Shown here in pieces: positions 1 through 40,889 of a stretch of 40,889 bases of DNA. This DNA comes from Gemmatimonadales bacterium (GTDB taxonomy: Bacteria; Gemmatimonadota; Gemmatimonadetes; Gemmatimonadales; GWC2-71-9). Positions within the stretch are counted from its first letter, which is position 1; every line of letters starts with the position of its first letter. The notes below the pieces were generated by a model. The model did no database searches. It saw only the letters and a program-made list of their open reading frames with translations, and was not told the origin of the DNA. The translations under genes and the position numbers were made by a program. The stretch is from contig DASXRM010000030.1 of assembly GCA_036506575.1 (NCBI GenBank), positions 1 through 40,889 on the forward strand, written 5' to 3'.

Positions 1-472
1 AGAGGAAGTAGGCGGCATAGCAGATCATGCCCAGCACGATGAAGGCATTCCCCAGAGCCACGTCTGGCGCAAGCGAGATACGGTCCGGCCCGATGAGATA
101 AACCGCTCCTATACCCGCCAGGACCACACCAGCGAATTTGAGGGCGGAAGCGGGCTCGCGACCGGTGAGGACCGAGCCGAGCACGGTAAACACCGGCACA
201 GTGGTCACGAGAATGGTGGCGTTGATCGCCGTCGTGTGCTGTAGTCCATAAAGGAAGAGCGTCTGGTTGGCGGCGATACCGAGCATGCCGAGCACGGCGA
301 GCCGTAACAGATCACCGGGATCCCGAATCCACCGGCCCGTTCCCGCATTGACCAGGAGGAGCACCGCCGTGGCGCCGAGTACTCGAAAGCACACCAGAGG
401 GCCGGCGGGAAAGTGCGGCAGCACGAAGCGTCCTGCGATCGCCAGGCTGGCGAAGAGGAGCTGAACCGCCAC
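1..472 (-). CDS. EamA/DMT-family permease, N-terminal part only (C-terminus lies beyond window start)
   Basis: Minus-strand frame is open from 628 to position 1. Translation reads ...VAVQLLFASLAIAGRFVLPHFPAGPLVCFRVLGATAVLLLV...LAVLGMLGIAANQTLFLYGLQHTTAINATILVTTVPVFTVLGSVLTGREP...AGVVLAGIGAVYLIG, typical EamA TM repeats. The first canonical start in frame is GTG at 472; a CTG slightly upstream is possible. It is absent from the ORF track because it runs off the edge. Confidence 0.7.
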   Translation of the reverse strand, partial: MAVQLLFASLAIAGRFVLPHFPAGPLVCFRVLGATAVLLLVNAGTGRWIRDPGDLLRLAVLGMLGIAANQTLFLYGLQHTTAINATILVTTVPVFTVLGSVLTGREPASALKFAGVVLAGIGAVYLIGPDRISLAPDVALGNAFIVLGMICYAAYFL

Positions 473-528
473 GAGCGCCAGGTGAACCAGAGGCTGCCCG
501 GCCGCGGGGTCGGGGCGAGCAGATGGAG

Positions 529-3141
529 TTACCGGCGCGGGCGGTCCCGTCGCCCCCTCCGCCCGCTTCGAGCGCCGTGCCGCTGCTGCCGTCGGCCTCC
601 TCGGCCGTAGGGGCCGGCCTCGTCTTCGTCAGGGGCCTTGGGCGATCGCCGGAGCAGGGCTTGCAAGGCCGGAATCGTGTCGGCCAGAAGGGGTGGGTGC
701 CGTCCTCGCTGGACGGCGAACCGGAGTGGACGATCCAGCCGGGGCAGCTCATCGGGACGCAGGCGCTTGGCTTGCCCTTCGCGCAGCCGCACCCGGGCTA
801 CACCTTCGCCGGCTTGAATCTCATAGTCGAGAGGCACCGCGTCTCCCCGGAGGTGGAGGCGCCCCGGCAAAGCCTCGAGTTGCTCCCGGGTAGCCGAGTC
901 CACCAGCTCGGCAGGGTCCAGCACGATCCGGGTCCTCAGGAAATCGTCCCAGCTGGTTATCCCTTCCAGCTGTTGGCGTATCCTCGCACGCAGCCGTTCG
1001 GGGGCAAGCTCGTTCAGGCTCCCCCCCGAGCGCCGCCAGAGCTCATTCAGCTCGCTGAGAGCGCGGCGCAGCCGGTGCTGATCGGGATGAGTGGTTTCTC
1101 CATCAAGGAGTGCCTGAGCGAGCACGTCGCGCGCGGCGGACTGTAGCTCCGGGGGAATCTCTCCGTCTATCGCCTCGATCTCGGTTTCCAGTTCGAATCC
1201 GAAGTAGGTGCGCCGGCGCTCGAGGGCGAGGCGCTGGTGCTTCCGGGGGCCACTCAGCACCACCTGGGGCGGTCCCAGGATAGCGTACCTCCGCACCAGG
1301 TCGTACGCCACAGTGGTGCCTTCGATCGCAGCACGAGGGGTACCGAACCGGTCGGCGAAGTAACGCAGGGTACCGGCTACCGCTCCCCAGCTCCCAGCCA
1401 CCGAGGTCTTGGAGACCCGAGCCTCCTGGCCGTCGGCCGTATGCTCGTCGATCACCAGATCGAAGGGCATGATACGGGCGACGAGGTCGGACCAGCGCCG
1501 ACGGATATCCTTGGATGCGTAGGGAAGTTGTTGGGGGAGAGGCAGCTCGAGCGAGCGGTAGACCGAAGCCAGGCCCAGCGCGGTGTCCTCGATGGCTTTG
1601 ACCAGCACACCCCGGCGCTCGGCCCATTCCTCCAGCGCGTCCTCAAACAGATGGCGCGGTAGCCCGTATACTTCGCCCAGGTAACCGTGCTGGTTTACCG
1701 CCTCCGCATAGAGATTGTACGCGGTGAGATGGTCGCTTCCATTGACGATGACACCGTGGAGATCCCGCTCTTCTCTGGTCATGCGGTGCAGTGACTCGAT
1801 GTTCGAGCAGACCGCGGCCATCGGAAGCAGCTCCGCATCCGCATGCACCAGCAGTTCCCCCCAGGGCCGCTCGACCGGGAGTGCCTCGACCTCCCTTCCA
1901 TAGGGAGTCAGTCGGCCGTTCTCGATCAGTCCCCGGCTGGTGAGCAACGCAATCGCTTGGTTGTAAGCCCGGCGGTCGAGCGGAACGGGAAGATCGAGAT
2001 CCCGGGCATCGACGCCCAGGGCAGCACAGGTGATCGCCACCCGCTCCGCATCGCCGGCCAGCTGAAATTCGGGTGGGGTAGGACGGAGCGCCTCGAAAAT
2101 CAGATCCCGGTCACTCAGGATCACGACCTCGCCGTTGGGGACCCGCCCGTGCACCCGGCCCGCCATCTGTAGAATTTCGTTGGCGCCCAGATACAGCCGG
2201 TGAAGGACATTACGGCCGCGGTCCACCACGTTGCCGTAGCGTGCGTCGTAGATCACCACGGTATCAAGCCCCCGCACGTTGAGCGCCGACTGGCCCGCGG
2301 CCGTCATCGCGAGCAAGAAGGGCCGAGCCACCTCGTCCTCGAGGAACGGCCGAATCACCCGGATCGGCTCCCCCCCATGGTAAAAGGCCGTGGTCAGGCG
2401 CGGCCACTGCTCCCCCAGGCCGGCGGCCAGCTTTTCGACTTCGGCACGAGTCGGCACGAACACGGCGACGCCGCGCTTTTCCTTCATTACGTGGCGGATG
2501 TAGCGCTCGTTCAGGAACTCTTCCGGCAGCTGCGGCAGGACCTGCACCTTGGCCTTGAGTGCGGGATCGAAGGCCTGGGTAACCAAGACCTCCGAGCTGT
2601 TCAGGTACTGGGCGTAGAACGTGGGGTCGACCGTCGCGCTGAGCCAAATGAAGCGGCAGCCCGCCCGCTTGCCCAGCGCGAGGCAGAGCTCGAGCTCGGC
2701 CGATGTCTGGTGGATCTCGTCCACCACGATGGTGTCCCGCCCAGTGATGAGATCGTCCTGAAACCAGCGCCGCGCGATGCCGGTCGTTTCTATGACCACG
2801 TTCCAGCTTGGCGTCTCCGGTGTCGCCTCCCGCTCCCGATTCACCACTCCGGGTTTGAGCGGCTCTCTCAGGATCGACTCCGCGATGGGACGAATGCCGA
2901 GCGTCTTGCCCGTCCCGGTCCCCGCGACAATACCGAATGCCAGCCCTTCGCCGGCCCACTCCCGAAGCTCGGCGCCGTGCTCCCGCTCGAGCAGGGTGTC
3001 GACCTCGAGTCCCAGGGCCAGCTCGATCGTCTCGCACGCGGCTCGGGTGGGAGCGATGATGATGATGCGGCCTTTGGGATGAGGCGCGAGTCGGTAAGCG
3101 TTGGGGTCGGGCGGAAGATGATGATCGCGGGAGGGGTGCAT
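529..3141 (-). CDS. DEAH-box (HrpA/HrpB-like) ATP-dependent helicase, 870 aa, with Arg-rich C-terminal tail
   Basis: Walker A 'AGTGTGKT', motif II 'VVDEIH', motif III 'SAT', motif VI-like 'QMAGRVHGR'. The C-terminus is GRGGRRQQRHGARSGRRGRRDRPRR. Overlapping ORFs in other frames are Arg/Pro/Gly-rich shadows. Confidence 0.85.
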   Translation of the reverse strand: MHPSRDHHLPPDPNAYRLAPHPKGRIIIIAPTRAACETIELALGLEVDTLLEREHGAELREWAGEGLAFGIVAGTGTGKTLGIRPIAESILREPLKPGVVNREREATPETPSWNVVIETTGIARRWFQDDLITGRDTIVVDEIHQTSAELELCLALGKRAGCRFIWLSATVDPTFYAQYLNSSEVLVTQAFDPALKAKVQVLPQLPEEFLNERYIRHVMKEKRGVAVFVPTRAEVEKLAAGLGEQWPRLTTAFYHGGEPIRVIRPFLEDEVARPFLLAMTAAGQSALNVRGLDTVVIYDARYGNVVDRGRNVLHRLYLGANEILQMAGRVHGRVPNGEVVILSDRDLIFEALRPTPPEFQLAGDAERVAITCAALGVDARDLDLPVPLDRRAYNQAIALLTSRGLIENGRLTPYGREVEALPVERPWGELLVHADAELLPMAAVCSNIESLHRMTREERDLHGVIVNGSDHLTAYNLYAEAVNQHGYLGEVYGLPRHLFEDALEEWAERRGVLVKAIEDTALGLASVYRSLELPLPQQLPYASKDIRRRWSDLVARIMPFDLVIDEHTADGQEARVSKTSVAGSWGAVAGTLRYFADRFGTPRAAIEGTTVAYDLVRRYAILGPPQVVLSGPRKHQRLALERRRTYFGFELETEIEAIDGEIPPELQSAARDVLAQALLDGETTHPDQHRLRRALSELNELWRRSGGSLNELAPERLRARIRQQLEGITSWDDFLRTRIVLDPAELVDSATREQLEALPGRLHLRGDAVPLDYEIQAGEGVARVRLREGQAKRLRPDELPRLDRPLRFAVQRGRHPPLLADTIPALQALLRRSPKAPDEDEAGPYGRGGRRQQRHGARSGRRGRRDRPRR

Positions 3142-3153
3142 GTGTAAAAGAAG

Positions 3154-3387
3154 GCGGAACGGCGGTAGGGCGGAAGAGGCGGAGAGGGCGGAAGGAGCGG
3201 AAGAGGCGGAAGAGGCGGAAGAGGCGGATGGGAAAGACGTGCTAAGCCGGTACGCGGATCCTCATCCGGAACCTGTTTGGTAGGTCCCTCGCTACGCTCC
3301 GGATGAGGAACTCCGACTTACCGCTAATCCCCTTTCCACTATTCCGCACTTTCCGCACTTTCCGCACTTTCCGCCCTCTCCGCCCTC
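3154..3387. repeat. Inverted short-tandem-repeat hairpin module A (9-nt units)
   Basis: Left array 3154-3232 has 9 units: gcggaacg, gcggtagg, then GCGGAAGAG-type 9-mers x7. Right array 3334-3387 has TTCCGCACT x3 plus TTCCGCCCT and CTCCGCCCT, the reverse complement of GCGGAA-core units. The ~100 nt centre carries its own stem, CCTCATCCGGA (3260-3270) / TCCGGATGAGG (3298-3308). The right array ends flush with the stop codon (3388-3390) of the upstream minus-strand gene. Confidence 0.9.
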
Positions 3388-6300
3388 CTAGAACCCCGGC
3401 TGCAACTCAAACTGCCAGACCCATCCCCTTCCCGGCCGATCGAATGGCCGTACCAGATCCACTTCCGCGACGGCAAAACCGAGCAGGTTGATCCGGAGTC
3501 CCGCCCCGGCGCTGAAAACCGGATCCCGAGTCCCGGAGCCCAGCACCGATGGGTCGTGCTGGGTGTCCCAGGCGAGCCCTCCGTCGCCGAAGACCGCAAA
3601 TTCGAGAGGAAAAGCGCCGTAATAGCCCGAGCCGATCCCCAAGGCGCCGAAGAGCGGAAAGCGAAGTTCGGCGTTGGCGACCACGATCCTGCTGCCGAGC
3701 AACTGATCGAACACCGGACAAGAGTTGGGATCGTCTTTCGTTGGCTTACACTCGGAAGCGTCGAATGAGCCGTAGCCGTATCCTCTGACCAGCCCGGGGT
3801 AGCCCAAAAAGAGCGGCTGCAGCCGGGCATCTTCTCCATCCTTTCCGTACCGCCCGTAGTGCAGCAGTCGAGCGGCGAACGTGACCGGACGGACCGGCAT
3901 GAAGTACCTCCGGTAGTCTCCCAGAACTCCGACGAAACTCAACGAGCCAACCGTCGGTGACACTTCGAAGCGATAGCGTTGTCCGAGTATCGGGCTGGTC
4001 GCGCCGAAGAAGGAGTTGTCGTAGACCAAGGCGGCACTCGCCACACCGAGATTGAGCGACTTCCCCGCCGGGAGATCCACCTGGTCGTCCGCAATCACGT
4101 CACCGGTGACCAACGAGAAGGCTGTGGTGCGTAGCTCGTTGCTGAACGAGATGTTGGTGAGTCCGGCCTGGAACTCCACCCGCTGGACCGGGCTGAATGG
4201 ATAGGCCAGCTGGCCGAAGACATCCCGGTTGATCTGGCGCTGAATCAGCTGCTGGTCCACCAGGGCCGGCTCGCCATTTACGTTCGCGGTGCCTTCGGCA
4301 AAGCCTCCGGTGAGATACGGAGTCTGATCGGCACCCACCCCCCAATTGAGCCGGTGAGTCAGATTCTGGTAGGCAACCAGCGCGTTCACGTCCTTCAGGG
4401 TGCCCTGGACGTTCAGACCGGTGACGAGGTTATGATTGCCGAGAACGTCACTGAAGTAGAGCGACGCGCCTCCACCCACGTAGGTGCCGAAGTCGCTGCT
4501 TCCGAGTGCCAGCGACGGCCGGCCTACATAAGTCAGCGCCAGACCCGGATGGTACCGCTGCACCGGGAACTCGGAGTCCGCCGGGAGCCCGACCCGCGGA
4601 TTCTGCAGGAGCGGCAGCAGGATCTCCCCCGTGCGAGTGAGGGGCGGCAGGCTCCCTGCAGCGGGCACCGTAGTCGACCCATAGGCGCGGTAGGCGGTTG
4701 CCGGGGCCGAAGCAACCGCCGCCGGAGCATCGATGGCGTAGAGCTCGTAACCGTTGGCCCGAAAGAGGCTGTAAACCATGCGCCCGGATCGCTGGGCCAC
4801 GGAGAGGGCCGGACTGGTCTCGGAGATTCCGCTGACGCCGGTGAACAGATCCGTCACCTGCAGGCGCTGCCCACTCGCGAGGTCGGTCTTGTAAATGTTG
4901 GTGATCCCGTCAGGATCGGACAGGAAGTAGAGGCTCAATCCGTCGGGTGACCATTGGGGATCGAGCTCCCGACCGCCCTTCGCTCCAGTCACAGGCCGAA
5001 TGGAACCGGTCGCCACGTCCAGCAACGCCAGAGAGTAGGACCCGATACGGAGAGTGGACAGGTCTGTGCTGTATCGGTCGGTGACAAAGGCGAGCGTGCG
5101 CCCGTCAGGTGACCAGGCCGGCTGCAGGTCGGCAAATTGGTCATCGGTGAGCCGGCGGAGCTGCTTGTCCTCTAGACCATAGGTGTACAGCTCCGTCAGG
5201 CCTCCCGTGACCCCGGAGAAGGCGATGGACCGGCCGTCGGGCGACCAGCTCGGGTTGAGAATCTGCCCCAGTTGAGGGAACCGAGTCTCGCTCGTCCTCT
5301 TGCCCCGATCGACATCGTAGAGAACCAGCACCGGCCGCCCGGCGCTGATCGCGGCGAAGACGAACCGCTTGCCATCAGGAGACCAGCTCCCCGCCGACTC
5401 GATGAATTCCAGGCTCTGGAGGTGGGCGTCCACCGCCGTTTTGGTGACCTGACGCTCGATCTTTCCGGTTCTCGCATCGGCCAGGAACAGGTCAATTGAA
5501 AAAAGATCCCGGTCGGACAGAAACATCATCCGGGTCCCGTCCGGGCTCAGAGAGGGTGAGACGTTGTAGCGGGTCCCGTGACGGGCACCAACGACTCGGG
5601 GACCGAAGGTCTCGGGAGCACGGGCCTCGGCCAGCAGCGGGTCATAGGTCGCGTGGAGCTCCGCGTGCCACCGAGCCACCAACTCGTCGGGGCTGATTCC
5701 CAGAACCTCGCGGATGGCCGGATCCATGGCCCGCCGGCGGGCGGCCGCCCGCAGCAACTGTCCGATCGCCTGATCTCCCCAATGTCCTGCCACGTAAGCC
5801 AGGAGGGCATGGCCATACCGGTAGGGGAAGTAGCGGGGATCGTCGAGTTGCCTGTAGGTCGGGAGGGTATCTTTGGCCGTGTCCTGGATCGCGCCTCGCA
5901 TCCACATCGCCGTGGGCGCGTGGTTCGGGCCCAGGGAGCAATACTCAGCCATCCCCTCGATGAACCACAGGGGAAGCGCGGTTGCAGACGGGAGGGCGCC
6001 CAGATTTCCCGCTCGGCCATTGCCGGAAATGTCGTACTGAAACGCGTGGGTCAGCTCGTGGCCGATAACGTGGTTGAGATCGCCGAGGGTTCCTCCAATA
6101 GGCAGGACGATGCGCCGGCGGAGAGCTTCGGTAACCCCACCTGTCCCCTCTCCGAGATCGCCGCCGATGGCATTGGTCTGCTGGAATTCCGCGGAACTGG
6201 CATACAGGATGAGCGGCTGCCGGCCGGACAGCTCGTGTTTGAACATCGTCGACAGTCGGCTGAGCCACCGCTCGGCCATGCGCCCGGCGTCGCCGGCAGC

Positions 6301-6483
6301 GACCTGCTCGCTCGAGTAAAAATAGATGTCGAAGTGCTGGGTCTTTAGCACATGCCAGTCGAACTTGCCGTATTGAACCTTGTTGCGGCCGAAGTACTGG
6401 GCGTGGAGGGGGGATGCTACCGCCGTGAGAGCCAGCGTGACGAGCCAGAGAGTGCGGCGAGGGCCGCAGCGGGTGGACAACAT
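3388..6483 (-). CDS. Outer-membrane multidomain protein: N-terminal HEXXH metallopeptidase-like domain + TolB-like PD40 beta-propeller repeats + C-terminal Omp85/BamA-type barrel
   Basis: Signal peptide MLSTRCGPRRTLWLVTLALTAVASPLHAQ. 'HVIGHELTHAF' (HEXXH). Repeated 'SWSPDGKRFVF / SWSPDGRSIAF / AWSPDGRTLAF / QWSPDGLSLYF' PD40 motifs. The C-terminus 'ANAELRFPLF...AGAGLRINLLGFAVAEVDLVRPF...WQFELQPGF' ends in Phe as in beta-barrel OMPs. GGAGG lies 6 nt upstream of ATG 6483. Confidence 0.8.
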   Translation of the reverse strand: MLSTRCGPRRTLWLVTLALTAVASPLHAQYFGRNKVQYGKFDWHVLKTQHFDIYFYSSEQVAAGDAGRMAERWLSRLSTMFKHELSGRQPLILYASSAEFQQTNAIGGDLGEGTGGVTEALRRRIVLPIGGTLGDLNHVIGHELTHAFQYDISGNGRAGNLGALPSATALPLWFIEGMAEYCSLGPNHAPTAMWMRGAIQDTAKDTLPTYRQLDDPRYFPYRYGHALLAYVAGHWGDQAIGQLLRAAARRRAMDPAIREVLGISPDELVARWHAELHATYDPLLAEARAPETFGPRVVGARHGTRYNVSPSLSPDGTRMMFLSDRDLFSIDLFLADARTGKIERQVTKTAVDAHLQSLEFIESAGSWSPDGKRFVFAAISAGRPVLVLYDVDRGKRTSETRFPQLGQILNPSWSPDGRSIAFSGVTGGLTELYTYGLEDKQLRRLTDDQFADLQPAWSPDGRTLAFVTDRYSTDLSTLRIGSYSLALLDVATGSIRPVTGAKGGRELDPQWSPDGLSLYFLSDPDGITNIYKTDLASGQRLQVTDLFTGVSGISETSPALSVAQRSGRMVYSLFRANGYELYAIDAPAAVASAPATAYRAYGSTTVPAAGSLPPLTRTGEILLPLLQNPRVGLPADSEFPVQRYHPGLALTYVGRPSLALGSSDFGTYVGGGASLYFSDVLGNHNLVTGLNVQGTLKDVNALVAYQNLTHRLNWGVGADQTPYLTGGFAEGTANVNGEPALVDQQLIQRQINRDVFGQLAYPFSPVQRVEFQAGLTNISFSNELRTTAFSLVTGDVIADDQVDLPAGKSLNLGVASAALVYDNSFFGATSPILGQRYRFEVSPTVGSLSFVGVLGDYRRYFMPVRPVTFAARLLHYGRYGKDGEDARLQPLFLGYPGLVRGYGYGSFDASECKPTKDDPNSCPVFDQLLGSRIVVANAELRFPLFGALGIGSGYYGAFPLEFAVFGDGGLAWDTQHDPSVLGSGTRDPVFSAGAGLRINLLGFAVAEVDLVRPFDRPGRGWVWQFELQPGF

Positions 6484-6656
6484 TCAATGCCTCCAAGCGA
6501 CAATGCCCCGCGCCAACGCGGCATGGCGGTGACCCAGAACACATGGTGCGCAGAGCCTCGCGCAACCGCTGCCGGGAATTCGGTAAGGTTCGGCTTTGCG
6601 AGGGTTGTGCCAATGAGCTAAGTGGTTGCTGTCCGTCGAGAGTAGACGGCCTCACG

Positions 6657-6689
6657 GCCACAATGTCCGACCGGCGGCGCCACATTGTC
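6657..6689. repeat. 11-nt direct repeat x2 at 22-bp periodicity (GCCACAATGTC / GCCACATTGTC) in the upstream region of the OM-protein gene
   Basis: Copies at 6657-6667 and 6679-6689 show 10/11 identity, separated by 11 nt (two helical turns centre to centre). A small hairpin CCGTC(6633-6637)/GACGG(6645-6649) lies next to them. Any regulatory role is inference. Confidence 0.5.
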
Positions 6690-6731
6690 TGGGTAAGAGG
6701 TGCTATGGCCCTTTGGGGCTGAGTCGGATGA

Positions 6732-6959
6732 TCAGGCGACCCGGCCCCGTGAGCGCTTTCCGCGCGGGCTGGGCGACTCTGGCTCCGGCACCGCTTGCAG
6801 ATCGAGCCATTGGCACACGATGCGAAACGCAGACTCGCGGTCCAGACCGAACTCACTCATCAGGTAGGGCACCGCTCCGTACATGTTGGTGCGGCCGTCG
6901 GCTCTGAGTTTACGGAGGAAGCGAAAGAAGGGATTTGGTTGCGGCGGAGCTGATTTCAT
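6732..6959 (-). CDS. Small hypothetical protein (75 aa), divergent from fae
   Basis: ORF MKSAPPQPNPFFRFLRKLRADGRTNMYGAVPYLMSEFGLDRESAFRIVCQWLDLQAVPEPESPSPRGKRSRGRVA. Composition is not shadow-like and it has its own promoter-like element immediately upstream. No family recognised. Confidence 0.45.
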   Translation of the reverse strand: MKSAPPQPNPFFRFLRKLRADGRTNMYGAVPYLMSEFGLDRESAFRIVCQWLDLQAVPEPESPSPRGKRSRGRVA

Positions 6960-6969
6960 GCTACCCGAA

Positions 6970-6997
6970 TATATACCGAAGCCTACTCCGCCATCAA
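6970..6997 (-). promoter_or_regulatory. Candidate sigma70-type promoter for the 75-aa ORF (short-leader or leaderless geometry)
   Basis: On the minus strand: TTGATG (6997-6992), 16 nt spacer, TATATA (6975-6970). The -10 ends ~10 nt before ATG 6959 and there is no SD. Confidence 0.35.
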
Positions 6998-7062
6998 GTC
7001 CGCTGGACGATCTGCTGGGGGAGGCGCCGAAAAAACCGGTTGCACCGCTGGCTCATTTCGAC

Positions 7063-7091
7063 TTGACACCGCTAAAAGCGGCTTCCATACT
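7063..7091 (+). promoter_or_regulatory. Candidate sigma70-type promoter for fae
   Basis: TTGACA (7063-7068), 17 nt spacer, CATACT (7086-7091). It lies in a lower-GC intergenic stretch ~180 nt upstream of the fae ATG. The spacer contains the palindrome CCGCTaaaAGCGG. Confidence 0.45.
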
Positions 7092-7271
7092 AGGGTCCTC
7101 AACGTACGGCAAAGTACTCAGCGCACTGAGCTACCGCCCTGCGGGAGTGCGTGATCGGGTCGTCCGTTTCCCCGCGCTGCTCCTCATCCGAGCTCACCCT
7201 TCGCCAACGTCGAGCTAACCATGTGGCGTGAGATTCTCTCCTTTTTCAACAAAACGGATACGGAGGCAGTT

Positions 7272-7784
7272 ATGGCTGGAGAATTCTACATCGGTGAATC
7301 GTTGGTCGGAGAGGGCAATGAGATTGCTCACATCGACCTGATCATCGGCTCGAAGAGTGGTCCAGCGGGCGCGGCCTTCGTCAATGCGCTCTCGACCCAG
7401 ACCGATGGCTTCAATCATCTCCTCGCCGTCGTCACGCCGAACCTTCCCGCGAAGCCGGACACCGTGCTCTTCAACAAGGTCACGATCAAAGGCGCCAAAC
7501 AGGCTGTTCAGATGTTCGGCCCAGCGCAGGCGGCGGTTGCCCGGGCGGTGGTGGACAGCGTCGCCTCGGGAGTGATCGACAAGAGCAAAGCGAACGACCT
7601 CTGTGTTGTGGTGGGCGTGTTCATCCACTGGCAGGCCGAGAACGACAAGAAGATCTTCGACTACAACTATCAGGCCACCAAGGAATCGATCCAGCGGGCG
7701 TTGCAGGGCAAGCCGACGGTGGACGAGGTGCTGCAGCGGTACAAGGCCGCGCGCCACCCGTTTGCCAGCGGTGCCGAGGGCTGA
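7272..7784 (+). CDS. fae: Formaldehyde-activating enzyme
   Basis: 'GESLVGEGNEIAHIDLIIG', 'LLAVVTPNLPAKPDTVLFNKVTI', 'QAVQMFGPAQAAVARAV' and 'VGVFIHW' match the Fae of methylotrophs as I remember it. The internal ATG 7272 is preceded by GGAGG (7263-7267) and is preferred over track start 7221. Confidence 0.93.
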   Translation: MAGEFYIGESLVGEGNEIAHIDLIIGSKSGPAGAAFVNALSTQTDGFNHLLAVVTPNLPAKPDTVLFNKVTIKGAKQAVQMFGPAQAAVARAVVDSVASGVIDKSKANDLCVVVGVFIHWQAENDKKIFDYNYQATKESIQRALQGKPTVDEVLQRYKAARHPFASGAEG

Positions 7785-7812
7785 TCGTACAGTCCCGCTG
7801 ATCCGAGGTTCC

Positions 7813-7851
7813 ACGAGGGGCGGCCCGCTGCTGGGGCGCCCCTCGTCTTTT
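7813..7851 (+). terminator. Rho-independent terminator/attenuator after fae
   Basis: Perfect 10-bp GC stem ACGAGGGGCG (7813-7822) / CGCCCCTCGT (7837-7846) followed by CTTTT (7847-7851). Confidence 0.7.
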
Positions 7852-7882
7852 AGAGACCATCGCCCGGGAGATGCCGCCGCCG

Positions 7883-8755
7883 ATGCGCAAGCTTCTGCTT
7901 CAACTCGACAGCTCACGGCTGGCGAGCGTCTTCGACCAAGTCGTGGCCTATGATGCCGGCGCGGACGTGGTGATGAGTTATGGCGGGGTGACCGAGGGCG
8001 ACGTCCGCGATCTGATTCACGGTTGCATCTTCACCCGGGGCCCCAAGGATCTGAAGAACACCGCTGTCTGGATCGGCGGCAACAACATGTCGGCCGGCGA
8101 GCAGCTCCTGGCCATGGCACAGGACGCCCTATTCAGCCCGTTCTCAGTATCCATTATGCTGGACTCCAACGGCTCGAACACTACCGCGGTCGCCGCGGTG
8201 GTGAAGATCGAAGAGACGCTGGGAGATCTACAGGGAAAGAAAGTCCTCATACTCGCGGGGACCGGGCCGGTGGGGCAGCGAGCGGCAGGCTTGCTCGCCA
8301 AGGATGGCGCTCGCATCACCATCACCTCGCGCAAACCCGAGCAGGGTGAGAAGGCGCGCCAATTCATCAGCGCACGATTCAATGTGCACGTAGACGCGGT
8401 GACGCTGAACGACCCGTCGAAGCTGCCCGAGGTGCTCAACGGTGCCGAAGTGCTGCTGAACTCCGGTCCCGCCGGGGTGCAGCTGGTGCCCCAGGCTGCC
8501 TGGACCAACGTGAAGACGCTGCGGATCGCGGTGGACCTGAACGCGGTGCCCCCGCTCGGCATCGAGGGCGTCGAGGTGGAAGACGCGGGGGTGAAACGGA
8601 ACGGTGTCATTGTGTTTGGCGCCTTCGGGGTCGGCAATTTCAAAACCAAGCTGCACAAGGCGTGCATCGCGCGGCTGTTCCAGCGCAATGATCTGGTCCT
8701 CGATGCCGAGGCAATCGCAGACATCGCCCGAGAGCTGGTCGCGCAGAAGTCCTAG
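7883..8755 (+). CDS. mtdB: NAD(P)-dependent methylene-H4MPT dehydrogenase (MtdA/MtdB family)
   Basis: 'MRKLLLQLDSS', 'MLDSNGSNTTAVAAV', 'KKVLILAGTGPVGQRAA', 'DLNAVPPLGIEG' and 'KLHKACIARLF' resemble Mtd proteins. The B-type label comes only from the fae/H4MPT context. Start 7883 aligns with the family N-terminus; 7871 is the alternative. Confidence 0.85.
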   Translation: MRKLLLQLDSSRLASVFDQVVAYDAGADVVMSYGGVTEGDVRDLIHGCIFTRGPKDLKNTAVWIGGNNMSAGEQLLAMAQDALFSPFSVSIMLDSNGSNTTAVAAVVKIEETLGDLQGKKVLILAGTGPVGQRAAGLLAKDGARITITSRKPEQGEKARQFISARFNVHVDAVTLNDPSKLPEVLNGAEVLLNSGPAGVQLVPQAAWTNVKTLRIAVDLNAVPPLGIEGVEVEDAGVKRNGVIVFGAFGVGNFKTKLHKACIARLFQRNDLVLDAEAIADIARELVAQKS

Positions 8756-8758
8756 CCC

Positions 8759-9814
8759 ATGACCCGCGTCGTAGGCATCGACCCGGGCACGGTGAGCATC
8801 GACGTCTGCGGCATTGCGGATGGGCAGCTATACCTGGATCAAAGCTGGCCCACCCAGGAGGCGCTGGCGCGTCCTGATGGCTTCATGCAGCTCCTCACCC
8901 AAGCGGGTCTCCCCGACCTCGTGGCCGGACCTTCCGGGTACGGTCTCCCACTCCTCCGGTCCGCCGAGGTTACCGAGACCGACCTCCGCCTCGCGTTCCT
9001 CGCCGCGCCCGACGAGCCCGGCGGGATCGGCGGCCTGCGGAGCTTCGCCAAACGTCTGGGCGCTTCGGGTCTACCGGTCGTCTATACCCCAGGCGTCATC
9101 CACCTCGATACGGTACCGGACCACCGGAAGATCAACCGGGTCGATCTGGGCACCGCGGACAAGCTGTGTGCCGCCGTACTTGGGATTCATGAGGAATGCA
9201 AACGGCGGGGCTGTCCGCCCGAAGCGGTTTCTTTCATCCTGCTCGAGCTCGGCGGGGCCTTCACGGCCGGAGTGGCGGTCGAGCATGGCCGGGTAGTGGA
9301 CGGAATCGGTGGCACCAGTGGGCCGATCGGTTGGTACGCCGCGGGAGCGCTCGACGGCGAAGTGGCTTTCCTGGCGGGGCAGATCACGAAAGCGGCGCTG
9401 TTCCAGGGCGGCATGCGCTCGCTGGCGGAGCGAGAGCCGTCCCGGGCCGCTATGGCCATGGAGGCGTACATCGAAGGAGCCGCCAAGGCGGCGCGGCAGC
9501 TCCGCGGTTCCGCGCCGTCGGCGGATCGAATCCTGCTTTCCGGACGGAAGGCTGCCGAAGCCGACATCGTCGAGCGGCTGGCTGGAAAGCTGGCCGGGGT
9601 TGGGACGGTGCAGCTTCTCGTCGGCTTTGCCGTCCACGCCAAGCAAGGTGCGCAAGGCGCCGCTCTCGTCGCCGATGGCCTGAGCGGTGGCCGCCACGCG
9701 GCCTTGGTAAATCGGCTGCGGTTGCGGGAGGCGCGGGGGACTGTGCTCGATCATCTGGTATTCATTTCGCCTGCGACTGCACGTCGCCGGCTCGGTCTCA
9801 CGACCAATGGTTGA
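8759..9814 (+). CDS. ASKHA-fold (DUF1464-like) protein of H4MPT/methanofuran gene islands
   Basis: N-terminal 'VVGIDPGTVSIDVCG' is a sugar-kinase/actin-like phosphate-1 motif and 'LLELGGAFTAGVAV' is a second ASKHA motif. Length ~350 aa, embedded between mtdB and fhc genes. Confidence 0.65.
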   Translation: MTRVVGIDPGTVSIDVCGIADGQLYLDQSWPTQEALARPDGFMQLLTQAGLPDLVAGPSGYGLPLLRSAEVTETDLRLAFLAAPDEPGGIGGLRSFAKRLGASGLPVVYTPGVIHLDTVPDHRKINRVDLGTADKLCAAVLGIHEECKRRGCPPEAVSFILLELGGAFTAGVAVEHGRVVDGIGGTSGPIGWYAAGALDGEVAFLAGQITKAALFQGGMRSLAEREPSRAAMAMEAYIEGAAKAARQLRGSAPSADRILLSGRKAAEADIVERLAGKLAGVGTVQLLVGFAVHAKQGAQGAALVADGLSGGRHAALVNRLRLREARGTVLDHLVFISPATARRRLGLTTNG

Positions 9815-10970
9815 CACCAATCGGGGGCATGTGTTGATCGCGGGGACTACCACCCGGGCTCTCGCTGTCTCCGCCGCGCGAGCCGGCTACCGGGTAACGG
9901 CCATAGACGCGTTTGGCGACCGGGATCTTCGCGCCGTGGCAGAGGTGATTCTGGCGCGCCCCAAGCCGGGCCGGAACTACAGTCCGCTCACGGCCGCGGC
10001 AGCCGGAGCGCGCATACCCGCGGAGCTGGTCGCATATACCTCGAATTTCGAGAACTATCCCCATGCCGTGGCCCGATTGTCGGAAGGACGGCGGCTTCTG
10101 GGCAACCCGCCTGACGTGCTCGAGAGAGTTCGGAACCCGATCGAGCTGATGCGCGCCCTTCGGCGGCACGGCCTCCCGTCACCGGAGTCCCGAGCTGGAG
10201 CGCCAGCAGCCGGACCGGGACGCGGTTCCTGGCTCTTGAAGCCCCGCCGGTCCGGTGGTGGTCATGGAGTTAGAGTCTGGCGGCGGGGTGACTCAGTGTC
10301 GCGGAGCCGGTATCTCCAGCGGCGTATCATCGGCATTCCGGGCTCGATCATCTTCGCCGCGAATGGGTCTACTGCGGTGATGCTGGGGTTCTCCCGCCAA
10401 CTGGTGGCCGAACCTCACCTGGGAGCAAAGGGCTTCCGCTACTGCGGCAGCATCCTTGGGACTCTCCAGACCGCCCTCTTCCCCCGGCAGCAGGAGCTGC
10501 TCCGAACGGCGGGCGTGGTCGCTGGGGTCTTGACTCGGGAGTTCGAGCTGACCGGGATCAACGGGATCGATTTCATCGCTCGGGACGGCGTGCCCTACCC
10601 CATTGAGGTGAACCCACGCTACTCAGCATCCATGGAACTGGTCGAGCGGGGTCAGGGCATTTCGATATTTGAAGTGCACGCCCAAGCGTGCCACGGCGTG
10701 CTGTCGGCCGTCCCCGCCCCCGGTGTCATGGTGCAGGGGAAGGCGATCGTGTTTGCTCGACAGGACGTTCGGATCGGCCATTCACCCCAATGGGGTGCCG
10801 ATAGATGGATAGCGGACATACCACACGCAGGCGAGCGGATCCCGCGTAGCCGCCCCATCTGCACTGTATTTGCGGAGGCCGGCAATCCAAATGCTTGCCG
10901 GCGACTCTTGGCCCGCCGGGCCGGGGCAGTCTATCGCGCTCTCGAATCGCGCCAAGGTTGCGCAGCATGA
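9807..10970 (+). CDS. ATP-grasp domain ligase (cofactor biosynthesis; MfnD/ATP-grasp_3-like)
   Basis: N-terminal Rossmann-like 'VLIAGTTTRALAVSAARAGYRVTAIDAFGD'; 'WLLKPRRSGGGHGV'; 'GINGIDFIARDGVPYPIEVNPR' is typical of an ATP-grasp C-domain. There is an 8-nt overlap with the upstream gene and an ATGA overlap with fhcB. Confidence 0.7.
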   Translation: MVDTNRGHVLIAGTTTRALAVSAARAGYRVTAIDAFGDRDLRAVAEVILARPKPGRNYSPLTAAAAGARIPAELVAYTSNFENYPHAVARLSEGRRLLGNPPDVLERVRNPIELMRALRRHGLPSPESRAGAPAAGPGRGSWLLKPRRSGGGHGVRVWRRGDSVSRSRYLQRRIIGIPGSIIFAANGSTAVMLGFSRQLVAEPHLGAKGFRYCGSILGTLQTALFPRQQELLRTAGVVAGVLTREFELTGINGIDFIARDGVPYPIEVNPRYSASMELVERGQGISIFEVHAQACHGVLSAVPAPGVMVQGKAIVFARQDVRIGHSPQWGADRWIADIPHAGERIPRSRPICTVFAEAGNPNACRRLLARRAGAVYRALESRQGCAA

Positions 10971-12241
10971 GCTCTGATAGCCGGGTCGAGCACGTCACCT
11001 GCCTGGGCTGCGGCTGTGGATGTGATGACGTCACGGTCAGCGTGAGCGCGGGCCGGATTCTCGATGCGTCTCCGGTTTGTCCGATCGGGCGCGCCTGGTT
11101 CGGCGATGGGCTGGTCCCGTCGGAGGTCCTACGCGATGGGCATCCGGCCTCACTCGCGGAAGCCCTGGCAGAGGCCGCCTCCGTCCTAGTCAGAGCCAGA
11201 GGACGCTGCCTGGTCTATGTCGCCCCCGACCTCACTTCCCAGGCTCAACGGGCTGCGCTGACGGTTGCCGATCTCCTGCGCGCCACAGTGGATTGCGCCA
11301 CGTCCCGAACCGCGGCCGCGGGATTGCTCGCCGCTCAACGTCGCGGCAGAGCCGGGGCGACGCTGGGCGAGATCCGGAACCGGGCCGACGTCCTACTCTT
11401 TTGGGCGGTCGATCCGCTCCACCGCTACCCTCGCTATCTGTCGCGCTACGCACTGGAACCGGTAGGCACCCAGGTTCCGAAGGGCCGCGCAGGGCGCTTC
11501 GTGATATCGGTAAGCATTGGCGACGAGAAGGCCCTGACTGGAGCTGATCTCCACCTCGAGCTCCAACCCGAAGAGGAGATCACAGCCCTGTCGCTCATGC
11601 GAGCCTCGATCCTGGGCCACACGATGCCAAGCTCCTCACCCGCAATTGCTCAGGCTGTGGAGATCGCAGCCCGGCTGGCTCGATCCCGTTACGCCGTACT
11701 GGTCCACGACGCCGAACCAACTGCAGAGCGGCAGGATCCGCTCCGGGTCGAGGCCCTGATCGCCCTGACTCAGGCTCTTAACGGCCCCGCCCGGGCGGCG
11801 CTGAGCAGCCTTCGAGCCGGCGGCAATCGTACCGGAGCGGAAGCGGTGCTCACCTGGCAAACCGGTTACCCGTTTGGGGTCGACTACTCGCGCGGTTATC
11901 CGCGCTACGCCCCAGGCGAACGGGGCCTGGCCCGGGTAGCGACCGGTGCTTTCCAGGCGGTGTTGGTAGCCGGCTCACCGTTGCTCGACGGCCCGGCGGG
12001 AACGGAGTTGTCGGAGGTGAGCACCGTCGCGATAGGACCGAAGGTGAGCCAAGCGGCGTTCAAGACCAGGGTGGCCATCGACACCGGCGTCGCGGGGATT
12101 CATGAAGCCGGCACGGCATATAGGATGGATGAGGTTCCCCTCTCGCTTCGGGCGCCTCTCACCGCTCCTCGCTCAGCCACCGAGGCGCTCCTCGCCCTCA
12201 CCGATGCCATACGGGCAGAGCTCCGGCGGGGTCCCGGATGA
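10967..12241 (+). CDS. fhcB: Formyltransferase/hydrolase complex subunit B (formylmethanofuran dehydrogenase subunit B homolog)
   Basis: N-terminal Cys cluster 'VTCLGCGCGCDD' and molybdopterin-oxidoreductase-like body. ATG 10967 overlaps the upstream stop (ATGA). The track's longer start 10895 would overlap the ATP-grasp gene. Confidence 0.85.
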   Translation: MSSDSRVEHVTCLGCGCGCDDVTVSVSAGRILDASPVCPIGRAWFGDGLVPSEVLRDGHPASLAEALAEAASVLVRARGRCLVYVAPDLTSQAQRAALTVADLLRATVDCATSRTAAAGLLAAQRRGRAGATLGEIRNRADVLLFWAVDPLHRYPRYLSRYALEPVGTQVPKGRAGRFVISVSIGDEKALTGADLHLELQPEEEITALSLMRASILGHTMPSSSPAIAQAVEIAARLARSRYAVLVHDAEPTAERQDPLRVEALIALTQALNGPARAALSSLRAGGNRTGAEAVLTWQTGYPFGVDYSRGYPRYAPGERGLARVATGAFQAVLVAGSPLLDGPAGTELSEVSTVAIGPKVSQAAFKTRVAIDTGVAGIHEAGTAYRMDEVPLSLRAPLTAPRSATEALLALTDAIRAELRRGPG

Positions 12242-13881
12242 GCCGCCCGACTCAGCTTCGCATAGCCGGTGGGACCGTCTACGATCCCGCGAATCAGGTT
12301 GACGGCGACATTCGCGACGTCTGTGTCGAGGATGGCCGGATCGTCGCGAGCCTGCCGGATGGAGCCCCGAGACTCGAGGCGGGTGGCATGATCGTGATGC
12401 CGGGTGGGGTCGACATCCACTCTCACCTGGCGAGCTCCAGCTGCAACCATGCCCGGCGGCTACTTCCCGAGGAACATGCTGCGGACCCGGTGCCACCGCC
12501 TGATCTTCGCGATGGCTCGAGTCCGAGATCCGGCACGGGAGGTACCGTGCCCAGCACCTTCACCACCGGGTACCGCTACGCCGGCTTGGGATACACCACG
12601 GTATTCGACGCGGCCGTAGCACCGCTCATGGCCCGGCATAGTCACGCCGAGCTGGAGGACACCCCCTGTGTGGACGGCGGGATCTTCGTCCTCCTGGGGA
12701 ATGATGAGTATCTCCTGCGGCAGGTGGCCGCCGGCGAGCGGGAACGGGCTCGAGACTATGCGGGGTGGCTCATCGGTGCCACAGGCGGGTATGCCATCAA
12801 GATCGTAAACCCGGGCGGTGTCGAGGCGTGGAAATCAGGCCAGCGGAACCTGAACGGGCTGGATGACAGCTTGGCCGGGCGCGGGGTCACTCCGCGAGCG
12901 ATTCTGGAGACGCTGGCCGATGCCGGCAACCAGCTGGGTTTGCCCCACCCGGTCCACATTCATTGCAACAACTTGGGGGTGCCGGGGAACGCCGCCGTCA
13001 CGCTCGCCAGCATGCAGGCGCTTGCCGGTCGCCGGGCTCACTTTACCCATCTGCAATTCCATAGCTATGGTGGGCCCGGTTGGAGCTCCGCTGCGTCGAC
13101 CGTGATGGAGTACGTCAACGCGCACCCCGAGGTGAGCGTGGACGTGGGACAGGTGATGTTTGGGCCGGCCACCACGATCACCGCCGATAGTCCGGTTGAG
13201 TACCTGCTGCACAAGAGCAGCGGACGAAAATGGGTCAACATCGACATCGAGTTGGAGACCGGCTGCGGCATCGTTCCGTTTTCCTATAAGGACAAGGCGG
13301 CGGTGTCAGCATTGCAGTGGGCGGTGGGACTCGAGCTGTTCCTTCTGAGTCATGATCCCTGGCGGGCGGTCCTCTCCACCGACCACCCGAATGGCGGGTC
13401 CTTCCTCTCCTATCCGGCTCTCATTCAGCTCCTGATGGATCGGAGCGTGCGCGATGACCGGCTCAAGCAGGTGAACCCCAAGCTGCTGGCGGGGTCCGCC
13501 CTCGCCGACGGGCTCGCGCGCGAGTACACCCTCAACGAGATCGCCATCATCACTCGGGCCGGCCCCGCCCGCCTCCTGGGTCTCGGCCACAAGGGGCACC
13601 TCGGCCCAGGAGCCGACGCCGACATCACGATCTACGTGAGAGATGGGGATATCGCCAAAATGTTCGCGACGCCGCGGTACGTGATCAAGGGAGGTGCACT
13701 GCTGGTCGAAGAGGGTCAGCTACGTCGAGCACCGGCCGGCCGCCGGTTGCATATCCGGCCGAGCTACGACAGCGCGCTGCTACCCGACTTGCGGCGCTAC
13801 TTCGATGCGTACTCGACTGTTTCCTTCGAGAACTATCCGGTCGGAGAGATTCCTGATGATCCAATCCCGATTTCATCCTGA
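12238..13881 (+). CDS. fhcA: Formyltransferase/hydrolase complex subunit A (FwdA-type amidohydrolase)
   Basis: 'IAGGTVYDPANQVDG...DVCVEDGRIVA', 'MPGGVDIHSHL' (metal-binding HxH of amidohydrolases) and 'HIHCNNLG'. ATGA overlap with fhcB. Confidence 0.9.
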   Translation: MSRPTQLRIAGGTVYDPANQVDGDIRDVCVEDGRIVASLPDGAPRLEAGGMIVMPGGVDIHSHLASSSCNHARRLLPEEHAADPVPPPDLRDGSSPRSGTGGTVPSTFTTGYRYAGLGYTTVFDAAVAPLMARHSHAELEDTPCVDGGIFVLLGNDEYLLRQVAAGERERARDYAGWLIGATGGYAIKIVNPGGVEAWKSGQRNLNGLDDSLAGRGVTPRAILETLADAGNQLGLPHPVHIHCNNLGVPGNAAVTLASMQALAGRRAHFTHLQFHSYGGPGWSSAASTVMEYVNAHPEVSVDVGQVMFGPATTITADSPVEYLLHKSSGRKWVNIDIELETGCGIVPFSYKDKAAVSALQWAVGLELFLLSHDPWRAVLSTDHPNGGSFLSYPALIQLLMDRSVRDDRLKQVNPKLLAGSALADGLAREYTLNEIAIITRAGPARLLGLGHKGHLGPGADADITIYVRDGDIAKMFATPRYVIKGGALLVEEGQLRRAPAGRRLHIRPSYDSALLPDLRRYFDAYSTVSFENYPVGEIPDDPIPISS

Positions 13882-13950
13882 TTACGGGAGCGATGGTCAT
13901 CCCTTCACCCTGCTTAGGGCAGGCTCTGAGCGGAGCGAAGGAGCCGAAGC

Positions 13951-14853
13951 TTGAAGATCCGCGGCGTCTTCATCGAGGACACCTTTGCCGAAGCGTTCAC
14001 CATGCGGGTGGCGCGGATCGTCATCACCGCCCACAGTCCTCGCTGGGTCCGCGCGGCCGCGCTCAAGCTGACCGGCTTTGCCACCTCGGTCATCGGGTGC
14101 AAGGTGGAGGCCGGCATCGAGCGGGAGCTTCCGGCGAGCGAGACACCGGACGGACGGCCCGGTATCAGCATTCTCCTCATGACGATGGGCAAGGACGATC
14201 TGGGCAAGCGGCTCATCGAGCGGATCGGCCAGACCGTCCTCACCTGTCCTACGACCGCCTGTTATGATGGGCTCCCCGAGGCGCCGGATCGGGTCGGCGT
14301 CGGTTCGGCGCTGCGATTCTTCGGCGATGGCTTCCAGATCAGCAAGGTCATCGGCGGCGAGCGATTCTGGAGGATCCCCGTAATGGAAGGTGAGTTTCTG
14401 GTCCAGGAGAAGTTCGGAATGCTGAAGGGAGTCGGTGGCGGGAACTTTCTCATCCTGGCTCGCGCCGCGGATGCCGCACTCGCCGCAGCGGAGGCCGCGG
14501 CCGACTCGCTGGCCTCCCAGCCCGGCGTCATCCTGCCCTTCCCGGGGGGCGTGGTCCGAAGCGGCAGCAAGGTCGGCTCCCGTCGCAGTAAGACGATGAT
14601 CGCTTCGACCAACGATGCCTTCTGCCCAACCCTCCGTGCCGTAACTCAGACGGCACTGCCGGAAGAGGTGAACTCCGTGCTCGAGATCGTGATCAACGGC
14701 ACCGACGCGGCGGCTATCGCAGCTGCCATGAAGACCGGGATCGACGCTGCCTGCCGGGAGGGAGTCGTGGCGATCAGCGCCGGAAATTACGGCGGCAAAC
14801 TGGGGCCCCATCACTTCCATCTGCGGAAGATCATGAACGGAGCCCAGGGGTGA
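13951..14853 (+). CDS. fhcD: Formylmethanofuran:H4MPT formyltransferase
   Basis: 'IEDTFAEAFTMRVARIVITA', 'TGFATSVIGCKVEAGIE' and 'GGNFLILA' are typical of Ftr/FhcD. The start is TTG, so somewhat uncertain. Confidence 0.88.
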   Translation: MKIRGVFIEDTFAEAFTMRVARIVITAHSPRWVRAAALKLTGFATSVIGCKVEAGIERELPASETPDGRPGISILLMTMGKDDLGKRLIERIGQTVLTCPTTACYDGLPEAPDRVGVGSALRFFGDGFQISKVIGGERFWRIPVMEGEFLVQEKFGMLKGVGGGNFLILARAADAALAAAEAAADSLASQPGVILPFPGGVVRSGSKVGSRRSKTMIASTNDAFCPTLRAVTQTALPEEVNSVLEIVINGTDAAAIAAAMKTGIDAACREGVVAISAGNYGGKLGPHHFHLRKIMNGAQG

Positions 14854-15617
14854 GCGGCGGACTGGTGGTCCGGTTGAAGGCATCGCTCCAGCAGCGGGCC
14901 GATTTCTCGGAGGTGCTGGCGGGACCGTGGACCACGCTCTCGGCTCGGGAGCTGGCACAGCGTCCCATCTACCTCGAGCGTGATGGCCGCGTCCCGCTCG
15001 GCGACCTCTTCGAGGTCCGGGGTGAGCCCAATGGCAGAGTCCACTTCGCGGGCGACCTCGAGCGGGTGGATCGTCTCGGTGCCGGGTTGAGTCAGGGAGA
15101 CGTAATCGTCGAGGGGAGTGTGGGCAGCGAGGCTGGGGTCGGGATGGCGGGCGGATCATTGGATATCGATGGCGATGCCGGCTCGCGCGCCGGCGCCGCT
15201 CCGCTGGGCTTCAAACGAGGCATGACCGGTGGTGAGCTGATCGTACGCGGCTCGACGGGGGCCGAGGCTGGGGCTGCCATGCGTCGAGGTCTTCTGGTCA
15301 TCCAGCGGAGCGCCGGTAGCCGGACCGGGCTCGGCATGATCGCGGGTAACGTGATCGTGTTGGGGGCGGCCGGGCCTGAGACCGGACTCTGGTCGAAGCG
15401 CGGGTCGGTCGTAGCTCTGGGACGGATCATACCGCCCGCGACCTACTCCTACGCCTGCACCTACCAGCCGATTCACCTGCGCCTGATGCTGACGCGCCTG
15501 CGGGTGCGGTATGGCCTGCCAATTCATCGGCGGCACCTGACGGGACTCTACCGCCGCTACAGTGGCGATCTCGCCGAGTTGGGCAAGGGAGAGATTTTGC
15601 AATGGACAGCCAAATGA
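14850..15617 (+). CDS. fhcC: Formyltransferase/hydrolase complex subunit C (FwdC-like, GXGXG repeat domain)
   Basis: Repeated 'VEGSVGSEAGVGMAGGSLDIDGDAGSRAG...IVRGSTGAEAGAAMRRGLLVIQRSAGSRTGLGMIAGNVIVLG'. GTGA overlap with fhcD. Confidence 0.88.
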   Translation: MSGGLVVRLKASLQQRADFSEVLAGPWTTLSARELAQRPIYLERDGRVPLGDLFEVRGEPNGRVHFAGDLERVDRLGAGLSQGDVIVEGSVGSEAGVGMAGGSLDIDGDAGSRAGAAPLGFKRGMTGGELIVRGSTGAEAGAAMRRGLLVIQRSAGSRTGLGMIAGNVIVLGAAGPETGLWSKRGSVVALGRIIPPATYSYACTYQPIHLRLMLTRLRVRYGLPIHRRHLTGLYRRYSGDLAELGKGEILQWTAK

Positions 15618-16594
15618 CAGCAGTCGAGACGCAAGTGGCATCTCTCAGAATGAACGAGGCCGCAAGCGAGATCGCGGATGGGATGGCGGATCAGGCCGAC
15701 CTGCTTCGGATTCGAAGTTACCGGCTGCCCGGTGGTGCCCGGGTCATCGATGCCGGCGTTGAGGTCGATGGGGGCATCGAAGCCGGGCTCGCGCTCTCGG
15801 AGATCTGCCTGGGTGGACTGGGGAACGTGACCACCACGCCGGTCCAGGTTGCCGGGGAGTCGTACCCTGGCCTGATGGTCTGGACCGATCACCCAGCGGT
15901 AGCGTGCATGGCCTCCCAGTACGCCGGCTGGGCAATCTCGGTGGGGAAGTTTTTTGCCATGGGCTCGGGTCCCTTGCGGGCCCATGCGCGGGTGGAGCGG
16001 GAGCTGTTTGAGAAGTTGGGGTATGAGGAGCGGGCTGAGGAGGCGGTGCTCGTGCTGGAGGGCCGTACCCTACCGACCGATGAAGTGGCAGCCTGGGTGG
16101 CCGAGAAAGCGCGGCTCCAACCGGTTCAGCTCACCTTTGTGGTAGCACCCACCGCAAGCCTCGCGGGTGGCGTCCAGATTTCGGCCCGGATCATCGAAAC
16201 CGGCCTTCACAAAATGGAGACACTGGGCTTCGACGTGCGCCGGGTGGTGAGCGCGATCGGCACCGCCCCGTTGGCGCCGGTGGCCAAGAACGACCTCAGG
16301 GCAATCGGGCGGACCAACGACTGCATCCTCTATGGCGGACAGGCACGGTTTACCGTGCGGGCCGCCGACGCCGAGCTGGAAAAACTCGCGGCCCAGGTGC
16401 CGGCCTCGGCCTCGCGAGACTACGGCACGCCGTTCTACGAGATCTTTCAGCGCTACCAAGGGGACTTCTATAAGATCGATCCGCTGCTGTTCAGTCCCGC
16501 CGAGGTCTGGCTCACCAGCACCGAGACCGGACGAACTTTTCACGCCGGCCGCTTGAACCCCGAGGTCCTGGCGGCCTCGCTCTACAACCTTTGA
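15614..16594 (+). CDS. mch: Methenyl-H4MPT cyclohydrolase
   Basis: 'LPGGARVIDAGVEVDGGIEAGLALSEICLGGLG', 'CMASQYAGWAI' and 'AMGSGPLRA' are Mch-like. ATG 15614 overlaps the fhcC stop (ATGA); 15602 is the alternative. Confidence 0.9.
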   Translation: MTAVETQVASLRMNEAASEIADGMADQADLLRIRSYRLPGGARVIDAGVEVDGGIEAGLALSEICLGGLGNVTTTPVQVAGESYPGLMVWTDHPAVACMASQYAGWAISVGKFFAMGSGPLRAHARVERELFEKLGYEERAEEAVLVLEGRTLPTDEVAAWVAEKARLQPVQLTFVVAPTASLAGGVQISARIIETGLHKMETLGFDVRRVVSAIGTAPLAPVAKNDLRAIGRTNDCILYGGQARFTVRAADAELEKLAAQVPASASRDYGTPFYEIFQRYQGDFYKIDPLLFSPAEVWLTSTETGRTFHAGRLNPEVLAASLYNL

Positions 16595-16608
16595 TCCGGG
16601 AGCCCTTC

Positions 16609-17403
16609 ATGCGACGTCCCTCGAGCTGGTTAGGCTGGTTACTGGTCCCCGGGTTCGCGCTCGCCGCCTGCACCAGGACCGGGGAAAAGGGAGCGGAGAC
16701 TCGCGGCCAAGACACGACGGCGGCGACTGCGCCGGCCCCCGCCGGACCGATGGCGATCGCCACGGTTCTCTATAACCAGCCGAAGGACACGGCCGCCTTC
16801 GAGCGGTACTACCGGTCGACTCACCTTCCCCTCCTCGTCGCCAACCAAAAAGAGATCGGGTTCATGCGGGCCGATCTCACCAAGTTCCTCTCCACCGTCG
16901 AGGGCAAGAAGCCAACCATCTACCGCCAGGCGGAGCTGTACTTCAACTTGGACGATCTCAAGAAGGGTATTGCAACGCCGGGGTTCAAGAAGGTGGCGGA
17001 CGACCTGCCGAAGTTCGCGACCGGCGGACTGACCGGCATGATCGCGACGGCCTCGAACACCCACGAGGCGGGCTCAGCCGGTGCCCCGGCGGCCATCGTC
17101 ACGGTCATTTACAACCCGCCGAAAGACCCGGCTGCCTTCGAGAAGTATTACTCCGGGACCCACCTTCCCCTGGTGACGGCGGGCAAGGGCGAGATCGGCT
17201 TCGAGCGAGCGGAGTTTACCAAGTTCGTCTCCAACCTCGACGGCTCTCCGCCGGCCCGCTATCGCCAGGCCGAGCTCTACTTCCCATCGCTGGCGGCGTT
17301 GAAGAAGGGAATCGCCACTCCGGCGTTCAGCCAGGTGGCCGGCGACCTGCCCAAGTTTGCCAGCGGAGGCTTGGACGCTCTGGTCGGAGTGGAGACCAAG
17401 TAA
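16609..17403 (+). CDS. Exported lipoprotein with two tandem EthD-like domains
   Basis: Signal plus lipobox MRRPSSWLGWLLVPGFALAAC. Two ~105-aa repeats follow: 'IATVLYNQPKDTAAFERYYRSTHLPLL...IYRQAELYFNLDDLKKGIATPGFKKVADDLPKFATGG' and 'IVTVIYNPPKDPAAFEKYYSGTHLPLV...RYRQAELYFPSLAALKKGIATPAFSQVAGDLPKFASGG'. Both match the EthD pattern. GGGAG lies 7 nt before ATG 16609. Confidence 0.8.
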   Translation: MRRPSSWLGWLLVPGFALAACTRTGEKGAETRGQDTTAATAPAPAGPMAIATVLYNQPKDTAAFERYYRSTHLPLLVANQKEIGFMRADLTKFLSTVEGKKPTIYRQAELYFNLDDLKKGIATPGFKKVADDLPKFATGGLTGMIATASNTHEAGSAGAPAAIVTVIYNPPKDPAAFEKYYSGTHLPLVTAGKGEIGFERAEFTKFVSNLDGSPPARYRQAELYFPSLAALKKGIATPAFSQVAGDLPKFASGGLDALVGVETK

Positions 17404-18273
17404 GTGCACCTGGCCGTCCTCGCCGCTCGCACCGGCTGGCACACGCAACAGCTCGAGCAGGCGGCCGCGAAGCGGGGACACCAGGCGACAGTGCTGCCGT
17501 ATGAGGGACTGGTGGCCAGCATCGGACCGGCGCCGGGACTACGTAGCCGGACGACGGAACTGGATGCGGTCGATGTGGTGCTGGCTCGGATCATTCCGTC
17601 GGGCTCGCTCGAGCAGATCATCTTCCGGGTCGACGCGCTCCACCGGCTGGAAGACCGCGGCATCAGGGTGGTGAACTCGCCCCGGGTTATCGAGCGCACG
17701 GTAGACAAATTCTGGACCTCCGCGTTGCTCGAGCGTTGTGGCATCCCTACTCCAGAGACGATCGTCTGCGAGAGCCCGGACGAAGCCTTTGCCGGCTTCC
17801 GGGCCCTAGGGGACGTGATCGTGAAGCCGCTCTTTGGCTCGATGGGGCTCGGCATGGTCCGGGTCAGCGACGAGGAGATGGCGTTTCGGGTCTTCCGCAC
17901 CATCGAGCAGATTCGAGGCGTCTACTACTTGCAGCGCGCCATCGACCACGATGGCGCCGATATTCGTGCCTTCGTCGTTGGTGGTCGGGTACTCGGTGCC
18001 ATCGAGCGCCTGGCCCATGGTTGGCGCACCAACCTCGCCCGGGGCGGAACGGCTCGGGCAGTGACGCTCACCGATGACCGCAGCGCCCTCGCCGTTCGGG
18101 CTGCGGCCGCAGTGGGCGCCGACTATGCTGGGGTCGACCTCCTCACGGCACGCGACGGCAGGACCTACGTGCTCGAGGTCAACGGGATTCCCGGCTGGAA
18201 GGGCCTCCAAGAGACCACTGGGCTCGATGTAGCGGGGCGACTGATAGACCATCTGGCGCTTCGAGATCAGTGA
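17404..18273 (+). CDS. mptN: RimK-type ATP-grasp alpha-L-glutamate ligase (H4MPT:glutamate ligase MptN-like)
   Basis: 'VVNSPRVIERTVDKFWTSALL', 'VIVKPLFGSMGLGMVRV', 'DIRAFVVGGRVLGAIER' and 'GVDLL...YVLEVNGIPGW' show RimK-family architecture. The symbol is assigned from context. Confidence 0.75.
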   Translation: MHLAVLAARTGWHTQQLEQAAAKRGHQATVLPYEGLVASIGPAPGLRSRTTELDAVDVVLARIIPSGSLEQIIFRVDALHRLEDRGIRVVNSPRVIERTVDKFWTSALLERCGIPTPETIVCESPDEAFAGFRALGDVIVKPLFGSMGLGMVRVSDEEMAFRVFRTIEQIRGVYYLQRAIDHDGADIRAFVVGGRVLGAIERLAHGWRTNLARGGTARAVTLTDDRSALAVRAAAAVGADYAGVDLLTARDGRTYVLEVNGIPGWKGLQETTGLDVAGRLIDHLALRDQ

Positions 18274-19118
18274 ACTCACCCGCCGAGGTGGCCGCGGCCG
18301 GGCAACTCTCCTGCTTGCTGGAGGTGAGTGCGCCCAAACCGGGGAATGTCTCACCGGAGCGTCACTTTCATGACACTCGATATGAGGATTTTCTGGCGAG
18401 CGCGATAGCGATTGGGCCTGCGCTTGCCGGGGCGGCAACGCAGCCACTGGGTGCGACGATCCGGCGCGGGGTGGAAGACACGCTGCGCTGGACCCGTTCC
18501 AATACCAACCTCGGTATCGTCCTGCTGCTCGCACCTCTCGCCCGCGCCGCGCTGGGACAAGGCGGCCGGCTCCGGGAGCGGCTGAGCCGGGTGCTCGCGG
18601 AAACCACCGTCTCCGATGCCGCGGAGGTATATGCGGCGATTCGGCGCGCGCGCCCCGGCGGCCTGGGCCGTTCCCCGGCAGAGGACGTTGCCGAGCCCCC
18701 GACGGTGACCTTGCGCGAGGCCATGCGCCTGGCCGCCGAAAGAGATGCCATAGCCCGAGAGTACGTTACCGATTTTGCGCTGACCTTCGAGATCGGTGTG
18801 CCGGCCCTGCTGGCCGCCCGCCGGCAGGGGCTCCCCTGGACCGACGCGGCGGTCGAAGCCTATCTGACCTTGCTGGAAGCCGCTCCCGACACCCACATTG
18901 CCCGGAAGCTCGGAGCGGCGGAGGCCGAGATGGTTTCCCGGTGGGCGCGCGAGGTCCGGGCGGCTGGGGGAACCCGGTCACCGGCGGGACAGAAGGCGCT
19001 GGCCCAGCTCGATGTCGAGTTGCGAGATCCGCGGAACCGCCGCAATCCGGGCACCACGGCAGATCTCACCTGCGCCGCGCTGTTCGTCGTTATACTTGAA
19101 GGTGGATGGGACCGTTAG
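18270..19118 (+). CDS. Triphosphoribosyl-dephospho-CoA synthase (CitG/MdcB)-like protein of H4MPT islands
   Basis: 'EVSAPKPGNV', 'NTNLGIVLLLAPLA' and 'RNPGTTADLTCAALF' are CitG-family motifs. GTGA overlap with the upstream gene. Confidence 0.75.
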   Translation: MNSPAEVAAAGQLSCLLEVSAPKPGNVSPERHFHDTRYEDFLASAIAIGPALAGAATQPLGATIRRGVEDTLRWTRSNTNLGIVLLLAPLARAALGQGGRLRERLSRVLAETTVSDAAEVYAAIRRARPGGLGRSPAEDVAEPPTVTLREAMRLAAERDAIAREYVTDFALTFEIGVPALLAARRQGLPWTDAAVEAYLTLLEAAPDTHIARKLGAAEAEMVSRWAREVRAAGGTRSPAGQKALAQLDVELRDPRNRRNPGTTADLTCAALFVVILEGGWDR

Positions 19119-19128
19119 GAGAACCGCC

Positions 19129-19632
19129 GTGCAGAGCAGCTTTCGTGTCCAGGTCAGCAAGGATTACCTGGTCTTCGCTTCGGCTCACTTCATTACGTTC
19201 AGAGGGCACCAGTGCGAGTCGCTCCACGGCCACAACTACCGCGTTGGAGTGGCGGTCGAAGGGTCGGTCGACTCCGAATGTCTCTTCGTGCTGGACTTCA
19301 GCGTGCTGAAGCAGATCACTCGTCAGTTGGTGAATAGCATAGATCACAAGGTCCTGCTTCCCACCTTGAACCCCAAGCTGACCTATCGCAAGGACGGGGA
19401 TCGGCTGGCTGTCGACTACTTCGGTCAGCCGACGTATGTCTTTCCCCAGCACGATTGCGCCTTGATTCCGATCCCGAACAGCACCGCAGAGATGCTGGCC
19501 CAGTATCTCGGGTCTCAGTTGCGGGAGGAACTGGCCACGCGCGGTTATACCCACCTGACCAGCCTGGAGCTGGAGGTGGAGGAGAACTACGGCCAGTCCG
19601 CTACGTATCGCGAGGCGCTCGTCCCGGACTGA
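19129..19632 (+). CDS. 6-pyruvoyl-tetrahydropterin synthase / QueD-like protein
   Basis: 'FASAHFITFRGHQCESLHGHNYRVGVAVEG' carries the C-x3-HGH zinc/catalytic motif. GTG 19129 is preceded by AGGAG (19117-19121). The track's 18898 start is an overlap artefact. Confidence 0.8.
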   Translation: MQSSFRVQVSKDYLVFASAHFITFRGHQCESLHGHNYRVGVAVEGSVDSECLFVLDFSVLKQITRQLVNSIDHKVLLPTLNPKLTYRKDGDRLAVDYFGQPTYVFPQHDCALIPIPNSTAEMLAQYLGSQLREELATRGYTHLTSLELEVEENYGQSATYREALVPD

Positions 19633-20407
19633 GCCTAGCGGGATCCCGATGGGAAACCGCAGCCAGGTCAGCGGCGGTCAGCCGGCCGGTGTGGATGGCG
19701 CTCGCAACCAGCGCACCGTCGCACCCGGCATCCCGCATTCGCTCCAGATCGCGGCGGGTAAGTACGCCGCCACCCGCGAGCAGCCGAACGTCGGGCAGGA
19801 GGCGACGGAGCGACTCGAGCAGACCCAGATCGACTCCGCACCCGGTACCGACACGACCCAGGTCCAGCACGAGGATCGAGGCGACACCCGTGCCCGCAGC
19901 CTGCTCCGCCAGGCGCACCGGATCGGGGCCTGCCCCCCGGGCGTCCTGCAGTGTGTTATGAAGGACCGGATTGCCAAGCCGAAGATCGAGGCTGAACACC
20001 ACGCGGGACGCTCCCACGACACCGACGATCGAGCGTAAATCGGAGAAGGCGTGCAGGGTTTCCAACCCCACCACGACTTCACTCGCGCCGCAGGAGAGAA
20101 CCTCGAGCGCACCTTCCGGAAGGTGAGTGCCCGCGTCCACCAGCAGTGCGCCGGCGAAGCCGGTGTGAAATTCGGCCAGCTCGCGAAGCAGCGTCCGCTG
20201 CACGGCGCCCCCCTGAATGGCATCGAGGTCGGCGACGTAACATTGGTAAATCCCCAGGATGGCGTGAAAGGCGCGCAGCACCGCGACCGCATCGCCCACC
20301 TGTCCCGGAACCAAGTCCGACTCCAAGGGCGCGTAGCCGGTGCGATCACCGGCCTGCGCATGCACCGCTATGCCGCCGGCGATATCCAGTACGGGAATGA
20401 TCTGCAT
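19601..20407 (-). CDS. HisA/HisF-family (beta/alpha)8-barrel protein associated with H4MPT biosynthesis
   Basis: 'MQIIPVLDIAGGIAVHA', 'YVADLDAI' and 'LLAGGGVLTRRDLERMRDAGCDGALVASAIHTG' are typical HisA/F phosphate-binding ends. Its 3' end overlaps the PTPS gene by 32 nt (convergent). Confidence 0.75.
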   Translation of the reverse strand: MQIIPVLDIAGGIAVHAQAGDRTGYAPLESDLVPGQVGDAVAVLRAFHAILGIYQCYVADLDAIQGGAVQRTLLRELAEFHTGFAGALLVDAGTHLPEGALEVLSCGASEVVVGLETLHAFSDLRSIVGVVGASRVVFSLDLRLGNPVLHNTLQDARGAGPDPVRLAEQAAGTGVASILVLDLGRVGTGCGVDLGLLESLRRLLPDVRLLAGGGVLTRRDLERMRDAGCDGALVASAIHTGRLTAADLAAVSHRDPARLSPGRAPRDT

Positions 20408-20436
20408 CCGTGATCGCAGTTCCTAGCGGGTTCCGA

Positions 20437-21477
20437 ATGACCAAGCCGTCAGCCATCCTGGGTTGGGATATCGGGGGCGTCAACACCAAGGCCGCACGGC
20501 TTGCCCAGGAGTCCAGAGGTCCGGTTGCTCGTACTCTCTGCCTTCCCTATGAGGTGCAACGCGAGCCGCCGGCACTAGGTGCAACATTGCGCTCAGTGGC
20601 GGAGCAGCTCGGCGCCGGCCCGTCCGATTGGCACGCAATCACCATGACCGCTGAGCTGTCTCAGGCATTCCGGACCAAGCGCGAGGGGGTCACCTTTGTC
20701 CTCGATGCGATGGAGGCCGCGTTTCCGCGCGACAGCCTTCACGTATACACGGTGGAGGGGAGATTCGTCAGCCCCCAGGAAGCCCGCCTGCGCCCGGGCG
20801 GCGCGGCGGCCTCGAACTGGGCGGCCACCGCTCACTGGGTAGCTCAATCGTTTCCTACCTGCATCCTCATTGACATAGGAACTACGACCACCGATCTCAT
20901 CCCCATCGTGAACGGAAAAGTAGCGGCCCGGGGACTGAACGACCCCGAACGGCTTCTCAGCGGCGAGCTGGTCTACACCGGGGCGCTGCGCACACCGGTC
21001 GAGGCTATCACTCAGCGGGTCCCGCTCTGGGGGGGAAGCGCCCGGCTCTCCGCCGAGGGTTTCGCACTTATCGGTGATGCCCACCTCTGGCTCGGCCAAC
21101 TCAGCCAGGAGGACTATACCTGCCGCGCACCGGACGGACGCCCGGCGACTCGGGACTATGCCGGCGAGCGGCTGGCGCGGACGGTGTGCGCCGATCGAGA
21201 CATGCTCGACGACTCCGCCATAGATGATATAGCGGCTGCGCTTGCGCGCGCTCAGGTCCAGGCGATCGCAGAAGCGCTCGAAACGATCCGCGAGCGCTAT
21301 CCCGAGATCAGGGCAGCGGTCGTGACCGGACTGGGCGATTTTATTGCGATGGAAGCGGCCAACGCTGCCGGGTTGACGGTGCTCCCGCTCGCTGCCCGGC
21401 TGGGTAGCGGCGCGCGAACCGCGCCCGCCGCGGCCGTGGCTTGGCTCCTCTGGGAGGCTCAGGAGGCCGCCCAATGA
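20437..21477 (+). CDS. Hydantoinase/oxoprolinase-like 'H4MPT-linked C1 transfer pathway' protein
   Basis: 'ILGWDIGGVNTKAARL' and 'ILIDIGTTTTDLIPIV' are ASKHA/hydantoinase motifs. Start 20437 (MTKPS...) or 20410. Confidence 0.72.
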   Translation: MTKPSAILGWDIGGVNTKAARLAQESRGPVARTLCLPYEVQREPPALGATLRSVAEQLGAGPSDWHAITMTAELSQAFRTKREGVTFVLDAMEAAFPRDSLHVYTVEGRFVSPQEARLRPGGAAASNWAATAHWVAQSFPTCILIDIGTTTTDLIPIVNGKVAARGLNDPERLLSGELVYTGALRTPVEAITQRVPLWGGSARLSAEGFALIGDAHLWLGQLSQEDYTCRAPDGRPATRDYAGERLARTVCADRDMLDDSAIDDIAAALARAQVQAIAEALETIRERYPEIRAAVVTGLGDFIAMEAANAAGLTVLPLAARLGSGARTAPAAAVAWLLWEAQEAAQ

Positions 21478-22076
21478 ACCTGGCGCCTCGATCCACTGGG
21501 TCGATAACCGTAATCAAGATCGGCGGCGGACTCACCGTGGTGTCCGGCGCGCTGGAACGCGTCTGTGCCGCGGTAGCGGAAACCTCCCGGCACCATCGGC
21601 TTCTCGTCGTGCCCGGTGGCGGTCCTTTCGCGGAAGCGGTGCGGGAATTCCAGAGCCGGATCGGTGTGTCCCCGGACGCGGCCCACTGGATGGCAATACT
21701 GGCGATGGACCAGTATGCGCATGTGCTCGCCGACCGGATAGCGGGAGCGGTGCTGATTGAGGATCCCGGAGCGATCTCGGAAGCCGCAACCGTGGGGACG
21801 GTGGCGGTGCTGGCGCCGTCCCGCTGGATGCGATCCGCCGATGCGCTGCCCCACAGTTGGGACGTGACGAGCGACAGTATCGCGGCTTTCGTCGCGGGCG
21901 CCCTGGACGCGGCGCGCCTGATTCTGATTAAGCCGGCCCAGCTGGCCGATTCAGTCGATCCCTACTTCGCGACCGCGCTCCCGGCCGGGATGTCATGCCA
22001 GATCATTGGATACGATCAGGTCGAGCAGCTTGCCCTGCGACTCACCGCGCCGACCGCTGCCGCCGGATCGGGCTAG
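21474..22076 (+). CDS. Amino-acid-kinase-family protein (aspartate/glutamate/uridylate kinase fold) of H4MPT islands
   Basis: 'ITVIKIGGGL' and 'LLVVPGGGPFAEAVR'. ATGA overlap with the upstream gene. Confidence 0.72.
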   Translation: MNLAPRSTGSITVIKIGGGLTVVSGALERVCAAVAETSRHHRLLVVPGGGPFAEAVREFQSRIGVSPDAAHWMAILAMDQYAHVLADRIAGAVLIEDPGAISEAATVGTVAVLAPSRWMRSADALPHSWDVTSDSIAAFVAGALDAARLILIKPAQLADSVDPYFATALPAGMSCQIIGYDQVEQLALRLTAPTAAAGSG

Positions 22077-25000
22077 GAGCCGAGGAGGGCTTGCGGACCA
22101 AGTGATCCAGGAAGCGATCGGCCGGCACCGGACGTCCGACCAGGTAGCCTTGCACCTCATCGCACCCCTGCTTCTGTAGCAGCGTGAGGTGCGCCTCAGT
22201 TTCGACCCCTTCGGCAATGACCCTCAGACCCAGCGCATGTCCCAGGGCGATGATCGCCGTGGTAATGGCGGCGTCGTCGGGCTGAATGGCGATCTCCCGG
22301 ATAAACGAGCGGTCGATTTTAAGGGTGTCCAGCGGGAAGTGTTTCAGGTAGCTGAACGAGGAGTAGCCGGTTCCGAAGTCGTCTACCGCAAGGTGGAGAC
22401 CCATGGCGCGGAGCGCGTGCAACGCGTCGGTCCCTTCGCGCTGGTGGTTGACGAGCACACTCTCGGTGAGCTCGAGGCCGAGATATCGCGGCTCGAGCCC
22501 GCTCATCTGCAAGGCGCGGCCGATGGTGCCGGTCAAGCTGCGCTTGAGCTGCCGGCTCGACAGATTGACCCCGACTCGGATGCGCGGAAGCCCGGCATCC
22601 TGCCACGTCCGGTTCTGCAAACAGGCACTCTGCAGAACCCACTCACCCATGGGAACGATGAGGCCGTTCTCTTCCGCGATTGGGATGAACTCGGACGGAA
22701 GCAGGAGGCCCAGCTCGGGATGGCGCCAGCGTAACAGCGCCTCGGCCCCCACGACGGTGTTGGTGTACGCGTCCACGATCGGCTGATAGTGCACCTCAAG
22801 TTCGTTCCGTTCGAGCGCCCTCCGGAGATCGTTTTCCAGGGTCATCCGTTGCAGCGCGGTGGTCGTCATCGACTTGGAGTAGGTCTGATAGCTGCTGCCC
22901 CCCTGCTCCTTCGCCTTGTACATGGCGGTGTCCGCGTGCATCAGCAGGGTGTCGATGTCCTCACCATCGTAGGGGTAAATGGCAATCCCGATGCTGGCGT
23001 TGATGAAGATCTCGTGGGTCCCGACCCGCACCGGGTGGGCAAAGCTGGACAGGATCCGCCGGGCGAGCTTCGCCGCATCCTGGGCGTCATGCAGGCCGGG
23101 CATGATGACGGTGAACTCGTCTCCTCCGAGACGTGCCACCTCGGGAGCTAACGTGGTGAGCGCCGGCCCCACCTCGTCTTCCCGCTCCCGGCAGCAGGAG
23201 CGGAGACGGGACGCGACGTGCCGGAGGAGCTGGTCTCCCACCTCATGACCTAGCGTGTCGTTGATGCGACTGAAATGGTCCAGGTCGATGAAGAAGGCCG
23301 CCACGAGTTGTTGATTGCGGCCCGCCTGTTCCAGGGCATAGGCCAGGCGTTCTTTGTAGGATAGACGGTTAGGCAAACCGGTCAGGCTATCGTAGTAGGC
23401 CAGCTCGCGGACCTGCTCCAGCATCCGTGCGTTGGCGAGCGCAACGGCCGCCTGGTCCGCCAGGCGGCGCATCTGAACCCGGTCCTCCTCGGTGGGGACC
23501 AGATCGAACCGTTCGCCCAGGGCGACAATACCTGATAATTGTCGCTGATACGAGAGCGGCAGAACCACAAAAGAGGTCGTTCCCAGTTGGGCCAGGGGAG
23601 CGAGATAGGTGGGCACCCTCTCGCCGGTGCGGAGGACAAACACCTCGGGACCTATTAACAGTGCCTGAACGTCGGCCGCGTGTAGCCGGATCCGCTCGAT
23701 ATGGCGATCGCCCTTCTCATAATCCTGGATGACACTGGCTACCGACTTGGCCCCGTTCGGTATACTGAGGGTCACGCTCACCATGCTGCAGGGAAAGACG
23801 TCCCGGATTCGGCTAATAACAGTGTCCACGATGGCGGTGGCGTCGGTCGCTGAGAGCACCGCACGATCGATCTCGGCTGCGGTGGCGAGCGCCTTGAACT
23901 GGCGGCCGAGTTGGGTGGCCATGGTGTTAAAGGAGGTCGCGAGCTGCTCGAACTCGTCCCGGCTGGTCACTGTCACCCGGCTGGTGAAGTCTCGCTGGGC
24001 AATACGCTGGGTTCCCTTCTGCAGCTCCTCGAGTGGCAGCACACTCCGGCGGATCTGGCTCAAACTGAGAAGAAGGACGGCCAGACTGGAAAGTCCCATC
24101 ACGATGAGAAACGTGTTGGTGAACTCCACCATGGGCTCGAGCACTTCGTCCTTGGACTCGCTGAACAGAACCGTCCAGGGTTGCGCGGCGAACGCGGCAT
24201 CCAGCCTGACGGCGGCGGCGGCGGTCAGATAAAATTCTCGGGAGGTCGCCGCCGTGGTATCGAGCGCTGCTACGCCCGGTCTACTCGAAACCTTTTCTAC
24301 CGGAAGCGGTGTCTTGACCGTGCTGAAGAGCACGTGGGCGGAGTCGTCCAGGACCGCTACCCGGGTCGTCGGGGACGGGACGGTCTCCTCCACTGTGCCC
24401 CACAGATACTCGGGACTCACCTCACCGACGATCGTGCCCCGCACCTCCCCACGGCGGACCAGACGGCGCAACAGATAGACTCGCGCTTGCTCGTCTTCGC
24501 CATGCACCACGGAGATGAGCGGCAACCCGAGCCGCAGATCGGAGCTGTCTCGAGTAGATAAACTGGGACGGTGGGAGAGGCGGCCGAAGACTTCGATCCC
24601 CTTTCCGTCATCGCCGATGAACTGGACGGCAACGAATCGCTGGCGCGCGAGCAGGTCGAGCCCGGTGATCAGCGCTTTGCTGGCCTCGATCAGGTCGGCG
24701 CGCTGCCGGTTTCCCGTGGCGAGTGATCTAGGATCTCGATCGAGAATGATGCCGCCCATCGCCAGCCGCCCATCCAGCGATCCCGCCTGAGTCTGATTCC
24801 CCGGCTTCGGTAGCGGGGGCCGCTTCGGGGTTGTAGCAGCCGGGGGTAATCGTTTGGCGGCGTCGAGCTGGAGAATGGCGCTCGGAGGAATGCTCTTCAG
24901 CGTGGCATCCAGCAGCAGGAGGCGCTCGAAGACCGCCTGCGCCAGGGACCGGGTGGCCTGCTGCAGCCCGTTCTCGCGCTGACGATAGAGCTGTTGCTTC

Positions 25001-25116
25001 ACGTGCCGGTAGGAGAGTACGGCGAGAAGCGCCATGGGAAGCAGGGCGCAACCCACGAACAACACCAAGAGCCGACGCCCGAACCTGCTCCGTAGCGGTG
25101 TGGACGGAAAAGTCAC
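22042..25116 (-). CDS. Membrane sensor with periplasmic domain, HAMP, GAF-like, GGDEF and EAL domains (c-di-GMP turnover)
   Basis: TM 'LLVLFVGCALLPMALLAVL', a ~300-aa extracytoplasmic segment, then a second TM 'FLIVMGLSSLAVLLLSL'. HAMP 'LEELQKGTQRIAQRDFTSRV...FNTMATQL'. Intact 'RLGGDEFTVIM' and intact 'EALLRWRHPELG ... DDFGTGYSS'. GTG start at 25116. Confidence 0.88.
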   Translation of the reverse strand: MTFPSTPLRSRFGRRLLVLFVGCALLPMALLAVLSYRHVKQQLYRQRENGLQQATRSLAQAVFERLLLLDATLKSIPPSAILQLDAAKRLPPAATTPKRPPLPKPGNQTQAGSLDGRLAMGGIILDRDPRSLATGNRQRADLIEASKALITGLDLLARQRFVAVQFIGDDGKGIEVFGRLSHRPSLSTRDSSDLRLGLPLISVVHGEDEQARVYLLRRLVRRGEVRGTIVGEVSPEYLWGTVEETVPSPTTRVAVLDDSAHVLFSTVKTPLPVEKVSSRPGVAALDTTAATSREFYLTAAAAVRLDAAFAAQPWTVLFSESKDEVLEPMVEFTNTFLIVMGLSSLAVLLLSLSQIRRSVLPLEELQKGTQRIAQRDFTSRVTVTSRDEFEQLATSFNTMATQLGRQFKALATAAEIDRAVLSATDATAIVDTVISRIRDVFPCSMVSVTLSIPNGAKSVASVIQDYEKGDRHIERIRLHAADVQALLIGPEVFVLRTGERVPTYLAPLAQLGTTSFVVLPLSYQRQLSGIVALGERFDLVPTEEDRVQMRRLADQAAVALANARMLEQVRELAYYDSLTGLPNRLSYKERLAYALEQAGRNQQLVAAFFIDLDHFSRINDTLGHEVGDQLLRHVASRLRSCCREREDEVGPALTTLAPEVARLGGDEFTVIMPGLHDAQDAAKLARRILSSFAHPVRVGTHEIFINASIGIAIYPYDGEDIDTLLMHADTAMYKAKEQGGSSYQTYSKSMTTTALQRMTLENDLRRALERNELEVHYQPIVDAYTNTVVGAEALLRWRHPELGLLLPSEFIPIAEENGLIVPMGEWVLQSACLQNRTWQDAGLPRIRVGVNLSSRQLKRSLTGTIGRALQMSGLEPRYLGLELTESVLVNHQREGTDALHALRAMGLHLAVDDFGTGYSSFSYLKHFPLDTLKIDRSFIREIAIQPDDAAITTAIIALGHALGLRVIAEGVETEAHLTLLQKQGCDEVQGYLVGRPVPADRFLDHLVRKPSSAPSPIRRQRSAR

Positions 25117-25264
25117 ATTGGTGCCCGGGCGCGTAGTGAGGCGAAACGGAAAATCGAATGGCTGCAGCCCCGCGTCCGAGCAAGTGTTATGCCCTGGAGA
25201 GATCCCCCTAATCGTTGAGCGTCAGTAGCTTAGGTCGGCCTAATCGAAAGAATTCGCGCCGGGA

Positions 25265-26035
25265 TCACGCGTTTCGCGAACCGGCCTCCAGCAGAGCTTG
25301 ATCAGGTCCCTGAAGAGACCCCGAAGTCTCGTGAATCCTTCGCCGCAGCGCCCGGACTCGGTCCGAGGTCACCCGGCCTTGTCGTCCGCCCTCGCATGCG
25401 GCCCCCCGAACCCCGACCACGTCGGGAGCAGCCATACAAACCGCTTCCAGATCCTTCAAATCGAGTCCACCGGCCACCGCGCTGGCCAGACCGGCGCGGC
25501 GAGCGCACCCGACCCACTGCGCCAGAGCCGCCTCGCCGATCCAGGTGAAGAGACTCCGGCCGTTCTTGGTGTAGGTGTCCAACAGTACCCCGGTGGCACC
25601 CGATCGTGCCGCGACTCGGCCTATGGTATCAGGTGCGGCGGTGCCGGCGAGCATGAAATCGGCGTACGCCACCGGAACAATGTGCGGGCGGACTGGTTGT
25701 TTCGACGACGCCGCCACCGCTGTCATGATGAGCGCCTGGATCTGCTCGGGCGCAGATACTCCCGCGAAGCCCAGCTTGAGGTACAGGGGAGCCGGCCGGC
25801 TTGCGAGCGGGAGTGGTGAGATAGCGGCCAGAACTTCATCGGCTGTGGTTAGATCTCCCAGCGCGATGCTCGCCGCACGGTGCTTCGGAATCCGCGAGAG
25901 CAGCTCGGCGAGCACTTGGGCGGATACCGGCCCCAGGGGGCCACGCTCTGGCTCCTTGGCATCGATGATATCGGCTCCCCCGGCGAGTGCAGCTCCCACC
26001 TCCGCCGCACACCTCACGCTCACGAGCAACCGCAT
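25265..26035 (-). CDS. mfnB: (5-formylfuran-3-yl)methyl phosphate synthase (MfnB/DUF556), methanofuran biosynthesis
   Basis: 'MRLLVSVRCAAEVGAALAGGADIIDAKEPERGPLG' closely resembles the archaeal MfnB N-terminus. Length ~255 aa. Confidence 0.8.
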   Translation of the reverse strand: MRLLVSVRCAAEVGAALAGGADIIDAKEPERGPLGPVSAQVLAELLSRIPKHRAASIALGDLTTADEVLAAISPLPLASRPAPLYLKLGFAGVSAPEQIQALIMTAVAASSKQPVRPHIVPVAYADFMLAGTAAPDTIGRVAARSGATGVLLDTYTKNGRSLFTWIGEAALAQWVGCARRAGLASAVAGGLDLKDLEAVCMAAPDVVGVRGAACEGGRQGRVTSDRVRALRRRIHETSGSLQGPDQALLEAGSRNA

Positions 26036-26045
26036 TACCGCTCCC

Positions 26046-26073
26046 TTGTAAGATGCTAATGCACCGGTATGTT
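26046..26073 (+). promoter_or_regulatory. Weak sigma70-like promoter candidate for the SDR-pcd-DHPS-pabBA operon
   Basis: TTGTAA (26046-26051), 16 nt spacer, TATGTT (26068-26073), in the 88-nt divergent gap between mfnB and the SDR gene. Confidence 0.3.
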
Positions 26074-26123
26074 AGGATTTAGGAAGCTATCACCGGGCGG
26101 AATCCGAGGGGAGGCGGCGGCCA

Positions 26124-26873
26124 GTGTTGGAGCGGAAAAGCGTGCTGGTTACCGGAGCTTCCAGTGGAATCGGCCGCGCCATTGCGCTCCGCTGCGCTCA
26201 GGCGGGGGCCGATCTCGCCATAACGTATCGGAAAAATCAGCACGGTGCCGAGGCGACGGCTCGTGAGATCCGTGAGCTGGGCCGCCGGGTCGAAGTCATC
26301 CGCACCGACATCAGCCGGGATCAGGATATCGATGTGCTGGTGGGCCGATTACGGGACGCATTCGAGCGGCTGGACGTCTGGATCAACAACGCAGGCGCTG
26401 ACATTCTGACCGGCGAGGCGGCCCGTCTCTCCCGTCTTCAGAAGCTCGAGACGGTCATCGCTGTCGATCTCAAAGGAACCGTCCAGACATCCTGGGCGGC
26501 GGTGGGGCTGATGCAGCAGCAGGGAGGCGGCAGCATTATCAACCTGGCCTGGGATCATGTCGGCCAGGGTATGGAAGGAGAGAATCCCTCGGTCTACGCT
26601 GCAGCCAAGGGAGGGGTGGCGAGCTTCAGCCGATCGCTCGCGCGAGAAGTGGCCCCGACGATCCGCGTCAACATTCTCGCACCCGGCTTCATCGAGACTG
26701 CCTTCGGCGAGGAGGCCAATCCGAACTTTCGCCAAAAGGTCATCGAGATGACACCGCTTCGCCGCTGGGGCAAGCCCGAGGATGTCGCAGGCGCGGCAGT
26801 GTTCCTGGCCTCGGACGATTCGGCCTTTCTCACCGGGCAGACCATCATGGTGAACGGAGGAGTGGTGATGTGA
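26124..26873 (+). CDS. Short-chain dehydrogenase/reductase (FabG/FolM pteridine-reductase-like)
   Basis: 'VLVTGASSGIGRAIA' (TGxxxGIG), 'NNAG' and the catalytic 'YAAAK'. A pterin-related role is inferred from neighbours only. GTG start. Confidence 0.8.
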   Translation: MLERKSVLVTGASSGIGRAIALRCAQAGADLAITYRKNQHGAEATAREIRELGRRVEVIRTDISRDQDIDVLVGRLRDAFERLDVWINNAGADILTGEAARLSRLQKLETVIAVDLKGTVQTSWAAVGLMQQQGGGSIINLAWDHVGQGMEGENPSVYAAAKGGVASFSRSLAREVAPTIRVNILAPGFIETAFGEEANPNFRQKVIEMTPLRRWGKPEDVAGAAVFLASDDSAFLTGQTIMVNGGVVM

Positions 26874-26878
26874 AGGAA

Positions 26879-26990
26879 GGCTATGGGCTATTGGCTATGG
26901 GCTGTTGCGCAAAGTCGACCAGCTCGCCCTGTCGCTCACAGCTTAATTCCAAGACAGCATAGCCCATAGCGCATAGCTCATAGCCAACTA
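26879..26990. repeat. Inverted short-tandem-repeat hairpin module B (7-nt units)
   Basis: Left array: CTATGGG, CTATTGG, CTATGGG, CTGTTGC (26881-26908). Right array: AGCATAG, CCCATAG, CGCATAG, CTCATAG, CCAACTA (26956-26990), the reverse complement of CTATG-core units. The centre is ~47 nt. The right array abuts the GGAGG (26991-26995) RBS of the next gene. Confidence 0.9.
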
Positions 26991-27000
26991 GGAGGCAACG

Positions 27001-27363
27001 ATGCCCGCAACCAAAGAACGTACCTACAACGACACTGAAATCAACGAGCGGCTGAAGGAGCTGCCCGGCTGGTACTACGAGGATGGCTGGATTCGCCGAG
27101 TCTACAAGACCGACGGGTGGCCCACGACGTTGATGCTGGTCAATGCCCTCGGCTATCTCGCCGAGGCCGCCTATCACCACCCCGACCTGACCGTCACCTG
27201 GGGACGCATCATCGTCAAGCTCCAGAACCACGCGGCGGGCGGGATAACCGACAAGGACTTCGAGCTGGCTCGAAAGATCGAGGAGGTCGTCCTCTGGCGG
27301 CCTCAGGGTGGTGCGCTCGAGGGCACCCCGAACAAGTGGGTTCGGCCGGGGGATCCGCGGTAG
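27001..27363 (+). CDS. Pterin-4-alpha-carbinolamine dehydratase (PCD/DCoH family)
   Basis: 'ELPGWYYEDGWIRRVYKTDGWPTTLMLVNALGYLAEAAYHHPDLTVTWGRIIVKLQNH' is the canonical PCD core (HHPD...). AGGAGG RBS. Confidence 0.88.
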   Translation: MPATKERTYNDTEINERLKELPGWYYEDGWIRRVYKTDGWPTTLMLVNALGYLAEAAYHHPDLTVTWGRIIVKLQNHAAGGITDKDFELARKIEEVVLWRPQGGALEGTPNKWVRPGDPR

Positions 27364-27366
27364 AAA

Positions 27367-27503
27367 GGCGGACAGGCGGACCGGCGGACCGGACTTAACC
27401 GCGGATCCAATGTCGATCGAATCTGAGTTTCCCAACCGGCCCTCGGTCCGTACGTCTGAATCTTCCGCTCGTCCGTCCGCCGGTCCGCCCGTCCGCCGGG
27501 TCC
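27367..27503. repeat. Inverted short-tandem-repeat hairpin module C (8-nt units)
   Basis: Left array: GGCGGACA, GGCGGACC, GGCGGACC, GGAC (27367-27394). Right array: GTCC, GTCCGCCG, GTCCGCCC, GTCCGCCG, GGTCC (27471-27503). The centre is ~76 nt and contains ATG 27410 of the next gene. Confidence 0.9.
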
Positions 27504-28948
27504 TCTTCGTCACCGGCACTCTCGCCGAGCCGGCCCTTCGGCGGGTATTGGCGGAGATGCAACCGACCTTCGAGTCCAGGGTAGCGGTCCTCAGGATCAC
27601 CGTGGCCGCGTTGATGACCACGCCTTGGATAGCTCGACATCTCGAAGTCCCCTCCGACATCGACTTGGTGCTCATCCCCGGCCTCTGTGAAGGGGATCCA
27701 ACCATTCTGAAGGAGCGGTTTGGGGTGCCGGCGGAGAAGGGTCCCAAAGATCTCCGCGAGATCCCGCGCTACTTCGGCCAGGCTCAGGCGGCGCTGGATT
27801 ATGGCCGTTACTCCATCGAGATCCTGGCCGAGATCAACAACGCGCCGAAGCTTTCGCCTGGCGAGGTTCGGGCCGCCGCGGACTATTTGCGGGCGAGCGG
27901 CGCCGACCTGATCGATGTCGGCTGCACTCCAGGTTTCCCCTTTCCCGAGTTGGGTAACCTGGTGAGCGAGTTGCGCGGTGCCGGCGTGCGGGTCAGCATC
28001 GACAGCTTCGACCGGGCCGAGATCCGCTCGGCGGTCGCAGCCGGTGCCGAGCTGGTGTTGAGTGTGAACCGATCCAACCTTGAGGTAGCGCGGGAGTTCG
28101 GGGGCACCGGCACGCGGGTCGTGGTGATCCCTGATCACGGCGAGGGCATCGACACTCTCGACCGTAGCATCGCTGCCCTGGAACGCTGGAACGTACGCTA
28201 CCTCATCGATCCGGTCATCGAGCCGATCGGGTTCGGCTTCATGGCCTCGCTGGAGCGGTACGCCGAGATCCATCGCCGGTACCCGACGTCCGCTCAACTC
28301 ATGGGGGTCGGAAATATCACCGAGCTCACCAGCGCCGATTCGACCGGGGTCAACGCCGTCCTGTTGGCCATCTGCGAGGAGGTGGGTGTCCGCGCCGTGC
28401 TGACGACGGAGGTGATTCCGTGGGCGCGCGGTGCGGTCCGGGAGATCGATGTCGCCCGCCGGTTGATGCACTACGCCGTGACCAACCGGACGGTGCCCAA
28501 GGGGGTGGATGACCGGCTCCTCACCGTGAAGGACCCGGTCATTCTGGAGTACGATGAAAGCGAGTTGCGCGAGCTCCAGGCGGCGGTGCGGGATCCGAAT
28601 TTTCGTATCTTCACCGACCGGCAGACCATCACCGTGTTCAACAACGAGATCTTCGTCCGTGGCACCGATATCCAGGTCATCTTCTCGCAGCTCGGCGTCG
28701 ACGAACCCACCCATGCGTTCTATCTGGGCCGCGAGCTCATGAAGGCCAAGCTGGCCATTACTCTCGGTAAGACTTATCGGCAGGAAGGCGCTCTCAGCTG
28801 GGGGTACCTCACGCCGCCCGACGACGTCAAGTCTGAGCATGTAAAGCTGACCCAGCGGTCGCGGAAGAGGCGGGATAGCGAGTCAGCGGGGAAGCAGGGA
28901 AGCGGGGCCGGCAAGCGCCAACGGGGCGGCGGGGCAGCAGAGGGGTGA
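27410..28948 (+). CDS. Dihydropteroate-synthase-related protein of H4MPT biosynthesis islands
   Basis: N-terminal 'VLFVTGTLAEPALRRVL'. The pterin-binding-barrel-like region has 'GADLIDVGCTPG', 'VSIDSF', 'LVLSVN' and 'MGVGNITELT'. ATG 27410 is the only canonical in-frame start I found (codon scan by eye) between the module's left arm and that conserved segment; track start 27308 overlaps pcd. Basic low-complexity C-tail. Confidence 0.75.
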   Translation: MSIESEFPNRPSVRTSESSARPSAGPPVRRVLFVTGTLAEPALRRVLAEMQPTFESRVAVLRITVAALMTTPWIARHLEVPSDIDLVLIPGLCEGDPTILKERFGVPAEKGPKDLREIPRYFGQAQAALDYGRYSIEILAEINNAPKLSPGEVRAAADYLRASGADLIDVGCTPGFPFPELGNLVSELRGAGVRVSIDSFDRAEIRSAVAAGAELVLSVNRSNLEVAREFGGTGTRVVVIPDHGEGIDTLDRSIAALERWNVRYLIDPVIEPIGFGFMASLERYAEIHRRYPTSAQLMGVGNITELTSADSTGVNAVLLAICEEVGVRAVLTTEVIPWARGAVREIDVARRLMHYAVTNRTVPKGVDDRLLTVKDPVILEYDESELRELQAAVRDPNFRIFTDRQTITVFNNEIFVRGTDIQVIFSQLGVDEPTHAFYLGRELMKAKLAITLGKTYRQEGALSWGYLTPPDDVKSEHVKLTQRSRKRRDSESAGKQGSGAGKRQRGGGAAEG

Positions 28949-30528
28949 ACGAGTACTTCCAGCCGTTGGTTGAGCCGCTCGGACAGACGGCCGAACCGGC
29001 CGATGTGTGCTCCCGGTTCTTGGATCTTCCCTATCTCATTCTTCTCGACAGCGCGGCGATGCATCCGCATCCGAGCCGAAACTCGGCTGCCGGTCTCGCC
29101 GGCGAAGGGCAGGACCTGCAGCAGTACTCTTTTCTGGCAGCCGATCCGGCCTCGGTAGTGCGGAGCAAGGGTACTGCAACCGAGATCCGGCAGAGGGGGC
29201 ACCACGCCTGGACCCCGGTTTCCGGCGATGCATTGAGCGTGGCGCGAGGATTTCTCCCTCGCGAAACCACCCCACCGATCTCCGGCCTGCCTCCCTTTCA
29301 AGGTGGCTTAGCGGGATATATCGGGTACGACTGGGGCGCGGTGCTCGAGCGGCTGCCGCTCCCGCGATACGACGATCTCGCCATTCCCGACGTGATGTTG
29401 GGACTCTATGACTGGGTGATTGCTTGGGACCACCGGATCGGCACCGCTTGGCTGATCTCGACCGGCCTGCCCGAGAGGGGAACCGCCCGAGAGCGGCGCG
29501 CGCGGGAGCGGATGGATCTGGTACGGGAGAGGCTGGGTGGGCGGGGCGGCAGTGGGGCGGGTGCCACCATGACGGCTGGGCCGGGTACCCGCGAAGCGGG
29601 TGGAGGCAGCGCGGCAGCACGGCAGGATGTAATTGCCGCCCCGTCTTATCCAGTCAGCGGGATCGAAGGCGCCCAAGAGATCGATCTCCGCTCGACCTTC
29701 ACCCACCGGGGCTACCTCGATGCCGTCAGCCGGGTGCGGGAATACATCATCGCGGGCGACATCTTTCAGGCCAACCTTTCCCAGCGCTTTCAGACCCGGT
29801 TGCCGGAGCCAGCGTTCGAGCTCTACCGCCGGCTGCGCCGTCGCAATCCGGCGCCGTTCGCGGGGTATCTCGACTTCGGAGAGCTAGCGGTTCTCAGCGC
29901 GTCACCGGAGCGCTTTCTGCGGCTGGATGCGGAGCGTCGCCTCGTCGAGACCCGGCCCATCAAGGGCACCAGGCCCCGCGGCTTGGGACCGATGCACGAT
30001 GCGGCGCTGGGCCGCGCGCTGGCCGAGAGCGAGAAAGACCGGGCGGAGAACGTCATGATCGTCGACCTGCTGCGCAACGATCTCTCGCGGGTGTGCCGGC
30101 CGGGCACAGTCCGGGTTCCCGAGCTCTTCGCGCTCGAACATCATCCGACCGTTCACCACCTCGTGTCTACGGTCCTGGGCGAGCTCGAGCCCGAAGCGGA
30201 TGCGATCGATCTCATCCGTGCCGCCTTTCCCGGCGGCTCCATTACCGGTGCACCGAAAGTACGAGCCATGGAGATCATCGCGGAACTGGAGCCGACCCAG
30301 CGGGGCGTGTACTGCGGGTCGATCGGGTATCTCAGCGTCACCGGGGCGATGGATACCAGCATCGTCATTCGAACCTATCTGGCGCTTCGCGGGGAGCTAT
30401 ACTTTCAGGCCGGAGGAGGCATCGTCGCCGACTCGGATCCCGAGCTGGAGTACCGGGAGACGCTGGATAAGGCGCGCGGGTTGATCGATACGCTTTGTGA
30501 GTCGCGAGTTGCGAGTCGCGAGTCATGA
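28945..30528 (+). CDS. pabB: Aminodeoxychorismate synthase component I (chorismate-binding enzyme)
   Basis: 'IFQANLSQRF', 'SASPERFL', 'IKGTRPRG', 'FPGGSITGAPKVRAMEII', 'RGVYCGSIGY' and 'GGGIVADSDPELEYRET'. pabB rather than trpE is inferred from the pabA/mptG context. GTGA overlap with the upstream gene. The last 10 codons lie in repeat module D. Confidence 0.82.
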   Translation: MNEYFQPLVEPLGQTAEPADVCSRFLDLPYLILLDSAAMHPHPSRNSAAGLAGEGQDLQQYSFLAADPASVVRSKGTATEIRQRGHHAWTPVSGDALSVARGFLPRETTPPISGLPPFQGGLAGYIGYDWGAVLERLPLPRYDDLAIPDVMLGLYDWVIAWDHRIGTAWLISTGLPERGTARERRARERMDLVRERLGGRGGSGAGATMTAGPGTREAGGGSAAARQDVIAAPSYPVSGIEGAQEIDLRSTFTHRGYLDAVSRVREYIIAGDIFQANLSQRFQTRLPEPAFELYRRLRRRNPAPFAGYLDFGELAVLSASPERFLRLDAERRLVETRPIKGTRPRGLGPMHDAALGRALAESEKDRAENVMIVDLLRNDLSRVCRPGTVRVPELFALEHHPTVHHLVSTVLGELEPEADAIDLIRAAFPGGSITGAPKVRAMEIIAELEPTQRGVYCGSIGYLSVTGAMDTSIVIRTYLALRGELYFQAGGGIVADSDPELEYRETLDKARGLIDTLCESRVASRES

Positions 30529-30632
30529 GTCACGAATCATAAGCCACGAGCCAGGATGCTCTCAGTGGAGAACGCAGCCACCTCAGGTCCGCGACTCGCG
30601 ACTCGTAACTCGTGACTCATGACTCATGACTA
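30497..30632. repeat. Inverted short-tandem-repeat hairpin module D (7-nt units, GANTC-rich)
   Basis: Left array has 8 units (30497-30552): GTGAGTC, GCGAGTT, GCGAGTC, GCGAGTC, ATGAGTC, ACGAATC, ATAAGCC, ACGAGCC. Right array has 6 units (30591-30632): GCGACTC, GCGACTC, GTAACTC, GTGACTC, ATGACTC, ATGACTA. The centre is 38 nt. The pabB stop (30526-30528) lies inside unit 5. Confidence 0.9.
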
Positions 30633-30644
30633 CCACCTACTCTG

Positions 30645-31319
30645 ATGATCCTTCTCATCGACAACTACGACTCCTTCGTCTACAACCTCGCTCGCTACGT
30701 GCGGGAGCTGGGGGAAACTCCGCTGGTGCGTCGTCACGATGCCATCTCGGTCGACGAGATCCTCGAGCTGGCCCCGTCTCATATCATCATCTCTCCGGGA
30801 CCTTGCTCGCCCAAGGAAGCCGGGATTTCCACCGAAGTGGTCCGCCGGGCCGGTGCCCGCATCCCCATTCTTGGCGTGTGTCTAGGGCATCAGTGCATCG
30901 GCGCGGCCTATGGAGGGGAGATCGTCCGGGCCGGTCTGCCGATGCACGGGAAGACCTCGCGGATCCATCATTCGGGCGTTGGTCTTTTCGCCGGCGTGCC
31001 GAACCCTTTCATGGCCACGCGATATCATTCGTTGGTGATCGCGCCGGCATCGATCCCGCCTGTGCTTGCCGTGACCGCCACCTCGGAAGACGGTGAGATC
31101 ATGGCGGTCCAGCATTTGGAGCATCCGGTCTCCGGCGTCCAATTTCATCCCGAGTCGGTTCTGACCGAGCATGGGTATCGCATCCTCGACCATTTTCTCC
31201 ACGGTGTGCCGGCATCCCCCCGGGTAGTGCCTCAGGCCGCGGACGGCGCACTGGTGACCGTCCGTCCCGAGACGAACACTCTGGCGTCCGCGCCTCCGCC
31301 GGTCGACCTGGTTCGGTGA
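30645..31319 (+). CDS. pabA: Aminodeoxychorismate/anthranilate synthase component II (class-I glutamine amidotransferase)
   Basis: 'MILLIDNYDSFVYNL', 'IIISPGPCSP', 'ILGVCLGHQCIG' (nucleophile Cys) and 'GVQFHPES'. Confidence 0.9.
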   Translation: MILLIDNYDSFVYNLARYVRELGETPLVRRHDAISVDEILELAPSHIIISPGPCSPKEAGISTEVVRRAGARIPILGVCLGHQCIGAAYGGEIVRAGLPMHGKTSRIHHSGVGLFAGVPNPFMATRYHSLVIAPASIPPVLAVTATSEDGEIMAVQHLEHPVSGVQFHPESVLTEHGYRILDHFLHGVPASPRVVPQAADGALVTVRPETNTLASAPPPVDLVR

Positions 31320-31861
31320 TTCTCGAGACGATCGTCACGACCCTCGACTCGCGAGGCGCCATCAACTTCGCGCCGATGGGAGTGGAATGGGGCGATGAGA
31401 CGATCGTCCTCAAGCCTTTTCTCGAGACCACCACCTTCCGCAACGTGAGCGACACCGGTGCAGCCGTGGTAAACCTGACCGACGACGCGATGCTGTTCGC
31501 CCAGGGCGCGATCTCGAGCCCGCAGTTCCCCTCGGTTCCCGCCAGCGTGGTTCGGGGCGTGGTGCTCGAGGCCGCCTGCTCCTGGCGGGAGCTCGAAGTG
31601 CTGGCCATCGACGCTACGCCACCCCGGTCCCGCATCGAGACCCGGGTGGTTCACCGGGGCATGCGGCGCGAGTTCATCGGATTCAATCGCGCGCGTAATG
31701 CGGTCCTCGAGGCTGCCATTCTCGCCACCCGAACTCATCTACTTCCGGCCGACCAGATTCGTGAGGAGTACGCGCGACTCCAGATCGTGGTAGACAAGAC
31801 TGCCGGGCCGCGGGAGCGGGAAGCGATGGAGCTCCTGACCCGGTATGTCCACTCCCGCTAG
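31316..31861 (+). CDS. DUF447-family protein (FMN-binding split-barrel-like) of H4MPT islands
   Basis: 'ILETIVTTLDSRGAINFAPMGV' N-terminus and ~180 aa length. GTGA overlap with pabA and a 17-nt overlap with mptG. Confidence 0.65.
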   Translation: MILETIVTTLDSRGAINFAPMGVEWGDETIVLKPFLETTTFRNVSDTGAAVVNLTDDAMLFAQGAISSPQFPSVPASVVRGVVLEAACSWRELEVLAIDATPPRSRIETRVVHRGMRREFIGFNRARNAVLEAAILATRTHLLPADQIREEYARLQIVVDKTAGPREREAMELLTRYVHSR

Positions 31862-32819
31862 CGTCCTCGTCGAGGCCCCTGCCCGCCTCCACTTCGGGAT
31901 CCTCGATCTGCGGGGCCGGCTGGGCCGCTGTTTTGGCGGCCTGGGAGCGGCGGTTCCCTGCCCCTCGCTCCTGATCGAGGCGGCCCCGGCGGACCGGGTT
32001 TCCGCCGAAGGACCCGATGCCGACCGGGCGATCGAATTCGCCGGCCGGTTTCTGGCTTATCACCGGCTCTCCGCCGGCGTGCACGTCATCGTTCATCGGG
32101 CGATCCCGAGCCACTCGGGTTTGGGATCCGGAACCCAGCTCGCATTGGCCGTGGCCCGAGGCCTGGCCGAGCTGCACGGGCTCCCGACTGACGCGGTGGA
32201 GCTGGCGCGCTCGACGGGCCGGGGCAAACGCTCGGCGATAGGCACTTGGACCTTCGCCCTGGGCGGCTTCGTCGTGGAGGGTGGCCGGCGCCCGGGATCC
32301 GAGAAGATCGCGCCGCTCCTGGCTCGGTTTCCGATTCCACCATCGTGGCGCTGTGTCGTCGCCGTGCCCTCCGACGGCCGGGGCCTGAGCGGTGACGCAG
32401 AGGCCCGAGCATTCGACCAGCTCCCGTCCCCACCCGACGAGGAGGTCGAGCGAGTCTCTCATCTGGTGCTCATGCAGCTGCTCCCGGCGCTGGTGGAGGA
32501 GGACCTGCCGAGCTTCGGAGACGCGTTATCCGCGGTGCAGCGGATTACCGGCGCCTGGTTCGCGGCTCAACAGGGCGGCACCTTCGCGCCTGGTCCGACT
32601 GAGCAGCTGGTGGCTGATATGGCCAGGTGGGGCGCCGCCGGCGTGGGCCAGAGCTCCTGGGGTCCAGCCGCGTACGGGCTGGTGGAAAGCGAATCTGCGG
32701 CCGGTGCACTGGCCCGGCGAGTCGAGCGGGTGCTGGGCTCCAGAGGCCAGGTGTTTCAGGGGGGATTTGCCGCTCAGGGAGCCCGGGTTTGGAGCGCTCA
32801 GACAGCCTCCCCACGCTGA
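31845..32819 (+). CDS. mptG: Beta-ribofuranosylaminobenzene 5'-phosphate synthase (GHMP-kinase fold)
   Basis: 'VEAPARLHFGILDL' and 'AIPSHSGLGSGTQLALAVA' (GHMP motif). It sits directly downstream of the pABA synthesis genes that make its substrate. Confidence 0.82.
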   Translation: MSTPASVLVEAPARLHFGILDLRGRLGRCFGGLGAAVPCPSLLIEAAPADRVSAEGPDADRAIEFAGRFLAYHRLSAGVHVIVHRAIPSHSGLGSGTQLALAVARGLAELHGLPTDAVELARSTGRGKRSAIGTWTFALGGFVVEGGRRPGSEKIAPLLARFPIPPSWRCVVAVPSDGRGLSGDAEARAFDQLPSPPDEEVERVSHLVLMQLLPALVEEDLPSFGDALSAVQRITGAWFAAQQGGTFAPGPTEQLVADMARWGAAGVGQSSWGPAAYGLVESESAAGALARRVERVLGSRGQVFQGGFAAQGARVWSAQTASPR

Positions 32820-32848
32820 TTGACAGTTCATTTTTCAGGGTGTATACT
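32820..32848 (+). promoter_or_regulatory. Near-consensus sigma70 promoter immediately after the mptG stop
   Basis: TTGACA (32820-32825), 17 nt spacer, TATACT (32843-32848). It lies ~655 nt upstream of the xoxF ATG. Confidence 0.55.
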
Positions 32849-33505
32849 GCCCGTCTAAGCCTTCCGTAATCGGCCACTTGGCAGGCCTCGAGAAGGGCTC
32901 GGCCGGGCCTCTCGCGTTGACCTGCCCCCTGCGGCGAGGACCGGAGAACGCTGCGGCGGCATCACCATACGAGGGCATGCTGCCTCCCCAACGGTAGTTT
33001 TTTACTGGCACACAAAGGGTTCGGCGGCGCCCCTGAGGAATGTGATGGGCTTGTTCCGGTTCGCTGGAATCGTCTCTTCGATGCTCAATCCGCTGTGGGT
33101 CGGCGGAGCTGGGAGCCGTTGGCAGGAAGTCCTGTGGCGGCGCCATGTCTCCTCGATGCGCCAGTGCAAGTCTCTCGAAGTTCCTTCCCTGCTCGCTCCC
33201 CAGTCCCTGTTTCCAACTCGCGCGATCAACTCCCAAGCTTCGGATCGCGCTTCCCAATCCATCCAGCGGGCCTCCTTCACTCGTAGACGTACCGGGACCG
33301 CAAGCACGCTCCGCCGGTGGATGCTCCCGACAGTCGAGCGCGGGCCTCCGGTCCCCAGCGGCGTTTGAACCTCGGTCCTGTAGTCCTGGCCCGAGCCGGC
33401 TCTCGTGGTAGACGAGCCCCGTTCGCCACCAGATCTCTAGTAACCGCAGAGCGTAACACGGAATGGAAGTCAGTAGGAGAATCACCCTTTTCCCTGAGGT
33501 CAGTT

Positions 33506-35323
33506 ATGAACCGTTTTGCGCAGAAGGTAGTGTCTGGCGGGCTCGCCGCGGGGCTTTCGGTAGCCGTGGCGTTGTCGGCCAGCGCCCAACAGGCACGGTC
33601 AGGGGCATGGACCCTGAATGCGCCCGAGGGCGAATGGCACATGACCGGTCGTGATTACAGCCTGCAGCGGTTCAGCCCGCTCAAGCAGATCACGACGTCG
33701 AACGTGGCCGAGCTCCGGCCCGTCTGGTCGTTCTCGACCGGGACGCTTCGGGGGCACGAGGGCAACCCGCTCGTCATCGGCAACGTGATGTACGTGCACA
33801 CGTCCTTCCCCAACATCGTGTACGCGCTCGACCTCTCCAAGCCCGGCGCGCCGATGATCTGGAAGCACGTGCCCAACCAGTCGCCCGACGCGATTCCTAT
33901 CGCCTGTTGCGACCTGGTGAACCGGGGCACGGCGTATCACCCGAGCGGCAAGATCTTCATTCAGTTGCTCCAGGGTGAGCTGCTCGCGCTCGATGCCAAG
34001 ACCGGTAAGGAGCTGTGGAAGGTGAAGAATGCCGACTACAAGCAGGGCTCCACGATGACCAACGCCCCGATCGTGATCAAGGACATCGTCATCGCCGGCA
34101 TTTCGGGTGGTGAGTTCGGGGTCCGCGGCCGGGTGACGGCGTACAACGTGAACGACGGGAAAGAAGTCTGGCGCGGCTATAGCACCGGGCCGGACAGCGA
34201 AGTCCTCCTCGAGGGCGACGCCAACCCGAATTATCCGTCCCACCGGGGCAAGGACCTTGGGGTCTCGACCTGGCAGGGCGACGAATGGAAGCGGGGCGGC
34301 GGCACCACCTGGGGCTGGTACTCCTACGACCCCGAGCTGAACCTCTTCTATTACAGCACCGGGAACCCGGGCACCTGGAATCCTGACCAGCGGCCGGGCG
34401 ACAACAAGTGGTCCATGACCATCTTCGCCCGCAATCCGGACAACGGGAAGGTGAAGTGGGCCTACCAGATGACGCCCCACGATGAGTGGGACTACGATGG
34501 CGTCAACGAGAACGTCCTGTTCGAGCAGGGCGGGAAGAAGCTGTTGGCGCACTTCGACCGGAACGGCTTCGGCTATACCCTCGACCGGACCACCGGCAAG
34601 GTCCTCGTCGCCCAGCCCTATGGTCCAGTCAATTGGGCCAAGCGGGTTGACCTGACGACCGGCGTGCCGGAAAAGGATCCGAAGTACGGCACCACCTCGA
34701 AGAAGAACACCGAGGGCATCTGCCCGGCGGCGATCGGCTTCAAGGATCAGCAGCCGGCGGCCTACTCGCCGCAGACTGGCCTCTTCTACGTCCCGGCAAA
34801 CCACATCTGCATGGACTATGAGGGCGTCGAGGTGAAGTACACCGCTGGTCAGCCGTACGTCGGCGCGATCGTGCGGATGTTCCCGGGCCCGGGCGGGCAC
34901 CGGGGCAACTTCATCGCCTGGGACCCGATGAAGGGCAAGGCGGTGTGGTCGAACAAGGAGAACCTCGCGGCCTACGGCGGGGCGCTCACCACGGCGGGCG
35001 GACTGGTCTTCTACGGCACCATGGAAGGCTGGCTCAAGGCGCTTGACCAGAAGACCGGCAAGAGCCTGTGGCAGTTCAAGACCCCGTCGGGCATCATCGG
35101 CAACCCGATGACCTACAACGGTCCCGATGGCCAGCAGTACGTGGCCGTGCTCTCGGGCATCGGTGGTTGGGCCGGTATCGGCGTGGCCGCCGGCATCGGC
35201 GCCGAAGATCCCACTGCCGGTCTGGGCGCGCTGGGCGCGTTCGGCGACGCGGGGAACTTCAGCAACCAGGGTGGCGTCTTGACCGTCTTCGGGCTCAAGA
35301 ACCCGAGCACGGGAAAGATGTAG
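33506..35323 (+). CDS. xoxF: PQQ-dependent methanol/alcohol dehydrogenase, XoxF (lanthanide) type
   Basis: Signal peptide MNRFAQKVVSGGLAAGLSVAVALSASAQQ. Vicinal Cys 'IACCDLVNRG' (33905-33910). 'HDEWDYDGVNE' carries the D-Y-D signature (34490-34498) where Ca-MxaF has an Ala in place of the second Asp. Eight-bladed W-rich propeller sequence. GAGG lies 6 nt before ATG 33506; track start 33317 is rejected. Confidence 0.92.
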   Translation: MNRFAQKVVSGGLAAGLSVAVALSASAQQARSGAWTLNAPEGEWHMTGRDYSLQRFSPLKQITTSNVAELRPVWSFSTGTLRGHEGNPLVIGNVMYVHTSFPNIVYALDLSKPGAPMIWKHVPNQSPDAIPIACCDLVNRGTAYHPSGKIFIQLLQGELLALDAKTGKELWKVKNADYKQGSTMTNAPIVIKDIVIAGISGGEFGVRGRVTAYNVNDGKEVWRGYSTGPDSEVLLEGDANPNYPSHRGKDLGVSTWQGDEWKRGGGTTWGWYSYDPELNLFYYSTGNPGTWNPDQRPGDNKWSMTIFARNPDNGKVKWAYQMTPHDEWDYDGVNENVLFEQGGKKLLAHFDRNGFGYTLDRTTGKVLVAQPYGPVNWAKRVDLTTGVPEKDPKYGTTSKKNTEGICPAAIGFKDQQPAAYSPQTGLFYVPANHICMDYEGVEVKYTAGQPYVGAIVRMFPGPGGHRGNFIAWDPMKGKAVWSNKENLAAYGGALTTAGGLVFYGTMEGWLKALDQKTGKSLWQFKTPSGIIGNPMTYNGPDGQQYVAVLSGIGGWAGIGVAAGIGAEDPTAGLGALGAFGDAGNFSNQGGVLTVFGLKNPSTGKM

Positions 35324-35386
35324 TTCCCGTAATCCGGTAGGGACGGAGGCTCCCCTCCGGCCTCACCGGGGGTAGATTACAAAAAT

Positions 35387-35430
35387 GAGAGCGGCGTCGG
35401 GGTGCGGTTCGCTCCGGCGCCGTCTCTTTT
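35387..35430 (+). terminator. Possible attenuator/terminator between xoxF and xoxJ
   Basis: Stem GAGA(G)CGGCG (35387-35396) / CGCCGTCTC (35418-35426) with one bulge and a 21-nt loop, followed by TTTT (35427-35430). Confidence 0.35.
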
Positions 35431-35493
35431 CGGGGTCACACCGGCCGCGCGACGGTCCGGCCGGGACACCCCCAAGCCGACGGCGGCCTACCC

Positions 35494-36420
35494 ATGCTAC
35501 GGGATTTCAGACATCTGTATCGCGGCCCCGCCCTGGCGGGTCTGGCGACGCTGGCGCTGGCGATGCCGGCGCGAGCCCAGCGTCCGGCGCCCTTGCAGCC
35601 GGGGATCCTCCGGGTGTGTGCCGACGCGGACAACCTGCCCTTCTCCAACCAGAAGGGCGAGGGCTACGAGAACAAGATCGCCGAGCTGATCGCCAAGTCT
35701 TGGGACTCGAAACTCGAATACGTGTGGTGGCCGATTCGCCGGGGCTATTTCCGCGTGTTGAACGGCATGTATTGCGACGTCATAATCGAATCGCCCGCGG
35801 GGCTCGACATGGCAGGCTCCACCAAGCCGTACTACCGGTCAGGCTACATGTTCGTGAGCCGGAAAGGCAGCGGCCTCGAGGACATCAACTCGCTCGCCGA
35901 CCCCCGGCTCAAGAAGCTTAGGATCGGGGTCAATCTGTTCGTCTCCTCCGACGGCGAGCACTCCCCGCCGGAGATGGCTCTCAGCAGATACGGCGTGGTC
36001 GGCAACCTTAAGGGCTATGACACCTCATATGACGAAAACATTCGGCCCGAAGACATCATCAACGGAGTCGCGAAGAAGGACGTGGATCTGGCGATCGTAT
36101 GGGGCCCGATGGCCGGCTACTTCGTGAACAAGTCGCCGGTGCCGCTGGTGCTCACGCCGATCGCCGCCGAGGTGGACTCGGCAAGCGGCTATCCCATGCA
36201 GTACAACATCGGTATGGCCGTGCGACGTCGGGACCGCGCGCTCAGCGACAGCCTTAATACCCTGATCGACCGCAAGCGCCCCGAGATCCAGTCCATACTC
36301 AAGGAGTACGGCGTTCCCCTCCTCCCCATCCTGCCGGAGGCGGGTGAGGGCGACAAAGCCAAGGTGACGGCACCCACGAAACCCACGCCTGCTGACTCGG
36401 GACGCCCGGCCAAGCGTTAG
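35494..36420 (+). CDS. xoxJ: XoxJ/MxaJ-type periplasmic substrate-binding-like protein associated with quinoprotein dehydrogenases
   Basis: Signal 'LAGLATLALAMPARAQ'. 'LRVCADADNLPFSN', 'YENKIAELIA' and 'YYRSGYMFV' show the family-3 SBP fold typical of MoxJ-like proteins. Position directly after xoxF. Confidence 0.82.
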   Translation: MLRDFRHLYRGPALAGLATLALAMPARAQRPAPLQPGILRVCADADNLPFSNQKGEGYENKIAELIAKSWDSKLEYVWWPIRRGYFRVLNGMYCDVIIESPAGLDMAGSTKPYYRSGYMFVSRKGSGLEDINSLADPRLKKLRIGVNLFVSSDGEHSPPEMALSRYGVVGNLKGYDTSYDENIRPEDIINGVAKKDVDLAIVWGPMAGYFVNKSPVPLVLTPIAAEVDSASGYPMQYNIGMAVRRRDRALSDSLNTLIDRKRPEIQSILKEYGVPLLPILPEAGEGDKAKVTAPTKPTPADSGRPAKR

Positions 36421-36482
36421 CCGCGCCCAGGTCGCCTCGGCCATTGCCACTCAGTCAGGTTAGAGAGGATCCCTTCCCGAGC

Positions 36483-36899
36483 ATGGACAGGACTATGCGA
36501 GGTGTTTCCGTCATCCTGGGGCTCTGCGTAATCAGCTCCAAGCTTACGGCGCAGCAGCTCCGGGATCAGTATCACCAGGCTCCCCGAGACACGGTGTCGC
36601 AGGAGGTCTACGATGGCTGGAAGCAGTTCAATCTCAACTGCGCACGATGTCACGGAGAGGACGTCCAGGGGACGACCATCGCCCCCCATCTGATCCTTTC
36701 CCTCAAGCCTGACGGTCCGATCAACACCAAGGAGCTTTTCATTCAGACGGTGTGCGCCGGGCGGCCCGCCAAGGGCATGCCTTCCTGGTGCGCCTTGGGA
36801 GTGGAACTGCCGACCATCGAGAAGATCTACACGTACGTGAAGGGCCGCAGTGATGCCAAAATCGGCCCCGGCCGGCCGGCGGTGAAACCGGGTACCTAG
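36483..36899 (+). CDS. xoxG: Mono-haem c-type cytochrome (XoxG/cytochrome cL-like electron acceptor)
   Basis: Signal 'MRGVSVILGLCVISSKLTAQQ' and a single haem motif 'CARCH'. Position after xoxJ. Start is 36483, 36495 or 36444, so uncertain. Confidence 0.75.
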   Translation: MDRTMRGVSVILGLCVISSKLTAQQLRDQYHQAPRDTVSQEVYDGWKQFNLNCARCHGEDVQGTTIAPHLILSLKPDGPINTKELFIQTVCAGRPAKGMPSWCALGVELPTIEKIYTYVKGRSDAKIGPGRPAVKPGT

Positions 36900-36900
36900 C

Positions 36901-38184
36901 ATGGTCTCTCACCTGGCCTTCGCCCCCGTGCTCTGCCTGTTCGCTGCGATCACGCCTTACCCGACCGCTCCGGTCCGGGTATCGCAATCCCGGGAGCCCC
37001 TCGCGTTGTTCCCGGTGGCGTTCTACGGGAAAGGCGCCAATTCCCTGGAGCAACGGGACCCCCTGGTCGCGGCCATGACCGATGGCATCCTGCGATCAGA
37101 GCTCGAGCGGTCGGGGAGGTTCGAGTTGATGAATCCCGCGCGGCTGGCCAAAGCGCTCGCGGACACCGAGGCGGGTGGTATAGAGTGCGTCACGCTGGAG
37201 TGCCGGCGGACGCTGAGCAGGAAGTTGGGAGCGGCTTGGATGGTGACCGCCAAGCTGAGCAAGACCAGCAATCTGATCTGGTACCTCTCCGGACAACTGA
37301 CTGATGTCGCTACCGGACGCCGTCTTCTCGATGACGAATTCGAGTTGAAGGGCATTGCGGAAGACATTGCCAAGGGCGGCGCCCACTCGCTCGCGAGGCG
37401 GATCACTAACGCCGCAACGACCGTTGTCACGGTGGACACGCCGATCACCAAGATGAATCTGGCGCAGCTGAAGTCGAAGCTGGCTGCAGCGACCGGCGAT
37501 AACCCTCCTGATCTGAGCAAGGTGGACCTGAGCGGCCTCGACCTGAGCGGCGTCGACTTCAAGCGGGCGAATCTCACCGGGGCCCGCCTGGTCGGCACCA
37601 AGCTCGTCGGGGCCAACCTGTTCACTGTCGATCTTACCGACGCGGTGCTGTCCGATGCTGATCTGTCCCGGGCCAACCTCGACGGAAGCATCCTTCGGCG
37701 AGCCAACTTCCAGCGGGCCAACCTCGAGGGTGCCAGCCTCTTTGCTACCATTATCGAATCGGCCGACCTCACCAGCGCCAACTTGGCCGGCGCTCGAATC
37801 ATCGGCTACCTGCGCGGAGCCAAGCTGGGGGGTGCCAGCCTCCGCCACGCCAATGCGGGGGCCGATCCCGGAAATCAATCCATGGGTGTCATGCGAGCCA
37901 CCTTCGTGGGCGCCGATCTGAGTGGGGCAGATCTGTCCGATGCCAACCTTTTCAAGGCGGACCTGTCGCACGCCAATCTCACCAACGCGAAGCTGGCTCG
38001 CGCCAATCTGATGAACGCAGACCTGATTCAGGCTGACTTGACCCGGGCGGACCTTACCGGGGCCAAGCTGGCCAAGGCCAACATTGACGATGCCATCTTT
38101 ACTCACGCCGTCGGGGTGGATCGTATTCAGGGGCTCGATCAGGTTCGCAATCGCGAAAGGGCGATCTTCGATGCTTCCAAATGA
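36901..38184 (+). CDS. Exported fusion protein: LpoB/TolB-N/CsgG-like small domain + long pentapeptide-repeat (A(D/N)LXX) domain
   Basis: Hydrophobic N-terminus 'LAFAPVLCLFAAI'. The N-domain runs 'LALFPVAFYG...LVAAMTDGILRSELERSGRFELMNPARLAKAL...KLGAAWMVTAKLSKTSNLIWYLSGQLTDVATGRRL'. It is followed by ~40 pentapeptide units such as 'ANLTGARLVGTKLVGANLFTVDLTDAVLSDADLSRANLDGSILRRANFQRANLEGASL...'. The ATG is 1 nt after the xoxG stop. Confidence 0.8.
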   Translation: MVSHLAFAPVLCLFAAITPYPTAPVRVSQSREPLALFPVAFYGKGANSLEQRDPLVAAMTDGILRSELERSGRFELMNPARLAKALADTEAGGIECVTLECRRTLSRKLGAAWMVTAKLSKTSNLIWYLSGQLTDVATGRRLLDDEFELKGIAEDIAKGGAHSLARRITNAATTVVTVDTPITKMNLAQLKSKLAAATGDNPPDLSKVDLSGLDLSGVDFKRANLTGARLVGTKLVGANLFTVDLTDAVLSDADLSRANLDGSILRRANFQRANLEGASLFATIIESADLTSANLAGARIIGYLRGAKLGGASLRHANAGADPGNQSMGVMRATFVGADLSGADLSDANLFKADLSHANLTNAKLARANLMNADLIQADLTRADLTGAKLAKANIDDAIFTHAVGVDRIQGLDQVRNRERAIFDASK

Positions 38185-38301
38185 CATTGGCGAAGTCGAT
38201 GTCATCCTGAGACCCTGCCCCGAGCACAGCGAGGGGGAGCGTAGCACCCGAAGGATCCCTCAACCGGGAACGGAGAGGTTCTTCGCGCTCAGAATGACAT
38301 T
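38181..38301. repeat. Nested palindromic (REP-like) intergenic element of the GTCATYCTGAG...CTCAGAATGAC type
   Basis: Outer pair GTCATCCTGAG (38201-38211) / CTCAGAATGAC (38288-38298). Inner pair CGAAGGATCCCTC (38249-38261) / GAGAGGTTCTTCG (38273-38285), 10/13 complementary. Extra hairpin ATGACAT (38181-38187) / ATGTCAT (38199-38205). The left half carries a 37-nt insertion. Confidence 0.8.
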
Positions 38302-39373
38302 CCTAACGATCACGATTCTCCTTGCCTCCGCCTGCGGGAAGGAGCGGCCCTCCCTCGGCGGGCGGGCGGATACCGCCGCTCCCTCGACGGCGCCCGCGGC
38401 TGCCTCTTCCGGTGAGCTGGCCTACGTCACCAACGAAGACTCCCAGGAGTTGAGCGTCATCGACACCCGGACGGACAGTCTGATCGCGACTATTCCGGTG
38501 GGTACCCGCCCGCGGGGCGTCAAGGTGAGCCCGGATGGCCGCACCGTGTATGTCGCTCTCAGCGGATCGCCCAAATGCCCGCCGAGCATGCCCGACGAGG
38601 AGTGCGAAAAGCTGAAGGCCGATAAGAGCAAGGACGGAATCGCCGAGGTCGACGTCCGCGCCCGCCGGGTCCGGCGGGTGCTGCCGGGCGGCTCCGACCC
38701 GGAGCAGTTCGATATCTCGCGCGACGGCATGCGACTGTACATCTCGAACGAAGATGCCGGAACGGCCTCACTGGTCGACGTGAAGAGTGGAACCATCGAT
38801 ACCACGGTTCGGGTGGGAGCGGAGCCGGAGGGTGTGCGCCTCAGCCCCGATGGGAAGCTGGTCTACGTCACGGCTGAGAGCGACACCTCGATTAGAGTGC
38901 TGGACGCGGCGACCGGTCGAGTCAACGCCCGGATAAAGGTGGATCGCCGTCCCCGCGATGTGGCGTTCACTCCGGACGGCAAGCTCGCGTATGCTACCGC
39001 GGAGGTGGGGGGGAGTGTGTCCGTCATCGATGTGGCCGGCAACCGCGTGATCGCCAGGATTCAGCTCCCCCCGGATGCGAAGCCGATGGGAGTGCGGGTT
39101 TCCCCCGATGGCAAGCGGGTGTACGTGGCTACCGGTCGGGGAGGCACCGTCGTGGTGATCGATCCTGCCACGAACAAGGTCGTCGGGTCGGTCAAAGTGG
39201 GACAGCGCCCCTGGGGTATCGCGCTGACGAGCGATGGGAAGAAGCTCTATACCGCTAACGGGCCGTCCAACGATGTGACCGTCGTCGACACCGACAAGCT
39301 CCAGGCGATCAAGACGATCCCGGTCGGAAAGATCCCCTGGGGAGTAGCGATCGGACCAGCACCAGGCTCGTGA
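38294..39373 (+). CDS. YVTN-repeat beta-propeller lipoprotein (PQQ-dependent catabolism-associated beta-propeller type)
   Basis: 'MTFLTITILLASAC' is a probable lipoprotein signal. Repeated 'P(R/E)GV(K/R)(V/L)SPDG(R/K)xVYV(A/T)' blades and 'YVTNEDSQELSVID'. Track start 38084 overlaps the upstream gene and is rejected. Confidence 0.8.
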   Translation: MTFLTITILLASACGKERPSLGGRADTAAPSTAPAAASSGELAYVTNEDSQELSVIDTRTDSLIATIPVGTRPRGVKVSPDGRTVYVALSGSPKCPPSMPDEECEKLKADKSKDGIAEVDVRARRVRRVLPGGSDPEQFDISRDGMRLYISNEDAGTASLVDVKSGTIDTTVRVGAEPEGVRLSPDGKLVYVTAESDTSIRVLDAATGRVNARIKVDRRPRDVAFTPDGKLAYATAEVGGSVSVIDVAGNRVIARIQLPPDAKPMGVRVSPDGKRVYVATGRGGTVVVIDPATNKVVGSVKVGQRPWGIALTSDGKKLYTANGPSNDVTVVDTDKLQAIKTIPVGKIPWGVAIGPAPGS

Positions 39374-39383
39374 GGCAACAGTC

Positions 39384-39884
39384 ATGAACGTCCGACCACC
39401 CTGGCTGGCTGCGGCGGCGTTGCCGCTGCTCCTGGCCGCCGACGCTTCGGGGCCGGTTCCCAGCACCTTTCAGTTCGACGCCGATGCCCGGCCCGAGCTT
39501 CATCGACTCTGGGACGTCAGCTCGGCGGCAAAGGCCGAGCGGGTCGCCTGTCTGGCGGCTACGATCGAGGGCGATACCGTCCGAATCTCGCGCGTGCTCC
39601 CACTCGAGCCGGGCCGGGCGGACTCGCTAGGCATATCGGCGGGTGCCTCGCTCGACAGTTGCGGCCCACCTGAGTGGCTGGGCACCGTGCACACTCACGT
39701 GGCGCTTCGAGACGGTCAGCGGCCCTACTCTCTGTTCTCGGGAGCCGATCGAGGGGTCATGATGCTGTGGTGGAGACGCTGGAAGGTCGACGGGATCTTC
39801 TGCTTGCTTTACAGCGGGGAGGAAGTGATCTGCGAGATCGAGGGACCGGGCGGTGCCGTGCTCTTCCCCCGCTCGCACTACTGA
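39384..39884 (+). CDS. Exported JAMM/MPN+-like metalloprotein, paralog 1
   Basis: Signal 'WLAAAALPLLLAADA'. 'ERVACLAATIEGDTVRISRV' (E-x-x-C/G-x-L), 'GTVHTH' (HxH) and 'FSGADR' (S-x-x-D). Four Cys conserved with paralog 2. Starts 10 nt after the propeller gene. Confidence 0.6.
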   Translation: MNVRPPWLAAAALPLLLAADASGPVPSTFQFDADARPELHRLWDVSSAAKAERVACLAATIEGDTVRISRVLPLEPGRADSLGISAGASLDSCGPPEWLGTVHTHVALRDGQRPYSLFSGADRGVMMLWWRRWKVDGIFCLLYSGEEVICEIEGPGGAVLFPRSHY

Positions 39885-39889
39885 CCGGC

Positions 39890-40402
39890 ATGAGACCGTC
39901 GGCTATCCTTGGTCTTCTGCTCGTCGCGGCTTCCGCCGCACCGCTGGCAGCACAGAGCGAAGGCGGCCGCCCCCGAGCAGCCTTTCGCTTCAGCGCTGAA
40001 GCAGGTACCGCGCTCCGCGAGCTATGGCAAACGAGCGTCGCCGCCAAGGAGGAGCGAGTGGCCTGTCTGGCAAGCACGATCCGGAACGACACCGTTTTCG
40101 TCACCCGAATCGCGGCGCTGGAGCCGGAGGACGCGGACTCGATGGGAATTTCCGCCACCGGCTCGGTGGACCGGTGCGGACCTCCCGCCTGGTCGGGTAC
40201 GGTTCACACCCACATCGCGCTCTACACCGACGACCTGCCCTCCACCAGGTTTTCCGCTCAAGATCGGACGGCAATGCGGCTGTGGTACGATCGCTGGCAC
40301 GCCGATGGCGTCTTCTGCCTGATCTACAGCAGGCACGACGCCCATTGTGAGGCCGATGGGGTGGTTGGTGGGATGCGGGCAACGCCCAGGATTGTTCGCT
40401 AG
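39890..40402 (+). CDS. Exported JAMM/MPN+-like metalloprotein, paralog 2
   Basis: Signal 'MRPSAILGLLLVAASAAPLAAQS'. 'ERVACLASTIRNDTVFVTRI', 'GTVHTH' and 'FSAQDR'. About half the residues are identical to paralog 1 by eye. ATG 39890 lies 5 nt after paralog 1; track start 39674 overlaps it and is rejected. Confidence 0.6.
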   Translation: MRPSAILGLLLVAASAAPLAAQSEGGRPRAAFRFSAEAGTALRELWQTSVAAKEERVACLASTIRNDTVFVTRIAALEPEDADSMGISATGSVDRCGPPAWSGTVHTHIALYTDDLPSTRFSAQDRTAMRLWYDRWHADGVFCLIYSRHDAHCEADGVVGGMRATPRIVR

Positions 40403-40458
40403 AGCTTCCTGGCAGGATGTGATCCACCACCAACACCGGCGTTTCGGCCGTCCCCTGG

Positions 40459-40889
40459 TCATCGTACCACGACGGTCGCCTTCATGAACGGGTGCAGCGT
40501 GCAGTGATAGCTGTAGGTGCCAGCACGGTCGAAGGTGTGGCGCCAGACTCCGTCAGAATTGATCACCCCGGAATCAAAGCTGTTGTCGTCACCGGTCACT
40601 GTGTGGGGGACTTGATCTTGATTGCTCCACGCGATCGTGGCGCCGGTGGCGACTTCCAGCTTGGAGTCCGTATACGCCATGCTGCGGATCACTGTTGGCA
40701 CTAGTCTCTCCTCGTTGGACGGCCTGGGAGGTGCTGCTCTCGGACGAGGTGCGCGTCGTCCAAAGTAACGCGCCAGCGTGAACGGAACGGTGAACTCGAA
40801 GCCATAGCGCACTTGGTCGCCGCCCCGGGAGGAGCCCTCGAGCGTCGCGGTGTTGGTATTTGATGCTTGGAGAGAAAAGGTGTGGGGGG
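40459..40889 (-). CDS. Cupredoxin (plastocyanin/amicyanin-like blue-copper) domain protein; reading frame stays open to the window end
   Basis: C-terminal domain 'LEVATGATIAWSNQDQVPHTVTG...GTYSYHCTLHPFMKATVVV' has the His...Cys-x2-His-x2-Met copper ligands. Possible starts are GTG 40812 or ATG 40680, but the same frame continues without a stop to 40889 ('...TFSLQASNTNTATLEGSSRGGDQVRYGFEFTVPFTLARYF'), so the N-terminus may lie outside the window. Confidence 0.65.
   Translation of the reverse strand, partial: PHTFSLQASNTNTATLEGSSRGGDQVRYGFEFTVPFTLARYFGRRAPRPRAAPPRPSNEERLVPTVIRSMAYTDSKLEVATGATIAWSNQDQVPHTVTGDDNSFDSGVINSDGVWRHTFDRAGTYSYHCTLHPFMKATVVVR

Follow-up and report, generated by a model that had tools for sequence, protein, structure and literature searches.

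In the methylotrophy islands of Gemmatimonadales, the gene next to mch encodes a predicted lipoprotein that carries one EthD domain or, as here, two in tandem. Its architecture, its export signal and its linkage to the H4MPT pathway can be regarded as secure with high confidence. Tentatively, and with somewhat less than even likelihood, we propose from sequence and gene context that the protein faces the periplasm and assists in the oxidation of formaldehyde/methanol.

The gene lies in a window of 40,889 nt (the whole stretch of DNA that was analysed), the relevant features of which are as follows:

7221–7784: fae
10895–15617: fhcB/A/D/C
15602–16594, plus strand: mch, methenyl-H4MPT cyclohydrolase, next gene upstream (Pfam MCH PF02289, 415 bits)
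16596–16600, plus strand: GGGAG, Shine-Dalgarno-like, 8 nt 5' of the EthD-gene ATG, read from the sequence
16609–17403, plus strand: gene of the tandem-EthD lipoprotein precursor, 264 aa and stop (open reading frame and translation, TIGR02118, PF07110, dN/dS)
16609–16671, plus strand: predicted signal peptide, residues 1–21, lipobox L-A-A-C; Cys21 codon TGC at 16669–16671
16672–16749, plus strand: Ala/Thr/Pro/Gly-rich tether, residues 22–47, pLDDT <50, variable in sequence and conserved in length
16750–17058, plus strand: EthD/TIGR02118 domain 1, residues 48–150, first HMM stretch, pLDDT ~90
17059–17091, plus strand: inter-domain linker, residues 151–161, pLDDT dropping to 56 in 151–160
17092–17400, plus strand: EthD/TIGR02118 domain 2, residues 162–264, best HMM stretch at residues 163–259
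17404–18273, plus strand: RimK-family ATP-grasp glutamate ligase (MptN/MyfB-like; rimK_fam TIGR00768), whose GTG start abuts the EthD stop
33317–35323: PQQ dehydrogenase, xoxF-type

A gap of 14 nt separates the end of mch (16594) from the EthD-gene ATG (16609), and the TAA at 17401–17403 is followed at 17404 by the GTG of the next gene. The coordinates and near-zero spacing of the original prediction agree exactly with the sequence and its listed ORFs, and its placement of the gene in a C1 operon holds: the gene is part of a tightly packed fhc-mch-cofactor chain, which between 8.7 and 19.6 kb showed neither promoter-like nor terminator-like sites. The island also contains mtdB, a DUF1464 gene and an ATP-grasp gene; the RimK-family ligase is followed by CitG-like, PTPS-like and HisA-like genes (the last on the minus strand), and further genes are hydantoinase-like, amino-acid-kinase-like, a GGDEF/EAL sensor, mfnB, SDR, DHPS-like, pabB and a GHMP-kinase-fold gene. 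The xox operon lies ~16 kb downstream of the tandem-EthD gene. Compared with 18 orthologous loci, the tandem-EthD gene has a dN/dS of ~0.19 (fhcC 0.17, mch 0.08, ligase 0.09). Because this value is near that of fhcC, the gene is real and constrained; it is under purifying selection.

The downstream gene had been called an H4MPT glutamate ligase. Its RimK-family assignment stands (rimK_fam TIGR00768, 218.6 bits, cut-off 143), but its H4MPT specificity is not supported, since it scores 260 bits against the MptN_Meth equivalog, below the cut-off of 350. The corresponding cluster of Methylorubrum encodes a RimK-like protein, Orf5, that has been identified as the methylofuran polyglutamate ligase MyfB (PMC8141765). 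Given both the score and the identity of Orf5, the H4MPT label is uncertain, and the ligase may match Orf5/MyfB instead.

Gemmatimonadetes methylotrophy islands of this type, together with an abundant soil XoxF protein, were first described in PMC5103831; the tandem-EthD gene is absent from the text and supplements of that paper, and the supplements contain neither "EthD" nor "TIGR02118". A full-text literature search returned no paper with both EthD and tetrahydromethanopterin and none that assigns a function to TIGR02118; the single paper in which TIGR02118 occurs is, to judge by its title, on another subject. The papers returned for the EthD family or domain mainly concern fungal pigments and toxins, and a few deal with bacterial degradation. 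The soil Gemmatimonadales that appear to live on methanol all carry a gene of this kind inside their formaldehyde-oxidation operon. The region was detected in soil DNA metagenomes only, and RNA runs contained no match to the gene.

Is the protein exported? The N-terminus of the 264-aa protein (P0001; residues 1–21, MRRPSSWLGWLLVPGFALAAC) was judged by a lipobox rule, a regular expression modelled on PROSITE PS51257. The expression starts with a basic residue within the first seven positions, followed by six uncharged residues, and ends in [LIVMFWSTAG]2-[LIVMFYSTAGCQ]-[AGS]-C, where the Cys may fall anywhere from position 15 to 35. The protein matches this PS51257-type expression at Cys21, as do 169/171 full-length tandem homologues and 92/93 single-domain homologues, and the failures (two tandem, one single-domain) are gene calls begun at an internal Met. 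Among homologues that follow the rule, the Cys is found at position 15–21 apart from a single outlier in each set (position 30 or 33); there are basic residues among the first seven positions and the hydrophobic region is uncharged. In an alignment of 20 full-length homologues, M1, A20 and C21 do not vary, and conservation extends to the hydrophobic core; the tether after the Cys differs in sequence and keeps its character (median length 26 aa, range 20–35, in the tandem homologues). The LAAC-lipobox lipoprotein of the original prediction is thus borne out, and so is its Ala/Thr/Pro linker.

A public call of the same ORF (P0002, 217 aa) begins at Met48, which hides the signal peptide. We considered the possibility that the long N-terminus is an artefact of a wrong start and rejected it, because signal peptide and Cys are conserved in 169 of the 171 tandem homologues, which upholds the long start. 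After export, the protein is predicted to be anchored by lipid; its mature part has a mass of 25.8 kDa and a pI of 9.06, and lacks further Cys in 151/169 tandem homologues. RR occurs within the first 8 residues in 123/171 tandem homologues; the hydrophobic pair that usually follows RR is missing, and the signal peptide is short, with the Cys mostly at 15–21. The protein could use either the Sec or the Tat route.

A cytoplasmic role in H4MPT or methylofuran biosynthesis, with the N-terminus as a membrane anchor or an artefact, would suit the flanking genes (all for cytoplasmic cofactor or C1 enzymes), the P0002 call and the several bacterial synthesis steps that, to our knowledge, still lack an assigned enzyme (compare PMC8141765), yet we consider it highly improbable because of the lipobox statistics, to which are added the basic n-region and uncharged hydrophobic stretch, the disordered Ala/Pro/Thr tether typical of lipoproteins and the Sec-like or Tat-like signals often present in the nearest relatives.

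Both halves of the mature protein are significant matches to EthD profiles, as expected from the original prediction: Pfam PF07110 scores 55.9 bits (cut-off 22) and NCBIfam TIGR02118 129.1 bits (cut-off 30.5), each in two stretches. PF07110 is the sole Pfam match at E <= 0.01, and the ABM family gave none. The protein is composed of signal peptide, tether and two domains, not of the typical single domain of ~100 aa. Over 98 aa, the two halves have 63% of their residues in common (E 2e-45), and their DNA aligns in three collinear blocks of direct repeats (period 339–342 nt, identity 73–76%), which agrees with the internal duplication of ~330 nt in the original prediction. Thus, the tandem form evidently arose through internal duplication.

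How old is this duplication? In a tree of single domains, first domains (support 96/89), second domains (99/89) and the domains of the 155-aa single-domain proteins (100/99) form separate groups; its "single" and "cytoplasmic" classes are mixed with truncated calls of tandem proteins, so that we used the coarse result only. Because D1, D2 and single-domain proteins form separate supported groups, the tree fits one old duplication. Identity between D1 and D2 ranges from 52 to 80% across tandem proteins (median 63%), and the proteins at 75–80% fall outside both main clades, as though some lineages had undergone gene conversion or duplicated the domain a second time.

An AlphaFold2 model built on the 20-sequence alignment (mean pLDDT 78.9, pTM 0.75) has residues 1–45 disordered (pLDDT <50) and two ferredoxin-like beta-alpha-beta-beta-alpha-beta domains (pLDDT ~90 each) with a dip at 151–160. 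In Foldseek, the whole model matched 5f9p_A over 239 columns at an rmsd of 3.9 A, and also 3f44, 2pgc, 3mcs, bacterial chalcone isomerase and chlorite dismutase; one domain alone matched 2FTR (TM 0.84, rmsd 1.8 A, 31% identity), which is also the sole PDB match by sequence. Thus, both domains are modelled as one unit resembling fused dimeric alpha+beta barrels, and the matches to fused two-domain barrels support the proposal that the usual barrel would form within one chain.

A word-indexed protein search returned 1415 homologues. The best are 72–82% identical over their full length, bear only the names "TIGR02118 family" or "EthD family reductase" and, where the source is named, come from Gemmatimonadales MAGs. 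When one genome was scanned for each species, a relative turned up in 128 species, and the best 80 loci of that scan all belong to Gemmatimonadales or Gemmatimonadota MAGs. We then assessed linkage by tblastn of the window's neighbouring proteins across 84 related loci: (i) mch lies directly upstream in 83/84, the sole exception being a contig that starts inside the gene; (ii) the RimK-family ligase lies directly downstream in 81/84, mostly 1–4 nt past the stop; and (iii) in the remaining three loci (L046, L073, L083) the ligase has been lost and the CitG-like gene lies directly downstream. The gene thus has a fixed slot (order mch, EthD, RimK-family ligase, CitG-like) in every Gemmatimonadales methylotrophy island examined, and the predicted linkage to C1 genes is strongly conserved in related genomes.

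Three clades of single-domain lipoproteins, 48–65% identical, occupy the same slot. They are represented by P0175 (145 aa), by P0219 and P0252 (154–156 aa; a large clade labelled Gemmatimonadaceae) and by P0375 (141 aa, 48% identical). Because these proteins share the slot, the linkage is, judging by gene neighbourhoods, older than the tandem architecture. The single-domain lipoprotein would be the ancestral-looking form and presumably dimerises. Outside the slot, a cytoplasmic relative of 108 aa that lacks a signal peptide lies beside isochorismatase and PhzF genes, an unrelated context, and on a 1.1-kb contig an acyl-CoA-dehydrogenase-like gene comes after that of a tandem lipoprotein of 43% identity. 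The neighbours of the exported relatives P0357, P0401 and P0372 (contigs of ~1 kb) gave no functional hint.

EthD proteins had been described as small, single-domain and cytoplasmic, a statement that proved too general. An exhaustive phmmer search of 1.84 billion cluster representatives found 450 clusters at E <= 0.001, and N-termini were classed for the 146 relatives listed, with domain starts taken from HMM coordinates. Among these 146, 51 have no N-terminal extension and 56 have export-type N-termini: 24 with a lipobox (a number that overstates the independent exported families, since several representatives are fragments or frameshifted calls of the same Gemmatimonadales family), 21 with RR and a hydrophobic stretch (Tat-like, e.g., P0390, P0401 and P0409) and 11 that are Sec-like. 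Tandem EthD forms without a signal peptide also occur (P0399, P0422). Thus, predicted export and duplication are not rare among the relatives of the tandem-EthD lipoprotein; the distinctive trait is that a lipid anchor is combined with a fixed slot in an H4MPT-pathway operon, in one bacterial order.

What could a lipid-anchored EthD protein do in this operon? Since only 14 nt separate its gene from mch and none lie between its stop and the following start codon, the protein would be produced together with the cytoplasmic enzymes of formaldehyde oxidation; once exported and lipidated, it would hang from a membrane into the periplasm. Facing the periplasm and made together with these enzymes, it may act on a periplasmic species that tracks C1 flux, as a cofactor-free barrel that binds or converts small molecules on the periplasmic side of C1 oxidation. 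We give a periplasmic C1-related role a slight edge over the contrary. The favoured substrates would be formaldehyde-derived species (free or hydrated formaldehyde, hemiacetals, adducts) coming from the periplasmic PQQ methanol dehydrogenase, which the barrel would buffer or process before the cytoplasmic Fae/H4MPT module takes over.

Two arguments favour formaldehyde species. One is that the gene stays with fae, fhc and mch in their operon and not in the xox operon ~16 kb away. In addition, the founding EthD, encoded with a cytochrome P450 system in the eth cluster (ethABCD) of Rhodococcus ruber, is required for ether oxidation by the P450, whose hemiacetal product releases an aldehyde. Counted against this, we know of no TIGR02118 member with a defined biochemical function, and no obvious formaldehyde-reactive motif was found in the mature part, mostly Cys-free as it is. 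Moreover, the characterised EthD-domain proteins decarboxylate aromatic polyketides (PMC10890192), so that aromatic carboxylates would be the more obvious ligands than formaldehyde. A formaldehyde-specific role is possible if doubtful. Its strongest version, in which the H4MPT module would have in this protein its first genetically coupled periplasmic component, one that would capture, buffer or convert formaldehyde (or its hydrate or hemiacetal) where XoxF releases it, strikes us as rather unlikely.

Operon membership alone is no proof of common function, and all evidence on the tandem-EthD family comes from MAGs of one order. The gene could instead encode an envelope lipoprotein unrelated to C1 metabolism that was inserted once in the operon of a Gemmatimonadales ancestor and then inherited vertically. 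This would explain a distribution limited to MAGs of one order or phylum, the exported EthD relatives in other contexts, and an evolution faster than that of mch and the ligase (dN/dS 0.19 versus 0.08–0.09). The neighbouring genes also have homologues in the classical proteobacterial "archaeal-like" clusters, among whose named orfs we know of no EthD-like gene. Nor was one found in our reading on that cofactor cluster (PMC8141765). Yet the slot has survived divergence to 48% identity, the change between single and tandem architecture and the loss of the neighbouring ligase, the abutting stop and start are maintained, and purifying selection equals that on fhcC. We regard an unrelated passenger as possible but rather unlikely.

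Within a C1 role, the main rival is a partner of the periplasmic PQQ/lanthanide methanol dehydrogenase, which would bind or modify PQQ or aid XoxF maturation or electron transfer. The protein is predicted to face the periplasm, and the xoxF-type PQQ dehydrogenase is encoded in the same island. PQQ is an aromatic tricarboxylic quinone. The structural neighbours, including anthrone-oxidase-like 5f9p, act on anthrones or quinone-like compounds, the characterised EthD-domain enzymes MdpH and ClaH use aromatic polyketides (PMC10890192), and the basic mature protein suits an anionic ligand. Against this, the gene is never in the xox operon, and in 83/84 loci it is part of the fhc-mch-cofactor chain. 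That it sits with the formaldehyde-oxidation genes speaks, if mildly, against a partner dedicated to XoxF, a role that we consider improbable.

Should a periplasmic accessory of formaldehyde oxidation be the correct reading, it would matter beyond this operon. A strictly conserved exported protein in mid-operon suggests that the textbook pathway is missing a periplasmic step or a protective factor. Formaldehyde capture, if true, would explain how the toxic intermediate moves from the periplasm to the cytoplasm in abundant soil methylotrophs and would for the first time attach a defined activity to the TIGR02118/EthD family, an orphan in biochemical terms. Being small, soluble without its anchor and confidently predicted, the Gemmatimonadales family is open to expression, ligand screening and crystallography, and it would provide a way into the function of TIGR02118/EthD proteins, which in many cases are predicted to be exported.

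Among known systems, the closest is the TIGR02118/PF07110 family itself: each half of the 264-aa protein is far above the HMM cut-offs, and the halves share the family motifs Y-x-x-P-x-D, F-E-x-Y-Y-x-x-x-H-x-P-L and Y-x-x-x-E-L-Y-F. 2FTR, the structure of BH0200 of Bacillus halodurans, annotated as an EthD family protein, represents a homodimer of ~100-aa chains, whereas the Gemmatimonadales protein has two fused domains, an export signal and a predicted lipid anchor. The eth cluster of the founding EthD includes a P450; in contrast, no cytochrome P450, ferredoxin or ferredoxin reductase was found among the window ORFs scanned against Pfam, and the gene sits in an H4MPT-pathway operon instead. 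Extracytoplasmic helpers encoded in methylotrophy islands are known in MxaJ/XoxJ, MxaD and lanmodulin. Like the tandem-EthD protein, for which this location is predicted, they are extracytoplasmic products of island genes, but their folds are unrelated and their genes lie beside the dehydrogenase, not in the formaldehyde-oxidation/cofactor operon.

The fused two-domain barrels (anthrone-oxidase-like 5F9P, the putative monooxygenases 3F44 and 3MCS, and 2PGC) have the pseudo-dimeric barrel in common with our model (Foldseek E 1e-7 to 1e-6 over 220–244 columns), but identity is just 13–16% and, judging by their descriptions, they lack a lipoprotein signal. The likeness to the ABM family is at fold level only. 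The fungal EthD-domain decarboxylases MdpH and ClaH, of anthraquinone and xanthone pathways, act on aromatic polyketide substrates and are the sole EthD-domain proteins we found for which a reaction has been assigned (PMC10890192). What they have in common with the tandem-EthD protein is the Pfam domain; they differ in being eukaryotic, intracellular and part of secondary metabolism. The tandem-EthD protein is a variant of a known, functionally orphan family; what is new is the lipid-anchored form fixed in an H4MPT-pathway operon.

A public gene call of the reading frame for the tandem EthD protein (P0002, 217 aa) starts at an internal methionine, Met48 (window 16750), rather than at 16609, and therefore lacks the signal peptide. 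Truncation or splitting by frameshifts likewise affects many database entries for the EthD-lipoprotein family (for example, P0205/P0237 and P0124 to P0141); such entries have the appearance of short cytoplasmic EthD proteins, but they are not.

When the full-length protein was aligned with 19 homologues, its signal peptide differed from all of them by a three-residue insertion in the hydrophobic core (GWL, residues 9–11). Because of this insertion, the lipobox cysteine lies at position 21, compared with positions 17–19 in the homologues.

16609–17403, plus strand: EthD lipoprotein gene
16633–16641: GWL insertion

Among the other TIGR02118 relatives, approximately 21 of 146 representatives, among those listed, carry a Tat-like N-terminus, in which RR precedes a stretch rich in Ala, Gly and Leu (P0385, P0390, P0401, P0407, P0409, P0416, P0420, P0446, P0491 and others). 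These N-terminal sequences suggest that EthD proteins exported by the Tat route form a sizeable group that is as yet undescribed.

How similar are the two EthD domains to each other? The median D1–D2 identity of tandem homologues is 63%, but it reaches 75–80% in a subset (P0264, P0281, P0271, P0040 and P0266) whose domains belong to neither of the main clades, D1 and D2. Together, these two features suggest that the repeats underwent gene conversion or that the duplication arose independently.

In some Gemmatimonadota loci, a second, divergent fhcB/A/D/C set lies directly upstream of the main set and is 34–58% identical to the window genes; it is also found in L080, L083, L084, L046 and L073. 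In Gemmatimonadaceae-type islands with a single-domain EthD form, the PTPS-like gene is separated from the HisA-like gene by an additional gene (~390 aa, without a recorded Pfam hit) that has no counterpart in the window.

L003, 1–4263: second fhcB/A/D/C set
L004, 1–2657: second fhcB/A/D/C set
L086, 8828–9997: additional ~390-aa gene
L093, 6822–7997: additional ~390-aa gene

In three loci (L046, L073 and L083), the RimK-family ligase gene is absent and a CitG-like gene directly follows the EthD gene. Thus, the EthD slot is retained despite loss of its downstream neighbour. The original prediction took this neighbour (window 17404–18273) for an H4MPT glutamate ligase, an assignment that is uncertain, its score against the MptN equivalog model (260 bits) being under the cut-off of 350. 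Analogy with Orf5 of Methylorubrum makes MyfB, which is the methylofuran polyglutamate ligase, a possible alternative identity (PMC8141765).

Follow-up and report, generated by a model that had tools for sequence, protein, structure and literature searches.

Four gene ends in the window, the whole 40,889-nt stretch of Gemmatimonadales DNA analysed here, carry modules in which a short unit is repeated in tandem on one side of a centre and in inverted orientation on the other. These modules are genuine, non-chance hairpins, and we consider it somewhat probable (about 0.55) that they are ORF-less members of a foldback family of the intervening-sequence (IVS) type, which come and go at the ends of genes and evolve by slippage. 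Together with elements that carry a cargo gene, such ORF-less hairpins would point to one widespread, little-described repeat family of bacteria and phages.

The modules and their host operon

Three of the modules (B, C, and D) lie at gene ends of a pterin/methanopterin-type cofactor cluster, as the gene annotation of the segment supports. The features are as follows.

3152..3387, no strand assigned: module A, period-9 arrays, inverted-repeat pairs I1-I3 (73-76% complementary), RNA fold
26124..31319, plus strand: host operon segment carrying B, C, and D, with SDR, Pterin_4a, DUF6513 + pterin-binding, chorismate-binding (pabB-like), and GATase (pabA) genes
26879..26985, no strand assigned: module B, SDR/Pterin_4a junction, period-7 arrays, pair I9 (88% complementary), fold
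27367..27499, no strand assigned: module C, dehydratase/DUF6513 junction, period-8 arrays, pair I8 (96% complementary), fold
28868..28945, plus strand: G-rich half-array, GCGGAAGA / AGCGGGGA-type, period 8 (Tandem Repeats Finder, 28885-28907)
29540..29650 (approximate), plus strand: decayed module in the variable linker of the pabB-like gene, GGGCGGGGCGGCAGTGGGGCGGG ... GGCAGCGCGGCAGCACGGCAGG ... TGCCGCCCCG (Tandem Repeats Finder, 29605-29625)
30495..30631, no strand assigned: module D, pabB-like/pabA junction, period-7 arrays, pairs I4-I6 and I10-I11, fold

Module A occupies the entire 246-nt spacer between two co-directional minus-strand genes, from the stop of one (3388-6483) to the start of the other (529-3141). 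Its left array (3152-3228, GGCGGAAGA-type, period 9, ~8.8 units by Tandem Repeats Finder) and right array (3337-3387, TTCCGCACT / CTCCGCCCT-type) enclose a centre (3229-3336) with a nested inner palindrome (3256-3313); the inner units differ between the arms and the outer ones mirror each other. Module B follows the SDR stop (26871-26873) with a left array (26879-26907, GGCTATG, period 7), a centre (26908-26956) and a right array (26957-26985, CATAGCC), after which come AGGAGG and the ATG (27001) of the pterin-4a-carbinolamine dehydratase gene. The dehydratase stop (27361-27363) is followed by the left array of module C (27367-27392, GGCGGACC, period 8), and its right array (27470-27499, GTCCGCCN) reaches the conserved DUF6513/pterin-binding (MptH/DHPS-like) start at 27497. 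The loop of module C contains ATG 27410, and since the DHPS-like gene has no other start in frame, the right arm of this module is probably translated. In module D, the left array (30495-30549, GAGTCGC, period 7) overlaps the 3' end of the pabB-like gene, including its final codons and its stop (30526-30528), and beyond the centre (30550-30589) and right array (30590-30631, GCGACTC / CATGACT) pabA starts at ATG 30645. The first-pass annotation had described the modules as intergenic, at gene boundaries; the gene-end placement stands, but module D extends into coding sequence and module C probably does so too.

Paired arrays were detected by Tandem Repeats Finder at all four sites, with the right arrays of A and C called at 3337-3383 and 27475-27499, and the module pairs I1-I11 were the top-ranked inverted repeats of the window (73-96% complementary). 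Predicted RNA fold energies were -130.3 (A), -50.7 (B), -76.7 (C), and -70.2 kcal/mol (D), with z-scores against shuffles of -6.4, -4.5, -5.2, and -7.4, and none of 200 shuffles folded as well. Defining a strict module as two arrays of at least 2.5 copies each whose units are reverse-complementary with at most one mismatch, we found three in the window and none in 100 dinucleotide-shuffled windows; module A falls outside this definition only because the match between its arms is confined to six nucleotides of the 9-nt unit, the core GCGGAA/TTCCGC. Tandem arrays in general numbered 12 against 1.96 expected. An assembly artefact was rejected, since modules B and C are present nearly unchanged in two independent assemblies, L001 (JGI) and L002 (Logan). 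The remaining intergenic spacers of the window were scanned and contained no module; ordinary terminator-like hairpins with T-runs do occur elsewhere in it.

The existence of four inverted-array modules, their predicted stem-loop folding and their treatment as a family defined by architecture all come from the first-pass annotation and are borne out here. Its range of 4-9 units per array was too high at the lower end (~3-9 units are found), and it had missed two decayed half-arrays in coding sequence. One of these, at 28868-28945, is without a C-rich partner and is translated as part of the MptH/DHPS-like protein, forming a C-terminal tail that is not conserved; relatives have GCGGGGCA x4 at the corresponding junction. 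The other (~29540-29650) lies in the pabB-like linker, where three relatives (L023, L044, and L064) have an intact, in-frame, translated hairpin (GCGGGGCA x4 / CCGCCCCG x5).

Presence, absence, and covariation at orthologous junctions

The operon synteny is kept in 80 of 80 Gemmatimonadales loci, and in these each corresponding junction either is empty, with 5-30 nt, or is occupied by a module, so that the empty orthologous sites foreseen earlier do exist. The pcd-mptH spacer is short (5-30 nt) in ~25 loci, and in ~40 it holds a module and measures 96-147 nt; SDR-pcd and pabB-pabA are likewise empty or filled. The three closest genomes have different sets of filled sites, and close relatives can be without a module at a given junction in an operon otherwise unchanged. 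This coexistence of empty and filled sites is what would be expected under a process of insertion and loss. However, the right-arm unit at pcd-mptH is similar to sequence present at empty sites (..CTCCCCGC), and birth in situ therefore fits as well as insertion. Fourteen loci retain a spacer length of 101 nt, and an exact 90-nt in-frame gain upstream of the MptH-like domain is seen in 14 loci.

The repeat unit varies among genomes (GCGGGGAA / GCGGGGCA / GCGGGTAA / GGCGGAAC / GGCGGTAA / GGCGGACA / GGCGGTCA), and both arms always change in concert, the right arm matching in every case. Within the length-conserved 101-nt set, both bases have changed in 7 of 21 stem pairs, an AU<->CG exchange at the same unit position in every repeat. 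Compensation between arms unit by unit was not found, the order of unit variants not being mirrored. Nor was there strand asymmetry, either in stability (sense against antisense, 38 vs 40 of 78; Wilcoxon p = 0.48) or in G-U pairs (272 vs 282). Neither of these two tests, then, lent support to a selected RNA function. The module centres showed no common sequence when compared among sites, and no target-site duplication was seen at the modules; both weigh against the foldback-family reading and give no sign of classical copy-and-paste mobility.

Versions with a four-helix-bundle gene

A link between such repeats and the genes of four-helix-bundle 23S-IVS proteins had been suggested in the first-pass annotation, and it is confirmed by metagenomic loci, finished genomes, and one 23S rRNA gene. 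Among 80 metagenomic loci retrieved by the PF05635 protein alone, 71 genes were evaluable and 38 of them are bracketed by matched inverted arrays, mostly of heptamers. Array density was 4.5/kb within 200 nt of the PF05635 genes and 0.60/kb farther out, with period 7 in 130 of 138 nearby arrays. Another version with cargo is the PF05635 match (E 1.5e-31) at L177:425-784, between GAGTCTG x4 and its inverted copy. Arms are sometimes very unequal in length (e.g., 27 vs 5 units). The heptamers fall into a few classes (AGTC / GGCT cores), common to the modules and the arrays flanking four-helix-bundle genes. In each of three data sets, most modules have the G-rich arm on the 5' side (42/46, 34/54 against 13, and 49/56).

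On a plasmid of Gemmatirosa kalamazoonensis, a four-helix-bundle gene lies between period-8 GAGGGCAG / CTCCTGCC arrays, and ~23 ORF-less modules are spread over 340 kb. A single unit recurs there at 2-5 sites, and where a unit recurs at distant sites of one genome the apical stems are conserved. The earlier statement that neither unit nor period is shared between copies was based on no more than the four in the window; in this finished Gemmatimonadaceae replicon units do recur. Finished Nostoc and Calothrix plasmids have a four-helix-bundle gene with arrays wedged among operon genes, the 23S rRNA gene of Azospirillum lipoferum contains a classical IVS with GAGGACG x3.9 and its inverted copy, and in the structural operons of high-GC phages many junctions hold ORF-less modules. 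Other settings of the construction are protein linkers and the spacers between convergent or divergent genes. The window contains no four-helix-bundle gene, and none of the 80 loci has one less than 6 kb away from the operon, so for these modules the link to cargo rests on architecture, handedness, position, and unit classes and not on direct descent.

Origin and possible role

The element that we propose would consist of two arms of one 7-11-nt unit, in tandem and in opposite orientations, the G-rich arm almost always being the 5' one, around a loop that may be short and unique, as in the window, or may house a small PF05635 gene ("23S rRNA intervening-sequence protein"). Classical 23S rRNA IVSs have the same architecture, lodged in rRNA. 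In Gemmatimonadales such elements would occupy exactly the gap from one stop codon to the following start codon, or else protein linkers and termini that tolerate them, and they would appear and disappear about as fast as species diverge. Each arm would expand and homogenise by slippage, and the unit consensus of one arm would continue to match that of the other. A module would be co-transcribed with the operon and fold into a long imperfect stem rejoining stop and start codons, and, by analogy with rRNA IVSs, is probably a substrate of RNase III. The insertion would then do next to no harm, and it might divide the polycistronic mRNA or make it more stable. The bias for a G-rich 5' arm may arise because a C-rich arm transcribed first would expose a Rho-loading site. 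Overall, the family, the gene-end sites, and the IVS-protein link of the first reading stand, and its suggested role of an RNase III site, stabiliser or insulator draws solely on the rRNA IVS literature.

Strict-module density is ~44x higher in the 26124..31319 segment than in its flanks, although orthologous loci are not independent, and such clustering is not what one would expect of a selfish element that inserts at random. It would suit hairpins selected by the host to set relative cistron expression (as processing sites, 3'-end stabilisers, translational-coupling devices or by start-site occlusion) with an incidental repeat nature. The covariation of arms among orthologues, the filling of the same junctions in many genomes with the 101-nt length retained, the adjoining stop and start codons, and phage late operons with modules at many junctions, comparable to phage T7 RNase III sites, speak for this possibility too. 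We nevertheless find it rather doubtful, given the absence of modules in close relatives with the same operon, the equal folding of both strands, the unmirrored order of variants, the sometimes very unequal arms, and the occurrence of the construction in rRNA, protein linkers, and convergent or divergent spacers. The independent expansion of arms (as in module A and in the unmirrored variants), the site-specific centres, the lack of strand asymmetry, the partnerless half-arrays, and the resemblance of the pcd-mptH right-arm unit to empty-site sequence would equally be expected of a purely mutational by-product, neither mobile nor functional, in which short gene-end sequences are amplified by replication slippage and a template switch within the molecule (quasi-palindrome correction or foldback priming) yields their inverted copies. 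That explanation is unlikely, as it does not account for a strong, phylum-spanning tie to one protein family, for one unit at several distant sites with conserved apical stems, or for the near-universal handedness.

Conservation of architecture rather than sequence and location at gene boundaries are hallmarks of integron attC sites. The modules share both, show no strand asymmetry, and are frequent at phage gene boundaries, as might be expected of cruciform or hairpin recombination sites or of iteron-like protein-binding arrays promoting the exchange of gene modules. Such DNA-level roles are very improbable: gene order is identical in 80/80 loci, unlike what cassette boundaries at these junctions would produce, rearrangement breakpoints at modules are absent from the cofactor operon in those loci, GTTRRRY / RYYYAAC core sites are not visible in the arms, and units that differ among sites fit no single sequence-specific binder. 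Long G+C-rich stems right after stop codons might also act as U-tract-less ("I-shaped") intrinsic terminators or attenuators within the operon, but no T-run lies 3' of any right arm, a terminator scan gave no match at the modules, and the genes that follow are part of the same pathway, with tight coupling in relatives, which makes this highly unlikely.

Comparison with known systems

In Drosophila foldback (FB) transposons, a variable loop that may or may not include coding cargo is enclosed by long inverted terminal arms composed of short tandem repeats; these are eukaryotic elements of kilobase size, without sequence or protein kinship to the modules, and the likeness is architectural only. 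Rickettsia palindromic elements are translated in-frame insertions in protein-coding genes, much like the 90-nt gain before the MptH-like domain and the translated pabB linker hairpin, but they form sequence-conserved families without tandem-repeat arms. The intercistronic RNase III sites of phage T7 (Dunn and Studier, 1973, as cited in PMC4990558) are imperfect hairpins in long phage operons with demonstrated cleavage; the phage contigs with modules at many junctions recall them, although tandem repeats play no part in the make-up of T7 sites.

REP elements in E. coli are mRNA stabilisers or translation modulators. Proteobacterial REP, BIME, and REPIN sequences are, like the modules, intergenic hairpin repeats in operons, often just 3' of stops, yet REP is a single conserved palindromic unit of ~20-40 nt mobilised by a RAYT transposase (PMC3116915), in contrast to the tandem-array arms and site-specific units found here; the Gemmatirosa modules come closer in that one unit recurs at several sites. 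Cyanobacterial STRR heptamers and the TAACTGA repeats of Beggiatoaceae, Cyanobacteria, and Bacteroidetes are also intergenic, near start codons, and patchy across phyla, but were described as direct repeats (169 direct sets vs one indirect in "Maribeggiatoa") and not as inverted pairs, with no cargo noted (MacGregor, 2015, PMC4679880); in our data, STRR-type arrays bracket the four-helix-bundle genes of the Nostoc and Calothrix plasmids. Xanthomonas genomes each contain 70-75 inverted GGGAATC array pairs, most of them between aligned ORFs and no farther than 50 bp from stop and start codons (Rehm et al., 2015, PMC4692102). They resemble the modules as tandem 7-nt inverted pairs with the G-rich array first, between co-directional ORFs, and varying in length and presence among related species; they differ in using one unit genome-wide, read by those authors as G-quadruplex formers, where we find many units and analysed hairpins, and no PF05635 link was reported (PMC4692102).

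The 23S rRNA IVSs with an S23p/PF05635 ORF (Coxiella, Leptospira, and Azospirillum lipoferum) share with the modules complementary termini and a long stem around a loop. That of Coxiella has a 28-bp terminal stem, cut by RNase III, an S23p ORF, and 2-3 tandem heptamers (GACAGAT) in strain-variable number (PMC4990558), and the Azospirillum one has GAGGACG x3.9. The modules of the window differ in lying between protein-coding cistrons and not in rRNA helix 25 or 45, in being ORF-less, and in having period 8 or 9 in two of the four. In both cases the element is tolerated within a transcribed unit, from which RNase III excision has been demonstrated for the IVS.

Inverted tandem-array modules in the window

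The first-pass annotation had described four inverted tandem-array constructions at gene boundaries, and all of them were confirmed, both by reading of the sequence and by the paired arrays that Tandem Repeats Finder reports:

3152–3228 (period 9, 8.8 copies) and 3337–3383, arrays of module A
26879–26907 and 26957–26985, period 7, arrays of module B
27367–27392 and 27475–27499, period 8, arrays of module C
30495–30549 and 30590–30631, period 7, arrays of module D

These are the strongest inverted pairs of the window (I1–I11 of an inverted-repeat finder), with stems of about 25–55 nt per arm and complementary termini like those of 23S rRNA intervening sequences (IVS). The long stem-loops that had been predicted were borne out by RNA folding, with energies of −130.3 (A), −50.7 (B), −76.7 (C), and −70.2 (D) kcal/mol and z-scores of −6.4, −4.5, −5.2, and −7.4 in the same order, none of 200 shuffles being as good. 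There are 12 tandem arrays in the window against 1.96 expected, and three strict modules (arrays of at least 2.5 copies, at most one mismatch) against none in 100 dinucleotide shuffles; A falls outside the strict definition because only 6 nt, the core of its 9-nt unit, match between the arms. Towards the centre of A the two arms carry different unit variants, and mirror symmetry is confined to the outer units. The 40 kb of the window contain at least five different units, and B and C are nearly unchanged in two independent assemblies from other samples.

All four modules lie between protein genes, outside any 23S rRNA gene. Their centres (38–108 nt) contain no S23p/PF05635 ORF, tblastn with a PF05635 protein gave no match in the window or in 80 orthologous loci, and an Rfam scan of the whole window found nothing at the gathering threshold. 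Terminator and promoter scans were likewise negative at all four modules, and T-runs are absent from their sequences. G+C-rich terminator-like hairpins followed by T-runs are found at other gene ends (7810–7850 and 35385–35430); the organism therefore appears to use canonical intrinsic terminators, unlike the modules. No further module occurs in the remaining spacers of the window; the hairpins there are ordinary, and some have T-runs. A second palindromic repeat family, conserved in sequence (GTCATCC..GAGCG..CGCTC..GGATGAC-like; here GGATCCTCATCCGGA / TCCGGATGAGGAACTCC), sits inside the loop of A at 3256–3313 and was also seen at 13882–13950 of the window and in related loci (L063:334–361, the pabB–pabA spacer of L014, and the SDR–pcd spacers of L046 and L061), filling junctions in some relatives instead of a tandem-array module.

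Modules B to D fall among the following genes, named by Pfam:

25265–26035, minus strand, 4-HFC-P synthase
26124–26873, plus strand, SDR
27001–27363, plus strand, Pterin_4a (dehydratase, pcd)
about 27410–28948, plus strand, DUF6513 + pterin-binding (MptH/DHPS-like, mptH)
28945–30528, plus strand, chorismate-binding (pabB-like)
30645–31319, plus strand, GATase (pabA)
31316–31861, plus strand, DUF447
31845–32819, plus strand, GHMP-kinase-like

The Pfam names suggest that 25265–32819 is a methanopterin/methanofuran-type cofactor cluster, a gene set which is kept across Gemmatimonadales. B begins 5 nt past the SDR stop and ends 15 nt ahead of the next ATG, sparing AGGAGG, and C begins 3 nt past the dehydratase stop. 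For the MptH/DHPS-like gene the ATG at 27410, in the loop of C and with no obvious ribosome-binding site, is the sole in-frame start, so the right arm of C is probably translated. The final codons of the pabB-like gene, with its stop, fall within the left arm of D, and A occupies the entire 246-nt spacer that separates two minus-strand genes. Decayed array remains persist at 28868–28945 and about 29540–29650.

Gain and loss at orthologous junctions

In related genomes modules of this architecture are gained and lost at orthologous sites. A scan with one genome per species retrieved 80 loci, all from Gemmatimonadales MAGs (73–87% protein identity) and all with identical gene order. Empty sites, which the first-pass annotation had proposed to look for, do exist: three junctions are dimorphic, either short or module-filled. 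The pcd–mptH spacer (site of C) measures 5–30 nt in about 25 loci and 96–147 nt with a module in about 40, the SDR–pcd spacer (site of B) 17–40 or 90–145 nt, and pabB and pabA (site of D) overlap, lie a few nt apart, or are separated by 50–200 nt. At least one strict module is present in the operon core of 29 of 81 loci. Occupancy is patchy on a protein-distance dendrogram, and even the window, L003, and L004, which are the three closest genomes, are not filled at the same sites. In the 3.5-kb segment from SDR end to pabA start the density of strict modules is about 44 times that of the flanks (39 in 270 kb of summed operon segment vs. one distinct module in 606 kb, L003–L082), counts that are inflated by the shared ancestry of the loci.

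Each junction has a constant period, 8 at pcd–mptH and 7 at SDR–pcd and pabB–pabA, and a variable unit. Across loci we found GCGGGGAA, GCGGGGCA, GCGGGTAA, GGCGGAAC, GGCGGTAA, GGCGGACA, and GGCGGTCA at pcd–mptH, and GGCTATG, AGTCGCG, GGGAGTC, GGTCGTC, CTAGTCA, and GAGAGTC at SDR–pcd, the left-arm unit being always matched by the right arm. In 14 loci the pcd–mptH spacer is exactly 101 nt long, with a recognisably homologous centre. In an ungapped subset of 12 sequences, 7 of 21 stem pairs have undergone double compensatory changes, which fall at the same position in all units, and the arms therefore evolve in concert. Neighbouring junctions of one genome often carry the same unit (e.g., as many as four sites with GCGGGGCA in L018, L023, and L044), which suggests short-range spread. 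By blastn against all loci, 37 module centres showed no cross-site homology except for a short motif of the second repeat family, and comparison of filled with empty sites revealed no target-site duplication. At pcd–mptH, empty sites have a sequence similar to the right-arm unit.

An ancestral spacer of 11 nt with 90 nt added makes up the 101 nt. Ancestrally, the MptH/DHPS-like gene starts at a GTG/ATG that lies within the dehydratase gene, 25 nt from the 3′ end of the latter, and from the GTG the frame is open through the whole module in 13 of these 14 loci. An exact 90-nt in-frame module after the ancestral start was noted in the 14 loci, and a broken frame in the window (27336–27499). The pabB-like protein has a variable linker in which intact in-frame hairpins also occur (L023, L044, and L064); they are translated as Gly/Arg/Ala-rich and Pro-rich stretches. 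Modules move start codons and add translated tails or linkers (N- and C-termini of the MptH-like protein, C-terminus and linker of pabB), so automatic annotation will be wrong at such genes, and that of the MptH/DHPS-like start will be unreliable.

Four-helix-bundle genes and phage contigs

Viral contigs were pattern-scanned for GAGTC-type heptamer arrays. In high-GC phage contigs, with portal and capsid genes confirmed, inverted arrays stand at many cistron junctions of structural operons; one of them (L136, IMG/VR 3300035688_000092) has six modules in 14 kb with related, not identical, units. Such hairpins were noted at many structural-operon junctions of L136, L166, L192, L115, L126, and L151, and in several such contigs the arms differ systematically at one unit position, e.g., GAGAGTT vs. 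CTCCCAA. As to the host of the module-rich contigs, no cultured relative exceeds about 26% identity to the portal protein. On one contig (L177) a 119-aa ORF lies between GAGTCTG ×4 and its inverted copy and matches PF05635 (E 1.5e-31) and TIGR02436, the family of four-helix-bundle or 23S rRNA intervening-sequence proteins. A search of viral contigs with this protein gave two loci only.

We then have 80 metagenomic loci retrieved by protein family alone, with enough flank at 71 genes. Arrays lie within 200 nt of the PF05635 gene upstream in 48 of 71, downstream in 62, and on both sides in 45; the link between inverted repeats and four-helix-bundle genes, mentioned in the earlier annotation, holds in that 38 of 71 have reverse-complementary array units (at most one mismatch). 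Array density is 4.5/kb adjoining the gene vs. 0.60/kb more than 400 nt away, and the period is 7 in 130 of the 138 arrays nearby. Units of these elements, in which arrays bracket the gene as a cargo, vary by locus (GAGGCTG, AGGCTGA, GAGTCTG, TAGGCTG, AGGCTTG, and others). At one phage junction, orthologous elements switch both arms together between AGTCT and AGGCT. Their arrays reach right up to the start and stop codons of the genes next to them; at the L201–L209 phage junction the gene and arrays are antisense to the flanking genes. Many of the retrieved genes are on very short contigs, and the arrays may be what breaks short-read assembly.

Modules A–D share this architecture, two opposed arrays of one 7–11-nt unit, and also the position between stop and start codons of neighbouring genes. 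The units GAGTCGC of D and GGCTATG of B are similar to two classes of cargo-element unit, AGTCT and AGGCT. For A and C, whose units have a GCGG core, there is no close cargo counterpart, only 8-nt arrays of the same period at the Gemmatirosa and N. punctiforme genes.

Finished genomes

Cultured examples, found by tblastn against plasmid records, show the architecture together with PF05635 genes; one case lies inside a 23S gene, and another comes from a cultured bacterium of the order to which the window belongs. In Gemmatirosa kalamazoonensis (Gemmatimonadaceae) a complete ORF-less hairpin, GAGGGCAG ×4.4 / CTGCCCTC ×4, precedes a four-helix-bundle gene, and directly after the stop of that gene comes CTCCTGCC ×4.2, the 8-nt unit of the preceding hairpin, inverted. 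The replicon holds about 23 ORF-less modules in 340 kb, with periods of 7–11, in co-directional, convergent, and divergent spacers (from crude gene calls, positions being approximate), and several units recur at two to five sites with different loops. An apical stem AACCAAC..GTTGGTT is common to many of these loops and is a possible common recognition element; in plasmid 1 (L281) the stem (R)AACCAAC...GTTGGTT(Y) was seen at 24310–24401, 33665–33741, 34251–34327, and 39577–39625 with differing arm units. It was not seen in A–D.

Among cyanobacteria, Nostoc edaphicum pNe_5 (L288) has the gene with AGTAGGG / TCCCTAC arrays antisense between the ribonucleotide reductase beta and alpha genes, a Calothrix PCC 7716 plasmid (L289) has gene and arrays antisense between HlyD-like and ABC transporter secretion genes, and in N. 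punctiforme the arrays at the gene have period 8. In Azospirillum lipoferum, GAGGACG ×3.9, an ORF, and the inverted unit ×4.1 lie inside a 23S rRNA gene (LSU model, 903 bits). This construction is a classical intervening sequence; its four-helix-bundle ORF is unannotated (L291:530–994, strain 4B, 750-kb plasmid AZO_p2).

Tests of selected RNA structure and handedness

Among 78 filled spacers the sense strand is more stable in 38 and the antisense in 40 (Wilcoxon p = 0.48), and G-U pairs are equally without asymmetry (272 sense vs. 282 antisense). On phage contigs of known gene orientation the outcome was 6 vs. 2, not significant with eight usable modules only. Permuting the unit order in one arm never lowers complementarity (three data sets): what the two arrays have in common is the unit type, with no pair-by-pair correspondence between the arms. 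Given the null strand and mirror tests, covariation of the arms alone is no evidence for an RNA role, though the modules may have one.

The arms share a handedness. The G-rich arm is 5′ in 42 of 46 modules of the Gemmatimonadales operon, in 34 vs. 13 viral ones, in 49 of 56 four-helix-bundle loci, in all four window modules and, as read from the unit list, in all but one of those in Gemmatirosa. This property is unchanged on reading the other strand. The "convergent" G-rich arrays of Xanthomonas (Rehm et al., PMC4692102) have the same handedness.

Interpretation and comparison with known systems

The evidence best supports a reading of the four modules as ORF-less representatives of an IVS-type, inverted heptamer-array element family. 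As such they would be co-transcribed, folded, and cut by RNase III in the way IVSs are, and folding would hold stop and start codons adjacent, so that the insertion would be tolerated. As for the handedness, a C-rich 5′ arm may be avoided because it would be exposed to Rho loading. If self-excising at the RNA level, modules could serve as natural insulators for synthetic operons.

There are two main rivals. The modules could be regulatory hairpins selected by the host. They could also be purely mutational products of slippage or template switching; arm lengths can be very unequal, and this, with the unmatched inner units of A, points to independent slippage in each arm. Another origin, which we rate as improbable, is that arrays are made on site, a short template being copied reiteratively onto the two 3′ ends that flank a break or nick, with the four-helix-bundle protein as the dedicated factor. 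This protein is a homologue of Avd, the obligatory partner of the reverse transcriptases of diversity-generating retroelements, PF22296 and NF033474 scoring weakly on it. On-site synthesis would explain why the two arms are alike in unit and unlike in the order of variants, why units differ from site to site and arms in length, and why the G-rich strand runs 5′ to 3′ towards the centre, as after telomere-like addition to both ends. If true, this would be a new self-propagating element without a transposase, with ORF-less modules as its non-autonomous products.

Several known repeat classes were considered and rejected. For REP/REPIN, units and centres differ among the four copies and 37 centres lack cross-site homology (in 40.9 kb of the genome), and REP/RAYT and iteron readings were set aside too. 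A MITE is not compatible with the lack of cross-site similarity and of duplication at filled vs. empty sites. By eye the arms contain no RYYYAAC / GTTRRRY core sites of integron attC, and the gene order is the same in 80 loci. Intrinsic terminators were dismissed on the scan, with no terminator-like site at the modules, and on the lack of T-runs.

As for the literature, in open-access full texts we found only papers on the Coxiella IVS, on Xanthomonas, and on TAACTGA repeats as related; we found none that joins these three observations or describes this array family, and none on arrays bracketing PF05635 genes or on ORF-less copies in operons or phages. RNase III excision of IVSs is known from Coxiella, Salmonella, and Leptospira, and the Coxiella IVS has a 28-bp terminal stem in which RNase III cuts, an S23p ORF, and two to three strain-variable tandem heptamers (PMC4990558). 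The window modules are like 23S IVSs in their long stable stem and unlike them in site (not helix 25 or 45) and in lacking an ORF. Xanthomonas genomes have 70–75 inverted GGGAATC array pairs each, mostly between aligned ORFs and within 50 bp of stop or start codons (Rehm et al., PMC4692102). There the unit is a single genome-wide one, GGGAATC, and G-quadruplex-capable, whereas at least five units are found in 40 kb here. In Beggiatoaceae, Cyanobacteria, and Bacteroidetes, TAACTGA direct repeats precede start codons (MacGregor, PMC4679880).

The surroundings of this real feature are more interesting than the four copies alone. The 23S IVS with its "S23p" ORF, the abundant "four helix bundle protein" genes, the cyanobacterial STRR heptamers, and the Xanthomonas pairs have been described separately, with no accepted function or origin. 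Our results suggest that they are faces of one element type, present also in operon junctions, protein linkers, and phage late operons, a question that is testable in cultured Gemmatirosa, Nostoc, Xanthomonas, and Azospirillum.

Follow-up and report, generated by a model that had tools for sequence, protein, structure and literature searches.

A XoxF methanol-oxidation gene array in Gemmatimonadota and the exported JAMM-fold proteins at its 3' border

A XoxF-led gene array within a C1 island

The window, as the whole 40,889-nucleotide stretch of DNA analysed here is called, comes from an uncultured soil Gemmatimonadales bacterium and carries a lanthanide-type methanol dehydrogenase gene cluster embedded in an H4MPT/methanofuran C1 island. 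The cluster is probably best explained as a XoxF methanol-oxidation module of this island, served by a pentapeptide-repeat protein (PRP) and a β-propeller as accessory factors and by two paralogous proteins, J1 and J2, as zinc hydrolases. Counting against this explanation are the absence of J genes from a third of the close xoxF loci, the non-canonical spacing of the J motif, and the scores of the cytochrome and the propeller, which fall under the NCBIfam cut-offs. The genes of the array and their convergent neighbour are:

33506-35323, + strand: xoxF, a PQQ methanol/ethanol dehydrogenase of the lanthanide type that begins with a signal peptide
35494-36420, + strand: xoxJ, MoxJ-like accessory protein with a periplasmic binding-protein fold
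36483 (or 36495)-36899, + strand: c-type cytochrome in the xoxG position, with a CxxCH haem motif and a signal peptide
36901-38184, + strand: PRP, with a signal peptide, a DUF3280 domain, a linker helix and a pentapeptide β-helix
38294-39373 (alternative start 38171), + strand: YVTN β-propeller lipoprotein of the "PQQ-dependent catabolism-associated" type
39384-39884, + strand: J1, exported JAMM/MPN+-fold protein of an unnamed family
39890-40402, + strand: J2, a J1 paralogue with the same motif as J1
40459-40812, - strand: amicyanin-like cupredoxin, convergent neighbour of the module

The open reading frame coordinates agree with the original prediction of seven co-directional plus-strand genes at 33506-40402. 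The tight spacing then claimed holds for xoxG/PRP (1 nt), propeller/J1 (10 nt) and J1/J2 (5 nt), but not for xoxF-xoxJ (170 nt) or PRP-propeller (109 nt); in public gene calls the propeller begins at 38171 and so overlaps PRP. Judged by eye, an N-terminal hydrophobic stretch is present in all seven products, as had been proposed, and an A-x-A-type site in five of them, and all seven look periplasmic. The signal of PRP is the weakest of the seven in the window sequence and typical in the consensus of its orthologues; its residues 1-28 have a pLDDT below 50 in the AF2 model. A six-frame scan of the window found neither a Walker A nor an LSGGQ motif, which confirms the claimed absence of ABC-transporter genes from it. 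The cupredoxin gene scores 54.5 bits against TIGR02657, under the cut-off of 110, and is absent from related loci, only the window's own contig copy having one; it is probably not part of the xox module.

Identities of the first five products

The original family assignments hold for all five of these products. XoxF scores 695.5 bits against TIGR03075 (cut-off 480) and 204.9 bits against Pfam PQQ, possesses both the vicinal cysteines Cys134-Cys135 and, at D329-Y-D331, the DYD lanthanide signature, and is 75-98% identical to the xoxF products of relatives. XoxJ scores 268.1 bits against TIGR03871 (cut-off 212), and its gene follows xoxF in all usable loci. The cytochrome has weak Pfam matches (Cytochrom_C 21.4 bits, Cytochrome_CBB3 26.6 bits) and scores just 35 bits against TIGR03874, whose cut-off is 161.75; four cysteines, in a CARCH motif and a C...C pair, can be read from its sequence, and the xoxG position of its gene is kept across related loci.

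In PRP, the signal peptide is followed by a DUF3280 domain resembling TolB-N (about residues 30-176; Pfam DUF3280 47.6 bits, cut-off 30.1), a linker helix and a pentapeptide β-helix (about residues 200-405; Pfam Pentapeptide 153.7 bits). In Foldseek searches with its AF2 model (pLDDT 82.4), pentapeptide proteins rank first, and TolB appears at ranks 48-50 with E about 4e-5 over about 150 aligned columns. The propeller scores 217.5 bits against the YVTN repeat (TIGR02276) and 273.8 bits against TIGR03866, just under the cut-off of 287.3, and is 35-39% identical to proteobacterial propellers adjoining PQQ dehydrogenases. Its lipobox reads LLASAC, and LLASAC, LISC, LFGC and LTAC are found across the gene and its orthologues.

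Candidate regulatory elements around xoxF

Two elements accompany xoxF:

32820-32848, + strand: sigma-70-like promoter candidate, TTGACA-17 nt-TATACT
35391-35423, + strand: GC-rich hairpin in the xoxF-xoxJ spacer

The promoter candidate lies about 660 nt 5' of the xoxF start codon and is followed by a long leader; it matches 11 of the 12 consensus positions, and its hexamers and flanks are invariant across seven Gemmatimonadales relatives. The leader shows no structure above that of shuffled sequence (z = +1.5) and no match in an Rfam search. The stem of the spacer hairpin comprises 14 pairs, 10 of them G-C, and is followed by CTCTTTTCGG. Most of 49 loci have, at the corresponding place, a hairpin of -29 kcal/mol or lower whose sequence varies between them, its energy alone being weak evidence as shuffled spacers average -24.7 (sd 3.6); eight of the ten consensus pairs show compensatory changes. 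The hairpin is likely a partial terminator or a transcript-stabilising stem-loop, and its conservation after xoxF suggests that read-through is attenuated and that the array is not uniformly co-transcribed.

J1 and J2 belong to an exported JAMM-fold family

J1 and J2 are 54% identical across 136 residues (E = 2e-50). Neither has a match in Pfam or NCBIfam, J1 has none among PHROGs either, and no JAB HMM gives a significant match to the J proteins of the window; one family member shows a faint Prok-JAB match (E = 0.005). The JAMM-like label originally attached to the pair is nonetheless borne out, by motif and fold and by no HMM. The invariant family motif is E...HTH-x13-S-x2-D together with four invariant cysteines; in J1 the invariant residues are E52, H103, H105, S119, D122 and the four cysteines, and J2 keeps the E, HTH, SAQD and four cysteines. 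In Foldseek searches with the AF2 model of J1 (pLDDT 82.3, pTM 0.76), the best 50 PDB matches are all MPN/JAMM proteins, with TM of 0.5-0.57, and the best viral matches are JAB-domain proteins.

The fold thus matches that of the JAMM/MPN+ metalloproteases (Rpn11, CSN5, BRCC36, archaeal Rpn11 homologues, prokaryotic and phage JAB domains), with the Glu, the H-T-H and the S-x-x-D at equivalent secondary-structure positions, and no sequence similarity to solved MPN proteins is detectable. Unlike these enzymes, the J proteins are exported and carry four invariant cysteines, their HxH-to-SxxD spacing is 13 residues compared with the canonical 7, and their genes lie in a periplasmic dehydrogenase context with no gene for a ubiquitin-like partner nearby. 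From the modelled fold and the motif, we infer that J1 and J2 are putative periplasmic zinc peptidases. A search for substrates among the C-termini of the module proteins, comparing J-containing with J-lacking lineages, gave no clue.

Conservation of the array and distribution of the J genes

Of the 64 close xoxF loci that were usable, 63 show the order xoxF-xoxJ-xoxG-PRP-propeller, PRP and the propeller each being present in 63. J genes are carried by 43 of these loci, as two copies in 35 and one in 8, and 21 have none. Seen from the J homologues, 38 of the 45 loci with enough flank have xoxF upstream of J, and the genome matches of J are all Gemmatimonadota except for a few short, oddly binned contigs. 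The arrangement recurs in dozens of species-level genomes, far above chance, and many relatives keep the four genes downstream of xoxG in synteny with xoxF; the original prediction that they accompany it thus withstands the synteny check. Some of this synteny may reflect common inheritance instead of selection, because all the loci come from one phylum, Gemmatimonadota. The seven genes do not form one fixed unit, given the loci without J, the separation of J in Gemmatimonadaceae, where an opposite-strand DoxD-like gene lies between J and the xox module, and the hairpin after xoxF. Across the phylum the first five genes make up a nearly universal core, to which the J genes, confined to Gemmatimonadota, are added in some lineages and not in others.

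This variability raises the question as to whether the J genes are unrelated passengers, for instance general cell-envelope or periplasmic proteases, held at the 3' border of the module by shared phylum ancestry. Such an origin is rather unlikely. It would account for the 21 loci in which the rest of the module is intact, for the separate transcription unit formed by J in Gemmatimonadaceae, and for the few J genes lying away from any xox gene (loci L036 and L078). A second J context, still within the C1 island, comprises a TonB receptor, an ABC transporter, a stand-alone DUF3280 gene and a DoxD-like gene; since the same pab genes lie downstream in both contexts, which also favours passengers, the two are not independent evidence. 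Against this, J stays beside xox in the methylotrophy island despite rearranged and inverted flanks and divergence down to 35-40% identity. The 10 and 5 nt spacings in the window's lineage imply translational coupling of J with the propeller gene. Moreover, the family is tiny (112 representatives among 1.84 billion), and other genomic settings were not seen in bulk.

Comparison with known PQQ dehydrogenase systems

The accessory set had been called undescribed; this holds for the exported JAMM family but not for PRP and the propeller, which have counterparts in PedD, PedA2 and a Ruegeria XoxF5 island. Five of the seven genes are thus of types already recorded from other bacteria. The Pseudomonas ped cluster comprises PedE/PedH, PedF, PedG, PedD and PedA2 (reviewed in PMC12997753), the pentapeptide-repeat PedD and the TIGR03866-type propeller PedA2 being named members (PMC12997753); PRP is likened to PedD by description and not by sequence. 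By comparison with ped, the genes of the window form one co-directional xoxF-led array without a nearby PedA1/PedB/PedC ABC transporter, the pentapeptide domain bears the N-terminal TolB-N-like DUF3280 domain, and two JAMM-fold genes are added. In Sphingobium pSRL2, as in the window, a propeller gene stands beside a PQQ dehydrogenase with no ABC transporter adjacent. Gemmatimonadota systems have also been described, namely a Gemmatimonadetes methanol-utilisation contig (Butterfield et al. 2016, PMC5103831) and XoxF3 systems (Voutsinos et al. 2024, PMC10875860). Their available cluster descriptions, like the window, link xoxF to H4MPT-pathway genes, and cover xoxF, xoxJ, xoxG, a maturation protein, NRAMP, small hypothetical proteins and a YncE-type or "PQQ-associated" propeller; the pentapeptide fusion and the JAMM-fold family are not among the genes in those descriptions (PMC5103831, PMC10875860).

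The XoxF5 island on the Ruegeria sp. AD91A plasmid NZ_CP031947.1 shares xoxF, xoxG, xoxJ and a YVTN propeller with the window, and its pentapeptide protein is 38% identical to PRP residues 178-422, the whole β-helix domain, with a non-repeat NQSMGxMR loop common to both. It has neither a JAMM gene nor a DUF3280 domain, and it additionally carries SoxYZ-like carriers, quinoprotein relay zinc metallohydrolase 2, a CXXCW protein, PepSY, an ABC transporter and pqq genes. By tblastn, the carriers, both relay hydrolases, the CXXCW protein and PepSY were not found in 2.39 Mb of Gemmatimonadota xox neighbourhoods; rhodanese is likewise undetectable there, and PRP and the propeller are detectable.

J1 and J2 might be non-homologous functional analogues of zinc metallohydrolases 1 and 2 of the proteobacterial "quinoprotein relay system", serving PQQ dehydrogenases nearby in a step that involves a carrier or a cofactor. 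MBL-type zinc metallohydrolases do adjoin pentapeptide and propeller genes in proteobacterial PQQ dehydrogenase and XoxF5 islands, and either system has two paralogous hydrolases; however, the analogy extends only to position and metal chemistry, the surroundings of J contain no SoxYZ-like carrier or other candidate substrate, and both hydrolase types are missing from a third of the loci. This reading is improbable. It is equally doubtful that the J proteins are periplasmic zinc- or lanthanide-binding or chaperone proteins whose E/H/H/D site holds metal for XoxF: J is associated with XoxF, its second context is a putative metal-uptake cluster whose TonB receptor is 36% identical to that of the Sphingobium PQQ island, and a role as lanthanide cargo carriers has been proposed for small periplasmic proteins beside such receptors (bioRxiv 10.64898/2026.07.10.737718), but a site of two His and one Asp is of the zinc type, lanthanide sites being carboxylate-rich by established coordination chemistry, and the JAMM catalytic Glu and Ser are also invariant in J, which argues for catalysis over metal storage.

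Proposed mechanism

In the preferred explanation, a methylotrophic module with zinc hydrolases at its border, XoxF would oxidise methanol in the periplasm and pass the electrons to the cytochrome, while XoxJ would aid the cofactor loading of apo-XoxF and the hairpin would hold the xoxF transcript above the levels of the accessory genes. PRP and the propeller, the latter presumably anchored in the membrane, would act as periplasmic accessory factors, as is thought for PedD and PedA2. The roles first put forward for the set, in metal insertion, maturation or scaffolding, are hypothetical. J1 and J2 would be disulfide-stabilised periplasmic zinc hydrolases cleaving a peptide or isopeptide bond, possibly within a component of the machinery for methylotrophy or lanthanide uptake or within a substrate connected with that machinery. 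This exported JAMM family, restricted to Gemmatimonadota and to the methylotrophy island of that phylum, is undescribed and is the sole new component of the set.

Organization of the module and its genomic setting

The module consists of seven open reading frames (ORFs) on the + strand, whose coordinates, together with the spacings of 1 nt between xoxG and PRP, 10 nt between the propeller gene and J1 and 5 nt between J1 and J2, are those of the original prediction.

ORFs of the xox module, in window coordinates
33506-35323, + strand: xoxF
35494-36420, + strand: xoxJ
36483-36899, + strand: xoxG
36901-38184, + strand: PRP, DUF3280/TolB-N-like and pentapeptide-repeat fusion protein
38294-39373, + strand: propeller, YVTN lipoprotein (public gene calls: start at 38171, overlapping PRP)
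39384-39884, + strand: J1, exported JAMM-like protein
39890-40402, + strand: J2, paralogue of J1

Wider gaps separate xoxF from xoxJ (170 nt) and PRP from the propeller gene (109 nt with the 38294 start). Judged by inspection, all seven N-termini resemble Sec or lipoprotein signals, as had been proposed; the predicted absence of ABC-transporter genes also stands, since neither Walker A nor LSGGQ motifs are found in any frame of the whole window. The window belongs to the genome of a Gemmatimonadales bacterium from soil. Upstream of the module lie tetrahydromethanopterin (H4MPT) and methanofuran C1-pathway genes (mtdB-like, fhcA/B, mch, beta-RFAP synthase, pabAB, MfnE/F-like and 4HFCP synthase), a setting that agrees with the Gemmatimonadetes methanol contig of Butterfield et al. 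as outlined in that work (PMC5103831). This C1-pathway island also contains, on the minus strand, a gene for a large GGDEF-EAL (c-di-GMP) signaling protein (22042-25116). An amicyanin-like cupredoxin gene (40459-40812, minus strand) is convergent with J2; as its position is not kept in relatives, it was dropped from the module.

The dehydrogenase, its binding protein and the cytochrome

The xoxF product scores 695.5 bits against the methanol/ethanol PQQ dehydrogenase model TIGR03075 (cut-off 480.05) and carries the vicinal disulfide cysteines C134-C135 and the motif D329-Y-D331, with an extra Asp two positions past the catalytic one, an established lanthanide signature; by model score and motifs, it is a predicted XoxF-type lanthanide-dependent PQQ methanol dehydrogenase. 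XoxJ scores 268.1 bits against TIGR03871 (cut-off 212.15), and its gene lies directly 3' of xoxF in all usable loci. XoxJ ends (window ~36370-36420) in a tail of low complexity where a P-[AS]-D-[ST]-x-R motif, as in PADSGRAAKP, recurs; the motif is found in Gemmatimonadales that carry J and in others that do not, and is absent from Gemmatimonadaceae. The cytochrome reaches only 35.1 bits against TIGR03874, under the cut-off of 161.75, and is XoxG by position only; its sequence contains the CxxCH haem site CARCH and VCAGRPAKGMPSWC, that is, two further cysteines. Several related loci (L142-L145, at ~12570-13050, L065 and L074) have an additional xoxG-like cytochrome gene, placed after PRP and before the propeller gene; that of L143 is lipoprotein-like.

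Transcription signals

A near-consensus promoter-like site, TTGACA-17-TATACT, lies at 32820-32848, ~660 nt 5' of xoxF, and is invariant in seven relatives. The leader that follows (32849-33505, ~650 nt) contains conserved blocks, such as GGTGGATGCTCCCGACAGTCGAGCGCGGGCCTCC near 33312-33345, and shows neither excess RNA structure nor any Rfam match. In the xoxF-xoxJ spacer, a GC-rich hairpin (35391-35423) keeps its position in most of 49 Gemmatimonadota loci while its sequence differs, with compensatory changes at eight of ten consensus pairs; its energy is unexceptional compared with shuffled sequence. This hairpin is likely to act as an attenuator or transcript stabilizer, and would set a high ratio of XoxF to the accessory proteins.

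A conserved five-gene core with a variable add-on

Conservation was assessed in two sets of loci, one anchored on J and the other on XoxF. The J-anchored set comprises 74 non-redundant loci (70 species-representative genomes and four metagenome assemblies), and counts were made on the 45 whose upstream sequence reaches 6.5 kb or more: upstream of J and on the same strand lie xoxF and xoxJ (38/45 each), xoxG (37/45), the pentapeptide domain (35/45) and the propeller gene (31/45). The XoxF-anchored set derives from the closest 80 species representatives (75-98% identity), almost all labeled Gemmatimonadota, with 64 usable loci; PRP and the propeller gene are each present in 63 of them, while two J genes accompany the module in 35, one in eight and none in 21. 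The conserved core is xoxF-xoxJ-xoxG-PRP-propeller, and J is a variable add-on. The seven-gene module originally predicted is thereby upheld in this neighborhood check for PRP and the propeller but not uniformly for J.

In Gemmatimonadaceae-type loci, the propeller gene is absent, the H4MPT-biosynthesis genes are inverted downstream, and a minus-strand DoxD-like gene separates PRP from J, so that J there forms its own transcription unit. A DoxX/DoxD-like membrane protein recurs at the 3' end of xox modules in lineages with and without J (for example, L076 9342-9869, minus strand, and L135 13299-13853). A further J context, also inside the C1 island, associates J with DoxD, a stand-alone DUF3280 gene, a TonB receptor, an ABC transporter and two small ORFs (51 and 135 aa); it occurs in some Gemmatimonadaceae (L042/L043 5582-10549, also L044-L046), with the DoxD-like gene divergent. 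Its TonB receptor is 36% identical to the receptor of a Sphingobium PQQ island, and this context may be a lanthanide-uptake cluster of a type proposed in bioRxiv 10.64898/2026.07.10.737718. As it has the same downstream pab genes, it is not fully independent evidence.

These counts bear on whether J is simply an unrelated passenger. The loci that lack J would suit such a reading, as would the few cases of J with no xox gene nearby (L036, L078); set beside the xox genes upstream of J in most of the J-anchored loci, it is doubtful.

PRP and the propeller are known companions of PQQ dehydrogenases

In PRP, the DUF3280 domain (PF11684, 47.6 bits against a Pfam gathering cut-off of 30.1) is followed C-terminally by pentapeptide repeats (PF00805, 153.7 bits). 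The AF2 model (pLDDT 82.4) consists of an alpha/beta N-domain and a beta-helix; Foldseek matches the former to the N-domain of TolB chains (E ~4e-5 over ~150 columns), with a weak TIGR02800 match as well, and the latter to pentapeptide proteins. When compared with plasmids by tblastn, the N-terminal domain has no match and the pentapeptide domain retrieves mostly unrelated pentapeptide proteins (matches in Azospirillum and Skermanella were set aside, their gene contexts being irrelevant), the sole informative match coming from Ruegeria. This island protein shares 38% identity with PRP over 255 aligned positions (PRP residues 178-422), including a non-repeat NQSMGxMR loop and a C-terminal N-x-[DE]-R-A-I motif (NRERAI in PRP, NLDRAI in Ruegeria). 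The DUF3280 fusion is absent from the single proteobacterial island examined, that of Ruegeria, where the gene adjoining the pentapeptide gene was ruled out as a split-off DUF3280 domain.

The propeller carries a lipobox and scores 217.5 bits against the YVTN repeat model and 273.8 bits against TIGR03866, slightly under the cut-off of 287.3. Its homologues adjoin PQQ dehydrogenases in Methylorubrum, Sphingobium and Ruegeria, and on proteobacterial plasmids it sits next to a PQQ dehydrogenase, a binding protein and PedF, with an adjoining ABC transporter in some cases and without one in others. No ABC transporter of the PedA1/PedB/PedC type accompanies the propeller in the window, by motif scan, or in Sphingobium pSRL2. 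In the more distant xoxF locus L052 (59% identity), a PedA1-like ABC substrate-binding protein is encoded directly 5' of the propeller gene (7079-8029); xoxG and PRP were not detected at the position upstream of the propeller gene, and a J gene is still present. Three other loci (L004 8539-9993, L008 and L009) have a 1.4 kb insert between the propeller gene and J1, read by eye in L004 as a gene for a cyclopropane-fatty-acyl-phospholipid-synthase-like methyltransferase; it was rejected as a module part and is regarded as an unrelated insertion.

The Pseudomonas ped cluster encodes an exported pentapeptide protein (PedD), a TIGR03866 propeller (PedA2), a MoxJ-like protein (PedG) and a cytochrome (PedF) (PMC12997753); following that review, PRP is a putative counterpart of P. 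putida PedD (PP_2673). The XoxF5 island of Ruegeria sp. AD91A, like the module, combines a YVTN propeller with a pentapeptide protein. Given these ped, plasmid and Ruegeria counterparts, PRP and the propeller are already known companions of PQQ dehydrogenases whose function is unexplained, and the original prediction of a wholly undescribed accessory set does not hold: its observation stands and its interpretation survives in part, what is new being the family of exported proteins with a JAMM fold and the joining of DUF3280 to pentapeptide repeats.

J proteins: an exported family with a JAMM-like motif and fold

J1 and J2 are 54% identical to each other, have no match in Pfam, NCBIfam or PHROGs, and belong to a family with only 112 relatives among 1.84 billion cluster representatives. 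Across 43 diverse members, E52, H103, H105, S119, D122 and four cysteines are invariant; the first five compose a JAMM/MPN+ motif, E...H-T-H...S-x-x-D, with 13 residues between HxH and SxxD versus the canonical seven. In the AF2 model (pLDDT 82.3, pTM 0.76), the glutamate lies just past helix 1, ahead of the next strand, HxH ends a strand, and SxxD starts the next helix. The best 50 Foldseek matches in the PDB are all MPN proteins (probability 1.0, TM 0.43-0.57), including CSN5, Rpn11, BRCC36 and an archaeal Rpn11 homologue, and JAB-domain phage proteins rank first in a viral structure library. At the sequence level, JAB and Prok-JAB models do not match J1 or J2, Prok-JAB (PF14464) faintly matches one of the 43 family members (E = 0.005), and a search of PDB sequences with the family profile retrieves no MPN protein; the genome scan for J used a narrower family alignment instead of the diverse one. 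The designation "JAMM-like" is thus supported by motif and modeled fold, and the proteins are presumed to be catalytic.

Outside this family, JAMM chemistry is known from ubiquitin-like systems in the cytoplasm and from phage tails. In J, the signal peptides and the four invariant cysteines are consistent with a periplasmic disulfide-bonded protein, which to our knowledge is unusual for the MPN fold. Many prokaryotic JAB systems have an adjacent gene for a ubiquitin-like (beta-grasp) substrate; none lies beside J, as the module gaps are too small for any unassigned gene. Lineages that have J were compared with those that lack it at the C-termini of XoxF, XoxG, XoxJ, PRP and the propeller; this yielded no substrate candidate, and the tails show no correlation with the presence of J. 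A KNxxxxK-type XoxF tail (window ~35297-35320) was considered as a clue; it is confined to two-J lineages and missing in most one-J lineages, and hence gives no clean substrate signal. XoxF ends in ...TVFSL or ...TVFGL in most one-J and no-J Gemmatimonadales, and Gemmatimonadaceae XoxF, one-J loci included, has a different short tail. Among the papers in the library searched, none connects JAMM proteins to methanol dehydrogenase.

Possible roles of J in lanthanide-dependent methanol oxidation

The region is most likely a periplasmic XoxF module, in which XoxF would hand electrons to the cytochrome, XoxJ would help cofactor loading, and PRP and the propeller would play an accessory role in common with proteobacterial systems. 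J1 and J2 are probably zinc-dependent hydrolases of the periplasm whose substrate would belong to the methylotrophy or lanthanide-uptake machinery. A more specific proposal, which is tentative, is that J constitutes a new Gemmatimonadota-specific class of exported, disulfide-stabilized JAMM/MPN+ metallopeptidases that mature a periplasmic participant in lanthanide-dependent methanol oxidation, or regulate it; the target might be, for example, XoxF, XoxJ, the TolB-N-like/pentapeptide protein or a lanthanide-uptake protein.

Proteobacterial islands carry a SoxYZ-like carrier and MBL-type hydrolases, whereas the Gemmatimonadota xox loci searched have neither: tblastn with Ruegeria and Sphingobium proteins against 160 loci (2.39 Mb, window included) found no homologue of the SoxYZ-like carrier, of quinoprotein relay zinc metallohydrolases 1/2, or of the CXXCW protein, rhodanese or PepSY in these neighborhoods. 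A functional analogy between J and the relay zinc hydrolases would agree with the absence of the latter; considering also the xox loci that have no J, it is unlikely. J as a metal chaperone is just as improbable.

In a grassland subsoil proteome (PMC5103831), Gemmatimonadota XoxF is among the abundant methanol dehydrogenases detected, and XoxF maturation and lanthanide supply outside Proteobacteria are poorly known (PMC10875860). The present comparison defines the phylum's conserved five-gene xox core and identifies the pentapeptide and propeller genes as common to Gemmatimonadota, proteobacterial XoxF5 and ped islands, and hence as general, still unexplained partners of PQQ dehydrogenases; the exported JAMM-fold family is the one new element singled out. 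Should J prove to be a new class of periplasmic metallopeptidases, JAMM chemistry would have been recruited into the periplasm, where J might replace the quinoprotein relay zinc hydrolases of Proteobacteria.

Follow-up and report, generated by a model that had tools for sequence, protein, structure and literature searches.

A tandem pair of predicted exported JAB/MPN+-like proteins at the end of the xox operon of Gemmatimonadota

The window analyzed here is a stretch of 40,889 nucleotides from a Gemmatimonadales bacterium (contig DASXRM010000030.1 of assembly GCA_036506575.1). It carries a xox gene cluster in the order XoxF, XoxJ, XoxG, a DUF3280/pentapeptide protein and a beta-propeller protein, followed by two small genes whose products are referred to below as paralog 1 and paralog 2 (Table 1). 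XoxF contains the DYD motif (DEWDYDG) and a vicinal cysteine pair (ACCD); translation probably starts at M64 of the listed open reading frame, with a signal peptide directly after it. The beta-propeller scores 272.8 bits against its TIGR03866 model, slightly below the curated cut-off of 287.3, and its likely start, MTFLTITILLASAC, is lipobox-like. The hairpin that follows xoxF is possibly an attenuator or an mRNA-stabilizing element inside the operon.

The last two genes had been predicted to be a tandem pair with JAMM-like elements, and this description holds. The open reading frames are adjacent, with a gap of 5 nt between the stop of paralog 1 and the start of paralog 2; their products share 54% identity over 136 residues (E = 2e-50), and both contain a glutamate, an HTH and an SxxD element in the same order. 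The GTG start at 39674 given for paralog 2 in the list of open reading frames is an upstream extension that overlaps paralog 1, and the ATG at 39890 is preferred. GC3 is maximal in the forward-strand frames of the pair, and the overlapping minus-strand open reading frames, which lack this signature, were rejected as genes. Median dN/dS is 0.20 for paralog 1 and 0.15 for paralog 2, similar to that of adjacent genes; both paralogs evolve under purifying selection.

Table 1. Features of the xox cluster and of the gene pair that ends it (positions in the window)
Feature	Position	Strand	Evidence or remark
Sigma-70-like promoter candidate upstream of xoxF	32820..32848	+	11/12 consensus matches
xoxF, PQQ methanol/ethanol-family dehydrogenase	33506..35323	+	TIGR03075 695 bits; Pfam PQQ
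14-bp GC-rich hairpin and T-tract directly after xoxF	35391..35423	+	sequence pattern
xoxJ-like (MoxJ-like) periplasmic binding protein	35494..36420	+	TIGR03871 268 bits
xoxG-like c-type cytochrome	36444..36899	+	Cytochrome_CBB3/Cytochrom_C and TIGR03874-like matches under curated cut-offs
DUF3280 and pentapeptide-repeat protein	36901..38184	+	Pfam, synteny
PQQ-dependent-catabolism-associated YVTN beta-propeller	38294..39373	+	TIGR03866 E = 3e-81
Paralog 1, predicted exported JAB/MPN+-like protein	39384..39884	+	open reading frame, ATG start, 166 aa
Paralog 1, predicted Sec signal peptide MNVRPPWLAAAALPLLLAADA, followed by S	39384..39446	+	cleavage site predicted by AxA rule
Paralog 1, E52, putative catalytic Glu	39537..39539	+	2 residues ahead of core strand 1 (model 54-62)
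Paralog 1, C56, C93, C140, C150	39549..39551, 39660..39662, 39801..39803, 39831..39833	+	invariant
Paralog 1, H103-T-H105, putative metal ligands	39690..39698	+	end of core strand 3 (model 100-104)
Paralog 1, 13-residue HxH-Ser loop VALRDGQRPYSLF	39699..39737	+	variable insertion, lower model confidence
Paralog 1, S119-G-A-D122, SxxD element	39738..39749	+	N-terminus of helix 3 (model 120-133)
Paralog 2, predicted exported JAB/MPN+-like protein	39890..40402	+	translation, ATG start, 170 aa
Paralog 2, predicted Sec signal peptide MRPSAILGLLLVAASAAPLAA, followed by Q	39890..39952	+	approximate cleavage site, read from sequence
Paralog 2, E55, putative catalytic Glu	40052..40054	+	invariant; 2 residues ahead of model strand 57-65
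Paralog 2, C59, C96, C143, C153	40064..40066, 40175..40177, 40316..40318, 40346..40348	+	invariant
Paralog 2, H106-T-H108, putative metal ligands	40205..40213	+	invariant; end of model strand 103-107
Paralog 2, S122-A-Q-D125, SxxD element	40253..40264	+	invariant in alignment A5; helix 123-136

Searches returned approximately 880 homologs of paralog 1 at E<=1e-3 and approximately 1090 of paralog 2, while a search with an alignment of distant members returned just five proteins. The family is small, and all its members of known taxonomy belong to the Gemmatimonadota. Its most divergent relatives (P0368 and P0365) are rare and lie on phage-like contigs; neither a tblastn search of INPHARED phages with P0368 nor a scan of IMG/VR viral contigs gave a match.

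The original prediction had placed the pair at the end of a xox operon, and the homologs and their gene neighbors bear this out in approximately 160 loci. In every one of these that is sufficiently long, the family lies inside a xoxF-xoxJ-xoxG-DUF3280/pentapeptide cluster, with or without the beta-propeller gene. Among 83 Gemmatimonadales loci, all those of sufficient length keep the order RFAP synthase, XoxF, XoxJ, XoxG, DUF3280/pentapeptide protein, beta-propeller, paralog 1, paralog 2, and paralog 2 was undetected in three that have downstream sequence (L062, L072, and L073). Some 80 metagenome loci likewise display the xox cluster, including single-copy variants of differing architecture; the single-copy relatives (45–57% identity) occur in xox clusters of two other arrangements. 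Wherever the sequence of a JAB-bearing xox cluster covers that stretch, it includes the DUF3280/pentapeptide gene. The family is thus co-located and co-oriented with xoxF, xoxJ, and xoxG across divergent genomes.

The N-terminus of each protein combines a basic residue with a hydrophobic core and an AxA-like site, in agreement with the signal peptides originally proposed for them, and a hydrophobic N-terminal segment is present in 273 of 288 full-length homologs. No twin-arginine (RR) motif was seen in the N-terminus of either paralog; N-termini across the family are signal-like without RR, and those of distant members are lipobox-like. Sec-dependent export of both paralogs is therefore predicted, and because of the predicted signal peptides the pair is presumed to be periplasmic.

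The ordered JAMM elements described in the original prediction are found in both paralogs. 'ERVACLA' and 'HTH' are common to the two, whereas the third element is 'FSGADR' in paralog 1 and 'FSAQDR' in paralog 2. Across 53 representatives of the family, with identity down to 24%, the glutamate, both histidines and the aspartate are invariant and the serine is conserved in at least 90%, so that the E/H/H/S/D positions are held family-wide. Exactly 13 residues separate the second histidine from the serine in both paralogs, six more than in the canonical JAMM spacing, HxH-x7-SxxD. The expanded spacing noted earlier is hence real for the pair and is kept in 239 of 240 close homologs, but it is not fixed in the family, ranging from 7 to 27 among the representatives; one relative, P0326, is the sole member at the canonical 7. 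Judged from these alignments, the 13 residues represent a loop of variable length; the motif has not been lost, and the spacing is no fixed family trait. Mean pLDDT in the paralog 1 model is 72 for residues 101–110 and 62 for residues 111–120.

Four cysteines, too, had been reported as conserved; they occupy aligned positions in the two paralogs and are invariant in the 53 diverse members. Most likely they form two periplasmic disulfides. If pairing follows the predicted topology, C56-C93 of paralog 1 would tie strand 1 and helix 2 together next to the active site, whereas C140-C150 would bridge the strand 4/5 hairpin. The identity of a thiol-disulfide oxidoreductase was rejected, as no CxxC motif is present.

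AlphaFold2 models of the two paralogs were made separately, from input alignments that are shallow in diversity, and reached a pLDDT of 77.8 with a pTM of 0.73 for paralog 1 and a pLDDT of 76.6 for paralog 2. The top 50 Foldseek matches of each model in the PDB are MPN/JAMM proteins exclusively. They include Rpn11/Rpn8, CSN5/CSN6, eIF3h, BRCC36, and a Caldiarchaeum Rpn11 homolog, with BubCD for paralog 1 only. These matches have a probability of 1.00, E-values of about 1e-5, rmsd values of 5–9 Å and a TMq of 0.41–0.57, which is normalized over the full precursor with its signal peptide; TM-scores near 0.5 are moderate. The top BFVD matches of the paralog 1 model are JAB/MPN phage proteins. The JAB core consists of helix 1, a strand 1-2 hairpin, helix 2, strand 3, helix 3, and a strand 4-5 hairpin (Iyer et al., 2011). 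DSSP assigns both models the order strand, helix 1, hairpin, helix 2, strand, helix 3, hairpin, which agrees with the published core. As modeled, the glutamate precedes core strand 1, HxH ends core strand 3 and SxxD starts helix 3, corresponding to the placement of the JAB active site (Iyer et al., 2011). The structure searches, which could have led to an unrelated fold, thus support an MPN/JAB (deaminase-like) fold for both predicted structures. A cytidine-deaminase-type site was rejected, there being no H/CxE...PCxxC motif.

Sequence profiles do not recover this relationship for the pair itself. Neither protein had a match in Pfam or NCBIfam even at E<=10, nor in PHROGs at E<=0.01, and no curated JAB profile (Pfam JAB, Prok-JAB, RadC) matches them significantly. 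Eight Pfam families are matched by the relatives at E<=10, two of which, Prok-JAB and DUF4329, belong to the JAB superfamily. Prok-JAB is matched by P0295 alone among the 53 relatives (E = 0.005; 17.1 bits against a cutoff of 25), across the region from HxH to SxxD, and P0352 weakly matches DUF4329 (Tox-JAB-2; E = 0.065). An hhalign comparison of the family profile with human PSMD14, using a query essentially identical to the PSMD14 chains in the PDB, was not significant (0.65% probability) and aligned only the hairpin and HxH. The PDB was also searched by sequence, using one of the proteins as well as the family profile; the weak matches, to glycogenin and, through an 'RLW..RW..FCL' stretch, to PH domains, were set aside as spurious. 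Since no Pfam, NCBIfam, or PHROG model matches, the family is regarded as undescribed, and it is a divergent branch of the known JAB/MPN+ superfamily.

With the JAMM/MPN+ proteins and prokaryotic JABs (JAB PF01398 and Prok-JAB PF14464; Rpn11, CSN5, BRCC36, AMSH, archaeal Rpn11-like, and Mec+/QbsD-type proteins) the pair shares its predicted fold and topology, the E...HxH...SxxD order at the canonical structural places and the small, single-domain size of prokaryotic JABs. Its paired occurrence recalls the Rpn11/Rpn8 and CSN5/CSN6 heterodimers, although here both members keep the catalytic residues (MPN+/MPN+). The pair differs from these proteins in having no significant profile match, a spacing of 13 rather than 7 (7–27 across the family), an E-x-x-x-C motif, four invariant cysteines and a predicted signal peptide. 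Its genomic setting is also distinct, being a methanol dehydrogenase operon without a ubiquitin-like partner gene; prokaryotic JABs of the peptidase type typically have a partner with a ubiquitin-like/beta-grasp domain or a Gly-Gly tail close by. The known accessories of XoxF and MxaF (XoxJ/MxaJ, XoxG/MxaG, MxaACKL/MxaRS, lanmodulin, LanPepSY, and the PQQ-associated beta-propeller/ABC set of Haft) are likewise periplasmic, operon-encoded and conserved with the dehydrogenase; they are presumably needed for its assembly or function and have no homology to the pair. No JAB-fold protein was found as a xox or mxa accessory in the literature searched, nor anything relevant that joins JAMM/MPN with methanol dehydrogenase, lanthanide, or xoxF.

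Taken together, the pair is probably a functional part of the lanthanide-dependent XoxF methanol-oxidation system. On balance we favor the view that it represents a Sec-exported, undescribed divergent JAB/MPN+ family of metal-dependent hydrolases that are dedicated accessories of that system in Gemmatimonadota. We infer the metal identity, hydrolase activity, dimerization, and substrate as follows. The two histidines and the aspartate would bind a metal, most likely Zn2+, with the glutamate just ahead of core strand 1 as general base and the serine of SxxD completing a JAMM-type site; the enlarged, variable loop that separates HxH from SxxD may lie over the substrate cleft or influence its form. 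Such a site would be expected to hydrolyze a periplasmic substrate of the extended peptide, isopeptide, or amide type, as in the processing or maturation of a co-operonic periplasmic component, and the duplicated pair of Gemmatimonadales may act as an MPN+/MPN+ heterodimer. A lanthanide at the His2Asp site is chemically unlikely, and a lanthanide-binding site, which the original prediction had entertained beside zinc, was rejected because the residues are His-rich and not carboxylate-rich.

A bolder and more tentative version would make these the first periplasmic JAMM enzymes: a disulfide-stabilized MPN+/MPN+ heterodimer, or a homodimer where the gene is single-copy, performing a new proteolytic, isopeptidolytic, or amidolytic maturation step needed for the assembly or regulation of the lanthanide-dependent XoxF of soil Gemmatimonadota. 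The target might be a co-operonic lipoprotein (the DUF3280/pentapeptide protein or the beta-propeller), the tail of paralog 2, which is flexible and contains GVVGG, or a carrier of lanthanide or PQQ.

Somewhat less likely still is a non-catalytic role, in which the pair would be an MPN scaffold or a metal-binding module, such as a Zn/Cu buffer, an assembly chaperone for XoxF, XoxG, or PQQ, or an adaptor, with the cysteines perhaps forming a second metal site. Many MPN proteins are scaffolds, and Rpn8, CSN6, and eIF3h are among the top structural matches. The surroundings also offer no candidate substrate: the conserved neighbors include no beta-grasp/ubiquitin-like gene and no other obvious JAMM substrate, and none of the operon partners was found to have the conserved C-terminal GG that would mark one, the only conserved GG being in the tail of paralog 2 itself (GVVGG). 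The C-terminal tails of the pair are conserved, which suggests interaction surfaces, and four invariant cysteines could in principle bind metal. However, MPN- scaffold proteins typically lack the E/HxH/SxxD residues, whereas both paralogs and all relatives keep them with little or no variation, a sign of selection on catalysis. Cysteine thiolate metal sites are, moreover, uncommon in the oxidizing periplasm, and lanthanide coordination prefers carboxylate-rich sites over His2Asp.

It is also conceivable, with a lower probability, that the proteins are periplasmic small-molecule amidohydrolases. They would then attack the amide or ester group of a lanthanophore, of a PQQ-related compound or of a formaldehyde adduct and thereby release or recycle a cofactor or metal for XoxF. 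The family is strictly linked to XoxF, which needs Ln3+ and PQQ in the periplasm; no protein substrate is evident, and the loop above the site, being enlarged and variable, could provide a small-molecule pocket. Ancestrally, the deaminase-like fold has been proposed to bind small molecules that resemble nucleotides, and JAB proteins have a narrow cleft as their pocket (Iyer et al., 2011). Against this, the conserved neighbors in the examined loci include no metallophore biosynthesis or TonB-receptor genes, and the proposal is pure inference. We know of no JAB enzyme that hydrolyzes small-molecule amides or esters of this kind.

A relationship to the secreted toxin and phage JABs of the Tox-JAB-2/DUF4329 clade (PF14220), by which the pair would be a conflict effector, a nuclease, or a phage-derived factor that adjoins xox by chance, is very unlikely. 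Members of that clade carry the H[ST]H signature, and secreted forms occur in phages, for instance ORF24 of Xanthomonas phage OP1 (Zhang et al., 2012). The resemblance to the pair extends to a divergent JAB sequence of about 120–170 aa with H[ST]H, a signal-peptide- or lipoprotein-like N-terminus, a cysteine near the catalytic glutamate and another conserved cysteine ahead of HxH; one relative of the pair weakly matches DUF4329, and the contigs of the most divergent relatives are phage-like. The phage proteins nevertheless differ in having E-V-C-G (cysteine at +2, not +4) and near-canonical spacing, and in lacking the serine and the two C-terminal cysteines. In a comparison by hhalign, the diverse family alignment matched a seven-sequence phage Tox-JAB-2 alignment at 5.6% probability (E = 0.007) with the motifs in order; this is not significant, and the family is accordingly not filed under Tox-JAB-2. 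As a control, OP1 ORF24 matched PF14220 at E = 6e-5, whereas the proteins of the window did not match. Tox-JAB-2 genes occur in toxin or phage tail regions, but the pair consists of stand-alone genes in a conserved metabolic operon: it is neither phage-encoded nor part of a toxin module with an immunity gene, and no RHS or other toxin-delivery domains accompany it. Collinear synteny is kept even as the pair and the xox genes diverge side by side, in keeping with vertical inheritance. The pair is under purifying selection much like that on the xox genes, and a periplasmic nuclease makes little sense in a xox operon.

That the JAMM likeness is spurious, arising from a coincidental order of motifs and wrong AlphaFold2 models of proteins with an unrelated fold and function, is scarcely credible: despite non-significant profile matches, moderate model confidence, shallow alignments and TM-scores near 0.5, two independently modeled paralogs retrieved the same exclusive MPN lists from the PDB, paralog 1 also matched JAB/MPN proteins in BFVD, each of the five conserved motif residues sits precisely on the secondary-structure element where it should be, and two of the eight Pfam families matched by relatives are JAB families.

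Textbook accounts place JAB/JAMM enzymes in the cytoplasm or nucleus, as isopeptidases linked with ubiquitin-like tails. An exported family with the full catalytic set, fixed in a metabolic operon, would extend the biochemical range of the fold, and it implies a class of substrate not yet considered for JAMMs. In a grassland-soil metaproteome, the XoxF of Gemmatimonadetes was the single most abundant protein (Butterfield et al., 2016), and the pair is probably an undescribed part of this abundantly expressed soil methanol-oxidation system. The two conserved, unannotated genes are concrete, testable candidates for factors of XoxF lanthanide assembly outside the Proteobacteria.

The tandem genes that end the xox operon (paralogs 1 and 2; residue numbers are those of paralog 1 unless stated) encode proteins that are 54% identical (E = 2e-50) and that share ERVACLA, HTH, and FS(G/A)(A/Q)DR motifs and four mutually aligned cysteines; in each, exactly 13 residues separate the second His from the Ser. 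The original prediction of a tandem JAMM/MPN+-like pair with E, HTH, and SxxD in this order, four Cys, and that 13-residue spacing is confirmed as an observation in both ORFs, and its interpretation is supported. GC3 in the frames of the pair is 0.78 and 0.74, the top codon position, a signature absent from the minus-strand ORFs overlapping them. GAGG lies ~9 nt 5' of paralog 1, 5 nt separate its stop codon from the ATG of paralog 2, and translation of the second gene is probably coupled to that of the first. A 242-aa ORF listed from a GTG at 39674 is read as an upstream extension of paralog 2 that overlaps paralog 1.

Coordinates of the gene pair, features of the window, and features of other loci (L-numbers)
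Feature	Coordinates	Strand	Remarks
Tetrahydromethanopterin-linked C1 island	8759-32819		upstream of xox operon
Methenyl-H4MPT cyclohydrolase (MCH)	15602-16594		upstream island
Promoter-like site	32820-32848		between upstream island and xoxF
Hairpin, 14-bp (10 GC) + T-tract	35391-35423		68 nt past xoxF stop, ahead of xoxJ
Paralog 1	39384-39884	+	ORF, ATG start, 166 aa
Paralog 2	39890-40402	+	best reading, ATG start at 39890, 170 aa
Paralog 2 tail	40346-40402		residues 153-170; ...CEADGVVGG(M/L)R-x3-5-V(R), conserved in orthologs
Amicyanin/plastocyanin-like cupredoxin	40459-40812	-	convergent, directly 3' of paralog 2
CMAS/SAM-dependent methyltransferase gene	L002 8809-10023; L003 2890-4050		between beta-propeller gene and paralog 1
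Most divergent relatives	L084 9145-9597; L086 10001-10417		phage-like contigs, among replication genes
Xanthomonas phage OP1 ORF24 (Tox-JAB-2)	L167 20486-20857	-

Neither paralog matched Pfam or NCBIfam at E<=10 or PHROGs at E<=0.01, and PDB sequence searches gave spurious matches only. Among 53 full-length representatives of the family, P0295 matched Prok-JAB over the HxH..SxxD stretch (E=0.005; 17 bits vs a cutoff of 25) and P0352 matched DUF4329 (E=0.065). These weak sequence links agree with an MPN/JAB fold, and profile comparison with human PSMD14 placed the motifs in the right order at a score that was not significant. AlphaFold2 was run separately for paralog 1 (76-sequence alignment, pLDDT 77.8, pTM 0.73) and paralog 2 (80 sequences, pLDDT 76.6, pTM 0.70), and here the predicted JAMM/MPN+ character was supported, as the best 50 Foldseek PDB matches of each model were exclusively MPN-domain proteins. 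Both models matched Rpn11, Rpn8, CSN5, CSN6, eIF3h, Mov34, BRCC36, and a Caldiarchaeum Rpn11 homolog, and paralog 1 also matched Citrobacter BubCD (probability 1.00, E about 1e-5 to 3e-4; TMq 0.41-0.57, with the full precursor, ~25 unstructured N-terminal residues included, as the normalisation length). The best matches among viral models were a 'JAB domain-containing protein' and an 'MPN family protein'. The predicted elements of paralog 1 by DSSP (strand 28-31, helix 35-49, hairpin 54-62/65-73, helix 86-92, strand 100-104, helix 120-133, hairpin 137-142/147-154) follow the order of the JAB core, namely helix 1, strand 1-2 hairpin, helix 2, strand 3, helix 3, and strand 4-5 hairpin (Iyer et al., 2011). 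In the model, E52 sits immediately ahead of core strand 1, HxH closes core strand 3, and helix 3 begins with SxxD, so that all three occupy canonical JAMM positions.

Each N-terminus combines a basic residue with a hydrophobic core and an AxA-type site (AADA|S in paralog 1, PLAA|Q in paralog 2), and neither has a twin-arginine motif. Together with a hydrophobic N-terminal segment in 273 of 288 full-length homologs and lipobox-like N-termini in distant members (e.g., LVAC), these features suggest that both proteins are likely exported via Sec. The JAB sheet has the order 2-1-3-4-5 (Iyer et al., 2011). C140 and C150 are predicted in the neighbouring antiparallel strands 4 and 5, C93 at the end of helix 2, and C56, in strand 1, should face the same side as E52; the simplest reading would be two disulfides, C56-C93 and C140-C150.

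Homologs number ~900-1,100 per paralog at the 90% cluster level, every one unnamed or 'hypothetical', from soil metagenomes and Gemmatimonadales MAGs. The family is small and narrow, since its profile recovered no more than 127 proteins, many being fragmentary, from 1.84 billion 50%-identity representatives. Across the 53 representatives (identity down to 24%), E52, C56, C93, H103, H105, D122, C140, and C150 are invariant, and at least 90% of the sequences keep S119, P96, G100, T104, W129, and F139; the E/H/H/S/D set of the original prediction thus holds among homologs. The 13-residue spacing recurs in 239 of 240 close homologs and ranges from 7 to 27 (mostly 12-13) among representatives, with the canonical 7 in P0326 (HTHINGNENFSTSD), indicating that the expansion is a variable loop; this is also the lowest-confidence internal segment of the model. 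Comparison with orthologs in 74-82 loci gives a median dN/dS of 0.20 for paralog 1 and of 0.15 for paralog 2, values that fall among those of adjacent genes (0.11-0.23). Most parsimoniously, each protein would be a disulfide-stabilised periplasmic JAB hydrolase with a His2Asp metal site and the Glu as base. That the pair is instead a non-catalytic scaffold or metal-binding module is unlikely, and the chemistry of a His-rich site makes lanthanide binding there unlikely.

When one genome per GTDB species was scanned, 115 relatives emerged, and nearly all of them belong to Gemmatimonadales or Gemmatimonadota MAGs. The position of the pair at the end of a xox operon proved conserved: among 83 loci (L001-L083), every one of sufficient length has the order RFAP synthase, XoxF, XoxJ, XoxG, DUF3280/pentapeptide, beta-propeller, paralog 1, paralog 2, with paralog 2 undetected in three loci that have downstream sequence (L062, L072, L073). 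In some Gemmatimonadales genomes a methyltransferase gene has thus been inserted ahead of paralog 1 (L002, L003), and L008, L010, and L013 show similar gaps. Two short contigs labelled Chloroflexota (L010) and Acidimicrobiaceae (L055), with the same synteny and 74-80% identity to paralog 1, probably reflect mis-binning of Gemmatimonadales DNA and not a wider distribution. Five library entries (P0272, P0321, P0334, P0362, P0367), in which a beta-propeller C-terminus (…LYTANGPSNDV…IPVGKIPWG…) runs through garbled stretches into JAB-like sequence, look like frameshifted or mis-called metagenome-assembly genes and incidentally confirm the adjacency of the two genes. Intermediate relatives (45-57% identity), used to seed a metagenome scan, led to single-copy versions, one from a Gemmatimonadaceae MAG, in two further architectures: XoxF-XoxJ-XoxG-DUF3280/pentapeptide-JAB, with RFAP synthase convergent and without the beta-propeller, and XoxF-J-G-DUF3280-(second cytochrome)-beta-propeller-JAB. 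In L062, L135, L136, L138, and L143 the gene for a second XoxG-like cytochrome separates the DUF3280/pentapeptide gene from the beta-propeller gene, and only one JAB-like gene is present. The JAB hydrolase would be a fixed accessory of the XoxF system, duplicated in Gemmatimonadales, where the two copies may pair as an MPN+/MPN+ heterodimer, the precedents being Rpn11/Rpn8 and CSN5/CSN6.

The window is a C1 island. Its upstream part encodes ATP-grasp and RimK-like ligases, an FhcA-like amidohydrolase, DUF1464, EthD-domain, CitG-like, hydantoinase-A-like, DUF6513/pterin-binding, PabB-like, GATase, and DUF447 proteins, and beta-RFAP synthase. XoxF (TIGR03075, 695 bits) has the lanthanide-type DYD motif and vicinal Cys-Cys; the hairpin behind its gene could be an intra-operon attenuator or mRNA stabiliser raising XoxF above the downstream genes, which encode a MoxJ-like protein, a c-type cytochrome, DUF3280+pentapeptide, a PQQ-associated YVTN beta-propeller with a lipobox-like start, and the pair. 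No cupredoxin was detected beside the pair in the other loci examined, which have DoxD, YceI, and an S9 peptidase there instead. That the pair are small-molecule amidohydrolases whose substrate is a lanthanophore or PQQ-related compound is distinctly improbable. Among the neighbours there is no ubiquitin-like gene and no product with a conserved GG tail. The flexible Gly-Gly tail of paralog 2 (pLDDT below 50 for VVGGM, residues 158-162), is reminiscent of JAMM substrates in lying beside a JAMM-type site; both paralogs, however, have G-x-x-G here, which may simply be a turn, so the tail is a lead only.

Prokaryotic JABs other than Tox-JAB-2/DUF4329 are intracellular (Zhang et al., 2012). Tox-JAB-2/DUF4329 is the nearest described secreted clade, and profile comparison of the family with phage Tox-JAB-2 gave the right motif order and no significant score. 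In seven such secreted phage proteins, OP1 ORF24 and its relatives, E-V-C-G, a second Cys, HTH, and D are invariant and the Ser is lacking; their genes adjoin tail genes, and they score 23.3 bits against Pfam DUF4329, under the gathering threshold of 28.6. Only the most divergent members of the pair's family, P0368 and P0365, lie outside a xox context, on contigs with phage hallmarks such as RNA ligase, helicase, HNH, DNA polymerase A, D5-type primase, and integrase genes, and no match to them was found in INPHARED phages or IMG/VR. P0368 (25-30% identity, lipobox-like LVAC) retains E, HxH, S..D, and four Cys; P0365 is a marginal member without the two C-terminal Cys. The toxin context of Tox-JAB-2 is absent around the pair, and a toxin or phage-type JAB is very improbable.

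That the fold assignment is spurious is hardly credible. The MPN/JAB fold is well supported by predicted structure, not by sequence statistics. Both paralogs show the structural and motif characters of JAMM/MPN+ proteins in their predicted structures, but differ from canonical members in spacing, in having no curated-profile match, and in having no ubiquitin-like partner. The literature searched held nothing linking JAMM or MPN proteins to methanol dehydrogenase, xoxF, or lanthanides, and the only conserved hypothetical proteins mentioned in a study of Gemmatimonadetes XoxF gene clusters are different ones, of 110-130 aa. We rate the pair as a new family within a known superfamily, with a new functional context and a probable new compartment. 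Gemmatimonadetes XoxF was the top-abundance protein of a grassland-soil proteome (Butterfield et al., 2016), and the unannotated genes found with it every time are good candidates for steps in assembly or regulation that are still missing.
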